Below are positions 1 to 64,000 of a stretch of DNA of 64,000 nucleotides, in pieces. A model generated the notes under the pieces. That model did not search any database and was not told where the DNA came from. It saw only the letters and a program-made list of their open reading frames with translations. The position numbers and the translations under genes were made by a program. The first letter of the stretch is position 1, and every line of letters begins with the position of its first letter. This stretch comes from a virus: IMG/VR virus record IMGVR_UViG_3300040959_000809; one strand, 5' to 3'.

Positions 1-837
1 TTTATTGACTATGTCAACATCTTTTTTCAGAATAAGTGGGTTTTGTCGAGCTGGTTGACCATCTGGTGTTTTAATTGCATCCAGATCTACATGGTGGTGG
101 GTACGACCATAACGCTCAACTAAAGTCACCACATCTGGATGCATTTCTTTGAGCATTTGAGATTTACGGAGAGAAGCATCTTCCTCGTAGTTATTATAAA
201 CCTCGGAAGTATTGCCACCCTTAACAGTGCCAGTCCGTAGTTTTCCACAGAGGAAACCATACATCAACATAGTACACAGCCCTCGCTTAAGCACACGGAT
301 AGATAGGTCCACATCCTCATTAAATTTACCGCGCCATTTTTCTGGGCAGTCATTGTCAATAAGAAAACAGGACATAATCCGTGTGTTCAGAATATAAGGA
401 GGATAGTCATAATCGTCAACCACAAAGAATTTATATTGTAGACCAGCCAAGGCTACATTTTCAAATCGGTCAACGAAATCCTCGGTCGCACGGAAAATAG
501 ATGAGCCTTTTTCGACACGATACCTTTTGTTATTATGAACACGCCAGAACTCTGCAATGTTATCATCCATGAGCCAATGTCGCTTGAAGCCGTTTGCCTG
601 TGAATGTTCCCAACACCAATTCCGAGCAGGACCAGAGCCCTTGCCGTGATTACTGAAAGGCAGTGCCAATACTTTTTTAGGGTCAATCACAGAGCAGTAG
701 TCATCATACTCTTGCGGTTCGACCGCAATATAATATGGAACACCCATACCTTCAAGAGCCTTACTCGTATAACGAGATTCATGGCGACCCTTTGAGATAA
801 TATAGATTGGATATTTTGTGGAATATTCTTCACTCAT
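1..837 (-). CDS. TET-associated (TAGT/GREB1-like) glycosyltransferase, truncated by the window edge
   Basis: Not in the ORF track. Manual translation from ATG 837 is open to position 1: MSEEYSTKYPIYIISKGRHESRYTSKALEGMGVPYYIAVEPQEY...ARNWCWEHS...HWLMDDNI...WRGKFNEDVDLSIRVLK...KGGNT. The YPIYIISKGR, MDDN and NED motifs fit this family. Confidence 0.75.
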   Translation of the reverse strand, partial: MSEEYSTKYPIYIISKGRHESRYTSKALEGMGVPYYIAVEPQEYDDYCSVIDPKKVLALPFSNHGKGSGPARNWCWEHSQANGFKRHWLMDDNIAEFWRVHNNKRYRVEKGSSIFRATEDFVDRFENVALAGLQYKFFVVDDYDYPPYILNTRIMSCFLIDNDCPEKWRGKFNEDVDLSIRVLKRGLCTMLMYGFLCGKLRTGTVKGGNTSEVYNNYEEDASLRKSQMLKEMHPDVVTLVERYGRTHHHVDLDAIKTPDGQPARQNPLILKKDVDIVNK

Positions 838-1102
838 CTGCAACATACCTATTCATATTATTACGTTCACGTCCCTTTTCAGGAAACCATACAACGTTTG
901 TTTTATCCGTCAACTGATAGCCCATCCGTTTGGCAAAGTCCTCTCGGTGTTCACGAGATTTAAATTTAATTGTCATCTGTTTCCAAGGTTCTAGCTTCTC
1001 GGATGTAAAAGATGGCATACCAGCTGCATACCACTGAACGTATGGGTTCCGCCATTCGTTTTGTAGTTCCTCTATTGTATCAACTTTTTTATACATTGTC
1101 AA
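830..1102 (-). CDS. small protein typically adjacent to TAGT glycosyltransferases
   Basis: 90 aa ORF whose stop overlaps the ATG of the glycosyltransferase; contains TIKFKSREHREDFAKRMGYQLTDKTNVVWFP. Confidence 0.6.
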   Translation of the reverse strand: MTMYKKVDTIEELQNEWRNPYVQWYAAGMPSFTSEKLEPWKQMTIKFKSREHREDFAKRMGYQLTDKTNVVWFPEKGRERNNMNRYVADE

Positions 1103-1111
1103 CCCCTAATT

Positions 1112-1309
1112 TCAATCTAAATCGCATAACCATTCATTATTTTCATAGAATGCAATTAATGTATTATTTTTTAGTCCAAAAGGACTCTTAACGAGAGCCA
1201 TGGGTTTGCCTGATGTTGAATTTACATCAAGTCTGATCAGAGGAACCGTATGGTTCCCCTCATCTGTATTGTAACCACGGTTTACAAAATGAACCTCAAG
1301 CTGTCTCAT
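1112..1309 (-). CDS. hypothetical protein
   Basis: 65 aa ORF packed in the operon; its start overlaps the upstream stop. Confidence 0.6.
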   Translation of the reverse strand: MRQLEVHFVNRGYNTDEGNHTVPLIRLDVNSTSGKPMALVKSPFGLKNNTLIAFYENNEWLCDLD

Positions 1310-1620
1310 TCGTCACCAAAAAATGATTCGAGACCAATATTTTCGTCTGCCATTTTATAGACCATATCCTTGAGCTTGGGCATAGGTTTATCACCTATAG
1401 CCAGCATAAAGGCTTTATAGTCACCCTCATTTCTAAAGTTTACATAGAGTTTTTGCCATTGCTCTGGGAACTCGGGGTCCTGTGGCTTTGGCTTTACAGT
1501 TGGTTTGTATTCATCTTCCTCACCAAGAAACCTACCTAGAGTATTAGGTAAGTTCTCGTCAGAAACATAACCAACCATATCGTCGTACTCTTGCGACGTG
1601 TCGTGTTTATATTCCTTCAT
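1306..1620 (-). CDS. hypothetical protein, probable paralog of 830..1102
   Basis: LYVNFRNEGDYKAFMLAIGDK resembles TIKFKSREHREDFAKRMG of 830..1102. Confidence 0.6.
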   Translation of the reverse strand: MKEYKHDTSQEYDDMVGYVSDENLPNTLGRFLGEEDEYKPTVKPKPQDPEFPEQWQKLYVNFRNEGDYKAFMLAIGDKPMPKLKDMVYKMADENIGLESFFGDE

Positions 1621-1653
1621 TAATATACCTCATGTTTTGTTTTACACATGTAT

Positions 1654-3012
1654 TTAGACACCAAGCAGTTCCTTATATTGAGTAATAGATAAGGATCCCA
1701 TCTTTTTGTTGTGATAACCTGAAATCATTGCCAAGTTCTCGTATGTGGTTTTACCACCGTCTGTATGAGCAATAATGTGACCACCCTCAGCACTTTCGAG
1801 TATAAGTGGTTTGCCGTCAACAGCACATTTGAAACCTTGTTCAGCCAATTTCGCCTCGCGCCATTCCAATGGGAAAGAACGAAGTTTATCCTTGACTGTA
1901 ATAATTGACTCGAGATTAATATCCTCAAGCAACAATTCAATAGGATAGATCACGTGAGCACGAGAATCAAATTCTCCAAGTGAGTCGTTAAATTGCTTAC
2001 CGATGGTTTTGGTAGAGTCAAAAGGCGACAACGCTTGTAGTCGTTTTGGCTGTTGGTCATATTTGATCTTGAATGGTGCATATGCCTTATAGACAACATC
2101 AAAGAATTCATCGTAATCAGAAATTTTGAATGAGCCATATGTCTCTTCCATATACAACCATAGGCGATAGAAAAGAGTAAATTCCTTCTGAGGCATATTT
2201 TGGCTGTTGAACCGCTTTTTACGAATATCAGCCATTTTAAGAACAAAGTCAAGGTTGTTGTGTACCTTTTCGGAAATCTTATCCATCTTGTCCTGAGTGA
2301 TGTCTGCTTCGTACATATCCTCAAGATCTTTATCGGTAGAGGTATTCAACCCACCCCCATCATAATAACGGAAGAAAAGACGAGCGACCATTTCGTCGAT
2401 ACGTAAGCCTTTATTATCGAAAAGAACCTTAGTGAAACTTTTCTTGGCTTCTCCATCCTTCTGAGTATAGTCAAATAGGGGGTGGATTGAATTGGATACA
2501 CCAGGGACCATACGAACCGTCTCACGAATTGCATTAGCAACAGGTGTCGAGCCATAAGAGTTCAGCATCTCCTGGTGATTAACTTGTGTTGTTTCGTTTA
2601 AGGAACGGAAGATATAGCCAACCTGCCACCCCTCAAGGTTTTCGTAAATACAAAATGTCAAGTCGGTGTCTAGGAATGCATCCCGTTCAGCCGAATCAAA
2701 GTCACGAAAATATTTCCCAGTCTTGAAATCAGGGAAACGATTTTCAAAGAAAGCCTTGATATACCGCTTTCGGTGACCACCGTCAATACTTTCGAATTTA
2801 AAATCACCTTCTGGTGTTTCATGAATTGTGATCTGACCTACATCAATGCCCATAAGCATAGAGTTTAGGATACCCTGTGCCTTACTTGGCTTTGACCGAC
2901 CAACCATAACTGGATCTCGGTCCAAACGCTGTCCTACTGGTTGTGTATCAATGTCGCCAAACATCAACAAAAAGTCACGGACGGACATTGTTTCTTTACG
3001 AAATTTAAACAT
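1654..3012 (-). CDS. DUF262 (ParB/Srx-like) plus C-terminal HNH protein, GmrSD/SspE-like nuclease architecture
   Basis: IDGGHRKRYI matches the DGQQR-type DUF262 motif, followed by IFRSLNET. C-terminal CAVDGKPL...GGHIIAHTDGGKTTYENLAMISGYHN is an HNH motif. Confidence 0.7.
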   Translation of the reverse strand: MFKFRKETMSVRDFLLMFGDIDTQPVGQRLDRDPVMVGRSKPSKAQGILNSMLMGIDVGQITIHETPEGDFKFESIDGGHRKRYIKAFFENRFPDFKTGKYFRDFDSAERDAFLDTDLTFCIYENLEGWQVGYIFRSLNETTQVNHQEMLNSYGSTPVANAIRETVRMVPGVSNSIHPLFDYTQKDGEAKKSFTKVLFDNKGLRIDEMVARLFFRYYDGGGLNTSTDKDLEDMYEADITQDKMDKISEKVHNNLDFVLKMADIRKKRFNSQNMPQKEFTLFYRLWLYMEETYGSFKISDYDEFFDVVYKAYAPFKIKYDQQPKRLQALSPFDSTKTIGKQFNDSLGEFDSRAHVIYPIELLLEDINLESIITVKDKLRSFPLEWREAKLAEQGFKCAVDGKPLILESAEGGHIIAHTDGGKTTYENLAMISGYHNKKMGSLSITQYKELLGV

Positions 3013-3067
3013 AATATAGTTTCCTTTTTCACCTTATAGAATATACTATAACACGAATAAAAACAAA

Positions 3068-3073
3068 TGTCAA
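3068..3073 (-). promoter_or_regulatory. sigma70-type -35 box of an early promoter (GGTTGACATT family)
   Basis: aatgtcaacc on the + strand, with an AT-rich UP element and a -10-like box pointing at ORF 3012. Confidence 0.6.
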
Positions 3074-3103
3074 CCATTTTTTTACTTTTTTTTTACTTTT
3101 TTA

Positions 3104-3307
3104 TTAAAAGTGGTTGGTAATCATATCCAAACGATCCTGAGCAGCTGCCATTGCATCCAATTCCTTTTGGATGGTTTCAATGATATCGGAGTGCTCACCG
3201 ATACCGACCACCTTTTGCATATAGACTTCAATATTTGTTTTATGCAGTTCAATTTCTGCCTCGGCATGTAGCCGAATAGCTTTTAGCATACGTTCTCTCA
3301 ATTCCAT
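3104..3307 (-). CDS. conserved small marine myovirus protein
   Basis: 67 aa with RBS; NIEVYMQKVVGIGEHSDIIETIQKELD motif. Confidence 0.6.
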   Translation of the reverse strand: MELRERMLKAIRLHAEAEIELHKTNIEVYMQKVVGIGEHSDIIETIQKELDAMAAAQDRLDMITNHF

Positions 3308-3317
3308 AATCCTTTCC

Positions 3318-3581
3318 TTAGAGGTCGATTAGATCCGACCACTGTTTCAATTTTTGTCTTTTAGCGGCTTTATGTTCTGCCACTTCCTTAAGATCAATAA
3401 GACCATATTGATCCAATAGGTCGATCATACACATCAGATCGCCAACTTCCACTTCAAGTTTGTGGATATTTTCGGCGGTGTCAGAACCAAACCGAATAAT
3501 TTTTGCAGCCTCTACTTGTAGTTCTGCACATTCCTCCATGGTAATAGTTAATGCCTCTTGCTTAATCTTGTCCACTATCAT
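3318..3581 (-). CDS. MazG-like nucleotide pyrophosphohydrolase
   Basis: TMEECAELQVEAAK...EVEVGDL fits the EExxE/ExxD pattern; likely start is ATG 3581. Confidence 0.6.
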   Translation of the reverse strand: MIVDKIKQEALTITMEECAELQVEAAKIIRFGSDTAENIHKLEVEVGDLMCMIDLLDQYGLIDLKEVAEHKAAKRQKLKQWSDLIDL

Positions 3582-3801
3582 CAGTAGTCTCCTCTTCACG
3601 CATTTCCGCAATCTTTACCAAATCAGCCAAAGCATCAAACTCTCGTTGGAGTTTACCTTTGTACTCATCAGTAATTTTTAAACCTGACTCTATTACATCT
3701 GCTGGAGAGCCATCCTTTAAGATTTTATTCGAATCAGTCACAAAGTCTATTTGCTTTTGAATGGCTTCCAGCCGTTTTCTCATTTCGTTTAAATCTGACA
3801 T
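3562..3801 (-). CDS. hypothetical coiled-coil protein
   Basis: 79 aa with GGAG RBS, directly downstream of gp43. Confidence 0.6.
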   Translation of the reverse strand: MSDLNEMRKRLEAIQKQIDFVTDSNKILKDGSPADVIESGLKITDEYKGKLQREFDALADLVKIAEMREEETTDDSGQD

Positions 3802-3810
3802 ATTTGTCTC

Positions 3811-6351
3811 CTATGAAAAGAAATCTTCGAGAGTACTTATTTTCTCCGAGGACCAGCCAAGAGCATCGAGAATATGCTCAATAGGACTGAGGAATACCTT
3901 TTCGAACTGAGTGTCGTAGTCGATATAATCATGGAGGCCCATTTCGTTGGGCAAGACACCAGGAAAAGATATAGTATTCTCTCGGATTGGATTTGGCACC
4001 TTCAGATAGACAAATTTGACCTTGTCACCAGATTGTACCTGCTCATACCGTTTATTTAGTTTTTTCTGCTTGAGGTGGTGATTATATAAAATAGCACCTC
4101 GGACATGTATCGGTGTGCCTTTACGATAAAGATTGGCGCGGTCCTCATATTTGCCAATGTTATCGGTACCAGATGTTTTACCGATTTCCTCGGGCCCATA
4201 TGATTTGAATTTGTCACGGAAGTCAGCAATAAACGCCTGGGTTTCCTCTTCGTTGCCATTCATAATCACGGAAAAGGTTTCCTTCATTTTCTCTCGGCAA
4301 ATTTCGGGAGTAGACGAACGAACAGACTCGAGACCAGTTACGGAGATTTTTGGTTTTTCATAGTGAACACCTTCGGAATTGAGTGTATTCATGATGTACC
4401 GTTTTTTAGCAACGAACAAGGATTTGTCAGTAATTTTTTCACGTTTCATGAACATTGCCTGACGATAGGCACCCATTTTTTTAGCAAGTTCCTCATAGCC
4501 GGCATCAATAATTTCCTCAATTTTGGAACCACATACCTGATCCAAGAATGTCTCACCGCGTTCACGCTCAATGTCAGTGGTACCAAACGACGCCTCAATC
4601 AGTGGACCGAAGTGAACATAAATTGAATCGGTGTCAATATATGCAATATAATCCCTACCCTCAGTTTTGAGGATTTTGTTCATGTATTCGTTGACCGATT
4701 TTTGTGCCCATCGAATGGATAACTGACCAGATGTAGTGATTGCCTCAGCCATATCGTTAATATAGTAGAGGAAGTAGATGTTTGCCGTAGCACCATATAG
4801 CGAGTTCATCGCAATTTTGATAGCCATCTGAGAGTTATGAAGTTGGTTAGCCTCTCGTTTGAGTTTTTCCTTTTGTTTCGGATCAGTCTCCACCTCAAGT
4901 TGTTGCTCGACCGCAAGCATTTCCTTTTTAATGCCAGACCGCCGATTGTAATATTCGTCAATGATGCCAGGAATAATACCAACCTTTTCGTTACTGAAAC
5001 AGGCACCATTTGCACAAACAGAAACAGATGAATCATTGTTTCGGAATTTATCATCAAGAACCATATCCTGACTCACATATTCACGGCGATCTGGCATATA
5101 AGTTTCAGGTGACATGTTATATTGCAACATCAGGTGAGGATACAGAGAGTTCAAGTCAAATGAAACAATCCATGGATGTAAACCAGTATCCGGATCCTTA
5201 ACATAACCACCAACCAGTTCCTCAACCCTTTCGCCTGGCCCACCTTTAATATCTGGTACAATTTTATCAGCGATTAGACGGCGATAGATGGTCGTTTCCC
5301 AAATGCCCACCGTACCAAACGCTGAAGGAATATTATCGCCACCACCGTAGGCAACGGTCATTACCAACGAGAGCAGACCGGTTTCGTCCTCAAATTTTTG
5401 GATGAGCTGTGTGTCCTTGAGGTTATAATCAAGATACAGTTGGGGATTTTGTTCGTACAGGGCTGTCAGGTTACCATATTCAGAATAATCCAATTTTTTC
5501 TCACCAAGGACTGTATGAGCCACATGGTCGAGTTTGTATGATTCCTGGGTACCATATTTGTAACCAAATTTTTTGAAGGCATCCATGTAGTCAATTACAT
5601 GCAGACCAGTCATTTTGTATGTCGATTGGTCCTTGCCGAAGAAGGTACGAGTATCCTTTTTGATAGACCGCCAAGGAGATAGATCCTTTGCTCTTTCCTC
5701 ACCTAAAAGTCGTATGATACGTGTGACAATATATTGAATATCAAAGTACTCGACGTTCCATCCGGTCACCACATCAGGATAATCATTTTTCCAAATGTCA
5801 ATGAACCGGCGAAGCAATGCCTCCTCGGTGTCAAATTTCATAAAGTGAATGTCATCAGGGTCGATGTTTGTGGTAGTAGCATATTTGTCATAGTCCTTAC
5901 GCCCAAGCAAATGATAGGTATTGCTCTTGGAGGATTTATATGCAATGGATGTGATTTCCTTGTCGGCAGTATCAATGTCAGCATAGCCGTCACTGATGTC
6001 AACCTCAATATCGAAGGATACAATGTTAATGTCGGACATATTGAATTTGATTTCACCAGGATAATTTTCCTGAATGAACTGAGCAACATAGTTAGTATTG
6101 CCATAGATGCCCATGTTGGAAATACCTTTGTATTCCTCAACAAACTGTTTGGCCTCGGACATAGAGTCAAAGGTTTTAGGATGAAGTTCTTTGTTACCGA
6201 TTAGGGACCGAAACTCACCACCAGGCTTGCGTGTGTTTAGATATAATGTGGGCTTGAATGGAACCTTACGAGAGAACCGTTTGCCGTTTTTGTATCCACG
6301 CCAGAGAATATTGTTGCCCCAGCGATCGACTGATGTGTAGAATGAAGTCAT
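3811..6351 (-). CDS. 43: family B DNA polymerase (T4 gp43)
   Basis: Exonuclease motifs FDIE, GWNVEYFDIQY and DYNLKD; polymerase motifs SFDLNSLYPH, KIAMNSLYG and YIDTDS; C-terminal clamp-binding TLEDFF. Confidence 0.97.
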   Translation of the reverse strand: MTSFYTSVDRWGNNILWRGYKNGKRFSRKVPFKPTLYLNTRKPGGEFRSLIGNKELHPKTFDSMSEAKQFVEEYKGISNMGIYGNTNYVAQFIQENYPGEIKFNMSDINIVSFDIEVDISDGYADIDTADKEITSIAYKSSKSNTYHLLGRKDYDKYATTTNIDPDDIHFMKFDTEEALLRRFIDIWKNDYPDVVTGWNVEYFDIQYIVTRIIRLLGEERAKDLSPWRSIKKDTRTFFGKDQSTYKMTGLHVIDYMDAFKKFGYKYGTQESYKLDHVAHTVLGEKKLDYSEYGNLTALYEQNPQLYLDYNLKDTQLIQKFEDETGLLSLVMTVAYGGGDNIPSAFGTVGIWETTIYRRLIADKIVPDIKGGPGERVEELVGGYVKDPDTGLHPWIVSFDLNSLYPHLMLQYNMSPETYMPDRREYVSQDMVLDDKFRNNDSSVSVCANGACFSNEKVGIIPGIIDEYYNRRSGIKKEMLAVEQQLEVETDPKQKEKLKREANQLHNSQMAIKIAMNSLYGATANIYFLYYINDMAEAITTSGQLSIRWAQKSVNEYMNKILKTEGRDYIAYIDTDSIYVHFGPLIEASFGTTDIERERGETFLDQVCGSKIEEIIDAGYEELAKKMGAYRQAMFMKREKITDKSLFVAKKRYIMNTLNSEGVHYEKPKISVTGLESVRSSTPEICREKMKETFSVIMNGNEEETQAFIADFRDKFKSYGPEEIGKTSGTDNIGKYEDRANLYRKGTPIHVRGAILYNHHLKQKKLNKRYEQVQSGDKVKFVYLKVPNPIRENTISFPGVLPNEMGLHDYIDYDTQFEKVFLSPIEHILDALGWSSEKISTLEDFFS

Positions 6352-6402
6352 AATATACCTTTTGTTCAGTGATGTTTACATTGTATAACATAAGAAACAA
6401 TT

Positions 6403-6408
6403 TGTCAA
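6403..6408 (-). promoter_or_regulatory. sigma70-type -35 box upstream of gp43
   Basis: tgtcaacc on the + strand, with a TATACA-like -10 about 17 bp downstream on the minus strand. Confidence 0.55.
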
Positions 6409-6635
6409 CCATTTTCTTTCCATGAGTCCATTTCAGTAATGATCTCATCACCTTCCTTATCATTAGCAATACCATATGCCATAGCCTGGATATCATCAAT
6501 AAGATTTTGACATGCCACCTTATCATATTCCTTGTAAGAAATTTCAGAAAATTCATTTCTTAATCTATGGACCAGTATTGCCTTGTCCTTCATTATGTTG
6601 AGTCTGCGAATTAAATCTTCCACAGAATGTAACAT
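6405..6635 (-). CDS. hypothetical protein
   Basis: 76 aa between gp46 and gp43; true start may be internal (MKDKAIL). Confidence 0.5.
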   Translation of the reverse strand: MLHSVEDLIRRLNIMKDKAILVHRLRNEFSEISYKEYDKVACQNLIDDIQAMAYGIANDKEGDEIITEMDSWKENG

Positions 6636-6647
6636 TTGCCATCCTCC

Positions 6648-8360
6648 CTATGCTGCAATTTCACTGAAGTTTTTAACTTTTTGGAATCTTACATGTGAAG
6701 TGAATTTTTCTGCAAATTGATCACCACGGTGTGAGATTACAAATATATTATCGTCCTTATTTAGATTATTTAGAGTTTCGATCAGGTTTTCCACACCAAC
6801 ATTATCCATAGCACCATCCAATGTTTCATCAAGAATGAGCAGATTTGTTGTTACCGAATTACGAAGTTTGGCAACGGATCGCCAAGCCAACATAATTGAT
6901 AAGGAGATGCGTAACTTTTCACCCTCAGAAAATGATGAGTATGAAAACGTATCCCGGAATCGAGACTTGATAATCTCATTAAAGTTTTCGTCCAATTGAA
7001 AGTCTACAAATAAATCAAATGCACCAAGATATTTATTGATAAGTTTATTCATCACCGGAATATATTGTTTGATTATTTTAGCCTTAATGCCACCATCCTT
7101 AAGAATAGTTGATACGACATTCAATGTGTCTCTTTCGTCAAGCATTTCAGCTCGATCTGTTTGATACACACCTAGTGTTTCCTTGGCTGCCTGTAGTTTT
7201 GAACCATCAACTTCTTCTACTTCTTTTTCTGCTTTGTCTAATTCAGATTTATATTCTTTTAAAGCAGTTTTTGACATACGAATATGTACTCTATGCTCAC
7301 TAATGGTCAGGTTTTTATCTCGAATTGTATCCTCAATCACAGAAATTTCCTCAATCCGAGCCTCATAACCTTTTACCTTTTCCGATAATTCTACAAGGGC
7401 CGCCTCGATCTCAGATACCTTTTTACTTTTTTCGGTAACTACATTTTCTTTGAACGAGTGCTCAATACCTTGTTTACAAGTAGGGCAATTATCATGGTCA
7501 TGGTAGAATGCTAATTCTTTATTGTAAGTTCTAATGGTTGACTCGAGTTCATGCTTTAACGAACTGGCCTTCTCGGCTTTGGACTTGACACTCGCCTTAT
7601 CTTGGATGGTTTCAATGAGCGTGGTGATCTCACCTTCGACTGTTTCGATAGACTCTTTTTCTTGTTCCACCCTCGATATGTGCTCACCCATCTTCTCCTT
7701 AATTTTCTCGACCTCAGCCTCTTTTAATCCAAGCATTTCAGTCTGGTGTTCCTTTGCGGATTCAATTTTGGATTCAATGAGATCTATCTGGTAACTATTT
7801 TCATTAACATTTATTTTATTATCATTGATTTTATCTTTAACTAATAAATTCATAGTACTGAATACCTGAATATCTAGCAGATCCTCAATAATTTCACGGC
7901 GTTGACCCACCGGCAATTCCATAAATGGGACATAGGTAGCACTACCGAGGACAACAATCTGATTGAATGATTTATAGTTGATTCCCAGAATATTTTGTTC
8001 CAAATAAGACTGATAATCTCTTTTGGCTGAATCCTGGTTCAGTAAGGTACCGTCCTTAAAGATTTCAAACACATTTGGTTTCATACCACGGCGAATCATA
8101 TATGTAGAACCACCAACGGCAAAGCTGACCTCAACCAGCATATCCTTTTTATTAATACTATTTACGAGCTGTGGTTTATTAATTTTACGGAAAGGCTTCC
8201 CATAAAGTCCATACACAATAGCATCCAATAGAGTTGATTTACCACTACCATTAGAACCACTTATAAGGGTAGTAGGTTTTCGGTCCAGTTGAATTGTCGT
8301 AAATGAATTTCCAGTGGAAAGGGTGTTTTTATATTTTACGCTTTTAAAAGTAATTCTCAT
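6648..8360 (-). CDS. 46: recombination endonuclease ATPase subunit (T4 gp46, Rad50-like)
   Basis: Walker A GSNGSGKST, zinc hook CPTC, signature FSEGEK, Walker B LILDE, and ISH. Confidence 0.95.
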   Translation of the reverse strand: MRITFKSVKYKNTLSTGNSFTTIQLDRKPTTLISGSNGSGKSTLLDAIVYGLYGKPFRKINKPQLVNSINKKDMLVEVSFAVGGSTYMIRRGMKPNVFEIFKDGTLLNQDSAKRDYQSYLEQNILGINYKSFNQIVVLGSATYVPFMELPVGQRREIIEDLLDIQVFSTMNLLVKDKINDNKINVNENSYQIDLIESKIESAKEHQTEMLGLKEAEVEKIKEKMGEHISRVEQEKESIETVEGEITTLIETIQDKASVKSKAEKASSLKHELESTIRTYNKELAFYHDHDNCPTCKQGIEHSFKENVVTEKSKKVSEIEAALVELSEKVKGYEARIEEISVIEDTIRDKNLTISEHRVHIRMSKTALKEYKSELDKAEKEVEEVDGSKLQAAKETLGVYQTDRAEMLDERDTLNVVSTILKDGGIKAKIIKQYIPVMNKLINKYLGAFDLFVDFQLDENFNEIIKSRFRDTFSYSSFSEGEKLRISLSIMLAWRSVAKLRNSVTTNLLILDETLDGAMDNVGVENLIETLNNLNKDDNIFVISHRGDQFAEKFTSHVRFQKVKNFSEIAA

Positions 8361-9424
8361 TATGTAATATTCATAGCCTCTATATACAGATCATCGATTG
8401 TCTTTTTGACTTTATTTTTATCAACTGATGTATCTAGTGAATCAATATAGTTATGTAGGATTTCCTTAGTATCCTTAGTCTCGTCGAGTATTTCGTCAGC
8501 ACCTACGGATTCAAGATTTAATGCATCATCCACCGCTTTAACATCTGCGGCACCTGAATCAGCCAACCTACTCATAAACAGATCATATATGTAAGGGTTT
8601 GTTCTGTTTTTAACAATGACCTTGATATATGTATCATCTAGCATGGAGACATCCAACTGAGCAATATCGTCAACTGTCATGTCCGTGTCGTCATAATCCA
8701 ATTTATGGAACACACGATTTGGATTTATAACCCGTGTCACATCGCGTGTTTCGGTGTCAAAGACATGGAACCCACGTTTGCCTTGGTAATCAGACCAAGT
8801 CATTTCATATGGGGCACCTAGGTATTCAATATTTCTATACCGTGATGGATGGTGGAAGTGTCCAGAATAAACAGATTCAAAGTTACCGAATACACTCATA
8901 TCCAAACCATGAGTACAAACAGTACCTTTCATCATCTCAAAGCCCTGTACCTCTAAATGTCCCATCAGAACATTTGCATCACTCTTTGAAATAGCATCCA
9001 TACATTTGTCTACATTGTCACGAGTAATCCAGGGAACCATTAGAAACTTTGTAGATCCTAATTGTAGTTCCTCTGGCTCGTGTTCATATATTTTAAAGTT
9101 TTCATACTCACGAAGAAGCAAATTCATAGAATTTACCTCGTTCGTGTTTGTGTAGTAGGTCGTATGATTACCCACAAGAGCATGGTATTTAATACCACGT
9201 TTAGCCATTTGTTCAAAGAAGTATTGTTTACCTCGTTGTAGGCTCACATAATTAATATATTTACGGCGATCAAAAGTATCACCGAGATCAAATACGGTAT
9301 CAATACCATGCTCATCCAGATATGGGAAAAATACTTCCATAAAGAATTTTTCTTGGTGGTTCTGAAAGACTTTACTGTCTCCTCGAACACCAATATGCAT
9401 ATCTGTTACAATTGCAATTTTCAA
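8360..9424 (-). CDS. 47: recombination endonuclease nuclease subunit (T4 gp47, Mre11-like)
   Basis: TDMHIG, LGDTFD, GNH, GHLE and GHFH metallophosphoesterase motifs. Confidence 0.95.
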   Translation of the reverse strand: MKIAIVTDMHIGVRGDSKVFQNHQEKFFMEVFFPYLDEHGIDTVFDLGDTFDRRKYINYVSLQRGKQYFFEQMAKRGIKYHALVGNHTTYYTNTNEVNSMNLLLREYENFKIYEHEPEELQLGSTKFLMVPWITRDNVDKCMDAISKSDANVLMGHLEVQGFEMMKGTVCTHGLDMSVFGNFESVYSGHFHHPSRYRNIEYLGAPYEMTWSDYQGKRGFHVFDTETRDVTRVINPNRVFHKLDYDDTDMTVDDIAQLDVSMLDDTYIKVIVKNRTNPYIYDLFMSRLADSGAADVKAVDDALNLESVGADEILDETKDTKEILHNYIDSLDTSVDKNKVKKTIDDLYIEAMNIT

Positions 9425-9834
9425 AGTTTGCCCTCTTCTCTCATCTTGGCTCTAATCTTGGTAGCAGAAATGTTATGGACTGCATCACCAAGATCATGCT
9501 CTGTAAATGTATATCCAACACCTCTACCGTAGCTAATATCTACGATGTTCGGCACTTCTAAAATTAGATATTCATATCCATTTTGAAAGCCATGCGGTAA
9601 CAATCCTGCCTCAATGTTATTAATCACCTCAATGATTCCAAACGGGTTATCATCTTGTTTAGCAGTTCGTCCAGCACCAGCGTCTTCACCAACAATTCCT
9701 CCTACATCTCTTACCATTATAACAACTTGTCCAGTAATGTCAACACATTTTTTGAACAAAGTTGTGTGGCCGTCATGCCACGGTTGCCAGCGACCTAGCA
9801 TCTGAACTGTAGGCTTTTTATAATCAAACATCAT
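9421..9834 (-). CDS. cytidylyltransferase-like (HxGH) nucleotidyltransferase
   Basis: LGRWQPWHDGH and C-terminal ISATKIR. Confidence 0.75.
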   Translation of the reverse strand: MMFDYKKPTVQMLGRWQPWHDGHTTLFKKCVDITGQVVIMVRDVGGIVGEDAGAGRTAKQDDNPFGIIEVINNIEAGLLPHGFQNGYEYLILEVPNIVDISYGRGVGYTFTEHDLGDAVHNISATKIRAKMREEGKL

Positions 9835-10060
9835 TTTTCCCTTTCAAACCAAATTTTATGTGTTTATACCATACTCGTTCATGCCCATAGTACAGGACAA
9901 ACTTGATAATCAAATCAGCTACAAATACGGCTCCAACTGCCTTTGGTGGCAATCCAAAAAACCAAGCAATTAGTGCTGTAACTATACTTGCAATAATTCT
10001 CCAGGTAATTGCCTTTGCCAAATGTCTCTTACGTGTTACTGACTCAGTCATTTCGTTCAA
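9824..10060 (-). CDS. DUF2061-like small membrane protein
   Basis: RHLAKAITWRIIAS...LYYGHERVWYK. Confidence 0.7.
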   Translation of the reverse strand: MNEMTESVTRKRHLAKAITWRIIASIVTALIAWFFGLPPKAVGAVFVADLIIKFVLYYGHERVWYKHIKFGLKGKNDV

Positions 10061-10466
10061 TCCAAGTTCGAACTACTTCCATGAGTTTCTCGTGTGTATC
10101 ATCAAACCATTCTGCTACATGATAGTCACACTTTGGCGGTGCTTCAAACATTTTATTAGTATCTTCAAATCGACCTTCTTTAATTGTATCCATCCAGATA
10201 GTAAAGTCTGGATTAAACTCTTGTCGAGCCTTTTCTGTAGGGCAAACAAAGTCCGCAATTGCAATCTTGCCAGCCATTACGACACCATCAGAGAGATGAC
10301 GCATCCGTTGAGCTTGGCGCATCCGACCTTCTGGACTAAAGTCCCAGTCATCATAACGACCACGGACCTCATCAGCGTTAATCCATACACCACTCAATAG
10401 ATTTGCAAGTGGTTTGCCTAGAGTACTTTTGCCACTACCAGGCAGCCCAAAAATCAAAATTTTCAT
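10044..10466 (-). CDS. adenylylsulfate (APS) kinase-like P-loop kinase
   Basis: GLPGSGKST, NADEVR, RMRQAQRM, DFVCP and FEAP; likely start is ATG 10466. Confidence 0.7.
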   Translation of the reverse strand: MKILIFGLPGSGKSTLGKPLANLLSGVWINADEVRGRYDDWDFSPEGRMRQAQRMRHLSDGVVMAGKIAIADFVCPTEKARQEFNPDFTIWMDTIKEGRFEDTNKMFEAPPKCDYHVAEWFDDTHEKLMEVVRTWIERND

Positions 10467-10477
10467 AATGTGATCCC

Positions 10478-10963
10478 TCACTTTTTCTTAGTTTTAATCT
10501 TATCCTCAAAATCGCTGATAAAATCATTAATGTATTCAGGAGCTGCATTCATATGAATTGCAACATCATTCGAATCATGAATATGAGCTACCATCTGTGA
10601 TGATTTAAACCGAATGTACATCTGCTTTTTTTCTTTTTGAATACGTCTCAAGAACGCGTACCAAATAATCTGTGTAAAATATGCAAAGGGGTTTTGTGAT
10701 TTTTCAGGGTTAAAGTTGTGAATGTATTGTAGACAGTTTTCAATGCCGTCTGATATCATATCATCCTTATATGAGTAACCACTGAAATTGGGCTTAGTTG
10801 CTAGTCTTGTAGCAATCTGAAAAATGCAACTGCCGATGTAATCAGGAACTTTAGGGGTGGGATCCCCACAGTCCTCGGCCTCTGCGCATGCCTCTTTATA
10901 AACTATAAGAGCCTCAAGCAAGTCTTTATTGTTTACATAATTTTTTTTACGTTTTCCGGCCAT
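10478..10963 (-). CDS. 55: late sigma factor (T4 gp55)
   Basis: YVNNKDLL...PNFSGYSYKDDMISDGIENCLQYIHNFNPEKSQNPFAYFTQI. Confidence 0.95.
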   Translation of the reverse strand: MAGKRKKNYVNNKDLLEALIVYKEACAEAEDCGDPTPKVPDYIGSCIFQIATRLATKPNFSGYSYKDDMISDGIENCLQYIHNFNPEKSQNPFAYFTQIIWYAFLRRIQKEKKQMYIRFKSSQMVAHIHDSNDVAIHMNAAPEYINDFISDFEDKIKTKKK

Positions 10964-11004
10964 AGCAAATCAAGTTCCTTTTTAATAATAGGTGAATTTT
11001 GTTT

Positions 11005-11033
11005 ATAATATCACGTATATGAAAAAATGTCAA
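11005..11033 (-). promoter_or_regulatory. sigma70-type promoter for gp55
   Basis: TTGACA-17 bp-TATTAT on the minus strand. Confidence 0.65.
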
Positions 11034-11077
11034 CCAAAATTTAGTAAAACTTTTTTAAACTTTTTTCATTCTACGTG

Positions 11078-11105
11078 TTGACATTTGCTTAGTATTGTGT
11101 ATAAT
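11078..11105 (+). promoter_or_regulatory. orphan consensus sigma70 promoter facing the 3' end of uvsW
   Basis: TTGACA-16 bp-TATAAT on the + strand with no sense ORF downstream. Confidence 0.5.
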
Positions 11106-11129
11106 AGGGTTATGCCCTTAAAAATACAA

Positions 11130-12617
11130 TTAAATATCTACTGTGTATATACGGAATGAAAACTCCTCCGAAGAGTAAATGTCAATTCTCTTTCTAAAAT
11201 GTTTTAAAGTGTAATTTTCAAATGAGCCTGAGCTCAAATCATCGGCAATATCATAAAGAGTAGCCTTGTCTGCATCATTACCTTTTCTCAAGGTTCTACC
11301 AATAGACTGAAGTACTTTAATTTCTGATTTAGATCCAGAAGCAAAGATTACATTATCAAGTTTCTTCAAGTTCACTCCAGTCGAGAATACACCATATGAT
11401 GCAAGGATGTCGTGTTGTTTAATTGGATCATTTTCTACAAGATGTCGGATCCGTTCACGTTCATCACCCGAGGTTGCACCATATATAAAGTGAAGGTGAC
11501 GATCGTCCTTGCGAAGCAAGGGTTCTAGGATCTTACCATGTTTTTCAACCAAGTCAAATAGAATGAGATTGTTTTGCCCTTCCAGTGACCAGAGCAGATT
11601 TCGTATGAACAGATTCCGTTTTTCGTGATTGACAATGAACTCTCGTTCAGCAGGGTATTTTTTAACCTTGTCGACCTTATTTATGGCATCTTTAAATACT
11701 TTTCTAGCACCCTTTTCGTGTGAGAGAATAATTGCCTTTACTTTAAAATCAGCAACAGTACCCTGATCCATAAGATCCTTTGTACTCACATATTTAACAA
11801 CCGGTCCAAAGCAACCTTCTAACACCATTCTATGTGTTTTTGATTCTGTTGATTTTAATGTACCAGTAAACCCATGGCGATAATCACAATCAGTGAGTTT
11901 TTCCATAATTTTTGTAAGTGATTTAGCCTGAAATAAGTGTGCCTCGTCACCTAGCACAACTCTGAATTGATCAAACCATTCCTTTGGCAATTTAATAAGT
12001 GACTGCCAGGTAGATATTACTATGGGAGCAACCGTATTCTTGTCAACCCCACCTTGTATTGTATAAATGTGCTCTGGGCTACATCCATAGTCAATAAAGT
12101 CACCTTTCATCTGGTGGACCAATCCAATTGTGGGCACAATGATTAGAGTCCTATGCTGAAAGGCCTGATAATAATGTTGCTGTATAAGATAAATGATTAA
12201 GGATTTACCAGATGATGTCGGCGATACCGATAGGGATCTTTTCTTTTTAATAGCATTTACTACATAATCATTCTGATAGTCACGTGGTGTGAATTTACAG
12301 TTGATTTCTTTTGCTACCTCATAGCCGTAATCATCTGGGACTGGTTCGTCAAGGAACTGTTGATCTACATTAAATTCGTATTCTCTAATCTCACAAAATT
12401 CTCTTAATTTTTCCAAGAGTCCTACATATAATATAGGTTTCATAGGATTGAACAAACGAATATAGCCATCCCAATATCTAGCTTTAAATGATGGATGAAA
12501 CTGATATCCTTCAGGACGAAATGAGAAAAACTCTGAAATTTCCTGCTTCACACCAGCATCACATACTATTCTCATATGGACAGAATTTAAATATTCTACA
12601 TTTACAATGTCACTCAT
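11130..12617 (-). CDS. uvsW: SF2 helicase UvsW
   Basis: PRDYQ, SPTSSGKS, GDEAH, GFTGT, STGVN and QSIGRTLR. Confidence 0.95.
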   Translation of the reverse strand: MSDIVNVEYLNSVHMRIVCDAGVKQEISEFFSFRPEGYQFHPSFKARYWDGYIRLFNPMKPILYVGLLEKLREFCEIREYEFNVDQQFLDEPVPDDYGYEVAKEINCKFTPRDYQNDYVVNAIKKKRSLSVSPTSSGKSLIIYLIQQHYYQAFQHRTLIIVPTIGLVHQMKGDFIDYGCSPEHIYTIQGGVDKNTVAPIVISTWQSLIKLPKEWFDQFRVVLGDEAHLFQAKSLTKIMEKLTDCDYRHGFTGTLKSTESKTHRMVLEGCFGPVVKYVSTKDLMDQGTVADFKVKAIILSHEKGARKVFKDAINKVDKVKKYPAEREFIVNHEKRNLFIRNLLWSLEGQNNLILFDLVEKHGKILEPLLRKDDRHLHFIYGATSGDERERIRHLVENDPIKQHDILASYGVFSTGVNLKKLDNVIFASGSKSEIKVLQSIGRTLRKGNDADKATLYDIADDLSSGSFENYTLKHFRKRIDIYSSEEFSFRIYTVDI

Positions 12618-12832
12618 CTAGTAATGTCCACATTTGTTCCTGATGGCTTTGGTGATTCCACCAGTTCACCGTTCCTATTGTATAGAGTATATCCCAATTC
12701 TTGAACACGAATTGCGCCATTCACCATTTGGTGTTCAACGTGAGTTGTAACTAAGTCCTCGCCTACCCAAGAGGTACGAGTGTAATTACTTACAATCTGT
12801 GTTGGAAGAATGGGTGGGATAGACTCTACCAT
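12614..12832 (-). CDS. hypothetical protein
   Basis: 72 aa, translationally coupled between uvsY and uvsW. Confidence 0.55.
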   Translation of the reverse strand: MVESIPPILPTQIVSNYTRTSWVGEDLVTTHVEHQMVNGAIRVQELGYTLYNRNGELVESPKPSGTNVDITR

Positions 12833-12835
12833 TAT

Positions 12836-13273
12836 TTAATATTCTCCTGACTGAAACTTGAGCATATCAATACAATTTTTGATGATAAAATTTCTACTGT
12901 GTATTGTTTTAATAATATCTTCCAGGAAATTTGCTCTGGCTGAATGATAATCAATTTTGAGACTCATCTTAATAACGTCAGGATCTGCTTGTATATATTT
13001 ATCCATATCTTGCCGGATAACTTTTTTCTGAAAAGGTCTCCATCCTCGTTCACGTAGATCCTCTTCAGCCATGGATCCATCAATCCAATCACGCTTTGCC
13101 ATTTCAAGCTCTTTGTAATCATATCGCAGCTTTTTGACTCTCAGTACTTCCTTAAAATACATATTGTAGTATTTACTATGAAGTGTAGGGATCCTTTTGG
13201 ATTCCCCAACTAAATTTGTCTCGTCGATGGGAGAATCCTTTGCCCATAGTTCACTTATATCATCTGTGCTCAT
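12836..13273 (-). CDS. uvsY: recombination mediator UvsY
   Basis: WAKDSPIDETNL...IPTLHSKYY...DMDKYIQAD...RNFIIKN, in the T4-like synteny. Confidence 0.9.
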   Translation of the reverse strand: MSTDDISELWAKDSPIDETNLVGESKRIPTLHSKYYNMYFKEVLRVKKLRYDYKELEMAKRDWIDGSMAEEDLRERGWRPFQKKVIRQDMDKYIQADPDVIKMSLKIDYHSARANFLEDIIKTIHSRNFIIKNCIDMLKFQSGEY

Positions 13274-13327
13274 TATAAAATCCTAAGTTATTTCAACATT
13301 ACATTATACCATAGGTACTATGAAATG

Positions 13328-13810
13328 TCAATCATTCAAATTGTCGATTGTGAAATATGTATATCTGAAGGTTGCCGTTACCTCAGGATATATGACATCC
13401 TGGTTGGTAATATCCAATGAAATTGGTGATAAATCGGTAGGGAAACAATCAATAAAATTAAATCTAATGTTTGAATTTTTATGACTGTTATTAATAATTA
13501 CTGATATATCTGATACGTCTGTTTCGTTGTTATATGTACCCAATTCAGTTGGCTGTGCGTTTAATTTAATCCAAGCAAAAATCTCTTGGTAGTTGACCAT
13601 TTGCTCGTCTACAATAAATGTGACATCCAAATCAGCAAACGCAATTTTCTGTTTTGGTTGGTAGATGTTATTAAGCGGCGTAATTTGCTCGACGGAACCA
13701 GCCGACAAGCTTGGGATATTAACCTTCTGAGTAAAAAATTCCACACTAGGTAATCTATCAATCACAATAGAAAACGAGGTGGGGGTCAAATAGTTCTGGG
13801 CTAACGCCAT
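13328..13810 (-). CDS. tail completion / tail-tube-like protein (gp3-like)
   Basis: NYLTPTSF...VEFFTQKVNIP...LDVTFIVDE...FIDCFPTDLS...ATFRY. Sits in the gp3-uvsY-uvsW-gp55 synteny with a late promoter upstream. Confidence 0.75.
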   Translation of the reverse strand: MALAQNYLTPTSFSIVIDRLPSVEFFTQKVNIPSLSAGSVEQITPLNNIYQPKQKIAFADLDVTFIVDEQMVNYQEIFAWIKLNAQPTELGTYNNETDVSDISVIINNSHKNSNIRFNFIDCFPTDLSPISLDITNQDVIYPEVTATFRYTYFTIDNLND

Positions 13811-13845
13811 TGTATACCTCTACATTAAATGATATGTAACACCAC

Positions 13846-13853
13846 TATTTATA
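13846..13853 (-). promoter_or_regulatory. T4-type late promoter TATAAATA
   Basis: tatttata on the + strand, 36 bp upstream of the gp3-like gene. Confidence 0.7.
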
Positions 13854-13871
13854 TAGAAGTAAGGGCCGTTA

Positions 13872-15221
13872 CTACAGCCCTTTAATGTCCTGTAAGAATT
13901 GGTCTTGTGGTGATGTGTCAGTCCAATAGGCAATATTGGTATGGCATTCATTTATTTCCACCTCGAGCTGTTTGACCATTTCATCTGTCAGGCTCAAGAT
14001 ATTAATTCGTAACAACCTATCAATGTCACCAGAAATTGCATCCGTATTTTTATGGATCTGTACTACAACCTCATCCTTCTTTTTATTTTTAAATTCAATT
14101 TTATTATTTAAAACAGCCTGGATAAATTGCATTTTAACATTGAGCCACCGAGCACTTTCACGTTCATTCTCTAGGTTCTGATTAATTCTTTTCTGTAAAA
14201 TACTCAACCGATAATCACAGAAGTCCTTAATCAGATCACGCTCATCAGAATATTCCTTAAGATTGCCTTGTGGTCCAATAACAGTTAGGTTCTCAGTAAA
14301 CGGTTTGCTTAATTTAAACTTTGAGATGATTTGGCTATCAGTCCAATTTGCAGATGTGTTCTGTTTTAATTTGACCTCAAATTGAAAACCTTTTTTATTA
14401 CAAAGATCTTCATATGAAACAATATCACCATCATCCTCGAGCTTGTCAAGAATCTTTACATACGATTCACGATCAAAGCCATATGGAACTTCATTAATCA
14501 TTATTACAGTTTTGCTCTTTTTCACAAATCGACCAAGTACTGTATGTCTGCCATCCTCTTCGTTGAATTGAACAAGACCATTAAACTCTGGAAATGAAAC
14601 AGGAATCCGCTTTTTAATTTTACCGGATTTAATATATTCCGAACAAGCCTTAATAAGTGCTTTAGGATCACGAGGTAAGATATTTGTTGCAAATCCTGTC
14701 GCAATACCTTTGGCACCATTAGCCAACACCAACGGAATTACAGGAAGATAAAACGTAGGTGGCTCATGCTCTGGATCATCGTGTTGAGGTGATAATTCCA
14801 GATCGTGAATATATTTTGTAAAGTTATTGTGCAGTCGAGTGTAAACATACCGGGCAGCACCAGCCTCTTGCACGAGTCGAGTTCCAAATGATCCTCTACC
14901 TTCGACCAGACATATGTTATTATTCCATTCAGCTGCCATTAATTGACCAGCACCTGCCGCGGAAGCTTCTCCATGGTTATAACCGTAATCTGATATAATA
15001 CCAGACACAGCCGATACCTTTTTAAAGTCATTTTTAGAATTCTTAATTGATGAATACAAATAGAATCGTTGTACCGGTTTTAATCCATCAATCATATTAG
15101 GAATTGCACGAGCTTCTACTGTGTACATGGCGAATGATTTCCACTCATTAGATGCCACCTTAGAGATAGGGTAGTCACCTTTCATTGGTTTGTCATCAAC
15201 AAAATCCAAAACACTCATCAT
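13872..15221 (-). CDS. 52: type II topoisomerase GyrA/ParC-like subunit (T4 gp52)
   Basis: RAIPNMIDGLKPVQR, YNHGE, and AGAARY containing the catalytic Tyr. Confidence 0.95.
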   Translation of the reverse strand: MMSVLDFVDDKPMKGDYPISKVASNEWKSFAMYTVEARAIPNMIDGLKPVQRFYLYSSIKNSKNDFKKVSAVSGIISDYGYNHGEASAAGAGQLMAAEWNNNICLVEGRGSFGTRLVQEAGAARYVYTRLHNNFTKYIHDLELSPQHDDPEHEPPTFYLPVIPLVLANGAKGIATGFATNILPRDPKALIKACSEYIKSGKIKKRIPVSFPEFNGLVQFNEEDGRHTVLGRFVKKSKTVIMINEVPYGFDRESYVKILDKLEDDGDIVSYEDLCNKKGFQFEVKLKQNTSANWTDSQIISKFKLSKPFTENLTVIGPQGNLKEYSDERDLIKDFCDYRLSILQKRINQNLENERESARWLNVKMQFIQAVLNNKIEFKNKKKDEVVVQIHKNTDAISGDIDRLLRINILSLTDEMVKQLEVEINECHTNIAYWTDTSPQDQFLQDIKGL

Positions 15222-15349
15222 TTCTCATCCTTTACTAAAAAGTTTACTTTAACAACATTGCCTTTTTGCTTTCTAATATAAAATTCTAATCCGTGTTCCA
15301 AAAAAATCTTTTTCAGATCTGATACAGTTTTTTCGTCTGTTATTTTCAT
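15218..15349 (-). CDS. 43 aa hypothetical protein between the topoisomerase subunits
   Basis: Manual ORF MKITDEKTVSDLKKIFLEHGLEFYIRKQKGNVVKVNFLVKDEK, with ATGA overlaps at both ends. Confidence 0.6.
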   Translation of the reverse strand: MKITDEKTVSDLKKIFLEHGLEFYIRKQKGNVVKVNFLVKDEK

Positions 15350-17166
15350 GCGAACATAAACTCCTTGCGCAAGCCGGCATCTTTACCGAACATCATTTCA
15401 AAAATTTTCACATCGTCCACAGTCACTGTGTCATATGTTGGTTTATTAATTATAACGTGATACTCATCCTCCTGAAGGCTGCCGAGTCCTTTTATATAAC
15501 GGTGTTTCCAACCAGCCTGATTGGCTTTAAATTCCGAAGCCTCCTCATATGTATAGAACCATTTTGTATCTTTACCTTTGGTCGATATCATAATAGGTGT
15601 CCGTGTGATTTTAACACGCCGTTCTTGTAACAAACGCGGCCAGAACTTGTAGAAGAATGCAATCAGCAATGGTGAGATGTGACCAATTCCGTCATGGTCA
15701 GCGTCTGTGAGTGTCGCAATACTTCCATATGTCATATCATCGACACTATTTGGGTTATTAATGTCTAGCCCGAGTACAGCAACCAATTCACTCAATTCTT
15801 TATTTTTAAGTACATCAGCTGGTTTCATATCCCAGGTATTCATAATAACACCACGCAATGGAAATGCACCAACCTTATTAGGATCACGTACCTTTAATAG
15901 GAAACCCATGGCTGAGTCACCTTCCACAATTTTGAGTGTAGCATCATCTTTATTTGCCGCAATGTGTTTCGCAACCTTGACCTTCTTAAGTTTTTTCTGA
16001 GCCATGGTTGCGGCACGTCTATCAGCTGCAATCTTCTTTGCCAATTGAGCTTCGATGATCGGATCAATGATCTCGGGTGTGTTGAGAATTTTACGAGCAT
16101 AGAATACAAAGTCCTTGCACTCAGCACTCTCATAATGTTCCTTTACATTGCTCATTGGGTTCGTCAATTTTTCCTTCGTCTGTGAATCAAACTTAGGATT
16201 GACAAAGTTTCGAGAGAATAGAACAAAGGTCAAACCATTTTTAATTGTGGCTTTTACAACATCAATTTTATGTTTCTTTTTAATCATGGTGACCAGTTCT
16301 TCAACCACACCATTTACAATATAGTCAACATATGAACCACCCTGCCGTGTATTCACACCATTGACAAAACTGTTTGATCGGAAACCATCCTCGGATGAAC
16401 CAAAGAAAAATGATACGTTATCTGATTTTTCAATTACCACGTGTTCACTGAACAGAGCAGAATATTTTTTCAGATCCGAAACTTGAATCCGACGCTTATT
16501 AAAAGAGAAACGAATTTCCGGAAACGACATTTGAAGCGATACAAGACGTTCTTCAAGTAGTTCAATCGTATCTAAAGAGTTAATTGAATCCGTCTCAAAA
16601 AGTTCATAGTCGGGAATGAAGCAAACCTCGGTGCCACTTCCTGCCTTTTCCTTTGTTTTGACATCAATATAATTGCCCCCATCCTTACAGATGACCTCAA
16701 CCATTGTTCCATTCTGCCATGTTTTACCATGGAATTTTGTGGATAAGAAATTGGTTGCGGCTGAACCGACACCGTTTGTACCGATTGTAACTCGTTCATC
16801 ATCAAAACTTGTTCCGGCATTCACCTTAGTCCATGCTGCAACTGGTCTGAGAATATTCTCTCCAGTGGTCTCGTCGTATACCTCTTCTTGAGGAATACCA
16901 CGGCCGTTATCGGTTACGATGATCTTGTCATCTTCGACCGATACATTAATTTTATTAGCATATTTAAAATTGGTACGGATCGCCTCGTCGATGGCATTAT
17001 CCAAAATCTCGTCAACCATCTTGGATAAGGCTGGTACATAAACCGCCTTTTTCCATTTGCCGAGAACGAACCGTTCAATTTCTTCCATCGAACTTGATCC
17101 CATGTACATGCCGATACGCTCTCGGACGTGTTGACGGGCTGTAAGTATTCTAAATTGTTCTGTCAT
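15346..17166 (-). CDS. 39: type II topoisomerase GyrB/ParE-like subunit (gp39 and gp60 in one ORF)
   Basis: EILDNAIDE, DNGRGIP, GTNGVG, EGDSA, PLRG, DADHDG and YIKGLGS. Confidence 0.95.
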   Translation of the reverse strand: MTEQFRILTARQHVRERIGMYMGSSSMEEIERFVLGKWKKAVYVPALSKMVDEILDNAIDEAIRTNFKYANKINVSVEDDKIIVTDNGRGIPQEEVYDETTGENILRPVAAWTKVNAGTSFDDERVTIGTNGVGSAATNFLSTKFHGKTWQNGTMVEVICKDGGNYIDVKTKEKAGSGTEVCFIPDYELFETDSINSLDTIELLEERLVSLQMSFPEIRFSFNKRRIQVSDLKKYSALFSEHVVIEKSDNVSFFFGSSEDGFRSNSFVNGVNTRQGGSYVDYIVNGVVEELVTMIKKKHKIDVVKATIKNGLTFVLFSRNFVNPKFDSQTKEKLTNPMSNVKEHYESAECKDFVFYARKILNTPEIIDPIIEAQLAKKIAADRRAATMAQKKLKKVKVAKHIAANKDDATLKIVEGDSAMGFLLKVRDPNKVGAFPLRGVIMNTWDMKPADVLKNKELSELVAVLGLDINNPNSVDDMTYGSIATLTDADHDGIGHISPLLIAFFYKFWPRLLQERRVKITRTPIMISTKGKDTKWFYTYEEASEFKANQAGWKHRYIKGLGSLQEDEYHVIINKPTYDTVTVDDVKIFEMMFGKDAGLRKEFMFA

Positions 17167-17256
17167 ATATCGAAAATCCTCAATTCAACTATACCATCAT
17201 ATCACGTCTAGCTCAAATGTCAACCACTTTTTTTTAAAAAAAATACATCTTTTTGG

Positions 17257-17285
17257 TTGACATTGATTATGTAATATGGTAGTAT
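17257..17285 (+). promoter_or_regulatory. early promoter (divergent partner of the gp39 promoter, whose -35 is at 17218-17223)
   Basis: GGTTGACA-17 bp-TAGTAT. Confidence 0.65.
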
Positions 17286-17316
17286 ATATCTATATTGTAT
17301 GTAACAAGGCGAAAAA

Positions 17317-17715
17317 ATGAACCAAGTATATGTATATAGTCACAAATACAAAAGAGAAACACTCGTTGAGGACGTAACTTACTTCTGCATCAAGGAACTT
17401 TTACCTCGGTTCAGTACATTAGATATAACAATAGAGCTAAGTAGTGACATGAGATCGGATCAATTTGGTGCGGTTGTTGCCTTGGATCGCCGAGAGTTCG
17501 AGATGGAACTCTCCGATAAGCTATCAGATGATGATCTGATCTCGACCATATGCCACGAAATGGTCCATGTCAAGCAATACGTTCGGAACGAAATACCCTT
17601 GGTTGGCGGTGTAAACTATAGAACATATAAAGAGTACCAAAATCAACCTCACGAGATCGAGGCCTTTGCATTAGAGAAAATATTGGCGAAAAAATTTAAA
17701 ATAAATGCAAAATAA
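17317..17715 (+). CDS. HExxH zincin-like putative metallopeptidase
   Basis: TICHEMVHVKQY...QPHEIEA. Confidence 0.7.
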   Translation: MNQVYVYSHKYKRETLVEDVTYFCIKELLPRFSTLDITIELSSDMRSDQFGAVVALDRREFEMELSDKLSDDDLISTICHEMVHVKQYVRNEIPLVGGVNYRTYKEYQNQPHEIEAFALEKILAKKFKINAK

Positions 17716-17718
17716 TGG

Positions 17719-17747
17719 TTGACATATAAGGCTATATATGATAGTAT
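17719..17747 (+). promoter_or_regulatory. early promoter
   Basis: GGTTGACA-17 bp-TAGTAT with an A-rich UP element. Confidence 0.65.
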
Positions 17748-17873
17748 GGTTATATAAGGTGAAAAAAAGGAACTTATGATGATTAAATCGACTTTGACTT
17801 TTATGATGACTGAAACGCTTTCAGTAGTGTTTAACCTAAGCTTTATTGCTGCAATTATTTGGGTACTAGTGTA

Positions 17874-18479
17874 ATGATCAAATACGATAAAATCGAATAC
17901 CAAACATATCTTCTTAAGCATAGCCGTAAGCAGAATAAAGGTGCCGTAGGTAATGATACCGAAAAAACTAAGACCTACACTGCTGAATGGAGATTTGAAC
18001 AGCAGTTAGGCAATAAGATCAAAGACTTTGGTAATATTGTCGAAGCTCAAAAATATGCGACAAAGGTGGTTAAGTCCAAAACTTGGAGAAAGCTACTTGA
18101 TGAAAAGGACCGTTCCTTAAGTACCGTTAACGTAGTCGCAAAGAAACGCTCCACTGGTCGTAATACAGCTGGTTGGGCACGAGGTAATACAGTCACATTG
18201 GATATGATGTGTGGGCTAGATGAATACACCTTGCTCCACGAAATGGCTCATTGCCTAGGTAACTGGCACCATGGTCGGTCATTCCGCCGGGACCTTCTGA
18301 AATTGGTCTCCCGGTTTATGGGTTCTGATGCTGCTAAGACTCTTAAAGCTTCGTTTAAGGAATCAAAATTGGCTTGTGGGGAACCACGCAAACCTTTGTC
18401 TTTCGATGCTTGGCAGGCAGCTAGGGCCCGGGCACAACATATGTTAGATGTCTCCGGATCACCTATTAAAAAGGTATAA
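17874..18479 (+). CDS. HExxH (SprT-like) putative metallopeptidase
   Basis: TLLHEMAHCLGNWHHGRSF; likely start is ATG 17874. Confidence 0.6.
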   Translation: MIKYDKIEYQTYLLKHSRKQNKGAVGNDTEKTKTYTAEWRFEQQLGNKIKDFGNIVEAQKYATKVVKSKTWRKLLDEKDRSLSTVNVVAKKRSTGRNTAGWARGNTVTLDMMCGLDEYTLLHEMAHCLGNWHHGRSFRRDLLKLVSRFMGSDAAKTLKASFKESKLACGEPRKPLSFDAWQAARARAQHMLDVSGSPIKKV

Positions 18480-18544
18480 CGATATAACAAAATGATATAA
18501 GGGAGGGGTTGACATTCTCCTCTCTTTTTGATAGAATAGGTACT

Positions 18545-18703
18545 ATGATGATGTTACTTTGGTTACCATCCATAATTCTTCTCTTCCTCGGATTTATCGT
18601 CCTTGTCGCAGGCTTTAGTATTCTCACCTCAATGGTAGTATTTGTGTGGGAACATCCCTTAATAATTCTTTTACTTGTACTTGCTATATTTTTATTACTT
18701 TAA
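18545..18703 (+). CDS. small membrane protein
   Basis: Two hydrophobic stretches; TTGACA at 18509 upstream. Confidence 0.5.
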   Translation: MMMLLWLPSIILLFLGFIVLVAGFSILTSMVVFVWEHPLIILLLVLAIFLLL

Positions 18704-18715
18704 TAGGAACTTTAT

Positions 18716-19141
18716 ATGTACTTTGATGTTGTGACTCCCTCTGCTAAAAACGCAAATGTTGGTTTGGCTGCCTATGCTACAATGGCTAGTAACTTTTTCT
18801 GTAAACAGTTAGGTATCAATCGTTTACAATGTCATGTCACATTAACTATGCACCAAAAGTTATATATTGATGGGAAGGGAACTGAAGGGTCTTGTGAGGC
18901 AATATCGGATAGAGTTTTTAATGTTGATGTTGCACTGTATGGTAATTGGCTGAGTACTCTTGCTCATGAATTGGTCCATGTTAAACAATTTGCTCGTGGT
19001 GAGCTCGATGATAGAATGACTCGCTGGAAAACTAATAAATATTGCGAGAACATTGATTATTGGGATCAACCTTGGGAAAAAGAAGCCCGGCGACTCCAAA
19101 CAAAATTAATGGGTGACTTTGAAAAGTTTATGATGGAGTAG
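18716..19141 (+). CDS. HExxH zincin-like putative metallopeptidase, paralog of 17317
   Basis: TLAHELVHVKQF...QPWEKEA. Confidence 0.7.
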   Translation: MYFDVVTPSAKNANVGLAAYATMASNFFCKQLGINRLQCHVTLTMHQKLYIDGKGTEGSCEAISDRVFNVDVALYGNWLSTLAHELVHVKQFARGELDDRMTRWKTNKYCENIDYWDQPWEKEARRLQTKLMGDFEKFMME

Positions 19142-19144
19142 ATA

Positions 19145-20059
19145 ATGGATATTTTTCTTTTTAATTCTAAATTAAATGAGGATTATCTTGCTGATCTGTT
19201 TATCGGCGAAATGCTTATATCGGATAAAATTGGTAGGATATATACTAACCACCTTCCTCCTTATCTGTTTACTGATTTTAATGAAAATCGTCCTCTGTAT
19301 GGTCGAGGGTTTACAGTATTTAAAAAGATGGATCCTAAGCTCAAGAACAGAGTAACAATAATTCCACACGGCCAGATTCCTGAGTTTATCCAAAGCCAGA
19401 CCGCTAAAAAGATCATATACACGAGTGTTCATCGTAGGGCATTTCCAGAGAATCACCATATGGCTGATTATTTTGGGCTTGTATCTGAAGCCTATGATAA
19501 AAAGGACATTATAGTAATTGATGGTGAGGATTATGAAACAGTTAAACACAATGTCGCCGAGCAATCAACCTATTATAAACGAGAGCTTTTAAAGCACCAG
19601 GAAACTATTGCTAGTCCTATTTCGTTTTCATTCCCTCGCTTCCATAAAAAACCAAAACTGGCGGTAAAGGAATATTTACTAGCACCCTGTGATCCTAGGT
19701 TTAGAGCTTCATATAAGTTTAATACGGAAGAGCAATACTATTCTCAATATTCAAAGGCATTATTTGCAGTTACAAAGAAAAAAGGTGGCTGGGATTGTAT
19801 GCGGCATTATGAAATACTTGCATGTAATTGTCTTCCATACTTTTTATGCATCGAAGAGAAACCAGACACGACAATGTCAACGTGGCCTATGGAATTACAA
19901 TTAGCTGCAAATCATCTATACGAGAGAATGTCAAGATCTAATATAAAGGACTTTGATCTTTATGAATGGGAGACATTAAATACCAAATTTCAAAAGTGGT
20001 TTAGAGCTGAAGGACACAGCAACATATATTTAAAGGTGATAAATGAATCCAAAACTTGA
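19145..20059 (+). CDS. putative glycosyltransferase (exostosin/GT47-like C-terminus)
   Basis: IIVIDGED, YYKRE and GGWDCMRHYEILACNCLPYF. Confidence 0.55.
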   Translation: MDIFLFNSKLNEDYLADLFIGEMLISDKIGRIYTNHLPPYLFTDFNENRPLYGRGFTVFKKMDPKLKNRVTIIPHGQIPEFIQSQTAKKIIYTSVHRRAFPENHHMADYFGLVSEAYDKKDIIVIDGEDYETVKHNVAEQSTYYKRELLKHQETIASPISFSFPRFHKKPKLAVKEYLLAPCDPRFRASYKFNTEEQYYSQYSKALFAVTKKKGGWDCMRHYEILACNCLPYFLCIEEKPDTTMSTWPMELQLAANHLYERMSRSNIKDFDLYEWETLNTKFQKWFRAEGHSNIYLKVINESKT

Positions 20060-20876
20060 AGGCTTTCCTAGCTGTTATGTAATTAATCTTGAAGAGGCAG
20101 AAGACCGCCGAGCATATATGAAAGAGCAATTTGCCAAACACGGCATTAAAAACTATCATATAAAACAATTTAAAAGATTTGATGACGCTAATCTGTGTGT
20201 AAAGGCACCACAAGAAGTGGTGGATGTATTAGCACTTGGTCTTACCACTTCTCATTTATTGATGATTAAATGGTGGTATGAAAACCGCACTGAAGATGTG
20301 TGTGCTATTATGGAGGACGATTGTGATTTTGATTTAATTCAGCATTGGAACTTTAAATTTAGTGATTACATCCGACAGTTTGGACCGCTTTGGGATGCAA
20401 TACAATTGTCTGTGGTTCATGAAGGCTGGCCCGTGATGGCACCGAGAGTTCGAGATCCTTGGGATCATGGGTTGCAATGTTATATTATTAAAAGACATTA
20501 TGCCAAAAAGATTGTTGAGTATTATTTTAATCAAGGTGCCTCCAATATTATTAGTATTAGAATGGCCTGGTGTCAGCGAGAGCCGTTTATGGTTAAATTA
20601 AAACCAACGCCTGAGAATATTGTATTAGGGCTAGGGCATGTATATACACATCCAATTTTTAATCATAATGTACACGATTTCAAATCAATGAACCCGACTG
20701 ATAATGTTGGTCTGGCAAAGAGACAACATGAAAACTCGGAATCAACATATGTATATGTCAAGGAATGGTGGGAAAAGATAGGAACTAATTCTACATTGGA
20801 ACAGTTATTTGATTATGAGTACTGTTGCCCAGCCCATACGAATCAAAAGTTCATGTATATACCTATTGATGTGTAA
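20043..20876 (+). CDS. GT25-like glycosyltransferase
   Basis: YVINLEEAEDRRAYM...SHL...IMEDDCD...YII. Confidence 0.7.
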   Translation: MNPKLEGFPSCYVINLEEAEDRRAYMKEQFAKHGIKNYHIKQFKRFDDANLCVKAPQEVVDVLALGLTTSHLLMIKWWYENRTEDVCAIMEDDCDFDLIQHWNFKFSDYIRQFGPLWDAIQLSVVHEGWPVMAPRVRDPWDHGLQCYIIKRHYAKKIVEYYFNQGASNIISIRMAWCQREPFMVKLKPTPENIVLGLGHVYTHPIFNHNVHDFKSMNPTDNVGLAKRQHENSESTYVYVKEWWEKIGTNSTLEQLFDYEYCCPAHTNQKFMYIPIDV

Positions 20877-20884
20877 GGATAAGA

Positions 20885-21511
20885 ATGGAATACAAGTTTA
20901 CAAATAAATGGTTTAGAAACTCAACGACATTTTCCGTGTGGGAAATACTTTTACGAGAGTGGAAACCAGAGCATATTATGGAAATAGGCTGTTACGAAGG
21001 CCAATGCACTACATATATGATAGAACAAAATGATTGGTCTGACGATGTGAAGCTTTGGGCAGTTGATACCTGGGAAGGTAGCATGGAACACACTGATGTA
21101 AATATGAGTGATGTTGAAAAGCGATTTGATTCAAATATAAAATTGGCCAAAACAAAAGCAAAACGAAGCACCCAGATTATTAAAGAAAAGACATATTCCC
21201 ACCGGCTTATGAGTGCTATGATGGATAGATATGAAGGCAAGTTTGATTTGATTTATGTCGATGGGTCACATACAGCACCTGATGTTTTGCTAGACGCTAC
21301 ACTCGCCTTTAAACTCATTCGCCCTGGTGGTGTAATTATATTCGATGACTGGCATTGGAAGCCTTGGAACGACGAGCGATTTGATAATCCCAATAATACA
21401 CCTAAAGTTGCTATTGATACATTTGTAAATATACATTGGGACAAATTGAGTGTAATTAATATCGGAAACAAAACTGCATTAGATCAACTGTTTATTAAAA
21501 AGAATATGTAA
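20885..21511 (+). CDS. class I SAM-dependent methyltransferase
   Basis: MEIGCYEG, AVDTW, IYVDGSH and GGVIIFDD. Confidence 0.85.
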   Translation: MEYKFTNKWFRNSTTFSVWEILLREWKPEHIMEIGCYEGQCTTYMIEQNDWSDDVKLWAVDTWEGSMEHTDVNMSDVEKRFDSNIKLAKTKAKRSTQIIKEKTYSHRLMSAMMDRYEGKFDLIYVDGSHTAPDVLLDATLAFKLIRPGGVIIFDDWHWKPWNDERFDNPNNTPKVAIDTFVNIHWDKLSVINIGNKTALDQLFIKKNM

Positions 21512-21512
21512 A

Positions 21513-22391
21513 ATGAAATTGTTTATCTATAACCCTGACTTTACTCCTGAAACATTAAAGGATCTTATTATAGGTCATTTAATATTTTGTGGTAATGTAG
21601 AAATATATGCAAATTCTCTCAACGCTGCATATTTTAATGATTGGGGAAATGCAACAAACCATTCGGTTTATAAAAACATCCCGGCATGGAAAAAAGAAAG
21701 AATTACTTGGATCTCACCTAAACAAGCTCATAATTATGATTTTGACATGGTTTTATTTTCCGACATCAATTGGCTATCCAAAAATATGAATGCTCCTTTT
21801 GTGGAAAAGATATTTAAAAAATATAATAAAAAGAATATTGTTGTGATTGACTCTACAATGTCACATTCCCCACATTTAAATGTTGCTAGAAAATCGACCT
21901 ACTACAAAAGAGAAATTGGCGAGCAAAAACATAAACTGGTGCATCCTATACACCATGCATTTCCTGTATATAGGCAACGATTTACTCGTGAAGTAAAAAC
22001 ATCACTTTTGGCCCCATATGATTCCAGGTTTCTACCTAATTCAAATGTGTTTAAAGTAGAGCATTATTATTATGTGCAATTTCTTAAGGCAATGTTTGCA
22101 ACAGTGACTTATAACGATCAATTAGGCTGGGATACTATGCATGTGTATGAGATTATAGCATCACATTGTGTACCATACTTTCCAGACATAGAGAAAAAAC
22201 CTAAATATATAATGCACGACTACCCGGTGGATTTACAATTAAAGGCTAATAAGCTATTTGAATCATTAATCATCGGCTCCGAACAAATATCAATAACCCA
22301 AGAATATCACGATATTCGAGACAAATTTGAGGAATGGTTTCAAGAATGCGGTACAAGTTACATTTATCATAAAATGTTTCAGCCAACGTAA
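21513..22391 (+). CDS. putative glycosyltransferase, paralog of 19145
   Basis: IVVIDS, YYKRE and GWDTMHVYEIIASHCVPYF. Confidence 0.55.
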   Translation: MKLFIYNPDFTPETLKDLIIGHLIFCGNVEIYANSLNAAYFNDWGNATNHSVYKNIPAWKKERITWISPKQAHNYDFDMVLFSDINWLSKNMNAPFVEKIFKKYNKKNIVVIDSTMSHSPHLNVARKSTYYKREIGEQKHKLVHPIHHAFPVYRQRFTREVKTSLLAPYDSRFLPNSNVFKVEHYYYVQFLKAMFATVTYNDQLGWDTMHVYEIIASHCVPYFPDIEKKPKYIMHDYPVDLQLKANKLFESLIIGSEQISITQEYHDIRDKFEEWFQECGTSYIYHKMFQPT

Positions 22392-22442
22392 TTTTTTGTT
22401 GACATTCGTAAATGGACGTGATAGTATAGTGGAGAACAAACA

Positions 22443-22652
22443 ATGCTAATAGACAATACAAATGGTGAGAACATGGGTTCAATGGAAAATAGAATGGAAT
22501 CTCTGGTCCGAAAGCATCGGGATCTGGATCAACGTATTATTGCAATGGAAGCTGAAAAGGCTCCGGATCTGTACATTAATACTCTCAAAAGAGAAAAACT
22601 TCTTTTGAAGGACGAAATCACCAAAACAGAAAAACTCCTTTTGGAGGGATAA
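22443..22652 (+). CDS. DUF465/YdcH-like small coiled-coil protein
   Basis: LVRKHRDLDQRI...LKREKLLLKDEI; promoter TTGACA(22399)-17 bp-TAGTAT. Confidence 0.7.
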   Translation: MLIDNTNGENMGSMENRMESLVRKHRDLDQRIIAMEAEKAPDLYINTLKREKLLLKDEITKTEKLLLEG

Positions 22653-22658
22653 AGTTAT

Positions 22659-22736
22659 CTCCGCTTAGCTCAGCTGGATTAGAGCAAGTGCCTTCTAAGC
22701 ACTAGGTCGGGGGTTCGAATCCCTCAGCGGAGGCCA
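22659..22736 (+). tRNA. tRNA-Arg(TCT)
   Basis: Acceptor CTCCGCT/AGCGGAG, anticodon loop CTTCTAA, GGTTCGAATCC T-arm, encoded CCA. Confidence 0.95.
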
Positions 22737-22743
22737 AATACAC

Positions 22744-22819
<76 letters not shown>

Positions 22820-22919
22820 AAATAAAAAAAAGGTTCGAACGATGGATATAGATACTTTTATACACCATTGGATTGATGACCCATGCGATGATGTAACACA
22901 CTGGATAGGATTTATATAA

Positions 22920-23090
22920 ATGTGGACTTTAATAATTTTCAGTATTGTTACTGACATGGATGACTATGGTATTAGACATACAATGTATGACGATTATAAA
23001 ACCAGAGAGGCTTGCTTGATTCAAGCCTCTGTTCTGGAAGCAACATTTGAGGAGAAGGAAATAACTCTTTGTTATTTTGGTGATGAATAA
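22920..23090 (+). CDS. small hypothetical protein, paralog of 23091
   Basis: Manual 56 aa ORF MWTLIIFSIV...YDDYKTREAC...LC; stop abuts the next ATG. Confidence 0.55.
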   Translation: MWTLIIFSIVTDMDDYGIRHTMYDDYKTREACLIQASVLEATFEEKEITLCYFGDE

Positions 23091-23276
23091 ATGTGGACAT
23101 TAGTTTTTATATATCTTTATGAAGGAATTTCATATTCTGAAACATATGATACATATAATAAAATGACAGATTGTTTTTATGCTAGAGAAGCATTAGGACA
23201 AGAAAACTCTGGGACATCAGGGCGCTTTATTCCTGGAACACAGGCGATTTGTGTGTATATGGGAGAAGTAGAATGA
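23091..23276 (+). CDS. small hypothetical protein
   Basis: MWTLVFIYLY...YDTYNKMTDC...IC. Confidence 0.55.
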   Translation: MWTLVFIYLYEGISYSETYDTYNKMTDCFYAREALGQENSGTSGRFIPGTQAICVYMGEVE

Positions 23277-23878
23277 ATTATGATTTTATAGAGATTGGAA
23301 CATCTGATTTTGACACGTGCATTCAATCCAGTAATGCCGGCGAAGCTGGATTATCAATTGAACCATTAAAGGTTTATCTTGATAGGTTACCGGACAAGCC
23401 AAATGTCACAAAACTAAATTGTGCAATTTCGCTTGACGGCACAGAATATAAAGATAAAATATATTGGATACACCCAGATGATCTTGCAAAGAATGGTTTG
23501 CCTGGTTATATAAAGGGCTGTAATAGAATTGGTGAGCCTCATATTCAGCATTTGACCGATAGGGTAAAGAACACAAATGCCGAGGTGCTTGCAACAGAAA
23601 TTGATATGATCCCACTGTCAAAGATCTTTGATGACTATAATGTCGAGGGGGTTAAATTACTAAAACTAGATACAGAAGGTGCTGATGTTCATATACTGAA
23701 ATCATTTTTACCTTATTTGTCAGAACGCCCTAAGGAACATCGCCCGGACGAAATATTTTTTGAAGCAAATCAGCTCACAGCTGACGAATTAGTTTTGGAA
23801 GTAATTGACCTATATAAGGATATGGGATATAGAATGGCACAGCGGACCTACCAAAATGTTCGACTAATAAAGGTTTAA
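23273..23878 (+). CDS. FkbM-like methyltransferase
   Basis: FIEIGTSD, SIEP and LKLDTEGAD; likely start is ATG 23273. Confidence 0.75.
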   Translation: MNYDFIEIGTSDFDTCIQSSNAGEAGLSIEPLKVYLDRLPDKPNVTKLNCAISLDGTEYKDKIYWIHPDDLAKNGLPGYIKGCNRIGEPHIQHLTDRVKNTNAEVLATEIDMIPLSKIFDDYNVEGVKLLKLDTEGADVHILKSFLPYLSERPKEHRPDEIFFEANQLTADELVLEVIDLYKDMGYRMAQRTYQNVRLIKV

Positions 23879-23880
23879 TA

Positions 23881-24579
23881 ATGAGTGATTTACATAGATA
23901 TGCTTTAAATAATAATGGAAAAATGCTTCAAAAGTGGTTGCATTACTTTGACATCTACGAAAGACATTTTTCAAAATTTAGAAACAAAAAACCAGTGATG
24001 CTTGAAATTGGTGTTCAAGGTGGTGGTTCATTAGATATGTGGAAATGGTATTTTGGCGAAGGGTGTCAGATTATAGGAATTGATATTGACCCAAATTGTA
24101 AGCAATATGAATCTGATAATGTAGACATATTCATTGGTAGTCAATCTGATCCTCAGATCCTTAAAAAGATTATGGCCAAGTATCCACAGATTGATATAGT
24201 GTTAGACGACGGTAGCCACTTCTCTAGCGATATGAAAGATTCCTACGATATGTTATATCACCACGTAGACGAGGATGGTGTGTATTTTATTGAGGACACA
24301 CACGCTTGTTATTTGCCCATGTCACCCTATAATGGTGGGCTTAAAAAGTCTGATAGTTTCATGGAATTTGCCAAAGATAAGATTGATGATCTTCATGCAA
24401 ACTCAATACATACATGCATGACAAATACAATAAAACGTAGAAAACAAAACATACCTTACGGACCAGCAATATCTGATATTACTCGGTCAACTGATAGCAT
24501 TCATTTTTATGATAGTATTGTAGTATTTGAAAAGAGGCGTCAAGGAGATCGTAGGCAAATCATTACTCAAAGTCTCTGA
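23881..24579 (+). CDS. class I SAM-dependent (sugar O-)methyltransferase
   Basis: LEIGVQGGGSL, GIDIDP, GSQSD, LDDGSH and YFIED. Confidence 0.85.
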   Translation: MSDLHRYALNNNGKMLQKWLHYFDIYERHFSKFRNKKPVMLEIGVQGGGSLDMWKWYFGEGCQIIGIDIDPNCKQYESDNVDIFIGSQSDPQILKKIMAKYPQIDIVLDDGSHFSSDMKDSYDMLYHHVDEDGVYFIEDTHACYLPMSPYNGGLKKSDSFMEFAKDKIDDLHANSIHTCMTNTIKRRKQNIPYGPAISDITRSTDSIHFYDSIVVFEKRRQGDRRQIITQSL

Positions 24580-24628
24580 TGTATCTTCTCGGGTGGAAGT
24601 AAAACACGCCCTGGTCGGGTTGGCAGTA

Positions 24629-24656
24629 GGGGGGAGCAATGCTTCCCCCCTTTTTT
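24629..24656 (+). terminator. intrinsic terminator between convergent operons
   Basis: GGGGGGAGC-AAT-GCTTCCCCCC followed by TTTTTT. Confidence 0.8.
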
Positions 24657-24810
24657 AATCTTCTTTTTTCCAGATGGTCCATGCACCATAGAAAATAGCA
24701 GCGTATGCAATTAAATCTACTGGTACCAAAATCATAGCAACACCAGTTGCAATAAGAACCGCACCATCAAGTGTAGTTCTTTCTGTTAATCTTTTTGTTA
24801 ACCATTTCAT
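24655..24810 (-). CDS. 51 aa membrane protein (holin-like size)
   Basis: Manual ORF MKWLTKRLTERTTLDGAVLIATGVAMILVPVDLIAYAAIFYGAWTIWKKED. Confidence 0.6.
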   Translation of the reverse strand: MKWLTKRLTERTTLDGAVLIATGVAMILVPVDLIAYAAIFYGAWTIWKKED

Positions 24811-25004
24811 TCTGATCTCTCCTTTAAAATATCTTTCATTACATTTGATGCTGTGTTAGTAAAGCATCTTGGTGCAACACTGTGAATAATAAGTGCTGGC
24901 ACCAAGAGCTGTAATTTAATGGCCGCTTTTAAGGCATGCCCCATGTGTTGTAATCCAGTTTCGCCAACTTCATCTAAGTGAGCTTTACATTGTTTACTTA
25001 ACAT
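24807..25004 (-). CDS. hypothetical protein
   Basis: 65 aa, coupled; HLDEVGETGLQHMGHA. Confidence 0.55.
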   Translation of the reverse strand: MLSKQCKAHLDEVGETGLQHMGHALKAAIKLQLLVPALIIHSVAPRCFTNTASNVMKDILKERSE

Positions 25005-25305
25005 TTTTCTTTTTGCTTTCTAACTTTTGTATCCGTGTCTCCAAATCATCAATCTTTTTGGTGACTTTTGGATATCGTTTACGCCATGCCTCTGGATCAT
25101 CCTGAAGCCATTCCCATCCAAAGCGGTCCACCAGGTGGTCCAATAGGCCATCAAATTTACCCATCAAATATAGAGCGGCTTTTGTATTTCGGAACCATGC
25201 TAAAAAGGCGGCACCTACAATGGATCCACCAATGGCAGTATAGATCCACAGCGTATCTCCAAACATCCTTGTGAGCATTTCCATCATGTTATATCCTTTG
25301 TACAC
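24994..25305 (-). CDS. single-pass membrane protein
   Basis: TM segment WIYTAIGGSIVGAAFLAWF and a C-terminal coiled coil. Confidence 0.6.
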   Translation of the reverse strand: MYKGYNMMEMLTRMFGDTLWIYTAIGGSIVGAAFLAWFRNTKAALYLMGKFDGLLDHLVDRFGWEWLQDDPEAWRKRYPKVTKKIDDLETRIQKLESKKKNVK

Positions 25306-25994
25306 CTAGTGTAATTATTCATTCCGTGATCAGCTGCACCATCCAAGAAACCGGATCTCCAACCCCTCCATCTATCCTTAAGTAATTGCCAACCAGTCAT
25401 TTTGCGAACATTTCCATAAAAGTTAATGTATTGTAATGAACCGTGATGCTTATAGCCCATAATGAACAATGGCACCTTGGTGACAATATCATTATTATTA
25501 ACATACCTAAGGTGAGTCGTAGAAATATTTTTTACAAATTTACGAGTACCAACTCTTGGTGAGCCGAAGGTGGTTAATTGTTCTACCTTACGTTCCTCTT
25601 CAAAGCGAGATGTAGCAATAGTAGCCATCGCAGCACCTAATGAGTGCCCAGTGATGTACATTCTCTTTGTTTTGTGATTATTATGGTGTTTTACTATATC
25701 AGCCCAAAGTTTATCACATTCATTTCTGAAACCTGAATGTACCAAACCGTGAGTCATAGCACCTCGTGGAATAGCATTTAAATCTGCTAATACATCACTT
25801 AGTTCTGAAGGTTCTGTACCTCGGAATGCAAGGACATATTCCTCCTTGTTCCATACAGCATGGCATTGAGCACCATCATTTTCAAAGAATTTATGACCCG
25901 TGTAACCCAAGGCCTTCATTTTTGGTTTTGCCTTTGCACTATCCAAATATGCAAGTTCAGCTAATTGTGCCATTTTATGACAAACGTTTGACAT
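25284..25994 (-). CDS. class 3 lipase (alpha/beta hydrolase)
   Basis: LAFRGT, VHSGF, ITGHSLGAA (GxSxG), TFGSPRVG, NNNDIVTKVP and H. Confidence 0.9.
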   Translation of the reverse strand: MSNVCHKMAQLAELAYLDSAKAKPKMKALGYTGHKFFENDGAQCHAVWNKEEYVLAFRGTEPSELSDVLADLNAIPRGAMTHGLVHSGFRNECDKLWADIVKHHNNHKTKRMYITGHSLGAAMATIATSRFEEERKVEQLTTFGSPRVGTRKFVKNISTTHLRYVNNNDIVTKVPLFIMGYKHHGSLQYINFYGNVRKMTGWQLLKDRWRGWRSGFLDGAADHGMNNYTRCTKDIT

Positions 25995-26009
25995 TTAGTC
26001 CTCCTAGTA

Positions 26010-26231
26010 TCACCCACCGGGAACAAATCCTTTGGGCTTATAAAATATTTTTTGGTTGTGTATTCGGCCGAGAAGTTCTTGAATCTCGTGCATTTCATAC
26101 CTCAATGTTGCAGATGTTTCACCGCTAGCAATAGCCATACCTCTTCGGCCAGCCTTTGCTCTTAATGCCTGTTCAATTAGTTCAATATCTCTTACACCTA
26201 ATGTAAAGTTTTTATTTGGTTTTGTAGCCAT
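26010..26231 (-). CDS. hypothetical protein
   Basis: 73 aa with GGAGG RBS. Confidence 0.6.
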   Translation of the reverse strand: MATKPNKNFTLGVRDIELIEQALRAKAGRRGMAIASGETSATLRYEMHEIQELLGRIHNQKIFYKPKGFVPGG

Positions 26232-26243
26232 TATTTAGATCCA

Positions 26244-26555
26244 TTATAATTTGTTTTTATTTAATTTTTGTTTGAATAACTCACTATCACTCATCTTCTT
26301 ATTAGCTTTGATTGGTAATTTGGATTGGGAGTTTTGCCGTCGAAGGTCACTACTGGGCTGAACTTGTTCGGATATATCTTCTTTATGAGAGGGTTGTGGC
26401 GGAAGATACGCCTTTCTGAGCTCAGCAATTCTTTTTGCTGTTTCATTATGCTTTTGAGTCCAATATCTCTCAATCATATTCTCCTTGAACCTACGGTCTA
26501 TCTCTCCTTCAATATAATCCTTTAATAGCCAATCAAACAGAAATTGCTTAATCAT
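26244..26555 (-). CDS. hypothetical protein
   Basis: Likely start is ATG 26555 (MIKQFLFDW), overlapping the stop of the Cys-rich peptide. Confidence 0.55.
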   Translation of the reverse strand: MIKQFLFDWLLKDYIEGEIDRRFKENMIERYWTQKHNETAKRIAELRKAYLPPQPSHKEDISEQVQPSSDLRRQNSQSKLPIKANKKMSDSELFKQKLNKNKL

Positions 26556-26667
26556 GTTTTTTACATTTACATTTAGTACACACATCATTAATGCAGTTCT
26601 TGCAGTCAGGTGCATAGCAATGGCATCGGTGCCCGCAGCTCTCACACGTTCTTTCAGGTCCTTGCAT
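26548..26667 (-). CDS. 39 aa Cys/His-rich, metallothionein-like peptide
   Basis: Manual ORF MQGPERTCESCGHRCHCYAPDCKNCINDVCTKCKCKKHD (9 Cys, 3 His); AGGAG RBS. Confidence 0.7.
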   Translation of the reverse strand: MQGPERTCESCGHRCHCYAPDCKNCINDVCTKCKCKKHD

Positions 26668-26683
26668 TATTATCTCCTATTTA

Positions 26684-27229
26684 TTAGTTTCCTGATAATG
26701 GATTATCCAATGCTTCTTGTAATGTTTTTCTTAAATCTGTATCCAGTTTATTCATTTTATTATCAATTCGTTCTTCTGTTTCACGCATTGTGTCTCTGGA
26801 ATCCTTTTCTGATTCTCTTGTCAGATCAGATAATTGTCTTAGTCTGGTATCAATGTCATCCTGAATATTCTTTACACGAGAACTTGTAGAATCAGTAATT
26901 CTTTCTACTCTAATAATATCATCCTTTAAGCTGTTTTTAATATCCCGTGTATAATCAATTGCATCATCAAGCTTTCGTTCGATGGAAAGATTCCTGGCTT
27001 CTACAGCCTCCAAGTCCAATACCTCTAGCTTTTCACTCATTTCTTGAAACGCTTTATATGATTCAAATGCTCCATATAGTGTTCCTAGCAAAGCACTCAC
27101 TACAGCGAAAAGTGCACCAATAGTAGATGGTGTTAGTGTAATTCCAAATAACTTCATTTTGGTGTTCTTGAGGTTCTCAACCTCATTATCGAAAGCCTCT
27201 AAACCTTCTCCCAGATCTTTATCAGCCAT
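26684..27229 (-). CDS. membrane-anchored coiled-coil protein
   Basis: TM segment IGALFAVVSALLGTLYGAF followed by a long heptad-rich region. Confidence 0.7.
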   Translation of the reverse strand: MADKDLGEGLEAFDNEVENLKNTKMKLFGITLTPSTIGALFAVVSALLGTLYGAFESYKAFQEMSEKLEVLDLEAVEARNLSIERKLDDAIDYTRDIKNSLKDDIIRVERITDSTSSRVKNIQDDIDTRLRQLSDLTRESEKDSRDTMRETEERIDNKMNKLDTDLRKTLQEALDNPLSGN

Positions 27230-27238
27230 AAGTTACCT

Positions 27239-27661
27239 CTAGTTTTCAAATTGTAATTGTCTTAATTGTTGTATTTCCTGTTCTAATTTCATTACCTCCA
27301 GCCTTTTCTTTTTTAATTCAAGCTGATACAATTCATTACAATTAATTCTAGCTTTAGGTTTAGCACCAAGCGGAATAATTATTCTAGCATATACCCCAAC
27401 ATCCTTAGGGCTACTACCAAGACTGTCATTATAATCATTAAAGCCATTATTATTTTGGTTCCTAGATATAATACCTGTGACTCCAAATTCAGTATATGTA
27501 GCTGAACCAATAGCATTCTGACAGTCCAAATCCCCTGCTCTGAATTTATCATATTGATGATTTCCAGGCGCAGTTGGGATTTGAAGGTTTAGTGAACTTG
27601 AATCTGCGTTTGCAATAGATACCATGCATAACGTAGCAGTCACTACCAAAAATCTCAACAT
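27239..27661 (-). CDS. secreted protein with a C-terminal coiled coil
   Basis: Sec signal peptide ending SIANA; two Cys. Confidence 0.65.
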   Translation of the reverse strand: MLRFLVVTATLCMVSIANADSSSLNLQIPTAPGNHQYDKFRAGDLDCQNAIGSATYTEFGVTGIISRNQNNNGFNDYNDSLGSSPKDVGVYARIIIPLGAKPKARINCNELYQLELKKKRLEVMKLEQEIQQLRQLQFEN

Positions 27662-27671
27662 CTCATTTTTC

Positions 27672-28058
27672 TCACTTTACTTTAGAACATATTTTTGAGG
27701 AGACAACGGTAGGCCCTCCCCCCTTTAGTAATTTAGATCTTGTACAAACATACCCAACACTATTGACATCTCTATCTCTAATGAATACTGTAAATGATTT
27801 TCTGTCCAAGTAGTTTACTTTAAAGATTCGTTCAGTTGAAGCAAAAGGAATTTGCTCCCATTCTTTGTCAAATACTGATATTTCATAATAGAGTACATCT
27901 GATCTTCTATTAAATAGTTTAAGATTAAGTTGTTTAACCTCCGGCATATATGAATTTCTAAGTTCAGGATACGCCGGAGTCATTTCATGCGACATTGCCT
28001 TGTTAGCTAGAAAAAGCATCATAAGACAAATCAGCACCGATAAAATCAAATATCTCAT
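27672..28058 (-). CDS. secreted Ig-like protein resembling a PapD-N chaperone domain
   Basis: Signal peptide ending KAMS-H; TPAYP...LNLKLFN...YYEISVFD...W...RIFKV...FTVFI...YVC. Confidence 0.5.
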   Translation of the reverse strand: MRYLILSVLICLMMLFLANKAMSHEMTPAYPELRNSYMPEVKQLNLKLFNRRSDVLYYEISVFDKEWEQIPFASTERIFKVNYLDRKSFTVFIRDRDVNSVGYVCTRSKLLKGGGPTVVSSKICSKVK

Positions 28059-28073
28059 AATAAAAGCCTATTT

Positions 28074-28592
28074 TTAGTTAGCGATGCATTCTGCTTCAAC
28101 GATAGATGTATATGTACCTGCAGGAAATGCAGTATTAAACCCATACGTAGCTGTCGAGGATACTGAAAACCAGGTAGTTCCTGCCACAGATAAATCATAT
28201 TCTGTTGCGTTATCAAATTCTACCTTTGCCGCTTCATACCCAGCCATATTAACATCTGATGTATTGGAAACAGTTGTGGATCCAGTCCAAGTAACCGTGT
28301 CAACTAGGGTCGGCGCTGTCGAGAAGGATAATGGATATCTAATCCTTGCCGTATAGTAATCTGCCTGAGCCACGTCGAAACGAATGACGGGGCTAATACC
28401 ACCGTCAGCACTCTCGGTACTCAACTCATTGGGTGTAGGGTTACCATATACACCTGCAGTGTCGGTAAAGATTGAACACTTAGCTTGAACATTTCCTATA
28501 ATAGGTATGTCCTCTGCCGCTGCCACAGAAACATAACCAATTGCAGAAGCTAGGCTTATTCCTAATCCTGTAATTATTGGTTTGATATTCAT
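28074..28592 (-). CDS. secreted protein resembling a Csu/spore-coat-U chaperone-usher pilin
   Basis: Signal peptide ending AAA-E; IIGNVQAKCSI...YG and C-terminal FPAGTYTSIVEAEC. Confidence 0.5.
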   Translation of the reverse strand: MNIKPIITGLGISLASAIGYVSVAAAEDIPIIGNVQAKCSIFTDTAGVYGNPTPNELSTESADGGISPVIRFDVAQADYYTARIRYPLSFSTAPTLVDTVTWTGSTTVSNTSDVNMAGYEAAKVEFDNATEYDLSVAGTTWFSVSSTATYGFNTAFPAGTYTSIVEAECIAN

Positions 28593-28612
28593 AAATTTAC
28601 TCCGTTTTAGTT

Positions 28613-29539
28613 TTAGTTTTTATATTGTGATCTGACCATATCATTATGGACAGCATCTGAAGCCAAATTACTAAGAGCTCTTCTGTTGTCAGGAATATTA
28701 GAGTCTGATAATTTAACTGTTTCTGGATAGGCACCCCCAGGAATCTGTGCCTGATAATAAGTATTAAACTCTGGTACCGCTGATAGTCGTAACATTTTTT
28801 CCTGTTCTTTTGCAGTAGTAACAAAACCTTCTATGTCCATGCCAGCATTTAATTGTCTGATAGGATCATCTTCAGTGGCCTCTTCCTGCTGTGTCTTTCT
28901 TTGTTCTTTTTCAGTCACATCTTCTTCCTCATCACCCATTTGGTCCCTATTCATTACCAATTGGACGTATTCATCATAGTAAGGGTCACCTGGTTGTGGA
29001 GGTGCTTCAAAGAGTCCTTGATCTTGCATCCATGCAAATAAAGCATCCTCATACCCAGGACATTCTGGATTTGAAATTACTACATAACACTCATCATACT
29101 TATAGCTGTATATGACAGTAGGGTTGTTAATAGTACCTTCACCTTCCGTTTGAATGGATCCTGTACCAAATGCTGTTGCTGGTGTATTTTCAATCGAAAT
29201 GAGCCTACTAATTGTGTTACCAGGTAAACCAGACCAATCGTCGGTACTTCTGAAAACATAGCCTGGCCCTTGTGCATTTTCATTCTGCACATGAACTAAT
29301 AAATTATCACCCGGTTCTTTATCTACTGTATAGCGATAAAAAATATTACCGATAGTCAAGCCCGTCTGTGCTGGTAGTATATTAGCCATTACCCAGCTAA
29401 GTCCATTTGCGGCCGCATTATTTGTGGTACTGTAGACTTCAGTCCCCGTCCCTGTTACCCCTATTTCTTCAGAGTAACAAAAGGAGGAGGAGAGTGCCCA
29501 AAATACCACCGCCGATAAGAGTGCTCTTTGTCTCTTCAT
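28613..29539 (-). CDS. secreted protein with a beta-rich N-domain and an acidic C-domain
   Basis: Signal-like N-terminus; DECYVVISNPECPGY; acidic, low-complexity tail. Confidence 0.65.
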   Translation of the reverse strand: MKRQRALLSAVVFWALSSSFCYSEEIGVTGTGTEVYSTTNNAAANGLSWVMANILPAQTGLTIGNIFYRYTVDKEPGDNLLVHVQNENAQGPGYVFRSTDDWSGLPGNTISRLISIENTPATAFGTGSIQTEGEGTINNPTVIYSYKYDECYVVISNPECPGYEDALFAWMQDQGLFEAPPQPGDPYYDEYVQLVMNRDQMGDEEEDVTEKEQRKTQQEEATEDDPIRQLNAGMDIEGFVTTAKEQEKMLRLSAVPEFNTYYQAQIPGGAYPETVKLSDSNIPDNRRALSNLASDAVHNDMVRSQYKN

Positions 29540-30038
29540 TTACTACCTTATTTTTGTTTCCAGGCATTTGATCCTGGTTTTCTTCCCAAGCAGCTTTAGC
29601 TTCTACACCAATTTTACCATCAAAGGGACATGGTGTGCCGGCATTCATCATTGCATTAAAAATACGCTCATCCTGACACATTACAGAAACAGCTGCCACC
29701 TTCATGCCCATATCATATAAAGTCTTAGCATTTTTTAACTTTTCACAATTCATATCACGAACAGTTTTACCTGCTGAAATTCCCAATATTTGAGTCTGCA
29801 CTGCCCCAGCAATACCTACGGTACACAGATCAGAATTTGCCGTATTAATCTGTGGAGATATAGCTGAAGGAGGAGCGGTTTTTACTGTTGTGGTGGAATC
29901 ACTTGTCGAGTTAATTGTACTCTGTGTAGTTGATTCTGTTTTAATAGTATCACTTGCTGTGCTGTCTGCTTCCTGACCTAATGCAAAATTAGGCAAGCAT
30001 AACATCATTAACAAGAACATCATTTTAGATTTAGTCAT
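29469..30038 (-). CDS. secreted, C-terminally anchored Cys-containing protein
   Basis: Signal peptide ending FALG-Q, S/T-rich linker, 4-Cys core, and hydrophobic C-tail GGGILGTLLLLLLL. Confidence 0.7.
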   Translation of the reverse strand: MTKSKMMFLLMMLCLPNFALGQEADSTASDTIKTESTTQSTINSTSDSTTTVKTAPPSAISPQINTANSDLCTVGIAGAVQTQILGISAGKTVRDMNCEKLKNAKTLYDMGMKVAAVSVMCQDERIFNAMMNAGTPCPFDGKIGVEAKAAWEENQDQMPGNKNKVVNEETKSTLIGGGILGTLLLLLLL

Positions 30039-30076
30039 AGTATTAATCCCGTGTAATCATTATTTTATCACATGCT

Positions 30077-30084
30077 TATTTATA
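30077..30084 (-). promoter_or_regulatory. T4-type late promoter TATAAATA heading the secreted-protein operon
   Basis: tatttata on the + strand, 39 bp upstream of ATG 30038. Confidence 0.7.
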
Positions 30085-30134
30085 CATCCAGCCAGCCTAT
30101 TTCTGTTAAAACTTACTGGTAGCCTTAGTTCTCC

Positions 30135-30205
30135 GTGTCACAAATGTGACACTACAAGGTTGTCAAAACTTTGACATTGACAAATAAAGATTAATGTGTT
30201 AATAT
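30135..30205 (+). promoter_or_regulatory. sigma70 promoter preceded by two palindromic operator-like sites
   Basis: GTGTCAC-aaat-GTGACAC (30135-30152) and TGTCAA-aact-TTGACA (30161-30176), then TTGACA(30177)-17 bp-TAATAT. Confidence 0.6.
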
Positions 30206-30208
30206 ATA

Positions 30209-30270
30209 GAGTAGGCAGTGGGTAAAGCGCTGTCTATTTCAATGCGAGCGACGGGGTAAAGCCGTCAAGC
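30209..30270 (+). ncRNA. candidate cis-regulatory leader RNA: two hairpins with identical GGUAAAG loops
   Basis: Stem 30209-30220/30228-30240 and stem 30250-30254/30262-30266, each capped by G-GGTAAAG-C; ends just before the AGGAG RBS. Confidence 0.55.
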
Positions 30271-30284
30271 AAAAGGAGAACTAA

Positions 30285-31250
30285 ATGGAACTACTCACAA
30301 TGTGGAGTCTTATCGGATTCCTGCTTGCTGCGTATGCAGTTATCGCCAACGATTCAGTACAAACGCTCGGTACTTGGATGGCATCAAACAATGAGCGATT
30401 TAATTATAAAGTATTATGGGCAGCGGCATCCGCTGTTTTATTGTATACACTATGGTATGGTTGGTATATGAATGGTGGCGATATATCTTATGGCCGTTTG
30501 AATAAAATTCCATTCCAAGATGTACAATGGTATCATGCCGCGGCACCTGCCATTCTTGTTTTACTAACACGAATGGGTGTTCCGGTTTCAACATCATTTT
30601 TAGTCTTATCAGTATTTGCTTCAACCTTTGTGTTGGAAAAAATGCTTATGAAATCAATTATGGGCTATGGTGTTGCTGCAGCATTTGCTTATGCTGTGTG
30701 GTTTGCTATCCATAAGTATTTTGGTAAATGGTACGACGAAACTCAACCAGTATCTGAAAGCAATAAAAAGTTTTGGCGTATTGCCCAATGGGTAGCAACA
30801 GGTGGATTATGGTTTACTTGGTTGTCGCATGATATTGCTAACATTGCAGTATTCCTACCACGTGCCATTCCTGTAGACCTAATGGTGTTTATCAGCATTG
30901 TGTTTGTTGCCGGCTTGTTCTTTATGTTTAGAGAAAAAGGTGGTAAGATCCAGAAGATTGTTTTGGAAAAACATAATACTCGATATGTACGGTCAGCGAC
31001 ACTAATTGACTTGTTCTATTGGTTATGTCTGTACTTTTTCAAAGAACTGAATGATATTCCTATGAGTACCACGTGGGTATTTGTTGGGTTACTTGCAGGT
31101 CGTGAATTGGCTATGGCTACATATTTTGGTAAAAAGAAAACAAAATCAGTATTTCCCTTGGTCGCTAAAGACTTTGGTAAAATGATGGTAGGACTTGGTG
31201 CCTCGGTTGCGTTAGTATTACTGATTCATTATGTTATAAACCCGTCATAA
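30285..31250 (+). CDS. multi-pass membrane transporter, PiT/PHO4 (phosphate/sulfate permease)-related
   Basis: About 9-10 TM segments. IANDSVQTLGT and SHDIANIA resemble the two repeated GAND/HGANDVANA PiT signatures; also PVSTS and PMSTT. Confidence 0.6.
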   Translation: MELLTMWSLIGFLLAAYAVIANDSVQTLGTWMASNNERFNYKVLWAAASAVLLYTLWYGWYMNGGDISYGRLNKIPFQDVQWYHAAAPAILVLLTRMGVPVSTSFLVLSVFASTFVLEKMLMKSIMGYGVAAAFAYAVWFAIHKYFGKWYDETQPVSESNKKFWRIAQWVATGGLWFTWLSHDIANIAVFLPRAIPVDLMVFISIVFVAGLFFMFREKGGKIQKIVLEKHNTRYVRSATLIDLFYWLCLYFFKELNDIPMSTTWVFVGLLAGRELAMATYFGKKKTKSVFPLVAKDFGKMMVGLGASVALVLLIHYVINPS

Positions 31251-31307
31251 ATTTGTTGACATTCCTCCTGTATTGATATATAGTACTATAGAGATACAGG
31301 AGGGTAT

Positions 31308-31547
31308 ATGTCAGAATATGATATTCAAGAAATAGCTGGAAGGTTGGCTTGGGATATTTTAACTAACGAAACCTACAGACCAGTAGATCGTAGTGGAAAA
31401 GCATGCCGAGAAAATATACATGATGCAATTGTAATAGCAATGTATAAAGGTGAGCTTCAACCGCTAAACGAAGAAATTATTGATGCAGCACTTGAAACTG
31501 TTGATGAAGTTCTCTTACAAATGAGAACACAAACAAAAGAAGATTAA
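31308..31547 (+). CDS. hypothetical protein
   Basis: AGGAGG RBS; promoter TTGACA(31256)-17 bp-TATAGT. Confidence 0.6.
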   Translation: MSEYDIQEIAGRLAWDILTNETYRPVDRSGKACRENIHDAIVIAMYKGELQPLNEEIIDAALETVDEVLLQMRTQTKED

Positions 31548-31563
31548 ATAATGAGGATTTATA

Positions 31564-32133
31564 ATGAGACAACCAGTATGGGTAACTTCACTCGGTAGAC
31601 GAAATATTGAAGGTCTTGAGAAAGAATTAGATGATATCACGTCCCGTGGTACAGAATTCCTAGATGATGCTACTATAGAAGGTGAAGCTCTTCCTAGCGA
31701 AGAGATGCGTAAAAGTAAAATTAAATTTTTAAAAAATCCCAGAATTCATGAAATGGTCACGGATATTTTCCGCAGAGCAAACAAAGAAGTCTTTGGCTTT
31801 GATACCGATTATGTGTGGGATATGCAATATACGGAATATTCAGCTGACCGACAAGATCACTTTGATTGGCACCTTGATGTTGACTGGGGTAGCCAATTGA
31901 TGCATGATCGAAAGCTAAGCATGTCAATACAATTATCAGATTCTGATGAGTACGAAGGTGGCGATTTAGAATTTGAAGGGCTTCAAGCTATGTCTCCAGC
32001 ACAACTGCTTGAACAAAGACAAAAAGGATTAGTAATTGTATTCCCTTCCTATATGAAACATAGGGTAACAGAATTAACAAAAGGATCTCGTAAGGCATTG
32101 GTATGCTGGATGGAAGGTCCACGGTGGAGGTAA
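31564..32133 (+). CDS. 2OG-Fe(II) oxygenase (prolyl-4-hydroxylase-like)
   Basis: HFDWHLD, RKLSMSIQLS, YEGGDL, FPSYMKHRV and GSRKALVCW. Confidence 0.9.
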   Translation: MRQPVWVTSLGRRNIEGLEKELDDITSRGTEFLDDATIEGEALPSEEMRKSKIKFLKNPRIHEMVTDIFRRANKEVFGFDTDYVWDMQYTEYSADRQDHFDWHLDVDWGSQLMHDRKLSMSIQLSDSDEYEGGDLEFEGLQAMSPAQLLEQRQKGLVIVFPSYMKHRVTELTKGSRKALVCWMEGPRWR

Positions 32134-32138
32134 CTTAA

Positions 32139-32366
32139 ATGCAAGTTGAAATTGAAGATATTGTTTTGGATGAGATTGTAGCTCAAAGGCTTAAAAGTGA
32201 TGCCGAGATTATTGATGGTGATCTCACCCAGCTACAAGAAAAAATGAAAATGGTAGGGCTCACAGATGATGAGGATGTAGAATATATGTGGTTGGTTAAT
32301 ACCCTGGATGCCTTGAATACAGCATTAAAGTACTACACTGGTGTTGGTTGGCCACAGAGAGAGTAA
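32139..32366 (+). CDS. hypothetical acidic protein
   Basis: 75 aa, GGAGG RBS. Confidence 0.55.
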   Translation: MQVEIEDIVLDEIVAQRLKSDAEIIDGDLTQLQEKMKMVGLTDDEDVEYMWLVNTLDALNTALKYYTGVGWPQRE

Positions 32367-32423
32367 AAAAGTTAAAATAAATGTAAAAAAATGGTTGACA
32401 TTCGTTACTACCTGTGTTATTAT
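32365..32423 (+). promoter_or_regulatory. early promoter cassette, copy 1 of a 38 bp direct repeat
   Basis: AAAAAAGTTAAAATAAATGTAAAAAAATGGTTGACATT, then TATTAT at 17 bp. Confidence 0.75.
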
Positions 32424-32450
32424 GTATATATGATAACAAAAGGTGATGAT

Positions 32451-32762
32451 ATGACTAAGTTTGAAAAAGAATTGTTCCAGTGGGACGGAATGTACTTAAT
32501 GTACAAAGGCGACTACAAAGGTTCAGTATTGATGAACGAAGCTCATCCGGACTGCCACCCTTCATGGATAGGCAAAGTCAAACCTGCATTTATTGCTCGG
32601 TTTAAATATGGACAAAAACCTTGGAAATCTTGGGTTAAATGTCTGGTAGAAAACTATACTGTTGAGGGCTATCTGGCTGAGGTTGAAGCAACCAATCCGT
32701 TGGAAGCAGTTCAAAAAGTTGGTTATGCTGGCCGTGGTAGATACCTTCGTAAAAAAAGTTAA
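32451..32762 (+). CDS. hypothetical early protein
   Basis: Likely start is ATG 32451, after AAGGTG. Confidence 0.6.
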   Translation: MTKFEKELFQWDGMYLMYKGDYKGSVLMNEAHPDCHPSWIGKVKPAFIARFKYGQKPWKSWVKCLVENYTVEGYLAEVEATNPLEAVQKVGYAGRGRYLRKKS

Positions 32763-32811
32763 AATAAATGTAAAAAAATGGTTGACATTTGCTTAGCAGG
32801 TGTTATATTAA
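32752..32811 (+). promoter_or_regulatory. early promoter cassette, copy 2 of the 38 bp direct repeat
   Basis: 32752-32789 is identical to 32365-32402. Confidence 0.75.
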
Positions 32812-32839
32812 TAGTATAAGGTAAATAAAGGAAAACCAA

Positions 32840-33115
32840 ATGTCAAGAATTACTCATTTAAACGACGGCTCAATGATCAAAGCAGATGTTGTGGAATCTT
32901 TCGACCGTGCGGTTGACAACCCCGAGAACATCAATACCGATGGTTCTATCAATTGGAACTTTGTAGATGCTGATATGAACCTTGACTGTGGTTACTATTC
33001 AGCTTCATATATTGCCGAATGCCTTGACAAACTGGCTGACGATTATGATCTAAACATTGCTTGGGATCGCTTGCAAGTTCTTAAAACTGATTATCTTGGA
33101 ATGGAGGCAGTATAA
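32840..33115 (+). CDS. hypothetical early protein
   Basis: 91 aa, AAGGA RBS. Confidence 0.6.
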   Translation: MSRITHLNDGSMIKADVVESFDRAVDNPENINTDGSINWNFVDADMNLDCGYYSASYIAECLDKLADDYDLNIAWDRLQVLKTDYLGMEAV

Positions 33116-33345
33116 TGAAACGTCAGTGGGTAGCAGATATGATCCTTGTGGAAGAAGAACAGCGCCGTATTGAACCATATGTATGCGAAGGCGACATGCA
33201 AGCTGAAGTTAAATCAGACATGGGCAAGTGGGCAAAAGCTACTGGTGTTTGGGGGAGCATGCACTACAGTCATATAGTTGAAGCTTATGCTGAGGCTCGT
33301 GGCTGGACTCAAGAAGGCTTTACTGGGCTGGAGGTCTGCGAATAG
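33115..33345 (+). CDS. hypothetical protein
   Basis: 76 aa, coupled, GGAGG RBS. Confidence 0.55.
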   Translation: MKRQWVADMILVEEEQRRIEPYVCEGDMQAEVKSDMGKWAKATGVWGSMHYSHIVEAYAEARGWTQEGFTGLEVCE

Positions 33346-33814
33346 ACAAGGCCCTGGCCGAGGGATAGAGTTCGTAACTCACCTTATCATCCTGATTACC
33401 ACCTAGAATAACATAATACTCTATACCAGTGACTGAATATGTTGAAATATAAAACCCTACATGGCCTTGCCATTCTGAATTGCCTCTTGGAAACACAATG
33501 ATGTCTCCTCGTTCTGGTTCAGATACTTTTTCACCCCAGAGCAAGAAACTTCTTGCCATCAAGGGATGTTCACTAACAGATTCAGATCCTGGTATATTGT
33601 TAACCTCTAGTACAGAATTTACAAATGCAGCACACCATTCATATCGGACTGGATCTAAACCAAGAAATTGCTTTAACTCTGCTCGGTCCTTAGTTTCGCT
33701 AGAGTGTAAAAACTCTCGAGCTGTTTTGATTGAGTCCGTAGTAGGATTCTCCAGCTCTAATTGCTCACAACCGGAAACTACAAAGAGAAATGGGATTAAT
33801 AAATGAAGACGCAT
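33320..33814 (-). CDS. lipoprotein with a TIGR02594-like (CHAP/NlpC-type) Cys-His amidase domain
   Basis: Lipobox VVSG-C; EWCAAFVN, ARSFL, GDIIVF, GHVGF and LGGNQ. Confidence 0.75.
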   Translation of the reverse strand: MRLHLLIPFLFVVSGCEQLELENPTTDSIKTAREFLHSSETKDRAELKQFLGLDPVRYEWCAAFVNSVLEVNNIPGSESVSEHPLMARSFLLWGEKVSEPERGDIIVFPRGNSEWQGHVGFYISTYSVTGIEYYVILGGNQDDKVSYELYPSARALSIRRPPAQ

Positions 33815-33905
33815 TTTTTGTTGACATACCAATCATAATGGGTTATAGTAATATTAATGTGCAACTTTATTTATTGGTCCGAGAAGGATTACAGAGGAAG
33901 AAAAA

Positions 33906-34367
33906 ATGAAAAATAAATTAATTGCTTTTGCCTTGGCAGGATCCATATGTACACCTGCATTTGCGGATACCGTTGCCAAGGTTCGTGATGTCTATATTGA
34001 CATTGAGCAGAGTACTCCTTTACAGGAAAGACGTTGTCGAAAAGTTGAGGTGCCTGTGTATGAGAGACAGCAAACAGAAGGTGACGCAGCCGGTGGTGCA
34101 TTGCTAGGTATGATCCTTGGTGGTGTAATTGGCAAAAGTGTTACAGGTGACGACGGTGGTGCCGCAGCAGGAGCAGTAATGGGTGGCCTTATTGGTGCTG
34201 ATAAAGGTTCACAACAAGGTAAAAATGTTATCGTTGGCTATAAGGAAAGCACACATTGTGATTATGTGACTACATGGAAAACTTCTACTGTAACAGAATA
34301 TAGCCACAGTGAGGTTACTTTTAAAACTGATGGAAAGGTATATACTCTGCGATTTTTAAAAGATTAG
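33906..34367 (+). CDS. glycine-zipper 2TM exported protein
   Basis: Signal peptide; GGALLGMILGGVIG...GAAAGAVMGGLIG. Confidence 0.75.
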   Translation: MKNKLIAFALAGSICTPAFADTVAKVRDVYIDIEQSTPLQERRCRKVEVPVYERQQTEGDAAGGALLGMILGGVIGKSVTGDDGGAAAGAVMGGLIGADKGSQQGKNVIVGYKESTHCDYVTTWKTSTVTEYSHSEVTFKTDGKVYTLRFLKD

Positions 34368-34411
34368 CAGGCTTCTAAATAGATTTGTTATTAATAAAGT
34401 GAGGAAAAAAT

Positions 34412-35224
34412 ATGAAAACAATTGCAGTATTTGGTTGTGGCTTTGTTGGCGGCACAACAGCTGAGTTTTTGGAAATGACTGGCTCTAAGGTAATTAGAGT
34501 TGATCCCGTAAAATATCCTGATACAATACCAGAGATTGCTATCAGCAAGGCAGACGGAATTATAATTGCAGTCCCTACTCCTATGGGAGATGATGGTCGT
34601 TGTGATGATTCCATTGTTCGAAGTCTCTTTAAAAAGATGGGCCCGAAAAAGCGTATTCTCTTAAAAAGCACAGTAACGATGGATAATATTGCAGACTATC
34701 CAAAGAACGTAGTTTACAATCCTGAGTTTCTTCGTGAACGGTGTGCAATGGAAGACTTTAAGGCAGCAGAGTTTCAAATTTTTGGATCAGCCGATAAAGG
34801 CAACAGCCTTGCGGATACAATGTGGTGGGCTGATTTGTTTGAAGACTCTTATAAAGTCTTAGGTAGGTTTATCGAATCTGTATTTACAGATAGAGCAACC
34901 GCAAGTATGATTAAATATGTACACAATTCATGGTTGGCAACAAAGGTTGCATGGTTTCATGAACTCTATGCAAATTTGCCAGAGGGCATTGACTATAAGT
35001 CACTGACTGCTACTCTTGGTATGTTTGAGCGTATTGGTCCTGATATGATGGCAGCACCTAATCATGAAGGAAGTCTGGGTTATGGTGGAGCTTGTTTCCC
35101 TAAGGATGTGAGTGCTCTATTGCAGATACTACCTCATTCAATTTTGGAAAAGGTTCACTCAACTAATTCTGAATTAAATAAATTCAGAGCAGAGCATAAG
35201 GAAACTGTATTGGAGGTAGCATGA
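34412..35224 (+). CDS. UDP-glucose/GDP-mannose dehydrogenase family protein (short form)
   Basis: GCGFVG, AVPTP, LKST, YNPEFLRE, KYVHN and GYGGACFPKD. Confidence 0.85.
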   Translation: MKTIAVFGCGFVGGTTAEFLEMTGSKVIRVDPVKYPDTIPEIAISKADGIIIAVPTPMGDDGRCDDSIVRSLFKKMGPKKRILLKSTVTMDNIADYPKNVVYNPEFLRERCAMEDFKAAEFQIFGSADKGNSLADTMWWADLFEDSYKVLGRFIESVFTDRATASMIKYVHNSWLATKVAWFHELYANLPEGIDYKSLTATLGMFERIGPDMMAAPNHEGSLGYGGACFPKDVSALLQILPHSILEKVHSTNSELNKFRAEHKETVLEVA

Positions 35225-35351
35225 ATCTAATAAAAGTTTTATTTTACAGAATGCTATTCTGGAATCATTCTTTTTTGGAAAACATCGTGATTGCATTCAT
35301 GCTGTTAGCAATGATAGGGTTGGCTTATATTTAAGCCAACCCTTCCAATAC

Positions 35352-35684
35352 TTATTTTTTGGCAGAATATGCATTCGCACCAAAGAATACTGATACCAAG
35401 GCAGAAATAGCAACAAAGTATGTTGGCGCAATATCACCCACAATACCTGCGGCTCCGTCTAGTCCTAGATAAGCTGTAAACATAATGGTAGCTGGATAGA
35501 GCAACATTCCAAACAATGCAAACCATGTCATTTTACGCATGGCATCCCTTTGAGCATCTTGATCTTCTAGTTCTCTCCGTTTGAATTCTAGATGCATGTT
35601 CATTTCTTCTTTTGAAATGTGTCCGTCACCGTTTGCGTCAACTCCTTCTACAGCATCCGCATCAATCGTTTTCTTTGCAGCCAT
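35352..35684 (-). CDS. EF-hand-like loop plus 2 TM protein (holin-like), late
   Basis: DANGDGHISKEE loop and two TM helices; TATAAATA at 35732-35739 on the minus strand. Confidence 0.6.
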   Translation of the reverse strand: MAAKKTIDADAVEGVDANGDGHISKEEMNMHLEFKRRELEDQDAQRDAMRKMTWFALFGMLLYPATIMFTAYLGLDGAAGIVGDIAPTYFVAISALVSVFFGANAYSAKK

Positions 35685-35811
35685 TGTGCAACCTCCTTTT
35701 TATTATGTTTTTTATGCACTTGCACAAATTTTATTTATAAAAAAATTAAAATAATGGTTGACATTCGCTCTGGATGGTATATATTAGTACTATAAACAGA
35801 AAGGATACACA

Positions 35812-35985
35812 ATGGAAATGTTTAAAAGATTCTATGAAATCACAGTCACATCTCCTGAAGGAAAACTTCTACATAAGTCAGAAGAATATTCTGGTTATTC
35901 AACATCTGAAGAACTAATGTATCTTGATAGAAAATATCCTGATTGTAAAGTTGAAGCTGAATTCAAAGAACTTCAAATCTCATAG
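35812..35985 (+). CDS. 57 aa hypothetical early protein
   Basis: Manual ORF MEMFKRFYEITVTS...; promoter TTGACA at 35758; AAGGA RBS. Confidence 0.55.
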   Translation: MEMFKRFYEITVTSPEGKLLHKSEEYSGYSTSEELMYLDRKYPDCKVEAEFKELQIS

Positions 35986-36075
35986 GAAAAAAATGAAAAT
36001 AAATGCAAATAAATGGTTGACATTTGCTATAGATGGTGTATATTAATACTATAAGGTGAAAACAAAGGAACTAAC

Positions 36076-36333
36076 ATGTCTATTCAGAAACTTATCGATC
36101 AAACTCACAGCTACTTTGTAGAAGCACAAGGTACAGACCTTGCTGATCTATATAAAGGTGATCTATCTGATTTCCAAGCAGTACAATGGATGATTAATTC
36201 GGATGACATTGATGATGCCGTCGCAAAAATCGATAATATGGATACGGAACCACGTGAGCAGATCATGTTGGCTATTGCGGATGAGTATGGTAATGGATAT
36301 GTAGAAACTGTAATAGGCTATGAGGTAGCATAA
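36076..36333 (+). CDS. hypothetical acidic early protein
   Basis: Promoter TTGACA at 36017; AAGGA RBS. Confidence 0.6.
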   Translation: MSIQKLIDQTHSYFVEAQGTDLADLYKGDLSDFQAVQWMINSDDIDDAVAKIDNMDTEPREQIMLAIADEYGNGYVETVIGYEVA

Positions 36334-36346
36334 ATTAAAATGATTA

Positions 36347-36423
36347 CTCGGTGTAGCGCAGTCTGGTAGCGCATTTGGTTTGGGACCAAAGGGTCGGGAG
36401 TTCGAATCTCTCCACCGAGACCA
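36347..36423 (+). tRNA. tRNA-Pro(TGG)
   Basis: Acceptor CTCGGTG/CACCGAG, anticodon loop TTTGGGA, GTTCGAATC, encoded CCA. Confidence 0.95.
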
Positions 36424-36451
36424 CTGACACAACTCTTTTGGAGACTTTATT

Positions 36452-36616
36452 ATGACTGAACTTATGACTGATATTGATGTTATTGAATCTGCATTAATCG
36501 CCTTTAACGAAGGTGCCAGCGATGAGAAATATGCGGCACTTTACTCTTTGGAAAAACTTCTGTTGGAAAAGAAGGACATGGTTGCAAAATTTGAAGCAAC
36601 TGCATGTGACTTATAG
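36452..36616 (+). CDS. 54 aa hypothetical protein
   Basis: Manual ORF MTELMTDIDVIESALIAF..., GGAG RBS. Confidence 0.5.
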   Translation: MTELMTDIDVIESALIAFNEGASDEKYAALYSLEKLLLEKKDMVAKFEATACDL

Positions 36617-36670
36617 GTCACATAATGATGTTATATATTGACTTTTGATGTATAACATCATAAATACTAT

Positions 36671-36980
36671 GTAATCGTTGATACGATTCAACGCATGGAC
36701 TGGACCGGGGGGCAATACCCCGCAGCTCCACCATAAACACACTGAGAACGTGCAAGCGTCAGTAAGTCTATAAAGGGTCGCAACCTTGAGCAACAGTGTG
36801 TTTTTGATGGGGCTGAACTAGGATCGACAGGTGTGTAGAGATGAGAGTAGATTACCGTGGTGGCTTACGACATTCGGCCAAACAAACTAAATGCAAACGA
36901 TAATGTTGCACCTTCAGGTTACGCACTAGCGGCATAAGCTGACGGGCTGGTCACTTGCCTCGGAACAGAAAAGTGACACT
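36671..36980 (+). ncRNA. ssrA: circularly permuted two-piece tmRNA (alphaproteobacterial type); outer ends approximate
   Basis: Acceptor piece ends CAGCTCCACCA at 36733. Coding piece starts GGGGCTGAACTAGGATCGAC at 36809, giving a G3.U70 pair. Tag ORF 36893-36937 reads ANDNVAPSGYALAA*. Confidence 0.92.
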
Positions 36981-36990
36981 TTATTCTAAT

Positions 36991-37020
36991 GACTCGTCAG
37001 TACTGACGGGTCTTTATTTT
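36991..37020 (+). terminator. intrinsic terminator after tmRNA
   Basis: GACTCGTCAG-TA-CTGACGGGTC followed by TTTATTTT. Confidence 0.7.
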
Positions 37021-37049
37021 TCTTAATACACACAAGGAGATTTTCAAGG

Positions 37050-37835
37050 ATGAAAAATCTATTTTTAACTACAGCAGCGATGGCTTTGATGACCTCAGCT
37101 GCCTTTGCCGCAGATGTCACTGGTGAAATTCAATTGGACTTTACACAAAACGCAGCTGATGATATTGTTGCCAACCAAACACTAGAACTTGGTGTTGATG
37201 CAATGGCAGGAAATGCCGGCATTGGATTTGCAATGAACGGAGATACTGTAGAGGTTGATTCGTGGCATGTGGGAATGTCAACAGGAGATATTGCCTTCTC
37301 ATTTGGTGATCAGGGTGACTTGCTAGGTGACTTTGGTGGAATCACAGAAAACGCAGGCGGGACAACTTTGGCCAATCCAGCTGATGATGGTGAAAGTCTA
37401 ATCGCAAGTGCATATGGCGCAAGCATTATGGTTGGTCTTACTGATATGACAGCTGATGTGACTGACGTAAAAAATGTACAAGCTACATATGGCATGGATG
37501 CAGCCGGGATTGACATCGGTGTAGGTTTGGACTATAACCTAGATTCAGAGGAATTTATCTACATGGGCTTTGGCGGAGCAACTCGTTCCATCGCAGGTAC
37601 TGAGGCTAGCATCGGAACTACTTTTACTTATGGTGCCGAAACCTTTGCTTATGAAACAGATGTAACTGTATTTGGTGTTACAGGTTTTGTCAACGGCGAT
37701 GAAAACGACAGCTTACAAAATGTAGGTGGTGGTTACTACACCAATGTACAAGGTTTGGATGTGTATGCTGAAACTGCATATAACCTTGATAGCGAAGAGT
37801 GGACCCCATCCACGGGTGTTGCGTTCTCGTTCTAA
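37050..37835 (+). CDS. outer-membrane porin (Rhodobacter-type beta-barrel)
   Basis: Signal peptide ending AAFA-A, acidic amphipathic beta strands, and C-terminal GVAFSF with a terminal Phe. Confidence 0.75.
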   Translation: MKNLFLTTAAMALMTSAAFAADVTGEIQLDFTQNAADDIVANQTLELGVDAMAGNAGIGFAMNGDTVEVDSWHVGMSTGDIAFSFGDQGDLLGDFGGITENAGGTTLANPADDGESLIASAYGASIMVGLTDMTADVTDVKNVQATYGMDAAGIDIGVGLDYNLDSEEFIYMGFGGATRSIAGTEASIGTTFTYGAETFAYETDVTVFGVTGFVNGDENDSLQNVGGGYYTNVQGLDVYAETAYNLDSEEWTPSTGVAFSF

Positions 37836-37850
37836 AGAATAAATACACAC

Positions 37851-37880
37851 ACAAGGTGGGCAGGATTCTTGCCCCCTTGT
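37851..37880 (+). terminator. hairpin after the porin gene
   Basis: ACAAGG-T-GGGCAGGA...CTTGCCC-CCTTGT inverted repeat. Confidence 0.5.
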
Positions 37881-37884
37881 ACCT

Positions 37885-37892
37885 TATAAATA
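37885..37892 (+). promoter_or_regulatory. T4-type late promoter TATAAATA upstream of heme oxygenase
   Basis: Exact TATAAATA about 63 bp before ATG 37956. Confidence 0.6.
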
Positions 37893-37955
37893 AGTTCAAA
37901 AGTTGCACGAGCGAACTTTGTAATTAACACTCACAATTTGGAGGAATTAGATTTT

Positions 37956-38573
37956 ATGGCAAACAACTTAAAAGAACTTACCTGGGAACATCACAAATCA
38001 GCAGAACGTACTGAATTTACTCAAATTTTGCTAGGTGGTGAAATTAGCCCAGAACTTTATCACAAATATCTTTGCAGCCAATTAATTTGTTATACTGCAC
38101 TTGAAGAGGCGGTGACATTGCCAACAGAATTTCAATCTGTATTCAGACAAACTGGATTAGAGGAAGATATTGCGGAATTAGAAAGCATTTATGGTATTGA
38201 ACCATGGGATGAACCTTTACCAGCGGTAATTGAATATGTTGAGCATATAGGTTATCTTGCGAAAAATAACGACAACAATGGTCTTTTGGCTCACCTATAT
38301 GTTCGCCATTTTGGTGATATGAGCGGTGGACAAATTATCAGAACCAAGGTTCCAGGCGATGGTACATTCTATGATTTTGATGACATTGATACATTAAAAT
38401 CTGGTATTAGAGAATTGTTGAATAATGATATGGCTGTAGAAGCTGGCATTTGTTTCCAATATGCTGAGCAAATGTTTGGTGAATTGCTGGATTGCACTCC
38501 ATATTATTTTAATACTGAATATGCAATGGCGGAAGGCTTACCATATGATGTCGCTGATGGTGAAGAAGAATAG
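37956..38573 (+). CDS. heme oxygenase (HemO/Ho1-like)
   Basis: LKELTWEHHKSAE (heme-ligand His), RQTGLEEDI, AHLYVRHFGDMSGGQII and FYDF; GGAGGA RBS. Confidence 0.9.
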   Translation: MANNLKELTWEHHKSAERTEFTQILLGGEISPELYHKYLCSQLICYTALEEAVTLPTEFQSVFRQTGLEEDIAELESIYGIEPWDEPLPAVIEYVEHIGYLAKNNDNNGLLAHLYVRHFGDMSGGQIIRTKVPGDGTFYDFDDIDTLKSGIRELLNNDMAVEAGICFQYAEQMFGELLDCTPYYFNTEYAMAEGLPYDVADGEEE

Positions 38574-38576
38574 CAT

Positions 38577-39254
38577 ATGGAAATAGTAAAAAAATTAAAT
38601 AAATTTACGGCCGACACAAAGACACTTTTTTCCAATAATATGGAAAGAACTATGCCCGATTATAGAGTCGAGCAATTCCCTGGATGGTCGGATCAGTTTT
38701 GGAAAAAGCCAGGATTGATTAGAAAATGTCATTTAAAAACAATAGATCTAATTGAAGAACGAAACCTTTGGCTTCTGCATATTAATATCTTTCCAGAGTT
38801 CGGGCTTGATTTGCCTATATTAGGATGTGATGTAGTTGCAGGGCCGAATAAAATTAGCGGTTCGTTCTTTGATTTCTCACCTATTATCAAACAACACCAT
38901 CCAATGATTAAGCACTTTGCAGAACAAACTGGTGGGGTGTCTTGGAAACGAGAAAGAAAATTGCCACCGTGGGCCACAAAAATCTTTTCAAACCATATGG
39001 TCGCTGCTGGTGCGGTTCGTAATGAAGAGGTGGATCAGTTCACACAGTTGACATATTCTCTTATGGAATACTATCTCTTACAGATGGAAACTCTTGCCGA
39101 GAATACTAAATTGGATACAAAGGCGGTCCAGAATAACTATTGCAAAAATCAGAAAAAGAATCCTAAGCTACACAGTTCAATTGCTGCAATGGGGATTCCA
39201 GAGCATAAGAAAGATTATTATGTAGATCGAATTCTTTTTGAAGAAATTGGTTGA
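38577..39254 (+). CDS. ferredoxin-dependent bilin reductase (PcyA/PcyX-like)
   Basis: RKCHL, LHINIFP, LPILGCDVVAG, FFDFSP, LPPWATKIFS and YCKNQKKNP; adjacent to heme oxygenase. Confidence 0.85.
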   Translation: MEIVKKLNKFTADTKTLFSNNMERTMPDYRVEQFPGWSDQFWKKPGLIRKCHLKTIDLIEERNLWLLHINIFPEFGLDLPILGCDVVAGPNKISGSFFDFSPIIKQHHPMIKHFAEQTGGVSWKRERKLPPWATKIFSNHMVAAGAVRNEEVDQFTQLTYSLMEYYLLQMETLAENTKLDTKAVQNNYCKNQKKNPKLHSSIAAMGIPEHKKDYYVDRILFEEIG

Positions 39255-39314
39255 CATTTCTTATAGTACGTGATATAGTAATAGTATTACCAATCAAATA
39301 GGAGATAGGTTTTT

Positions 39315-39551
39315 ATGGTCGTTACTATGACACCTGAAAAAATACATCATGCAATATCGACAATGGTTTCTCAAGGTGTTCCTTATATTGACGCGCTAGT
39401 GACATACGCAGAAAATAATGGACTTGAAATTGAAACTATTGCTGCTATAATAAAGAAATCCTCTATACTTAAGGAAAAAGTACGTTCAGAGGCAGTTCAG
39501 TTGAGAATGGTGAAAAAAGATGAAAATGACCTCACCGACATTTGCGAATGA
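39315..39551 (+). CDS. 33: late transcription coactivator (T4 gp33)
   Basis: YIDALVTYAENNGLEIE...ILKEKVRSEA; promoter TTGACA at 39251. Confidence 0.85.
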   Translation: MVVTMTPEKIHHAISTMVSQGVPYIDALVTYAENNGLEIETIAAIIKKSSILKEKVRSEAVQLRMVKKDENDLTDICE

Positions 39552-40122
39552 GGAATCATTCAGTGCTTATGTAAAATATCTTGCTTTTAAAAGACATTTT
39601 ACTACAGACTCGTATGATTATTTCAAATACAATGGAAAAGTTAGAGCTTCGATTGATTCGTTTCAGTCGAGAAATGATTCGTTTTTCTTTCTGAAACTGG
39701 CAAGAAAAGACGATTATGAAAATATAATTCTGGCTAATATGATTGAAAAGCCAGATATATGGGTACGTGATATACTGGAGCAGGAGGGACACAATCGCTA
39801 TATAAAATGGAAAAAAAGAATGGACTCGTTAGGATATATCTTCAAGAGTGATATAAATACTATGTTGGATGAATATGAAGATAATTTTGTAGTTCGTGAT
39901 GGGCAACACCCACATATAATGACTATGATGCTACAGAAAAAAATATCCTTAGAAACATTCACCATCATGACACACTTGGCAAATATTTTTCCTTATTGGG
40001 ACAAAAAAATTGTTGACAAAGTTGTGTCACGTGATATAATGAAAAAATCAAGGAAGTATAAACCTTTCTTGGATCTTGATTGGAATAGGTACAAGACATA
40101 TGTCAAAGATCAATTCCTTTAA
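39520..40122 (+). CDS. 59: helicase loader (T4 gp59)
   Basis: YLAFKRHFTTDSYDYFKYNGK...ISLETF...KYKPFL. Confidence 0.9.
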   Translation: MKMTSPTFANEESFSAYVKYLAFKRHFTTDSYDYFKYNGKVRASIDSFQSRNDSFFFLKLARKDDYENIILANMIEKPDIWVRDILEQEGHNRYIKWKKRMDSLGYIFKSDINTMLDEYEDNFVVRDGQHPHIMTMMLQKKISLETFTIMTHLANIFPYWDKKIVDKVVSRDIMKKSRKYKPFLDLDWNRYKTYVKDQFL

Positions 40123-40179
40123 TGAAGATATAAACCGCAATAAAATACTATATAACGCAAAATTAGGAGAAATAAAACC

Positions 40180-41109
40180 ATGACTATGGATTTCAACGCA
40201 CTAAAAAAGAACCGTTCTTCGTCACTAGACAAACTGAACGCTCAACTCGATAAAATCACCACAAAATCTTACTCCGACCCGAACGAGGGTAAATTCTGGA
40301 AACCGACCCGTGATAAGGCCGGTAACGGTTTTGCAATTATTCGTTTCCTTCCACCTCCTCAAGGTGAGGAAATGCCATTCGTACGTATCTGGGATCACGG
40401 TTTCCAAGGACCTAACGGTCAATGGTACATTGAGAACTCACTGACAACTCTTGGTCAGGATGATCCAGTCTCCGAGTACAATTCCAAATTATGGAACTCT
40501 GGCCTGGAATCAGACAAGGACCTTGCACGTAAACAAAAACGTCGACTGAAATATGTGGCAAACATTTATGTGGTCAAGGATTCTGCTAACCCAGAAAACG
40601 ATGGTAAAGTATTCCTTTATCAGTTTGGTAAAAAAATCTTTGATAAACTCAATGATCTAATGAACCCATCATTTGAGGATGAGAAACCAGTCAACCCATT
40701 TGATCTATGGGAAGGTGCTAACTTCCGTCTGAAAATTCGTCAGTTCGAAGGTTATCCTAACTATGACAAATCAGAGTTTGATGGACCGACATCATTATTT
40801 GATGATGATGACAAACTAGAGGCTACTTGGAAATCTCAGCATTCTCTCCAGGAATTACTAGATCCTAAAAACTTCAAATCATATTCTGAACTCAAAACAA
40901 AATTGTACCGAGTTCTTGATCTTTCAGAAGATGCAGGACCAACTGCATCTAGTCGGATGGAAGAGTCCACTACGGACAATGATTTGGACTTGAGCAATAT
41001 GGGTAACACACAGGCTTCAGCTGAAGCCGCACCGGCACCCGTGAATATGTCCATGAACGATGACGATGATGACGATTTGTCAATCTTCAAAGAACTTGCA
41101 CGCTCATAA
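40180..41109 (+). CDS. 32: ssDNA-binding protein (T4 gp32)
   Basis: FWKPTRDKAGNGFAIIRFLP...WYIENSLTT...GKKIFDK...PFDLWEGANF; acidic tail. Confidence 0.97.
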   Translation: MTMDFNALKKNRSSSLDKLNAQLDKITTKSYSDPNEGKFWKPTRDKAGNGFAIIRFLPPPQGEEMPFVRIWDHGFQGPNGQWYIENSLTTLGQDDPVSEYNSKLWNSGLESDKDLARKQKRRLKYVANIYVVKDSANPENDGKVFLYQFGKKIFDKLNDLMNPSFEDEKPVNPFDLWEGANFRLKIRQFEGYPNYDKSEFDGPTSLFDDDDKLEATWKSQHSLQELLDPKNFKSYSELKTKLYRVLDLSEDAGPTASSRMEESTTDNDLDLSNMGNTQASAEAAPAPVNMSMNDDDDDDLSIFKELARS

Positions 41110-41122
41110 TTAAGTAATCACC

Positions 41123-41157
41123 TAAGAGGGCTCAAATAGTTGGGCCCTCTTATTTTT
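41123..41157 (+). terminator. intrinsic terminator after gp32
   Basis: TAAGAGGGCTC...GGGCCCTCTTA followed by TTTTT. Confidence 0.75.
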
Positions 41158-41170
41158 ATTGGAGAAAAAC

Positions 41171-41452
41171 ATGTCAACAGTATCAGAAGATATTTTAGAT
41201 TTTGATTTTGGATTTACTGCAGTAGATGCTGATGAGCTTGAGGTTGTACGAACTGCAACTGAAAAATCAGAGGAACTATCTGCTCAGGTAGAATCCACAA
41301 GCGCAAAAGCAGAACTTGTTTATAATGCAATTATTCCACTTCTTAATAATCTAAAGGCAAATCCTGAAAAGGATTATATTTACTGGCCTAATCGCCACGA
41401 AAAGATTGATGCTTTTGCCGACAAGCTTTATGAAATTATGAATGGGAGTTAA
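41171..41452 (+). CDS. conserved hypothetical protein
   Basis: FDFGFTAVDADEL...NLKANPEKDYIYWPNR; GGAG RBS. Confidence 0.65.
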   Translation: MSTVSEDILDFDFGFTAVDADELEVVRTATEKSEELSAQVESTSAKAELVYNAIIPLLNNLKANPEKDYIYWPNRHEKIDAFADKLYEIMNGS

Positions 41453-41454
41453 CT

Positions 41455-42516
41455 ATGAGTCTACTAGACAAACTTGTCAAAAACAGCACAATTAAAATGA
41501 CGGCTCAACTTACTGAGTCGACGGTTTTTGGTAAAAAAGAAATGGCAACAACACCGGTCCCTATGGTGAATGTTGCCCTATCAGGTGATCCTGATGGTGG
41601 TTTAAGCCCAGGTTTGCTGGTGCTTGCTGGACCATCAAAACATTTTAAATCAGCATTTGCACTCTTAACTGCATCAGCATACATGAAAAAATATGACGAT
41701 GCGGTTTTGTTATTTTATGATTCAGAATTTGGAACACCTCAAGCCTATTTTGAAACATTTGGTATTGATATGGACCGTGTCGTGCATACACCAATTACTA
41801 ATGTTGAGGAACTTAAATTTGATATTAGTAATCAATTAGATCAGATTGAGAAAAAAGATCATGTAATTGTTATTATTGATTCTGTGGGTAACCTTGCCTC
41901 TAAGAAAGAGGTTGAGGATGCAATGAACGAAAAGAGTGTCGCCGATATGTCTCGGGCTAAGTCACTCAAATCATTGTTCCGTATTGTTACACCACATCTT
42001 AATCTTAAGGATATTCCACTCATTGCCGTAAACCACACATACCAAGAGATTGGCTTGTTCCCTAAGGCAATCGTTTCAGGCGGCACAGGGATTTATTACT
42101 CAGCAGATGCCATTTGGATTATTGGTCGCCAACAGGACAAGGTTGGTACGGAAATTCAAGGTTATCATTTTGTAATTAATATTGAAAAATCTCGCCATGT
42201 AAAAGAGAAATCCAAGATCCCAATTTCAGTATCCTGGGAAGGTGGTATCGTCAAATGGTCAGGTCTTATGGATGTGGCCGAAAAAGGTGGATACCTTCGT
42301 AAACCAAAAGTTGGTTGGTATGAAGCGGTGGATCCCTCCACTGGTGAAATTATATCAGACAAACTAATGAGAGCAAAAGATGTAAATAATAATGAAGAGT
42401 TCTGGCAGATGATGTTTGCAAAAACTGATTTTAAAGAATATATTAGAAAATTATTTACAATAGGTGCCTCGGGCAGTATCATGGGTGAAGATGATATTGT
42501 TGAGGTTGTTGAATAA
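41455..42516 (+). CDS. uvsX: RecA-like recombinase UvsX
   Basis: AGPSKHFKS, FYDSEFG, IIDSVG, VADMSRAK and SGGTG. Confidence 0.95.
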   Translation: MSLLDKLVKNSTIKMTAQLTESTVFGKKEMATTPVPMVNVALSGDPDGGLSPGLLVLAGPSKHFKSAFALLTASAYMKKYDDAVLLFYDSEFGTPQAYFETFGIDMDRVVHTPITNVEELKFDISNQLDQIEKKDHVIVIIDSVGNLASKKEVEDAMNEKSVADMSRAKSLKSLFRIVTPHLNLKDIPLIAVNHTYQEIGLFPKAIVSGGTGIYYSADAIWIIGRQQDKVGTEIQGYHFVINIEKSRHVKEKSKIPISVSWEGGIVKWSGLMDVAEKGGYLRKPKVGWYEAVDPSTGEIISDKLMRAKDVNNNEEFWQMMFAKTDFKEYIRKLFTIGASGSIMGEDDIVEVVE

Positions 42517-42569
42517 ACCTGTTGACTTTTCCTATAATTAATGATATTATAGGTACTATAAAACAAACC

Positions 42570-42591
42570 GGTGGTGGCTTTTGTCACCACC
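42570..42591 (+). other. hairpin in the gp41 leader
   Basis: GGTGGTGGC-TTTT-GTCACCACC, between a TTGACT...TATTAT promoter and the gp41 start. Confidence 0.5.
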
Positions 42592-42616
42592 TATCTTTTT
42601 ATAATATAGGGACAAC

Positions 42617-44056
42617 ATGCTAGAAAAGTCTATTTTATCAAATTTAATCTTCAACGAGGAATATTACCGAAAGGTTTATCCTTATGTAAAGGGCGAGTAT
42701 TTTGACGACTCGAACCATGAGCGTATTTTTTCTACCTTTAGTGAATATGTAGAAAATTACAAGGAGGCTCCTTCGATTGAGGCTCTTAAATTATCACTTG
42801 ACAAACGTAAGGATCTCAACGAAGACTCATATAAAAATGTAATGTCTGCGGTTGATGACTTTCGTGTTGATGAGGAAACAAATACTGAGTTCCTTATTGA
42901 TGAAACAGAAAAATTCTGTCAAGATAAAGATCTCTATAATTCAATCCGCAAGGCTATTCTTATTCTGGATGGTGAGGATAAGCAAAACGATAAGGGATCC
43001 ATTCCTAAAATCTTATCGGATTCTCTAGGTATTACATTTGACCAAAGTGTGGGTCATGATTTTCTTGAGGATTATGAAGGACGATACGAATATTATCACA
43101 AAAAAGAAGAGCGGCTGCCATTTGATATTGATCTTTTAAACAAGGTTACCAAGGGTGGCTTACCTCGTAAATCAATGACAGTTCTGTTGGCAACAACCGG
43201 TGGTGGTAAATCTTTGGTAAAATGTCACATGGCTGCAAATTATTTGATGTACGGTAAGAATGTCTTATATATAACCATGGAGCTTGCTGAGGAAGAGGTT
43301 GGTCGTCGAATTGATGCCAACATTATGGATGTTACTCTGGATGAGGTTTCAATTACACCACGTGATGTTTTTGAAAAACGAATGAACAGATACAGATCCA
43401 AGACTCCTGGTAAACTCATTGTCAAGGAATATCCAACTGGTTCTGCTCACGTAGGACATTTCCGACATCTATTAAACGAATTGGAAATGAAAAAAGGCTT
43501 TAAGCCGGATGTGGTCTTTGTTGACTATATTAACATCTGCGCGTCTGCACGGGTCAAAGGTGCGGCCGCAGCAAACTCTTACACACTTGTCAAATCTATT
43601 GCGGAGGAAATTCGTGGTCTGGCTATGGAATTTAATTGTGCCGTTGTTACTAGTTCTCAGTTTAATAGGGACGGTTACGGCAACTCTGATGTTGATCTCA
43701 CCAACACCTCTGAGTCTATGGGTATTACTCACACTGCTGATTGTATCCTTGGACTTATAACGTCGGAAGACCTAGACAGTCTAGGCCAGTTGATGTTCAA
43801 ACAACTTAAAAATCGTTGGGGCGATTTAGGATATTATCGTAGATTCCTTGTAGGCATTGAACGTGCCAAAATGAAAATCTATGATCTTGAGGAATCAGCC
43901 CAACAAAACGTACAAAATACTGATGGTAATAATCAATCGGCATCAAACAATGATACCCCTTCGTTTGATAAGACCTCATTTGGTCAGGTTGTTACCATGA
44001 ACAGTAGAGGCAAAAGTCGTAAAAATGTATTCGAGGACATGGAAGGATTCAAATAA
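42617..44056 (+). CDS. 41: replicative DnaB-like helicase (T4 gp41)
   Basis: LATTGGGKS, YITMEL, KEYPT, VDYINI, SSQFNR and KQLKNR. Confidence 0.95.
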   Translation: MLEKSILSNLIFNEEYYRKVYPYVKGEYFDDSNHERIFSTFSEYVENYKEAPSIEALKLSLDKRKDLNEDSYKNVMSAVDDFRVDEETNTEFLIDETEKFCQDKDLYNSIRKAILILDGEDKQNDKGSIPKILSDSLGITFDQSVGHDFLEDYEGRYEYYHKKEERLPFDIDLLNKVTKGGLPRKSMTVLLATTGGGKSLVKCHMAANYLMYGKNVLYITMELAEEEVGRRIDANIMDVTLDEVSITPRDVFEKRMNRYRSKTPGKLIVKEYPTGSAHVGHFRHLLNELEMKKGFKPDVVFVDYINICASARVKGAAAANSYTLVKSIAEEIRGLAMEFNCAVVTSSQFNRDGYGNSDVDLTNTSESMGITHTADCILGLITSEDLDSLGQLMFKQLKNRWGDLGYYRRFLVGIERAKMKIYDLEESAQQNVQNTDGNNQSASNNDTPSFDKTSFGQVVTMNSRGKSRKNVFEDMEGFK

Positions 44057-44260
44057 ATGAAATACGAAATAGCATTATCACGGACCGGGGTATACGGAAT
44101 TTTGGAGAACACATCTGGTACTTTTATAAATATGTCAAACACCAAAAAAAGTACCATAGAGTCAGTCTGTGATAATTTAAACTGGGGCACTGGGTTTCAA
44201 GGACATACCCCCAATTTTATTGCTAACTTTTCTCCTTTGGTAAGAACAAAAAGAGAATGA
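44057..44260 (+). CDS. hypothetical protein
   Basis: 67 aa coupled to gp41; contains a late promoter. Confidence 0.5.
   Translation: MKYEIALSRTGVYGILENTSGTFINMSNTKKSTIESVCDNLNWGTGFQGHTPNFIANFSPLVRTKRE
44125..44132 (+). promoter_or_regulatory. T4-type late promoter TATAAATA
   Basis: Exact motif upstream of 44265. Confidence 0.6.
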
Positions 44261-44264
44261 AAAA

Positions 44265-45707
44265 ATGCCTCGTAATTTTAGAAACTATTTAAATGAAGCT
44301 TCTATATTAAAACCTGATTATGTAGAAGGGCATAAATTTGCCTGGAACGGTAAAGGTGTAAAGGAATTTGAAACCGCCGGTTATAAGCGCAATAATATAT
44401 TTACTGTAGTTACTGGTTCAGAAGGTGCTGTACTCATTGGAAGCCAAGATGCTGAGAATGAAAAATACCTACAAGGACCTGACGGAAAGGTATGGCACTT
44501 TAAAGGTGGTCTAAGTTTTAAGGCATCTTCTTTTACCCATGTTAAGGAATCTGGTGGGACACCCAGTGGCGCCGAATGGGAAAACCTTATTGTATTTGCC
44601 TATAATAATCTTAAAGGTACTGCTACAGATGAGGAAACAAAGGAAGTTGCTCTCAAATATTGGGAGCGTTATGGTAATATTTCGGATGAAATTGCTAAAA
44701 ACTTTGATACCAATCTTAAGGCAAAGCAGTTAGTACAAACAGGGCGTGGTTTGGGTAATGTCAAACTTGGAAAGTTTTGGAAAGCAGCTGGTGCGACAAA
44801 CAAGACACCAAAAACTGATATCGCATCATCTAATTTTGTGGAAAAGATTTCACTTAAAAAAGGTGGTGGATCTCAGCTCATTTCAGCAGAGAAAAAAGAA
44901 GCACTTGCAATCGTCAATGCTGCCCTATACGAAATGGGTGGTAACGCACCATTTGCCAAAAAGTTAACTAAGGCTATTGAAGATAAAATGACCAGACTTG
45001 TTACAACTGAGGCGGTCACAACCCTACAGAAACGCTCAATGATGGGTGATAAGGACGCTGGTGTGATTGATTATCAGAAAAAGGATAATGATCATAAGGA
45101 ATTGTCTGCAATGCTCAAGGAGGCCATTAGAGGGGCATCCGAAAGCAATAACTTATTCGCTCGACATATTGTACTAGAGGCAGCCACTGGTAATAATAAA
45201 TTTGGTGGTGCCAATTCAAAGGCAGCCGCAAATGTTTTAGGAAAATTTGATATTAGAACATTTGAGGTGGTTGTACAACCCATTTCATCTATTGATGATC
45301 CTATTATTATAGAGTATGCACAAAAGGTACGGCCATATGTTGCATTTAAAAAAGGTTCAGCGGGTTCTGCTGCTTATTCGGCAATGCGGATGGGTTTATC
45401 CGAAGGCTATACATTCCAAAAACTAGTCACCGAAGAACTTTCAAACATTCAAGGTTTCTATCTTACAGAGGATATTCTAAACGAAGGTCCTATGGGTATG
45501 CTTAGACGTGCTGGCACATTTGCCAAACGTGCAGGTGCCGCAGCTAAAAAAGCATTGGATGCAGCAGTTAAAAAGATCATTTTAAAATTAAAAAAGGTAT
45601 TTGCAGCCATTGCCAAAAAAGGTAAAAACATGATGGCAGCCCTTATGAAGTTCTTAGGGGTTGAGGTAAGTACTGCATCAGGAATTCCAGCAGAGGTAGG
45701 TCTATAA
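44265..45707 (+). CDS. putative head-packaged protein with a possible PD-(D/E)xK nuclease core and a cationic C-tail
   Basis: Leader MPRNFRNYLNE-A; TPKTDI...KISLKK; internal LVTE, YLTE and ILNE sites. Confidence 0.6.
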   Translation: MPRNFRNYLNEASILKPDYVEGHKFAWNGKGVKEFETAGYKRNNIFTVVTGSEGAVLIGSQDAENEKYLQGPDGKVWHFKGGLSFKASSFTHVKESGGTPSGAEWENLIVFAYNNLKGTATDEETKEVALKYWERYGNISDEIAKNFDTNLKAKQLVQTGRGLGNVKLGKFWKAAGATNKTPKTDIASSNFVEKISLKKGGGSQLISAEKKEALAIVNAALYEMGGNAPFAKKLTKAIEDKMTRLVTTEAVTTLQKRSMMGDKDAGVIDYQKKDNDHKELSAMLKEAIRGASESNNLFARHIVLEAATGNNKFGGANSKAAANVLGKFDIRTFEVVVQPISSIDDPIIIEYAQKVRPYVAFKKGSAGSAAYSAMRMGLSEGYTFQKLVTEELSNIQGFYLTEDILNEGPMGMLRRAGTFAKRAGAAAKKALDAAVKKIILKLKKVFAAIAKKGKNMMAALMKFLGVEVSTASGIPAEVGL

Positions 45708-46960
45708 TGAAAAGATTTAAAAACTATATTGCAGAGGAGGTCCTTACAGAGGATAAGAATTTGCATATGACGCACCTTGAGGATGCGGTCCTTGATGGGG
45801 GTGTGGTTGGTACTCGGAATGTTATTAACTATCTTCGTGCATTGAGAGACATGTTAGGTGGCAACACCAAGGCACCAGTAAATGTCTCTGTAAAATGGGA
45901 TGGGGCACCGGCAATTTTTGCTGGGAAAGATCCATCCGATGGCAAATTCTTTATTGCCAAAAAAGGTGTTTTTAATAAGAATCCCAAAATATATAAAACA
46001 GAAGCTGAAATTGACAATGATATATCAGGTGACCTTGCGTCAAAGTTTAAGGTTGCTTTAAAAGAGTTTAGTAAGCTCGGCATTGAAGGAGTGGTACAGG
46101 GTGATTTCCTATATACGAATGATGATTTACAAACGACGGCTATTGATGGAGAATCGTATATTACTTTCCATCCTAATACGATTGTTTACGCGGTACCAAC
46201 AAAAAGCAAACTTGCAAAAACAATTTCAGGATCCTCGATCGGCGTGGTCTTCCATACAACATACCGAGGAGATTCATTTGAAACAATGTCAGCAAGTTTT
46301 GGAAAGGAGATTGTACCTTCTCTCAAAAAAGTCAAATCGGTCTGGGCGGTAGATGCAGTATTTGAAGATAAGTCGGGCAATGCCACATTTACAGCTGCAG
46401 AGACAAAAGCATTAAATTCTATTCTAACCAAGGTAGGCACACTGTTCAGAACAATTAAAAAGGAAACCCTAAACGGTCTTTCAAAGGCAAATAATGAGGA
46501 ACTTAATACACGCGTAAATGTATATGTAAATCAAAAGGTCCGAGCTGGAGAACGTATTGGAAACCCTAAACAGTTTGTGGCTGGTCTCACAAAATACATC
46601 AATGACTATTACGGCAAAGAGGCAGATAAAAAGAAAACCCAGCGCGGTAAAGACACACAGACCGCAAAGCGTGACTCGGCTCTAGCCTATTTTGCAAACA
46701 ATAATAAAAAAGAAATAGAACGCTTATTTGAAATGTATAACCTATTAGTTGATGCTAAACTTATGGTTATTTCAAAATTAAACCATGTCGATGGTCTACA
46801 AACATTTCTTAAAACCAATAAAGGTTTTGAGGTTACTGGACAGGAAGGCTTTGTCGCCATTGATCATATGGGTAAAAATTCACTTAAACTTGTAGATAGA
46901 CTACAATTTAGTAAGGCGAACTTTAGTACAGAATATATTAAAGGCTGGGAGAAAAAGTAA
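45707..46960 (+). CDS. putative head-packaged ligase-fold covalent nucleotidyltransferase
   Basis: Leader MKRFKNYIAE-EVLTE; SVKWDGAP (motif I KxDG), VQGDF, QEGFV (motif IV) and LKLV (motif V). Confidence 0.65.
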   Translation: MKRFKNYIAEEVLTEDKNLHMTHLEDAVLDGGVVGTRNVINYLRALRDMLGGNTKAPVNVSVKWDGAPAIFAGKDPSDGKFFIAKKGVFNKNPKIYKTEAEIDNDISGDLASKFKVALKEFSKLGIEGVVQGDFLYTNDDLQTTAIDGESYITFHPNTIVYAVPTKSKLAKTISGSSIGVVFHTTYRGDSFETMSASFGKEIVPSLKKVKSVWAVDAVFEDKSGNATFTAAETKALNSILTKVGTLFRTIKKETLNGLSKANNEELNTRVNVYVNQKVRAGERIGNPKQFVAGLTKYINDYYGKEADKKKTQRGKDTQTAKRDSALAYFANNNKKEIERLFEMYNLLVDAKLMVISKLNHVDGLQTFLKTNKGFEVTGQEGFVAIDHMGKNSLKLVDRLQFSKANFSTEYIKGWEKK

Positions 46961-47190
46961 TGGCTTGGGTAGCAGTACCAGGATCTAATGGAATTTGGGA
47001 ATATGATAATGCGGCCAGCACAGCTGATGCTGATACATATGATGATGCAAATGGTACTGTTACTGGAGGAATTAGATCATTTACACCTCCGGGCGGTTCT
47101 GCTCAATTCACCTATATCAAGACAAGAAAAGTAGGTGAGACAATCGTTCGCGGAGAACTCAATAAAAACTATTATGACGGCAAAATTTAA
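46960..47190 (+). CDS. small hypothetical, likely virion-associated protein
   Basis: 76 aa, coupled, in the late region. Confidence 0.55.
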   Translation: MAWVAVPGSNGIWEYDNAASTADADTYDDANGTVTGGIRSFTPPGGSAQFTYIKTRKVGETIVRGELNKNYYDGKI

Positions 47191-47206
47191 GAGATAGGTA
47201 AGAGCA

Positions 47207-48514
47207 ATGGCACAATTTAACAAAGATACAGGTGAATTTCTCAATAATAATAAAACACTATATGAAGTTGTTATGGTTGCTGGCCAAGCCGGGCCCTCAA
47301 CATATGTTAATACAGGCAATCTAAACACATCTTCTGATTCTTTTGGCAGAATGAGAGTCTCAGAACCACTTACTTTGTTTGATAGTAGTCATAGATACGC
47401 CGACAATGGACTTTTTTCAGAGAGCATAACAGGAACGGCATCATCAACATTTAACGGTGATGCAGGACTTATTGACTTAGATGTTGGTTCAAGTTCCGGT
47501 GATGAAATTCTCAGAGAAACCAATAAGACATTTGCATATCAGCCCGGCAAAAGTCTATTGATTCTTTCAAGTTTTATGCTTGCTGCAGCAAAAACTAATC
47601 TAAGACAGCGAGTTGGTTATTTTGGTTCTGAAAATGGTATCTTCTTAGAACAAGACGACAGTAATATATTAGTGGTATTGCGAAGTAAAGTAACTGGTAG
47701 TGTAGTTGACACAAAAATTGCAAAGGCAAACTGGAACGTTGACTCGTTAGATGGTACAGGCCCAAGTGGAGTGACTTTAGATTTGACTAAGGTTCAACTT
47801 ATGTGGTTGGACGTTGAGTGGCTTGGTGTTGGTAGTGTGCGTTTTGGTTTTGTGGTCAATGGACAGTTTATTCCATGTCATGTATTCCATCATGCAAATT
47901 TAATTGATTCCACATACATGACAACTGCATCTCTACCATTAAGACAAGAACTTACAAATACTGGTGCAACTTCTGGTGCAAGTCAGGCAAAACAAATTTG
48001 TAGCACTGTTATTAGTGAAGGTGGATATGAACTAAGAGGTAGACAACACGCCATTGGAACTCCAATTACCAGTGCATATCAATTGGCCGATGCCGGAACA
48101 TATTATCCTGTAGTTTCAATTAGACTGAAATCTGCAAGACAAGATGCAATTGTTATTTTGACTGCATTGTCTCTATTGGGGGTTGGTAATGGTGTAAACT
48201 TCTCATGGAAAATTGTTGCAGGCGGAACAGTGACAACAGCTTCTTGGACAAGTGCTGGTTCCGATTCTTCAGTCGAATACACCTTATCTGGAACTGCGCA
48301 TGATGGCGGTGGTAGAGTTCTTGCACAGGGGTATTTGAATTCCTCTAATCAAGGTTCGCCCACAATGGATATTCTAAAAGAGGCACTATTCAAGTTTCAG
48401 TTAGAGAGAAATTCATTTGCTGATGTTATGGAACCACTCTCGTTTTTGGTTGCTCCGGCAACTGATGATGAAGATATTTTTGCCTCGCTGGATTGGGAAG
48501 AGGTTACACGATAA
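47207..48514 (+). CDS. beta-rich putative virion structural protein (lectin-like)
   Basis: DSFGRMRVSEPLTLFDS...YQPGKS...RVGYF...WLGVG; G/S/T-rich. Confidence 0.6.
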   Translation: MAQFNKDTGEFLNNNKTLYEVVMVAGQAGPSTYVNTGNLNTSSDSFGRMRVSEPLTLFDSSHRYADNGLFSESITGTASSTFNGDAGLIDLDVGSSSGDEILRETNKTFAYQPGKSLLILSSFMLAAAKTNLRQRVGYFGSENGIFLEQDDSNILVVLRSKVTGSVVDTKIAKANWNVDSLDGTGPSGVTLDLTKVQLMWLDVEWLGVGSVRFGFVVNGQFIPCHVFHHANLIDSTYMTTASLPLRQELTNTGATSGASQAKQICSTVISEGGYELRGRQHAIGTPITSAYQLADAGTYYPVVSIRLKSARQDAIVILTALSLLGVGNGVNFSWKIVAGGTVTTASWTSAGSDSSVEYTLSGTAHDGGGRVLAQGYLNSSNQGSPTMDILKEALFKFQLERNSFADVMEPLSFLVAPATDDEDIFASLDWEEVTR

Positions 48515-48532
48515 TTTATTATAGGTTATATT

Positions 48533-49246
48533 ATGAAAAATTTAATTTATCAGTATTACAGTAGTCCAGATAAAGATCGAGTGAAAAAAGATAGGCCCGG
48601 TGTATATATAAATGCCGGTAATTATCACGAGTACTCTAAACAATCCATATCAGCATATGCCAAAAAGCATGGTGTTTTATATAAATTTATGGACCACAAA
48701 TTACCTGACGACATCCCTTTATTCTATGGTATTTTTCTACCATTTCTAGAGGGCTGGTGTTGGGATTATGATAATATTTGTTTTATTGATAGTGATATTA
48801 TGGCTACCGTAAATAGTGGAAATGTATTCGACTATGCTGGCAAACAAGGTCTTACATTACATAAAATGGATGCTTCAAAACATCGATTTGATTCCAAGCG
48901 AGCATTTAAATTCTTTAATGAAATTAACGGCTTCTTTAATAGTGGTGTAGTGATCTTTCCAAGATCCGAATATGAAAATTTCATACATTTTGCATCCACA
49001 TTAAAACAAAGAGACTTAAACAGAACCTCTGTCGAGAATAGTCTTGGCGGTTTTGATCAAGGTTTATTAAATACCTGGATAGCAAATCATAAACGCTATA
49101 ACGAATTGCCAAAGCAATATAATTATCATATGGGTAGATATCAAAAGCCCGAAAGATGGTACGATGGCGTGAGCCTAATACACTACCATCGAGAGGACAA
49201 AGCATTAATGGAACCAGAGTTTCAGGATGAGAGAATACTTAAATGA
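48533..49246 (+). CDS. GT-A (GT8-like) glycosyltransferase
   Basis: FIDSDI (DxD), FNSGVV, DQGLLN, YN and LIHY. Confidence 0.75.
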   Translation: MKNLIYQYYSSPDKDRVKKDRPGVYINAGNYHEYSKQSISAYAKKHGVLYKFMDHKLPDDIPLFYGIFLPFLEGWCWDYDNICFIDSDIMATVNSGNVFDYAGKQGLTLHKMDASKHRFDSKRAFKFFNEINGFFNSGVVIFPRSEYENFIHFASTLKQRDLNRTSVENSLGGFDQGLLNTWIANHKRYNELPKQYNYHMGRYQKPERWYDGVSLIHYHREDKALMEPEFQDERILK

Positions 49247-49824
49247 TGGGTGATTTAAAATTTACAACTTGTGGGGATTTTATGCAAGAGCAAGATACTT
49301 ATATTGACCAGTATAAAGAATTTTACAATAACGGCGGTTACGAAAATAATGATCCCGTGATGAGAGCAAAAGATGACATTAAAAAGATGCTAAAAAAGTT
49401 CGACTGTAAATCATTATTAGATTATGGATGTGGACATGGACTACAATATTCTCAGCACAAATTAGATCAGTATTGGGATATTAAAAAACTTACGAAATAT
49501 GATCCAGGTGTACAAGAATTTGAAATAAAGCCTACTGGGACATTTGATGCAGTCATTAATACTGATGTTTTAGAGCATATTCCTGAGGATTATGTATATG
49601 ATGTGATTGCAGACATTTTTAGTTATGCTGGTAAGTTTGTATACTTTAGTATTGCCACAGATCTGGCAAAGGCAGTATTACCGAACGGGGAAAACGCTCA
49701 TTGCACATTAAAACCACATTCTGAATGGGTTACCATTATTGATGAAATGCGTGGGGATATTCCTACATTGGTAAAATGTACTGGCCGTAATCGCTCAAAG
49801 ATAGGGAGCACGTTACTGGAATGA
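49243..49824 (+). CDS. class I SAM-dependent methyltransferase
   Basis: LLDYGCG, KYDPG and DVLEHIP. Confidence 0.85.
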   Translation: MMGDLKFTTCGDFMQEQDTYIDQYKEFYNNGGYENNDPVMRAKDDIKKMLKKFDCKSLLDYGCGHGLQYSQHKLDQYWDIKKLTKYDPGVQEFEIKPTGTFDAVINTDVLEHIPEDYVYDVIADIFSYAGKFVYFSIATDLAKAVLPNGENAHCTLKPHSEWVTIIDEMRGDIPTLVKCTGRNRSKIGSTLLE

Positions 49825-50339
49825 TTAGAAAGGTTATACTCATTGGTAATGGTCCGTCAAGTAAATTTTATTCACAATTAAATCATTTAGATGGCGGAAT
49901 GACAGCTGGGTTTAACCTTACTGAACACAATGTAGATATTATTTTTGTAAGCGATAAAAAAGTTATTAATAAACTTGAAGGCAATCCAAAGGTACATGTA
50001 TTAAAAAAGCCTTTCATGACAAAAAAAGGTGGGCTTAATCTTGCATGGAATACAGGCCATAATGCATATAACTACCTAAGAAAAATGGGTTATACTCATT
50101 TTGAAATGTATGGTTTTGATTTGCTCTTTTCAGACAATTGGAGTTCGTCGACAGATCGAGTATTTAATAAGGATCTGTGGGTTCAACAGGCGATTGAGGT
50201 TGACATTAATAACGAATGGATTCAATACTGGAATGAGATAATTGACACACCTACAATCATTCATGCTCCTGTCGGGGCAAAACTTTATGTAAACTCTAAA
50301 CATGCACAAATAGAACACCATGAAAACTTTAATTATTAG
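49821..50339 (+). CDS. putative glycan-modifying enzyme (MAF/sialyltransferase-like)
   Basis: VILIGNGPS, NTG and MYGFD. Confidence 0.5.
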   Translation: MIRKVILIGNGPSSKFYSQLNHLDGGMTAGFNLTEHNVDIIFVSDKKVINKLEGNPKVHVLKKPFMTKKGGLNLAWNTGHNAYNYLRKMGYTHFEMYGFDLLFSDNWSSSTDRVFNKDLWVQQAIEVDINNEWIQYWNEIIDTPTIIHAPVGAKLYVNSKHAQIEHHENFNY

Positions 50340-50868
50340 TATGCCTAAATCAGGCACATATCTATGTAGTAATTTACTTTTAGAGTTTGGAATCAGACAA
50401 ACCTTACTACATTTAAACACAGGTACCTACCAGCAATATACATCTGATATAAACGATACCAGAAAAAATCCCCAAAAATACACACACCAGTTGAACTTTG
50501 AAAAGTCAATAGAGTTATTTGGTGATAATGAGTTTGCGGTCACCCACGTACCATATAATAAGAAAAGAGCTCAATTGCTGAAGAACACAAAGAAAATACT
50601 TTTGGTGAGAGACGAAAAGGAAATTGTAGAATCATATCAAAGATGGAATGAAAAAACTGATAGACCTATGCCAGCGTTAAATTTAGGTGATATAAAGAGA
50701 TGGGAGCAAGAAACTAATATTTTTAAGCTTTCATTTAATGATATGATAAATAAAAATGTAGAACAGATTGATAGGTTACAGAACTATCTTTTTAATAGTA
50801 TAAAGTTTGATAGTCTGATGTGTATTAAGAATGCAATTGAATTGCCATCAATGACAAAAATGAGGTAA
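50320..50868 (+). CDS. sulfotransferase-like protein
   Basis: ISMPKSGTYL (5'-PSB loop), VTH and LLVRD...S. Confidence 0.65.
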   Translation: MKTLIISMPKSGTYLCSNLLLEFGIRQTLLHLNTGTYQQYTSDINDTRKNPQKYTHQLNFEKSIELFGDNEFAVTHVPYNKKRAQLLKNTKKILLVRDEKEIVESYQRWNEKTDRPMPALNLGDIKRWEQETNIFKLSFNDMINKNVEQIDRLQNYLFNSIKFDSLMCIKNAIELPSMTKMR

Positions 50869-50872
50869 TATT

Positions 50873-51544
50873 ATGGTAATATGTGATAAACATAATTTTA
50901 TATTTCTGAGAATTCCGAAGAATGCAAGCTCTAGTCTTGCAGATTTTTTCGTGAGAAACTTTTGTGATCAGAATGATATATGGACAGAGGTAAACGATTG
51001 TGGTATTAGAGACAATAATGTAAGCCCAGAGTTGATTAGAAAATATAGACATCAGTACAGGTTTATCCACCTAATGCTTCAGGAACTAGTGGATAATAAT
51101 GTCGTGACCCCGACTACGTTGGCTGATAAGGAAATCATAAGTGTACTTAGAAACCCACATAGGCGCCAATTATCACTTTATTTCTTTTTAAAGCGAGGAC
51201 AAAGAAAATCGCCTGAGGAATTTAGACATATTTTTAGAGATGGTTATCATGAAACGGATACTTCAAATAGGATTCTCCAAACAGATTATCCTAAATTAAA
51301 AGGTGTTGACAAAGGGACATGGTGGATATATAATAGACTTAATGAACACTTGCAAGAGTTTTGCTCCTCCAAGGGCATGACAGGAAAGTTAGAATTAAAA
51401 CAATATAAAAACGGATATACACCGAAACAACAAGAAATCTTTGAACAGTATTATGACCAAAAAACACTTGATGCTGTTAAAAAATATTATGAAAAGGATT
51501 TTGACAAACTTATGGAATTAGGAACGGGATTGGAACTAGCATGA
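50873..51544 (+). CDS. sulfotransferase family 2-like protein
   Basis: FLRIPKNASSS, LRNPHRRQLSLY, and C-terminal YYEKDF. Confidence 0.75.
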   Translation: MVICDKHNFIFLRIPKNASSSLADFFVRNFCDQNDIWTEVNDCGIRDNNVSPELIRKYRHQYRFIHLMLQELVDNNVVTPTTLADKEIISVLRNPHRRQLSLYFFLKRGQRKSPEEFRHIFRDGYHETDTSNRILQTDYPKLKGVDKGTWWIYNRLNEHLQEFCSSKGMTGKLELKQYKNGYTPKQQEIFEQYYDQKTLDAVKKYYEKDFDKLMELGTGLELA

Positions 51545-52221
51545 ACGAAATACAAAAAGCTTATATTTTAAGAATTGACACCGATCTATCACGAGAGTAT
51601 GCTCAAATTACCGCTGATTCTTGTGATACAATAGGACTACCTTACGAATATCACGAGGGCTTCTATAACATGGATCCAAATGACGCCTGGAATACCATAG
51701 GCTTGAGTAGACATATCAAGCGTAATAACTGGGTTCCAGCTGCACAACTTTGTACGGCTGGTCATGCAGCTATTTGGAAAAAGATTGCAGACAATAATGA
51801 AACTGCAATTATTCTTGAGCATGATGCTGTAATGCTACACGATCCTCGGAATGTTAAAATTGGTGATAATAGAATTGTATGTCTAGGATACAAGTTAAAG
51901 GATCCAACTAGATATGACCATGAAGCCGCAGGTGGTCCTAGAGGACTTAGACAAATATCTGGCCACGAAGGTGCTCATGCTTATGCCATCTCGGCGGCTA
52001 CCGCTAGGTCGATGCTCAAGGAAATTGAGGAAAATGGTGTAAGGTCAGCGGTTGACAATCTATACTTTCTCATCCAACGTGCAAATTATACAAAGATTCC
52101 TTTGGCTATTATGGACCCAACAGCTGCAATTGGTTGGCTGCGAGACTCTACAATTTGGGAGGAACCAGCAGAAAATAATTATGCCTTTGTAGCATCATTT
52201 GAAAGAAATCTGGTAAATTAA
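51541..52221 (+). CDS. GT25-like glycosyltransferase
   Basis: CTAGHAAIW, ILEHDA and GAHAYAIS. Confidence 0.65.
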   Translation: MNEIQKAYILRIDTDLSREYAQITADSCDTIGLPYEYHEGFYNMDPNDAWNTIGLSRHIKRNNWVPAAQLCTAGHAAIWKKIADNNETAIILEHDAVMLHDPRNVKIGDNRIVCLGYKLKDPTRYDHEAAGGPRGLRQISGHEGAHAYAISAATARSMLKEIEENGVRSAVDNLYFLIQRANYTKIPLAIMDPTAAIGWLRDSTIWEEPAENNYAFVASFERNLVN

Positions 52222-52224
52222 ACC

Positions 52225-52884
52225 ATGTCGTTTCTGTTAAAGAATGATGTTATATCATTACACGTACCAAAGACGGGTGGTAAGGCATTTGAGCAGTGGA
52301 TTACATATGGTGCCAGGGTGGTTAAGGAACGAATTGTCAATCAACATTATTCATATTCTGAACTAATAAATGTTCACCCTGAGTATACTGATAACGACTA
52401 TATTATGATTATCAGAAATCCATATGCAAGAATTGTAAGTTGGTACCACCACAGTAGAGATGTGTATACATATAGTATTAATAGACCAGCACAAAAGGAC
52501 AAGAACCATCCACCAGAATCACCTAGGTTTAGCCCATCATTTGAAGATTGGGTACGAAAGGAGGACCTAAGAGATTTTCCAGCATTTACAAAAAACAGAA
52601 CGGCTGGATCTTTTGGAACAATGAAATCATATTTACACCCATCTGGTAGGATGCCAACATATCTATTACACCAGGAAACATTAGCAGATGATCTAAAACC
52701 ATTGAGAGAACTATGGGAAACAGACGCACCATTAACAACTGAAAATAAATCGTCTGTTTCCTTTTCAGGTAATAATAATTGGAAAAATGAGTTTAAATCG
52801 GATTATACAAAGGACTTTATATACGAATACTTCAAGGAAGACTTTGAAACCTTTGGATATGATAGAAAGTTCCCCACCGATTAA
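52225..52884 (+). CDS. sulfotransferase family 2-like protein
   Basis: LHVPKTGGKA, IRNPYARIVSWY and YFKEDFETFGY. Confidence 0.8.
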   Translation: MSFLLKNDVISLHVPKTGGKAFEQWITYGARVVKERIVNQHYSYSELINVHPEYTDNDYIMIIRNPYARIVSWYHHSRDVYTYSINRPAQKDKNHPPESPRFSPSFEDWVRKEDLRDFPAFTKNRTAGSFGTMKSYLHPSGRMPTYLLHQETLADDLKPLRELWETDAPLTTENKSSVSFSGNNNWKNEFKSDYTKDFIYEYFKEDFETFGYDRKFPTD

Positions 52885-52890
52885 GTAAGT

Positions 52891-52898
52891 TATAAATA
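52891..52898 (+). promoter_or_regulatory. T4-type late promoter TATAAATA
   Basis: Exact motif 34 bp upstream of 52933. Confidence 0.7.
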
Positions 52899-52932
52899 TA
52901 TCTATAAAGTAGCATAGGAATCGAGACATATA

Positions 52933-55242
52933 ATGGCCGATAAAAAGAAGAAAAAGCCCCCAGTCAAAAACTTTAAAGAATTTGACCCGGCCCAATTCAT
53001 TGAAACTGAACCAAAATTAACAGAAGCCGTTAAAAAAGACACGGTCGTTATTAGTTTCGGCAGAATGAATCCTATTACAGTAGGACATGAAAAGCTTGTT
53101 GGTAAGGTTTTAAATGTTGCTCAAAGCCAAAAGGCGGATCCTGCTATTTTTCTTTCTCACACAACTGATCCTAAAAAGAACCCTTTAACATATGAGGAAA
53201 AACTATTTTTTGCTCAAAAGGCCTTTGGCAAAGTAATTAAGAAATCACCTGCAAGGACAATTATTGAGGTGGCAAAACAACTACAGAATATGTATAAGAA
53301 TATGACTGTGGTAGTTGGTTCTGACAGAGTAAAGGAATTTGAAACCTTATTAAATAAATACAATGGAAAAGATTATAAATTTAATACTATTAATGTAGTT
53401 TCAGCTGGTGAAAGAGACCCAGACTCGGAAGGTGTTTCCGGCATGAGTGCATCCAAGATGAGATCGGCTGCTGCCGATGATGACTTTAAAAGTTTTAAAC
53501 AAGGTCTTCCTAAAAAATTACAATCAACCGCAAAAAAGATTTTTGATACAACGAGGCAAGGTATGGCATTAGATGAAGAAACTTTAGAAGAAGCAGTTCT
53601 ATCGAGAGCCGCACGACGGAAAAGAGCTCGACTCCTTAGAAGATATAAAGGTAAAATTGCTCTTGCACGCAAAAAGGCAATGCGTAGACGTGCCACATTA
53701 GACACTCTAAAGAAAAGAGCTCGGAAAACTGCACGTACTATGATCAAGGATAAATTGGCAAAGTCCAAAAGATTTGCTGATCTTGATCCTACTGCAAAAA
53801 TTGCTATTGAAAAGAGACTTGAGAAAATGCCATCGGCGCGTCTTGAAAGATTGGCTCGACGGATTCTCCCTTCAATTAAACGTAAGGAAACGGACCGTAT
53901 GCAACAAAGAAAAAAGAATGAGTCCTTAAATATTGATGAACAATTTGAAATGTTTATGGAAGAAAGAACACCGTCAGGTCGTTTTGGAAAGAATACCCAT
54001 GATATCAAGGTAAAGGTACCAGGTAGAATTAATAAAGCTATTAAAAAGGGAAGCCCGGTTTGGGACCAACGTGAGAACAAACCTCACCAGGAAACCAAGA
54101 AACACCTTTCCGATATAATGAAAAAGCATGGTGTAAAACCATCTAAGGCAAAACATTATCATAATGACATGACAGGTCATTATATGATGGCACATCCAAG
54201 TAATGATCCAGCAAAAGTTCATGCCGCGGCAACTGAATTTGAAAAAACAGTAGGTAAGGCGGTTCGTACAGAAGCCAAAGATGGTGATGGTGTCAATATC
54301 GTAAGGGACCGTGAATTTAAGGGTAAACCTATGAAGAAAGAGCCTGGTACAATAGGCATTAAATTCTCTGATATGAGAAAGTCTAAGTGGGCCAAGGACT
54401 CTGATACCAATCCAAAAAGATCCAAAGCTATGGGTGAAGCCACAGATCTTGAGGAAAAGCTAAAAGCCTCCGATGATATGGGCACTTGGATTAAGGATTT
54501 CCAGGATTCTGATGCACCACAGTTTAAAGACAAATCAAAAGAAAAGCGTAGACAAATGGCTATTGCTGCTAAATTGGATGCCGAGGATGATGTTAAAAAG
54601 GAATCGGTTCAAAAGGGAACTCATATTTCAGACGATCCAAAGGCTATGGCTAGAATAGAAAAATTCTTCAAAGGTTTGAAGCATCAGCCCAAAGGCAAAG
54701 ATATGAAAGATATGTTCGGGTTCATGATGAAACAAATGGGCTATAACCCTAAAACCGGCCTTAAAGAATATAATGAAGATGTAGATCTTGATGAAGCAGC
54801 TCATGATCCTAAACATGTAAAAATGGCTATAGGCATTGCATCTGATAAAAGATATAAAGGTGGTGACATGACTGGTGCAGTCAAGTCCATCGAAAAGATC
54901 AAAAAGGGACTATCTGATCATCCACAAGTTTCTGCTGTACTAAGAAGACAGAACGAAGAAACCAAAACGGAATCGTTGGACGAAATGTGGGGAACATATG
55001 TTTCAAAACGACCTCACATGCTATTGGATAAGAACAATAAGGTTAAATTTGACAAGCGCTTTAAAATGTTTAAAAAGCAAAATGAACTTGAAGAAGAATT
55101 TACACTTAATGAAGAAATGGATTTGGTAAATGATCTTGAGAATTCAGTAAATGAGTTTGTAGAATCTAATGAATTCAAGGAAGCAACTGAACCAAAACTT
55201 TCGTTTAAGGATATCCAAAAAAGAATGGGAAAGGCAAAGTAA
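52933..55242 (+). CDS. putative head-packaged polyprotein with an N-terminal cytidylyltransferase-like (TxGH) domain
   Basis: KNFKEF...KLTE-A leader; FGRMNPITVGH, VVGSDR and MSASKMR; then modules separated by TLEE, NIDE, DLEE, DLDE, SLDE and TLNE. Confidence 0.7.
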   Translation: MADKKKKKPPVKNFKEFDPAQFIETEPKLTEAVKKDTVVISFGRMNPITVGHEKLVGKVLNVAQSQKADPAIFLSHTTDPKKNPLTYEEKLFFAQKAFGKVIKKSPARTIIEVAKQLQNMYKNMTVVVGSDRVKEFETLLNKYNGKDYKFNTINVVSAGERDPDSEGVSGMSASKMRSAAADDDFKSFKQGLPKKLQSTAKKIFDTTRQGMALDEETLEEAVLSRAARRKRARLLRRYKGKIALARKKAMRRRATLDTLKKRARKTARTMIKDKLAKSKRFADLDPTAKIAIEKRLEKMPSARLERLARRILPSIKRKETDRMQQRKKNESLNIDEQFEMFMEERTPSGRFGKNTHDIKVKVPGRINKAIKKGSPVWDQRENKPHQETKKHLSDIMKKHGVKPSKAKHYHNDMTGHYMMAHPSNDPAKVHAAATEFEKTVGKAVRTEAKDGDGVNIVRDREFKGKPMKKEPGTIGIKFSDMRKSKWAKDSDTNPKRSKAMGEATDLEEKLKASDDMGTWIKDFQDSDAPQFKDKSKEKRRQMAIAAKLDAEDDVKKESVQKGTHISDDPKAMARIEKFFKGLKHQPKGKDMKDMFGFMMKQMGYNPKTGLKEYNEDVDLDEAAHDPKHVKMAIGIASDKRYKGGDMTGAVKSIEKIKKGLSDHPQVSAVLRRQNEETKTESLDEMWGTYVSKRPHMLLDKNNKVKFDKRFKMFKKQNELEEEFTLNEEMDLVNDLENSVNEFVESNEFKEATEPKLSFKDIQKRMGKAK

Positions 55243-55736
55243 TGAATAGCTTTAAAGATCATCTTGCAGAAAAGAAAAATGCAGAAGATCCGGATATCGG
55301 AGACCGAAAAGGATCACAACCTTCCGAATATCATAAAGGAATTAAGTCTGTTTCCACCAAGGTCGCTCGTGATCAACACTTTAAAAAGTATGCCAAAAAA
55401 GGTGAAGATGGCGAGGCGGACAGTCAAGCAAATTATAAACCTGCACCAGGTGACGCCACTGCTACAACAAAACCTTCAAAGCACACAAAACGCTATAAGG
55501 CTATGTTTGGAGAAGATGCAACAGAAGGCTTAAAGAAAAAGGCCGAGAAAAGCGGTATGCCTCTTGGAGTACTTAGGCAGGTTTACAACCGTGGTGTTGC
55601 TGCATGGAAATCTGGTCATCGCCCTGGCACTACTCCTCAGCAATGGGGCTTTGCAAGAGTTAATAGCTTTGTGACCAAATCAAAAGGGACTTGGGGCAAG
55701 GCAGATAAGGATTTAGCAGCCAAGGTGGGGGGCTAA
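55242..55736 (+). CDS. putative head-packaged protein
   Basis: Leader MNSFKDHLAE; C-terminal domain LKKKAEKSG...VYNRGVAAW...QQWGFARVNSF. Confidence 0.7.
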   Translation: MNSFKDHLAEKKNAEDPDIGDRKGSQPSEYHKGIKSVSTKVARDQHFKKYAKKGEDGEADSQANYKPAPGDATATTKPSKHTKRYKAMFGEDATEGLKKKAEKSGMPLGVLRQVYNRGVAAWKSGHRPGTTPQQWGFARVNSFVTKSKGTWGKADKDLAAKVGG

Positions 55737-55738
55737 AA

Positions 55739-56371
55739 ATGCAAAACTTTAAATCGTTTATTTCTGAAGCCGGTGGTGCTGGTGAGTGGGGAGCAAAGAA
55801 ACTCACAAAGAAATATAAAAAAGACACCCCAGGCGAATCCTCTGATTTAAATGAAAGCGCATTAAAAGCACTTAGGGTTGCGACCAAAGCTCATGCAGGA
55901 CAAACACGTAAAAGTGGTGGCAAGTATATTGAGCACCCAAAAGAGGTTGCTCGATTTGTAAAGCAATTTAAAAAGTCAAATAATCTTTCGGCGTTAGTAC
56001 AGGCAGCCTATCTACACGATACTATTGAAGATACTGATACAACATATGATGATTTGGTTAAACAGTTTGGTGCTCTTGTAGCTGATATGGTTCAGGAATT
56101 AACAACTGATAAAGCTGCCTCTGATGCTATTGGTAAAGGTGAATACATCGCTGGTAAGATGGCTAAAATGTCAAGTTGGTCATTAGTTATTAAACTTGCG
56201 GATAGATTAGCAAATGTACAAGACATTGATACTCGGCCTGCAGATTTCCAAAAGAAATATGCTGCACAGACTGCACTTGCCATTAAACGTCTCCGTAGTG
56301 ATAGGTTCTTGAGCAAAACACATAATAAAATCATCTCGGCAATTGAGAAAAAGATTAAAGAGTATGTTTAA
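55739..56371 (+). CDS. SpoT/Mesh1-type HD (p)ppGpp hydrolase with a capsid-targeting-like leader
   Basis: Leader MQNFKSFISE-A; AHAGQTRKSGGKYIEHPKEVA, AAYLHDTIEDT and IKLADRLAN. Confidence 0.88.
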   Translation: MQNFKSFISEAGGAGEWGAKKLTKKYKKDTPGESSDLNESALKALRVATKAHAGQTRKSGGKYIEHPKEVARFVKQFKKSNNLSALVQAAYLHDTIEDTDTTYDDLVKQFGALVADMVQELTTDKAASDAIGKGEYIAGKMAKMSSWSLVIKLADRLANVQDIDTRPADFQKKYAAQTALAIKRLRSDRFLSKTHNKIISAIEKKIKEYV

Positions 56372-56747
56372 GTTTAAAAAATATGTATCTGAAGGCCTCA
56401 AGCTTAAACTCATTAGAGGTAAAGGCGAAGACGTCTTAAAAATAAAAGATAGTAAAGAGAAGTCTTGGGTTGAAGTGCGTGGAAAACCTAACTTCGAAAC
56501 TAAGTTTGATCCAAAAGATCCTCTACATAAAGCAATTGCAGCTTTAAGAAAATCTGTTAATGTGTCTGAGCTTGTGAATGGAGAGCCTGTAGGCATTAAT
56601 CCAAACCATCCTGACGGTAAAAAAGCTCTGGCAGCAATAAAGAAGTTGATGAATGAAACTAACGGCTTTCAACCAGCAATGATGTTACATGAGCCAACCA
56701 AAAAGAAAATATTGTCTAAACAAAAAAAGAATAGAGAAGAAAAATGA
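56364..56747 (+). CDS. putative head-packaged protein
   Basis: Likely start is ATG 56364; leader MFKFKKYVSE-G. Confidence 0.65.
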   Translation: MFKFKKYVSEGLKLKLIRGKGEDVLKIKDSKEKSWVEVRGKPNFETKFDPKDPLHKAIAALRKSVNVSELVNGEPVGINPNHPDGKKALAAIKKLMNETNGFQPAMMLHEPTKKKILSKQKKNREEK

Positions 56748-57439
56748 AAAGATTTAAGCATTATATTTCAGAAGGTAATGCTAAAGGTGGTTACCATTAT
56801 GAAGATCAGGTTAATAGTAATCTGAAAAAGCATGGAATGCAGAAAAAGGACCAAAAGAGTGCTGGAGCATCAAAGGATGCACCTGATGGAACAATTCGGT
56901 CCAAGGATGGTAAACATCACAATCTTGAAATTAAACAGAATAAAAATGCTATGTATGGACAAATTGGTATGCACCACGATGGCAAAACATGGAAGGTAAA
57001 GGATAAATCCAAAAAGGATTATCCTGAAACTGCAAAACATATTGAAAAACATGTAGTACCTCATATGAATAAACATATGGGAAAGCCATCCGGTGATTAT
57101 CACAAGGATAAAGAAGTACACGGTAACCATTATATCCCACATAAGGGCACTCAGCCCATCCGTGATCATTATGCAAAAGATAGAAACACACATTATATTC
57201 AGATTGGCAAATCCGGTCTCCACCATATGTCAAAGGATCATGGTAAACTTGGTACTCATGAATTAAACGGAGATACTCGTTTCCGTGTACGTGTTAAATA
57301 CCATGGAACAAATAAAAAGACCAACAAGGTAAGTTATAGCCATACTGTTACGATGGAATTAAAGAACCATAAAGCATCACATATAGATCTGGACCATCAT
57401 TCAGAACATTTAGGTAAAATACACGGCAAACATGAATAG
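56744..57439 (+). CDS. putative head-packaged, His-rich PD-(D/E)xK-like nuclease
   Basis: Leader MKRFKHYISE-G; YEDQV...APDG...NLEIK. Confidence 0.6.
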   Translation: MKRFKHYISEGNAKGGYHYEDQVNSNLKKHGMQKKDQKSAGASKDAPDGTIRSKDGKHHNLEIKQNKNAMYGQIGMHHDGKTWKVKDKSKKDYPETAKHIEKHVVPHMNKHMGKPSGDYHKDKEVHGNHYIPHKGTQPIRDHYAKDRNTHYIQIGKSGLHHMSKDHGKLGTHELNGDTRFRVRVKYHGTNKKTNKVSYSHTVTMELKNHKASHIDLDHHSEHLGKIHGKHE

Positions 57440-57716
57440 TTTTAAAACATATATTCTTGAAGCAAAGACACCCAAATGGAAAAAGGCAGGGCCGGATGGT
57501 GAGCAGGAAATTACCTTTCCTACAGGTAGAAGGTTTAAAATAGAAAAACAACTTGATCAAAATGAGCGACATCAACGTGGCGAATATAAGGTCATGGAAT
57601 GGGATTCCAAAACTCGGGATTGGGAATGGCATGAAACATATAGTCCAAAATGGTATGCTAAAGAGAAGGTAATGGAACTAGGCAAGTATGACCAAAAGGG
57701 AAAAAAGGTAGGATGA
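57432..57716 (+). CDS. putative head-packaged protein
   Basis: Leader MNSFKTYILE-A. Confidence 0.65.
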   Translation: MNSFKTYILEAKTPKWKKAGPDGEQEITFPTGRRFKIEKQLDQNERHQRGEYKVMEWDSKTRDWEWHETYSPKWYAKEKVMELGKYDQKGKKVG

Positions 57717-58087
57717 AAAAGTTTAAACAACATTTACATGAATCTAACTTTGGTCTATATGAAGGAACCACAGTACCACTTGATCAGCCGATGATTGAAA
57801 TTGATGAGGAACAGGAACCAGAACTTAATTCACCAAAACGTGGCGGCAAGAAAAAGTACATTGTATATGTCCGGGATCCTAATACAAAGAATATAAAAAA
57901 GATCCAATTCGGAGACGACACGGGATTGTCTGCAAAGATTAATGACCCAGGTGCTCGGAAGAATTTTGCAGCCAGACATAATTGTGCTGATAAAACAGAT
58001 AAAACCAAGGCTGGCTATTGGGCATGTAGATTACCAAAATATGCCAAACAATTAGGTCTTAAAGGCGGAGGTGATTTCTTTTGGTAG
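57713..58087 (+). CDS. putative head-packaged protein with a basic His/Cys-containing domain
   Basis: Leader MKKFKQHLHE-S; RKNFAARHNC...KAGYWACR. Confidence 0.7.
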   Translation: MKKFKQHLHESNFGLYEGTTVPLDQPMIEIDEEQEPELNSPKRGGKKKYIVYVRDPNTKNIKKIQFGDDTGLSAKINDPGARKNFAARHNCADKTDKTKAGYWACRLPKYAKQLGLKGGGDFFW

Positions 58088-58341
58088 TCCCGTATAACGA
58101 CACCAACATGGGGCTCAGAATATTTGACGTACTAGCCGAGAGCTCAGAGTACGTATGGCACCGTGATAAGGAAAGTAGAGAAATAGAAGTTATTTCTGGT
58201 GAGGGTTGGCAGTTTCAAGTTGAGGATTGCTTACCTTGGTTATTAACTAAAGGGATGAAGTTTACAATAGAGTCAGGTGTTTACCATAGGCTTTTAAAGG
58301 GTGTAGATAATCTTGAAATAAGAATAAAAGAAATAACTTAG
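58081..58341 (+). CDS. small cupin-like protein
   Basis: VWHRD...GWQFQ...YHRLLKG. Confidence 0.55.
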   Translation: MVVPYNDTNMGLRIFDVLAESSEYVWHRDKESREIEVISGEGWQFQVEDCLPWLLTKGMKFTIESGVYHRLLKGVDNLEIRIKEIT

Positions 58342-58344
58342 CAA

Positions 58345-58352
58345 TATAAATA
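58345..58352 (+). promoter_or_regulatory. T4-type late promoter TATAAATA
   Basis: Exact motif 39 bp upstream of 58392. Confidence 0.7.
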
Positions 58353-58391
58353 TCAAAAATAACCACATTAAATTTTTAAGGATCTAATAAA

Positions 58392-60170
58392 ATGGCTTTT
58401 ACAGACAGAATTAAACAGTTAATGTCGTCTCATCTCGAGGCGGAACTAATGGAAGGTCTGAAACACGACCGTTATATGCGTGCTCACGGTAAAAAAGCTA
58501 AAGGCACCGCAACATGGATGTTTACCACCAAAAAAGATGGTGAAGTAAACTACGATAACGATAAGGAAGTTTTCCAATCCGGTCCATCTATGAAACTTGC
58601 AGATGCTGCCAAAAAAGCAATGGATGCTCTTAAATCAAAAACAATTTATGTAATGGAAGCTAAATTAGATCCAGTTGGCAAAGAAGATGATGATGTGGAC
58701 AATGACGGTGATGTAGATAAATCCGATAAGTATCTTAAAAAGCGCCGGGCCGCAATCAAAAAGGCTATTAATACAAAACCAGCAATGAAAGAGGCAGCTA
58801 AAAAGCAAAAAGCAAAACTACTGCCCGTCAAAGGTTCTGTAGATGATGCAAATGATGTGGCACAAAAGGCAACTGGCGAATCTGTTAATGAAGCGGCAAC
58901 ACCTCAAATGATGAAAGCCGCAAAAGAACTTGAAATGTACGCAAAGAAACACGGTGGGATTGATAAAACAGACTTTATGAAAGCCTCAAAGATGTTGGCA
59001 TCCGGTAAAGCCGGAACAAACCTTGTTAAATTTGTAGACGGACTTGACACAGATCCTCGTGAAAAGGTTATTACAGTTATGGGAACCCACATGGGTAATA
59101 AAACTGTTGGAAAAATGTTTGGTGTTAACATCCGTGAAGAAGTAGAATTAGACGAAGATCGTAGAACGGAACTTAGTCATCAATCAATGATGTTTACTCA
59201 TGCAATGAAACAAGCTGAATTTAAAAAGAAAGATCCGAGACTCGCAAAACAGCATGATATGGCTGGCAAGTTGCATGCTAAAGCGGCAGATATGCACGCT
59301 GATAACCATCCAGATGCAAAAAAGCATTCAGATAAAGCAAATAAAGCATCAAAGCTATTAGGCGAAGAAGTAGAACTTGATGAAACTTTATCACCATCTG
59401 AAAAGAAACTTGTCAATCAAATGTATGATAAGAAAGGTAACCTGACACCACTTGGTAAAAAGGTTATGAACCACGGTAAAAAGCCTGGTGATAACATCCG
59501 TGAGGAAACTGAACAGCTTGATGAATCAACTCAAATGATGGAAAATCTAGCTGATGCGATTGATAATACAGATTTGGCTAAACTCACAGTAGAAGAGTTA
59601 TCTGAAATCGAAGAAGGTATTATTAAGGCGCTAGGTGTTGCCGCCAAAAAGACTGTAGGTGGTGTCGCTAAGGGTGTAGGTGCTGTCGCTAAGGGTGTTG
59701 GTAAGGCAGCTAAATCCGCAGTCATTAATAAACAAGGTAATATCCGTGGTACACAAGCGGCTAAAACTGACGCACAGACTAACAAGGCTAATAAAATTGC
59801 TGATAAATTGCAACGAAATAAAGATGCGGCCGATAGATTAAAAGCGGCTCAGGACAGAATTAAATCTCTTTCCTCTAAGCCTAAGAAACCATTAGCGGCA
59901 AGTTATAATGAGGACCTAAACGAAATCGGAAGTAACTTTGAAACAAAACCGAATGAAAAGAAACTTGCTGACCTAGGCCGTAAAATGATGGATATGGGTC
60001 AAAAGGAAAAGAATGATACTCTTTCAAATGCATATGCCAGACTTGGTGACGCGTTGACAAGATATGGTACCACATTTGGTGCCAGAAATATAAAAGATTT
60101 GGAAAAGAAAACTGGCATGAAACAAGCCATTATTATGGATCTTATGAAAAGAGCTGCGAAGCATAAGTAA
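58392..60170 (+). CDS. putative head-core/internal polyprotein
   Basis: K/A/D/E-rich modules separated by ELME, YVME, SVNE, IREEVELDE, GEEVELDE, IREETEQLDE, EIEE and DLNE. Confidence 0.65.
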   Translation: MAFTDRIKQLMSSHLEAELMEGLKHDRYMRAHGKKAKGTATWMFTTKKDGEVNYDNDKEVFQSGPSMKLADAAKKAMDALKSKTIYVMEAKLDPVGKEDDDVDNDGDVDKSDKYLKKRRAAIKKAINTKPAMKEAAKKQKAKLLPVKGSVDDANDVAQKATGESVNEAATPQMMKAAKELEMYAKKHGGIDKTDFMKASKMLASGKAGTNLVKFVDGLDTDPREKVITVMGTHMGNKTVGKMFGVNIREEVELDEDRRTELSHQSMMFTHAMKQAEFKKKDPRLAKQHDMAGKLHAKAADMHADNHPDAKKHSDKANKASKLLGEEVELDETLSPSEKKLVNQMYDKKGNLTPLGKKVMNHGKKPGDNIREETEQLDESTQMMENLADAIDNTDLAKLTVEELSEIEEGIIKALGVAAKKTVGGVAKGVGAVAKGVGKAAKSAVINKQGNIRGTQAAKTDAQTNKANKIADKLQRNKDAADRLKAAQDRIKSLSSKPKKPLAASYNEDLNEIGSNFETKPNEKKLADLGRKMMDMGQKEKNDTLSNAYARLGDALTRYGTTFGARNIKDLEKKTGMKQAIIMDLMKRAAKHK

Positions 60171-60209
60171 TAAATAATAGTAGTCATTACAAAATATAGG
60201 AGAACTAAA

Positions 60210-60497
60210 ATGGCTTTATGGGGAAAAACAGACGCCACGGGATCAATCCCAAAATGGCTAGAGGACGATGTAAATAACACAAACAAGTCAAATGATAAAG
60301 ACTTGTGTGTATTTTTGGACCTTGACGAAGCTCAGGTTGCAGGAAACAGAGACATTGGTTTGAAAACACCAGGTTGGAATATCTATACAACCTATGTGAA
60401 TGCCAATGGTGACACTCGTCGGATCATCGAGCCATTAGTTGCAATGAAAGTTTCTGCAGCTGATGCGGGTGATAACGACGCCATCGCAAATAGCTAA
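60210..60497 (+). CDS. hypothetical late protein
   Basis: AGGAG RBS, with ATAAATA just upstream. Confidence 0.6.
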   Translation: MALWGKTDATGSIPKWLEDDVNNTNKSNDKDLCVFLDLDEAQVAGNRDIGLKTPGWNIYTTYVNANGDTRRIIEPLVAMKVSAADAGDNDAIANS

Positions 60498-60513
60498 TAA
60501 CAGTTAATATATA

Positions 60514-60888
60514 ATGAAATTGACAGAATCAACTTTCGTAATGTTCGCTATGAAGTATTATGATAATCCTCAATGCTCAGATATTTCAGAGTTTGAGGAG
60601 GACCTAAAAAGATTTCAATATTTAAGAAAGCTTTTCGGGCGTTATCGTCAAGACGGAGATTTGAAAGAAAGGTTGATTATTAATCATTTGATAGTTATAT
60701 ACAACGTATTTGGTCCCTCCGCAACCAATATGTTGTTCATGAAGCTACACGAATACCATGAGTATTTATTGCCATTCGTCTCGTATTTAAATTTTATGCC
60801 AACGGTAGTATTGTACGAGGATACTGTTCTCCACAAGGACAGTATTGTTGGTGACGAATCGATTGTTGAAACACTTAAGGAACTCTAA
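60514..60888 (+). CDS. conserved marine T4-like protein
   Basis: FAMKYYDNPQC...FEEDLKRFQYLRKL...ERLIINHLIVIYNVF. Confidence 0.7.
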   Translation: MKLTESTFVMFAMKYYDNPQCSDISEFEEDLKRFQYLRKLFGRYRQDGDLKERLIINHLIVIYNVFGPSATNMLFMKLHEYHEYLLPFVSYLNFMPTVVLYEDTVLHKDSIVGDESIVETLKEL

Positions 60889-61269
60889 ATGGTAGTTGAT
60901 CTATTTTTAGTCTATCAGTTTATCAGAAGACTTGTAACTCCCTTCAATAAATGGGAGGCGTATGAGCTTGGGATAATTGATGATAAGGGAAACATCCTTC
61001 GAAAGAAAAGAGACCGCACTCCAGAAGAAAGAAGAAAATTCGGCGTGTTTGATATTATGATTTTAAAACTTAAAAAACTATTGGCAAAAATTCCAGGAGG
61101 TACTACCAAGTTAGCTTCCTATGCCACAGCCCTTTGGCTGATTAGAGAATGGAATCATTTCTCAAGCGAATCACTTCTTACAGAGGACGTATCCGAGGAT
61201 CAGATGGACGAATCAATTGATAACTTTATCAACGAGCGCCTGATCCCACTCTTAAATAAGGATACCTAG
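60889..61269 (+). CDS. conserved marine T4-like protein
   Basis: FIRRLVTPFNKWEAYELGIIDDKGNILRK...LKKLLAKIPGG. Confidence 0.7.
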   Translation: MVVDLFLVYQFIRRLVTPFNKWEAYELGIIDDKGNILRKKRDRTPEERRKFGVFDIMILKLKKLLAKIPGGTTKLASYATALWLIREWNHFSSESLLTEDVSEDQMDESIDNFINERLIPLLNKDT

Positions 61270-61271
61270 TT

Positions 61272-63209
61272 ATGCCATTACCAAGAAATAATTGGGGTAA
61301 CTCATGGCCGCTTGCAGTCGAAGCATGGGTACAAGAAGTCCTTGCAAATATTGTTGGTAACCCTTCATCTAACCAAAACATTCCTGAAACCAACCGAGGA
61401 AAACTCGACACTAATGGTGATGGTAACGTGAACCTCACTGATGTCATTACTCTGCTTAGAGTACAAACCGGACTGACTGAACCTAGCGATAATGTTGTTA
61501 GTGGTGAATTTTTAGCAAGACATGGCTATAATGTTCTTAGAAGAGGAAGATATTATAATACTGAGGTTGCAAACCAAACATATAATTTAGGATTTGAAGA
61601 AATTAACAACCCTGGCAATCCAGGCGTAGACGATCATCTAAGTACGGTTCATGGTGGAACAGCTATGAGTATGAATATGGTCCGAAAGGAATTTAAACTT
61701 AGGGATACGGATGTTGCAACTACCTCATCAGTAAGTGAATTCCGAGGTGCAGACCCCGGTATTCCAGCAAGTGGACAAGGATCATTTAAAGACTATTATG
61801 GTACATCTGGTAATGTTCTTGGTCTTATTGCATATGAAATTACCAGATCAGATAAGCAAAATAATGGCTACCAGACAGTTGTAATTGATAGCCCGTCCGA
61901 GTTTGTACCTGGGAACCCCAGTACCATGATGTGGAAAGGTGGGCAGGAAGTAGGATGGGGATATAGAATCTATATTGGTTATAAGAATGGTGATAGTGGT
62001 ACCGCCTGGAGAGGCGATTTTCAGATAGATGATATTAACCTACGTGCCAGCAACAACAACCGTGTAAAAACTTGGACCTTCTCCACTTCTAGCGAAGGCT
62101 GGACACAATTAGATGGCAGCGCGGATATTGGGCAAGCTTATAATGCCAGAGGTTTTAATGATGACATATATGATGTAATTAATGAACCAAATTGGATTAG
62201 TATCGGCAACGGCACTACTGCAGCACGATGGAATAGAGATTCTGGTGGTACTCCGTCAAACAGTACTGGTGTGGCCTCTGATGCTAATGATGCTGGTTCA
62301 TATTATTTGTATGCTGAAACAACCTCTCCAACTAACTATAGTGATAATTTCTGGATGAAATCTCCACTGCTTACTTATGATACTGGTGAATGGTCTAAAC
62401 TTGCTTGGCAGTGGGCTTGTTACTCACCAATCAGTGTAGGTCAGGACAATCAAGGAGCATATGCTGTTTATATAGTCGCCGAACCAGTGGTTTTTAAGCA
62501 ACCCATAGCCCAACAAATTGCTACTGGTGGATCATCGAACAGTACCACCGCAAGGCGCGCCAGATTCCCAATTGGATGGACATATCCTTCTGGTAGCTAT
62601 CACGTAGGTACTGGACCGACTGGTGTCTATAATTTTGGAAGAGTACCAGAAGGAACCGATTTTAGATTATATCTTAGATACCAAAATGGTGACGCTGGGA
62701 CCAGCTACCGTGGTGATTTTCAGGTAGGACAGATTCAGCTTTTGGATGGGACTGGTTCCAGTAAATATAATATAGGCTTTGGATCAGTTTGGTCTGGAAG
62801 TTCTCCAAAAGGTGGCCCATGGTATACATTTAGCAATAATACCTATCCAAATATTGTGAACTGGGAAGATACATTAGGTAAATGGTCGGCAATGGCTGAT
62901 GGAATTAGCAATACAACTAATTATCAATGGAATAAGAAAAGCGGTGGCACCCCATCTAGCCAAACCGGCGTAGACCCGCCTACTGGTTCATATGAACCTT
63001 ACATATATGCAGAAACTTCAGGTACTGGTGTGAGTCTTAATTATTATTGGACAAGATCAAGAGTATATACTGTGCCTACTGGAACCCAAAATGGGCAAGG
63101 TATTACCAATATGGACATTTGGTATTTTGCTTATGGTGATAATATCAAAAATGGGGCACTTGATGTTTTTGTAGAATTTGATAATCAATACAAACAGGAT
63201 ACATTCTAA
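61272..63209 (+). CDS. virion-type protein with a dockerin/EF-hand-like loop and two MAM-like repeats
   Basis: DTNGDGNVNLTDV; two repeats of RGDFQ...W...GGTPSxxTG...YxYAET. Confidence 0.65.
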   Translation: MPLPRNNWGNSWPLAVEAWVQEVLANIVGNPSSNQNIPETNRGKLDTNGDGNVNLTDVITLLRVQTGLTEPSDNVVSGEFLARHGYNVLRRGRYYNTEVANQTYNLGFEEINNPGNPGVDDHLSTVHGGTAMSMNMVRKEFKLRDTDVATTSSVSEFRGADPGIPASGQGSFKDYYGTSGNVLGLIAYEITRSDKQNNGYQTVVIDSPSEFVPGNPSTMMWKGGQEVGWGYRIYIGYKNGDSGTAWRGDFQIDDINLRASNNNRVKTWTFSTSSEGWTQLDGSADIGQAYNARGFNDDIYDVINEPNWISIGNGTTAARWNRDSGGTPSNSTGVASDANDAGSYYLYAETTSPTNYSDNFWMKSPLLTYDTGEWSKLAWQWACYSPISVGQDNQGAYAVYIVAEPVVFKQPIAQQIATGGSSNSTTARRARFPIGWTYPSGSYHVGTGPTGVYNFGRVPEGTDFRLYLRYQNGDAGTSYRGDFQVGQIQLLDGTGSSKYNIGFGSVWSGSSPKGGPWYTFSNNTYPNIVNWEDTLGKWSAMADGISNTTNYQWNKKSGGTPSSQTGVDPPTGSYEPYIYAETSGTGVSLNYYWTRSRVYTVPTGTQNGQGITNMDIWYFAYGDNIKNGALDVFVEFDNQYKQDTF

Positions 63210-63379
63210 TGAAAAAGATTAAAGTAGAAGAACCAGTAAATAATGTAGGCGGTGGAAATATTGCTGGTCTCGGTGTGGGTCCTCAAGGTGAACCTGGGGT
63301 AACACCAAAGCAACAGAAAAAATATAAAAAGAAAAATATTTTAAAATTTAAAGATTATTTGGAAGGAGATAAACCATGA
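63209..63379 (+). CDS. 56 aa hypothetical protein
   Basis: Manual ORF MKKIKVEEPVNNVGGGNIAGLGVGPQGEPGVTPKQQKKYKKKNILKFKDYLEGDKP, overlapping both neighbours. Confidence 0.6.
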   Translation: MKKIKVEEPVNNVGGGNIAGLGVGPQGEPGVTPKQQKKYKKKNILKFKDYLEGDKP

Positions 63380-64000
63380 TCACATTAGAGCAATTCCAAG
63401 CAATGATTCCCAGAAATAAAGAGGCGGATGCTTGGTTTGAGGCAGCAACAGAACTTTTTGAGGCCTATGATATTAATACACCAAATAGAATCGCAGGGTT
63501 TATGGCACAATGTGCTCACGAATCCGCAGATTTTACTAGATTGGAAGAGAATCTTAATTATAGTGAAAAAGCACTCAATGGTGTCTTTGGTCGCTATTTT
63601 GGAAAAGGGAAAAGAGATGCTGCTGAGTATGCGCGCAATCCTGAAAAAATTGCAAACTATGTTTACCAAGATGAGTTCCGATCTAAGCGAGGAGCAATGG
63701 GTAATGTTAATGACGGCGACGGCTGGAGGTTCCGCGGACGCGGTATCAAGCAGCTCACTGGCCGTAACAATTACACGGCATTTGGAAAAACGGTCGGAAT
63801 GTCAGCAGAAGAAGCAGCCGATTATGTAGCAACACCAAAAGGTGCTATTGAATCCGCATGCTGGTTCTGGAAAACAAACAAACTTGAAAAATGGGCTGAT
63901 AAAGGTGACAATGTAGGGTTGACAAAAAAGATCAATGGTGGTACTATTGGATTAGATGATCGTAACCGTCGTTGGGAGGAAGCACTGGCAATTCTAGGAG
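63376..64000 (+). CDS. GH19 chitinase-like endolysin, truncated by the window edge
   Basis: Not in the ORF track. Manual translation from ATG 63376: MITLEQF...FMAQCAHES...LEENLNYS...DGWRFRGRGIKQLTGRNNY...SACWFW...KINGG. Confidence 0.9.
   Translation, partial: MITLEQFQAMIPRNKEADAWFEAATELFEAYDINTPNRIAGFMAQCAHESADFTRLEENLNYSEKALNGVFGRYFGKGKRDAAEYARNPEKIANYVYQDEFRSKRGAMGNVNDGDGWRFRGRGIKQLTGRNNYTAFGKTVGMSAEEAADYVATPKGAIESACWFWKTNKLEKWADKGDNVGLTKKINGGTIGLDDRNRRWEEALAILG

Follow-up and report, generated by a model that had tools for sequence, protein, structure and literature searches.

What is encoded by an open frame in which unrelated, mostly basic blocks alternate with short acidic spacers? Such a frame lies near the end of a 64,000-nucleotide stretch of viral DNA from IMG/VR record IMGVR_UViG_3300040959_000809 (hereafter the window). 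An earlier note on this DNA had proposed that small peptides are released from its product inside the capsid. Comparison of its sequence with relatives makes it probable that the product is a polyprotein: a precursor of proteins internal to the capsid of an uncultured, marine T4-like cyanophage, and one that would be loaded into the head and cut.

The frame is open from 58392 to 60170 on the + strand, and its translation of 592 aa (65 kDa, pI 9.4) contains 16% Lys. An in-frame TAA at 58377–58379 shuts the frame upstream which, together with the AAGGA sequence, favours the start at 58392 over the Met20 start of automatic gene calls (P0002). The predicted late promoter box occurs eight times in the window against 6.5 expected, a count that is by itself not above chance; six of the eight copies lie 34–46 nt before an ORF start on the correct strand, including the ORFs at 52933 and 58392, and for a seventh, at 44125, the distance to the ORF at 44265 is ~130 nt. 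With this box and a Shine-Dalgarno-like sequence, the gene appears to carry the late expression signals of T4-type internal head proteins. The surrounding locus consists of leader-bearing enzymes, for example an HD hydrolase and a cytidylyltransferase, and lies outside the head-gene cluster; no homologues of gp20–gp23 and no other head genes were found in the 64-kb window. Upstream in the same late locus, six or seven genes start with M-x-x-F-K-x-[YFH]-[LIV]-x-E, which can be compared position by position with T4 (MKRFKNYIAE here, MKTYQEFIAE in T4; NFKEF here, TFKEF in T4 IPI). An equivalent locus was not found by synteny around the structural gene shared with cyanophage S-RIM12.

Table 1. Features of the gene and its locus (nucleotide positions in the window; residue numbers in brackets).
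Feature	Position	Strand	Basis or remark
Sister gene, putative polyprotein: cytidylyltransferase-like enzyme and module train, same module pool	52933..55242	+	own TATAAATA at 52891
Predicted late promoter box, T4-type, TATAAATA	58345..58352	+	40 nt 5′ of start codon
Shine-Dalgarno-like AAGGA	58378..58382	+	9 nt before ATG
Whole ORF (P0001)	58392..60170	+	translation, composition
21-aa leader MAFTDRIKQLMSSHLEAELME, C-terminal L-M-E; proposed capsid-targeting propeptide	58392..58454	+	alignment of relatives
M1 (22–89, pI 9.6), core HDRYMRAHGKK, C-terminal V-M-E	58455..58658	+	E89 invariant in 12 relatives
M2 (90–167), acidic loop KLDPVGKEDDDVDNDGDVDKSD then basic helix KYLKKRRAAIKKAI	58659..58892	+	most widespread module
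M3 (168–249), start AATPQMMKAAKELE; predicted small helical domain	58893..59138	+	pLDDT 74–88 over 168–248
Linker DNA repeat, copy 1, GGxxxxxxxxxxGGTGxTAACATCCGTGARGAA	59109..59141	+	82% identical to 59475–59507
Spacer 1, EVELDE, flanked by I-R-E and L-D-E sites	59139..59156	+	pLDDT < 50 over 249–258
M4 (256–325), DRRTELSHQSMMFTHAMK..., His/Lys-rich helical hairpin (predicted)	59157..59366	+	recurrent unit
Spacer 2, EVELDE, flanked by L-G-E and L-D-E sites	59367..59384	+	BLAST alignment starts cluster at residues 321–325
M5 (332–371), TLSPSEKKLVNQMYDKKGNLTPLGKKVM...	59385..59504	+	preceded by [LIV]xE in 30/31 contexts
Linker DNA repeat, copy 2	59475..59507	+	start-to-start spacing from copy 1, 366 nt
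Spacer 3, ETEQLDE, flanked by I-R-E and L-D-E sites	59505..59525	+	within 360–447, pLDDT < 50
Acidic M6 (379–405) and I-E-E (406–408)	59526..59615	+	I406, E407, E408 invariant in 12 relatives; net charge −6
M7 (409–511, pI 10.3), Gly/Ala/Lys-rich AKGVG repeat, then long helix	59616..59924	+	21–24-nt tandem repeat D1
M8 (512–592, pI 9.9), predicted helical C-terminal domain	59925..60167	+	pLDDT 76–84 over 520–590

We cut the translation in silico at strict [LI]xE sites and at the V-x-E sites E89 and E167, which are supported by homologues. The products are a 21-aa leader, eight modules of 27–103 aa and acidic 3–7-mers. Seven of the eight modules are basic or near neutral (pI 8.8–10.3) and the closest pair, M5/M8, matches with an E value of 0.009. 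The “8–9 unrelated basic blocks” of the earlier note thus become eight mutually unrelated modules, one of which, the 27-mer M6, is acidic. The long spacers it had placed at 59130–59156 (IREEVELDE, residues 247–255), 59361–59384 (GEEVELDE, 324–331) and 59496–59525 (IREETEQLDE, 369–378) are correctly located, and the translation also contains ELME (18–21), YVME (86–89), SVNE (164–167), EIEE (405–408), DLNE (508–511) and the loop DDVDNDGDVDKSD (100–112). Each long spacer offers two sites, [IL]-[RG]-E followed by E-[VT]-E-(Q)-L-D-E. In T4, the cut made by gp21 falls after Glu in L/I-x-E (PMC9026906), a rule that the earlier note had cited alongside the spacers; the short motifs are present, but YVME and SVNE are V-x-E, with Val at P3 of joints E89 and E167. 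At P1′ the residues are E, D, L, T or K, a wider range than at the four T4 internal protein sites compared, where Ala is found.

Strict [LI]xE occurs 10 times in the protein against 4.3 expected, a number reached by 0.5% of 5000 shuffles. Similar enrichment was seen in the protease substrates gp21 and gp22 of S-RIM12, G002 and G005 (z 2.9–4.4) and was absent from portal and sheath proteins in the same comparison. Raw counts are nevertheless weak evidence, given so short a motif and a family in which E-x-[LI] is enriched to about the same degree; the family-wide enrichment of [LI]xE (1.75-fold, against 1.8-fold for E-x-[LI]) was accordingly dropped as an argument.

Among 240 database relatives, five modules directly follow [LIVM]-x-Glu in 121 of 137 upstream contexts, which are distinct but partly related by phylogeny, against a background of 3–13%. 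For M3, M4 and M5 jointly the figure is 63 of 64 contexts, with highly varied P3 and P2 residues. By module, [LIV]xE precedes the start of M1 in 12/13 distinct contexts, [LIVM]xE precedes M2 in 46/60 (89 occurrences in all) and stands immediately before the AATP of M3 in 24/24, and L-x-E precedes M4 in 9/9. The same position is taken in stand-alone small genes by the end of a T4-like leader (P0181, P0122, P0197/P0199, P0115, P0158): P0181, a gene of 50 aa, consists of the leader MRTFKTFVSE and M5, P0122 is a stand-alone M3 with the leader MPKTYKNIIE, M2 occurs in short genes with leaders such as MEYLKSFKKYLTE, and M1 in P0115 and P0158 follows the canonical 10-aa leaders MQSFKKHIDE and MRSFKKFVIE, respectively. 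Leaders and internal spacers are, at the level of sequence, interchangeable, both occupying the position before a module. As each module directly follows the motif cut by T4-type head proteases, it is probable that the chain enters the capsid and is cleaved into small basic proteins.

A different reading, which we judge unlikely, is that the gene encodes an uncleaved modular protein, DNA-binding or scaffolding-like and packaged or not, whose acidic stretches are flexible linkers between small helical domains of one late chain; hydrophobic-x-Glu would then be a linker or helix-capping habit combined with a recombination footprint. The brevity of the motif and the equal enrichment of E-x-[LI] suit this reading, as does the non-canonical leader at the N-terminus; many EEVELDE spacers are moreover homologous by descent, and repeated DNA would account for cassette indels without a protease. 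It does not readily explain why a single boundary rule holds for five unrelated modules whose upstream sequences are very different, only the P3 hydrophobic residue and the P1 Glu being kept, nor why that position is held, in stand-alone genes, by the end of a T4-like N-terminal leader, which does not act as a linker. The long spacers, with two sites around a 6–7-mer, also resemble T4 IPII (FIAE...KLE).

In T4 the capsid-targeting leader spans 10–19 aa; positions 4 and 7 hold its key residues, and positions 8 and 10 those for processing ([LI]-x-E) (PMC9026906). T4 internal protein leaders close with [LI]-x-E (MKTYQEFIAE, KLE, ...ITE), and the IPI propeptide, MKTFKEF...ITE, has 19 aa. In T4 IPIII, cutting is blocked by Asp at position 10. 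The leader of our protein differs from the canonical 10-mer in having F at position 3 and in closing with L-x-E at residue 21 (L19-M20-E21). Its residues M1, F3, I7, L10, L19 and E21 are invariant in 12 aligned relatives.

At the joints, the module set differs from one relative to the next through gain, loss and reordering. The phage L071, 98% identical, is without exactly 366 nt, the missing segment having a copy of the 22-nt linker repeat at each end. In a 97%-identical phage, M5 is located in the neighbouring polyprotein gene, where 166 aa of the sister gene have given way to it. P0123, P0131 and P0049 carry modules in reversed order. M4 is missing in P0003–P0011; in at least 12 proteins that otherwise differ it is found again, as a unit of exactly 76 aa with a cut site on either side (cluster I76). 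Residue 255, the end of spacer 1, is the exact end of 31 of 177 BLAST alignments to non-colinear relatives, and the DNA of spacer 2 is 86% identical to that of spacer 1, the differences being synonymous. M7 and M8 together form the conserved C-terminal end of many family members, cluster C being C-terminal in P0014, P0019, P0025, P0081, P0093, P0095, P0099, P0103 and P0115; some relatives have no canonical site at the M7/M8 joint. The segment clustering used here initially merged many pieces into one cluster (“A”) by single linkage, and was used solely for M4 (I76) and the C-terminal clusters. Together, the indels, the relocation and the varied order demonstrate module exchange at the spacers. 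The earlier note had proposed such exchange, with colinear, unshuffled homologues as the outcome that would speak against it; in the alignment of homologues, the boundaries at the spacers are constant and the modules differ in presence and in order, and in two near-identical phages the exchange can be followed at the nucleotide level.

More than 2,500 database proteins have this architecture. In P0012, P0060 and P0072 a cytidylyltransferase and modules of our protein share a single chain, and the P0112 chain carries a Zeta-toxin-like domain (PF06414). tblastn searches with the whole protein and three sub-regions against 50,697 GenBank phage records, cultured phages included, returned no homologue, and megablast with 20 kb of the window found no match in GenBank phage records; the gene is absent from cultured T4-like cyanophages.

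Pfam searches identified no family at E ≤ 0.01 for the whole protein, and five single modules gave only chance-level matches at E ≤ 10. PHROGs yielded only families of unknown function, covering residues 33–186, those matched by M2 being phrog_4359 and phrog_38880. An AlphaFold2 model of the whole chain (12-row alignment) had a mean pLDDT of 52, with only M3 and M8 confident; in the model the spacers fall in stretches of pLDDT < 50 between confident helical modules. Comparison of the model with 48,161 PDB chains by VIA-align gave Z ≤ 5.2 and generic helices, Foldseek against BFVD gave no match at E ≤ 0.001, and the ESM Atlas returned only unnamed viral clusters, below 0.8. The fold searches provide no evidence of new folds, the modules having been modelled within the whole chain rather than singly. 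One block, in M2, had been called EF-hand-like. Its Asp-rich loop is present, in the form D-x-D-x-D-G-x-V-x-x-x-D, and fits the canonical spacing of an EF-hand, a helix-loop-helix with a 12-residue Asp-rich loop, but neither the whole protein nor residues 88–134 matched a Pfam EF-hand, even at E ≤ 10. One relative, P0121, has a precomputed match to PF00036, and some weak BFVD matches were to proteins that bear the name EF-hand. For M2, the resemblance is one of loop pattern, suggestive of an EF-hand at most.

A protease of the appropriate type is present among relatives: Peptidase_S77 (PF03420) was found in three of five related large records, including both of those at least 90% complete, the records without it being 20–67% complete. 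The nearest cultured phages are T4-like cyanophages for which a head maturation protease is annotated, S-RIM12 among them. NMNAT/cytidylyltransferase-like proteins have been found by mass spectrometry in cyanomyovirus virions (PMC9602691, PMC10665884), and this is the enzyme class fused to the modules in the three chains named above.

Loading and cutting would also occur if the protein were a disposable filler of the prohead core like T4 gp22, gp67 and gp68, most pieces of which leave the head, so that the modules would matter for core assembly or head size only and have no role after assembly. T4 core proteins are indeed cut into several fragments that exit the head (PMC9026906). The Lys/Ala/Glu-rich, helical composition fits such a filler, the [LI]xE enrichment matches that of gp22 in size, and in G002 the gp67/68 slot, which lies between the genes for the portal and the protease, is occupied by a 402-aa protein with a leader. 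We nonetheless consider this improbable: our gene lies among leader-bearing enzymes rather than in the head-gene cluster, and the relatives possess their own gp22. The modules are individually conserved and also occur as separate genes, and M3 has a free-standing, leaderless paralogue at 36076–36333, which argues for functions at the level of the module; fast gain and loss between 97–98%-identical phages is more typical of accessory cargo than of parts needed for core assembly. That the product is instead a cytoplasmic late protein, cut if at all by some other protease, or a functionless chance fusion of small proteins, is very improbable, for while no fold or family is recognised in the modules, more than 2,500 database proteins conserve the architecture, the neighbours are late, leader-bearing genes and the boundary motif is the specificity of the one protease that T4-like phages are known to have in common.

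For the reading that we prefer, a precursor of capsid-internal proteins, the following course can be proposed. Transcription would start late from the gene's own TATAAATA box, a promoter recognised by its sequence. The leader would then guide the basic precursor of 65 kDa into the prohead's scaffolding core, by analogy with the T4 capsid-targeting sequence and with the canonical leader before M1 in relatives. A gp21-type (Peptidase S77) protease, encoded elsewhere in the genome, would cut after Glu in [LIVM]-x-E, removing the leader and cleaving at both ends of each acidic spacer and at the remaining joints. About seven basic or near-neutral proteins of 4.5–10.6 kDa, in the size range of IPI* and IPII*, would be released, along with one acidic product, the 27-mer, and short acidic peptides, EVELDE among them. 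The basic products would remain associated with the packaged DNA, which would probably carry them into the host. The mechanistic half of this proposal is consistent with the identity of the motif, the equivalence of leaders and spacers, the late promoter, the gp21-type genes of relatives and the enzyme class detected in virions. The joints, finally, evolve as recombination handles: linker DNA is repeated within the gene and across genes, and closely related phages differ by whole linker-bounded cassettes.

A broader picture can be offered as a tentative possibility: a “cargo train”, in which T4-like cyanophages build polyprotein genes from a common stock of dozens of small modules, each delimited by the protease motif, with one leader and one promoter serving many effectors. 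With linker DNA as the recombination handle, sibling phages could re-compose the set of injected proteins in very short evolutionary time. If the proposal is correct, abundant marine cyanophages pack many small proteins as one protease-separable chain whose pieces are re-assorted between genes and between near-identical genomes, and this would account for a large group of lysine-rich “hypothetical” ORFs left unannotated in ocean viromes. The [LIVM]-x-E joints and the M-x-x-F-K-x-aromatic-[LIV]-x-E leader would provide a simple rule for predicting virion cargo of T4-like cyanophages, and small proteins with defined ends, candidates for host takeover or anti-defence and expressible singly, would become available as a set. 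Were the released modules such factors, this would be combinatorial effector delivery, a mechanism not known to have been described for any phage.

Several known systems invite comparison. RNA virus polyproteins share, as an analogy only, a single ORF, a viral protease and short cleavage motifs at the joints, but the products here would be accessory virion cargo of a dsDNA phage and not a replication or structural core. Polyvalent proteins carry many unrelated domains per chain in varied combinations; it has been proposed that they travel with the DNA and are afterwards split by proteolysis (Iyer et al. 2017, PMC5512222). They resemble our protein, with its eight unrelated modules in a late context and related chains that bear enzymes. 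They are thought to be self-processing and have hallmark domains such as MuF and the zincin-like MPTase (PMC5512222); Pfam searches of the whole protein and of single modules found no MuF, zincin-like MPTase or LPD. Here the prohead protease would do the separating, at short linear motifs; no known fold is seen in the modules, which measure 27–103 aa.

Head and ejection proteins of phiKZ and SPN3US and core proteins of T4 are likewise single precursors with several Glu-ending prohead protease sites (PMC9026906, PMC10052503). Multiple sites of this kind are common to these proteins and ours, and the enrichment resembles that of cyanophage gp22. In contrast, gp22, gp67, gp68 and the phiKZ and SPN3US proteins are conserved single proteins, trimmed or degraded and encoded in the head-gene cluster, rather than trains of modules that occur independently and can be reordered; our gene has neither the position beside gp20/gp21/gp23 nor the conservation of a T4 core protein.

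The textbook example of proteins injected together with phage DNA is the set of T4 internal proteins, each from a separate gene. IPI, IPII, IPIII and Alt are, as is predicted for this gene, late genes with a short N-terminal leader closing in [LI]-x-Glu, and the leaders of the neighbours in this locus match those of T4 in an aromatic residue at positions 4 and 7, I/L/V at 8 and Glu at 10. The predicted products are small and basic, in the range of IPI* and IPII*, and in both cases the set is hypervariable between close relatives; in IPII, too, a second site soon follows the first. Sequence similarity does not extend beyond the logic of the leader, here a 21-aa variant. Where T4 has one protein per gene, about eight unrelated modules here share one frame, divided by acidic spacers with two predicted sites each. 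The gene would thus represent a variant of the T4 internal-protein system, new in stringing its modules into one chain.

The proposed polyprotein gene, our target, is an open 592-codon frame at 58392-60170 (+ strand). All the motifs that an earlier note had quoted from it are present in its translation at the positions claimed, comprising the three long acidic spacers and the Asp-rich loop (all listed in the table) as well as ELME, YVME, SVNE, EIEE and DLNE. Each long spacer holds two [LI]-x-E sites, one either side of an acidic 6-7-mer, and the strict motif occurs 10 times in the protein against 4.3 expected by composition, a count reached by 0.5% of shuffles. In-silico cuts at these sites and at two homologue-supported V-x-E joints yield a 21-aa leader, eight modules (M1-M8) of 27-103 aa and small acidic peptides. 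The blocks between spacers were said to be unrelated and basic: the eight modules are indeed mutually unrelated, but only seven are basic or near neutral and one is acidic. No known family or fold was found for any module, and the suggestion of an EF-hand at the Asp-rich loop is based on loop spacing only. M5 and M8 resemble each other weakly around (S/N)EKKL...(M/L)...K (E 0.009 across 30 aa) and share the short DNA repeats D3 and D11; they may be distant paralogues. The chain that follows the invariant I-E-E site, GIIKALGVAAKKTVGGVAKGVGAVAKGVGKAAK, is Gly/Ala/Lys-rich and looks like a cationic amphipathic peptide; its coding DNA is a tandem repeat of 21-24-nt units (family D1).

Exchange of modules at the spacers, which had been proposed to occur between relatives, is demonstrated at nucleotide resolution. 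The ENA contig L071 is 97-98% identical to the window over 7.4 kb and lacks exactly 366 nt, corresponding to residues 250-371 (spacer, M4, spacer, M5). The alignments on either side of the gap share 22 nt that fall on the repeat GGTGxTAACATCCGTGARGAA, two copies of which stand in the window, spaced 366 nt. A further exchange was found in a 19-kb contig of a window-like phage, included in a 5.1-Mb bacterial assembly (G001) and 97% identical to window 36670-47106. Here the sister gene, a neighbouring polyprotein gene (52933-55242 in the window), encodes 645 aa versus 769 aa, with EVQLDE and M5 replacing 166 aa between flanks that are ~99% identical. The two sibling phages therefore keep M5 in different genes, one in the target gene and the other in the sister gene.

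More than 2,500 database proteins are related to the target at E <= 0.001 (1,156 similar in length, 1,441 shorter). Most of them match just 7-40% of its sequence, with identities of 60-90%; no relative was found in cultured phages. As anticipated in the earlier note, modules vary in presence and order. Colinear orthologues retain the N-terminal 167 and C-terminal 214 residues and differ between them by whole blocks that join at the acidic spacers. Of 177 local alignments to relatives that are not colinear, 31 stop at residue 255; start points lie at 161-172 or 321-325. M4 recurs between cut sites as an exactly 76-aa unit in a dozen otherwise different proteins, and M3 precedes M2 in relative P0131, as M5 precedes M3 in P0123. 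Elsewhere in the window, an 85-aa leaderless ORF is a paralogue of M3. The two share 28% identity across 57 aa, a stretch that takes in the D-T-[DE]-P-R-E core (pairwise E 9e-9), and the M3 domain is therefore also produced as a free protein.

Features of the target gene, its modules and related loci (contexts: distinct upstream sequences in which [LIVM]-x-E immediately precedes the module)
Feature	Position	Strand	Remarks
Spacer IREEVELDE	residues 247-255	+	
Spacer GEEVELDE	residues 324-331	+	
Spacer IREETEQLDE	residues 369-378	+	
Asp-rich loop	residues 100-112	+	target translation
Chain after I-E-E site	residues 409-446 (59616-59730)		
M1	residues 22-89		12/13 contexts
M2	residues 90-167		46/60 contexts
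M3	residues 168-249		24/24 contexts
M4	residues 256-325		9/9 contexts
M5	59385-59504		30/31 contexts
M8	59925-60167		
M3 paralogue	36076-36333	+	
TATAAATA boxes	13846, 30077, 35732, 37885, 44125, 52891, 58345	six match ORF	these six 34-46 nt upstream
G001 sister gene	L076 (G001:C88:1-8700) 1321-3258	-	homologue of 52933-55242
G002 402-aa protein	L068 (G002:C1:206000-216000) 4778-5986	-	starts MKSFKQKLAE
SynMITS9220M01 cytidylyltransferase	L072, 6713-7939		starts MKNFFQFLSE
SynMITS9220M01 next gene	L072, 7951-9057		
P0181			50 aa; leader MRTFKTFVSE + M5
P0122			leader MPKTYKNIIE + M3
P0197			leader ...SFKKYLTE + M2
P0199			leader ...RFKQYISE + M2
P0115, P0158			canonical leaders + M1

Since the motif is short and its mirror motif is enriched as much as [LI]-x-E, boundary positions rather than motif counts were used as evidence. 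Five modules were anchored on conserved cores and all distinct 14-residue upstream contexts gathered. [LIVM]-x-E directly precedes the module start in 121 of these 137 contexts, which are distinct but partly related by descent, against a background of 3-13%. The third residue before the putative cut (P3) is L, I, V or M, and P2 is D, N, S, I, K, H, E or others. In several contexts the motif closes the N-terminal T4-like leader of a short stand-alone gene. Because such genes consist of leader plus module, leader ends and internal spacers share one position before the same modules, which would most simply be explained by a common processing function. By the same reasoning, the conserved 21-aa N-terminus of the target, with L19 and E21 invariant, is probably a leader variant.

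The window is DNA of an uncultured T4-like phage. Its genes include those for UvsX and a gp41-type helicase, its GC content is ~38%, and the structural protein encoded at 47207-48514 is 58-59% identical to counterparts in S-RIM12 and S-RIM8, two Synechococcus myoviruses. A T4 late-promoter box, TATAAATA, lies 40 nt 5' of the target gene, and AAGGA is its ribosome site. Six of eight such boxes in the window are 34-46 nt ahead of an ORF start, including that at 52891, which precedes the sister gene; box 44125 is ~130 nt ahead of the ORF at 44265. Together, the seven tabulated boxes provide a putative late-promoter map of the window. Public automatic gene calls begin at Met20 (58449; P0002, 573 aa) and lose the conserved leader; promoter, Shine-Dalgarno site and invariant residues support 58392, not 58449, as the probable true start.

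Genes between 55242 and 58087 have N-termini of the form M-x-x-F-K-x-[YFH]-[LIV]-x-E. In phage T4, the internal proteins IPII and IPIII begin MKTYQEFIAE and IPI begins MKTFKEF...ITE. Within the T4 capsid-targeting sequence, targeting depends on positions 4 and 7 and processing on 8 and 10, and the prohead protease gp21 cleaves after Glu in L/I-x-E (PMC9026906). Compared with these N-termini, the neighbours fit the capsid-targeting sequence at its key positions. In the cultured Synechococcus phage SynMITS9220M01 (MT408532.1), an annotated cytidylyltransferase has an apparent T4-like capsid-targeting leader, and the next gene has 9 [LI]xE against 4.9 expected; a cultured system for leader testing may exist here.

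We consider it rather likely that the target is loaded into the capsid and cleaved, and several indirect lines of evidence point this way. Peptidase_S77 (gp21) genes occur in three related IMG/VR records, namely the two with a completeness of 90% or more and one of 67%; the records that lack such a gene are all 20-67% complete. In S-RIM12 and the genomes G002 and G005, [LI]xE is as enriched in the known gp21 substrates, gp22 and the protease itself, as it is in the target (z 2.9-4.4), and portal and sheath proteins show no enrichment. An AlphaFold2 model of the target places the spacers in stretches with pLDDT below 50, which separate two confidently modelled helical modules (168-248, 520-590) and a moderate helical hairpin. 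In P0012, P0060 and P0072, cytidylyltransferase and the target's modules form a single chain. NMNAT/cytidylyltransferase-like proteins were detected by MS in virions of S-SCSM1, S-CBWM1, S-SZBM1 and S-CREM2, with carry-over possible according to the authors (PMC9602691, PMC10665884). As a separate observation, in the complete 221-kb relative G002 the gene for a 402-aa protein with 7 [LI]xE against 2.2 expected has the portal gene (gp20) on one side and the protease gene (gp21) on the other, where T4 carries gp67/gp68.

No account of such a module-train system was found in the literature searched for capsid-targeting sequences in cyanophages and for DUF5824. The target, known from sequence alone, would resemble T4 internal proteins in having a leader, a gp21 site and basic cargo, and in being hypervariable. 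Cleavage at several sites would be shared with T4 gp22/gp67/gp68 and the head proteins of phiKZ and SPN3US, and its likeness to the polyvalent proteins described by Iyer et al. (PMC5512222) is conceptual. In contrast to all three classes, it combines many small modules, which occur independently and can be reordered, in one frame with acidic spacers of two sites each and linker DNA that is a recombination handle, and its modules would be separated by the prohead protease rather than by a built-in peptidase.
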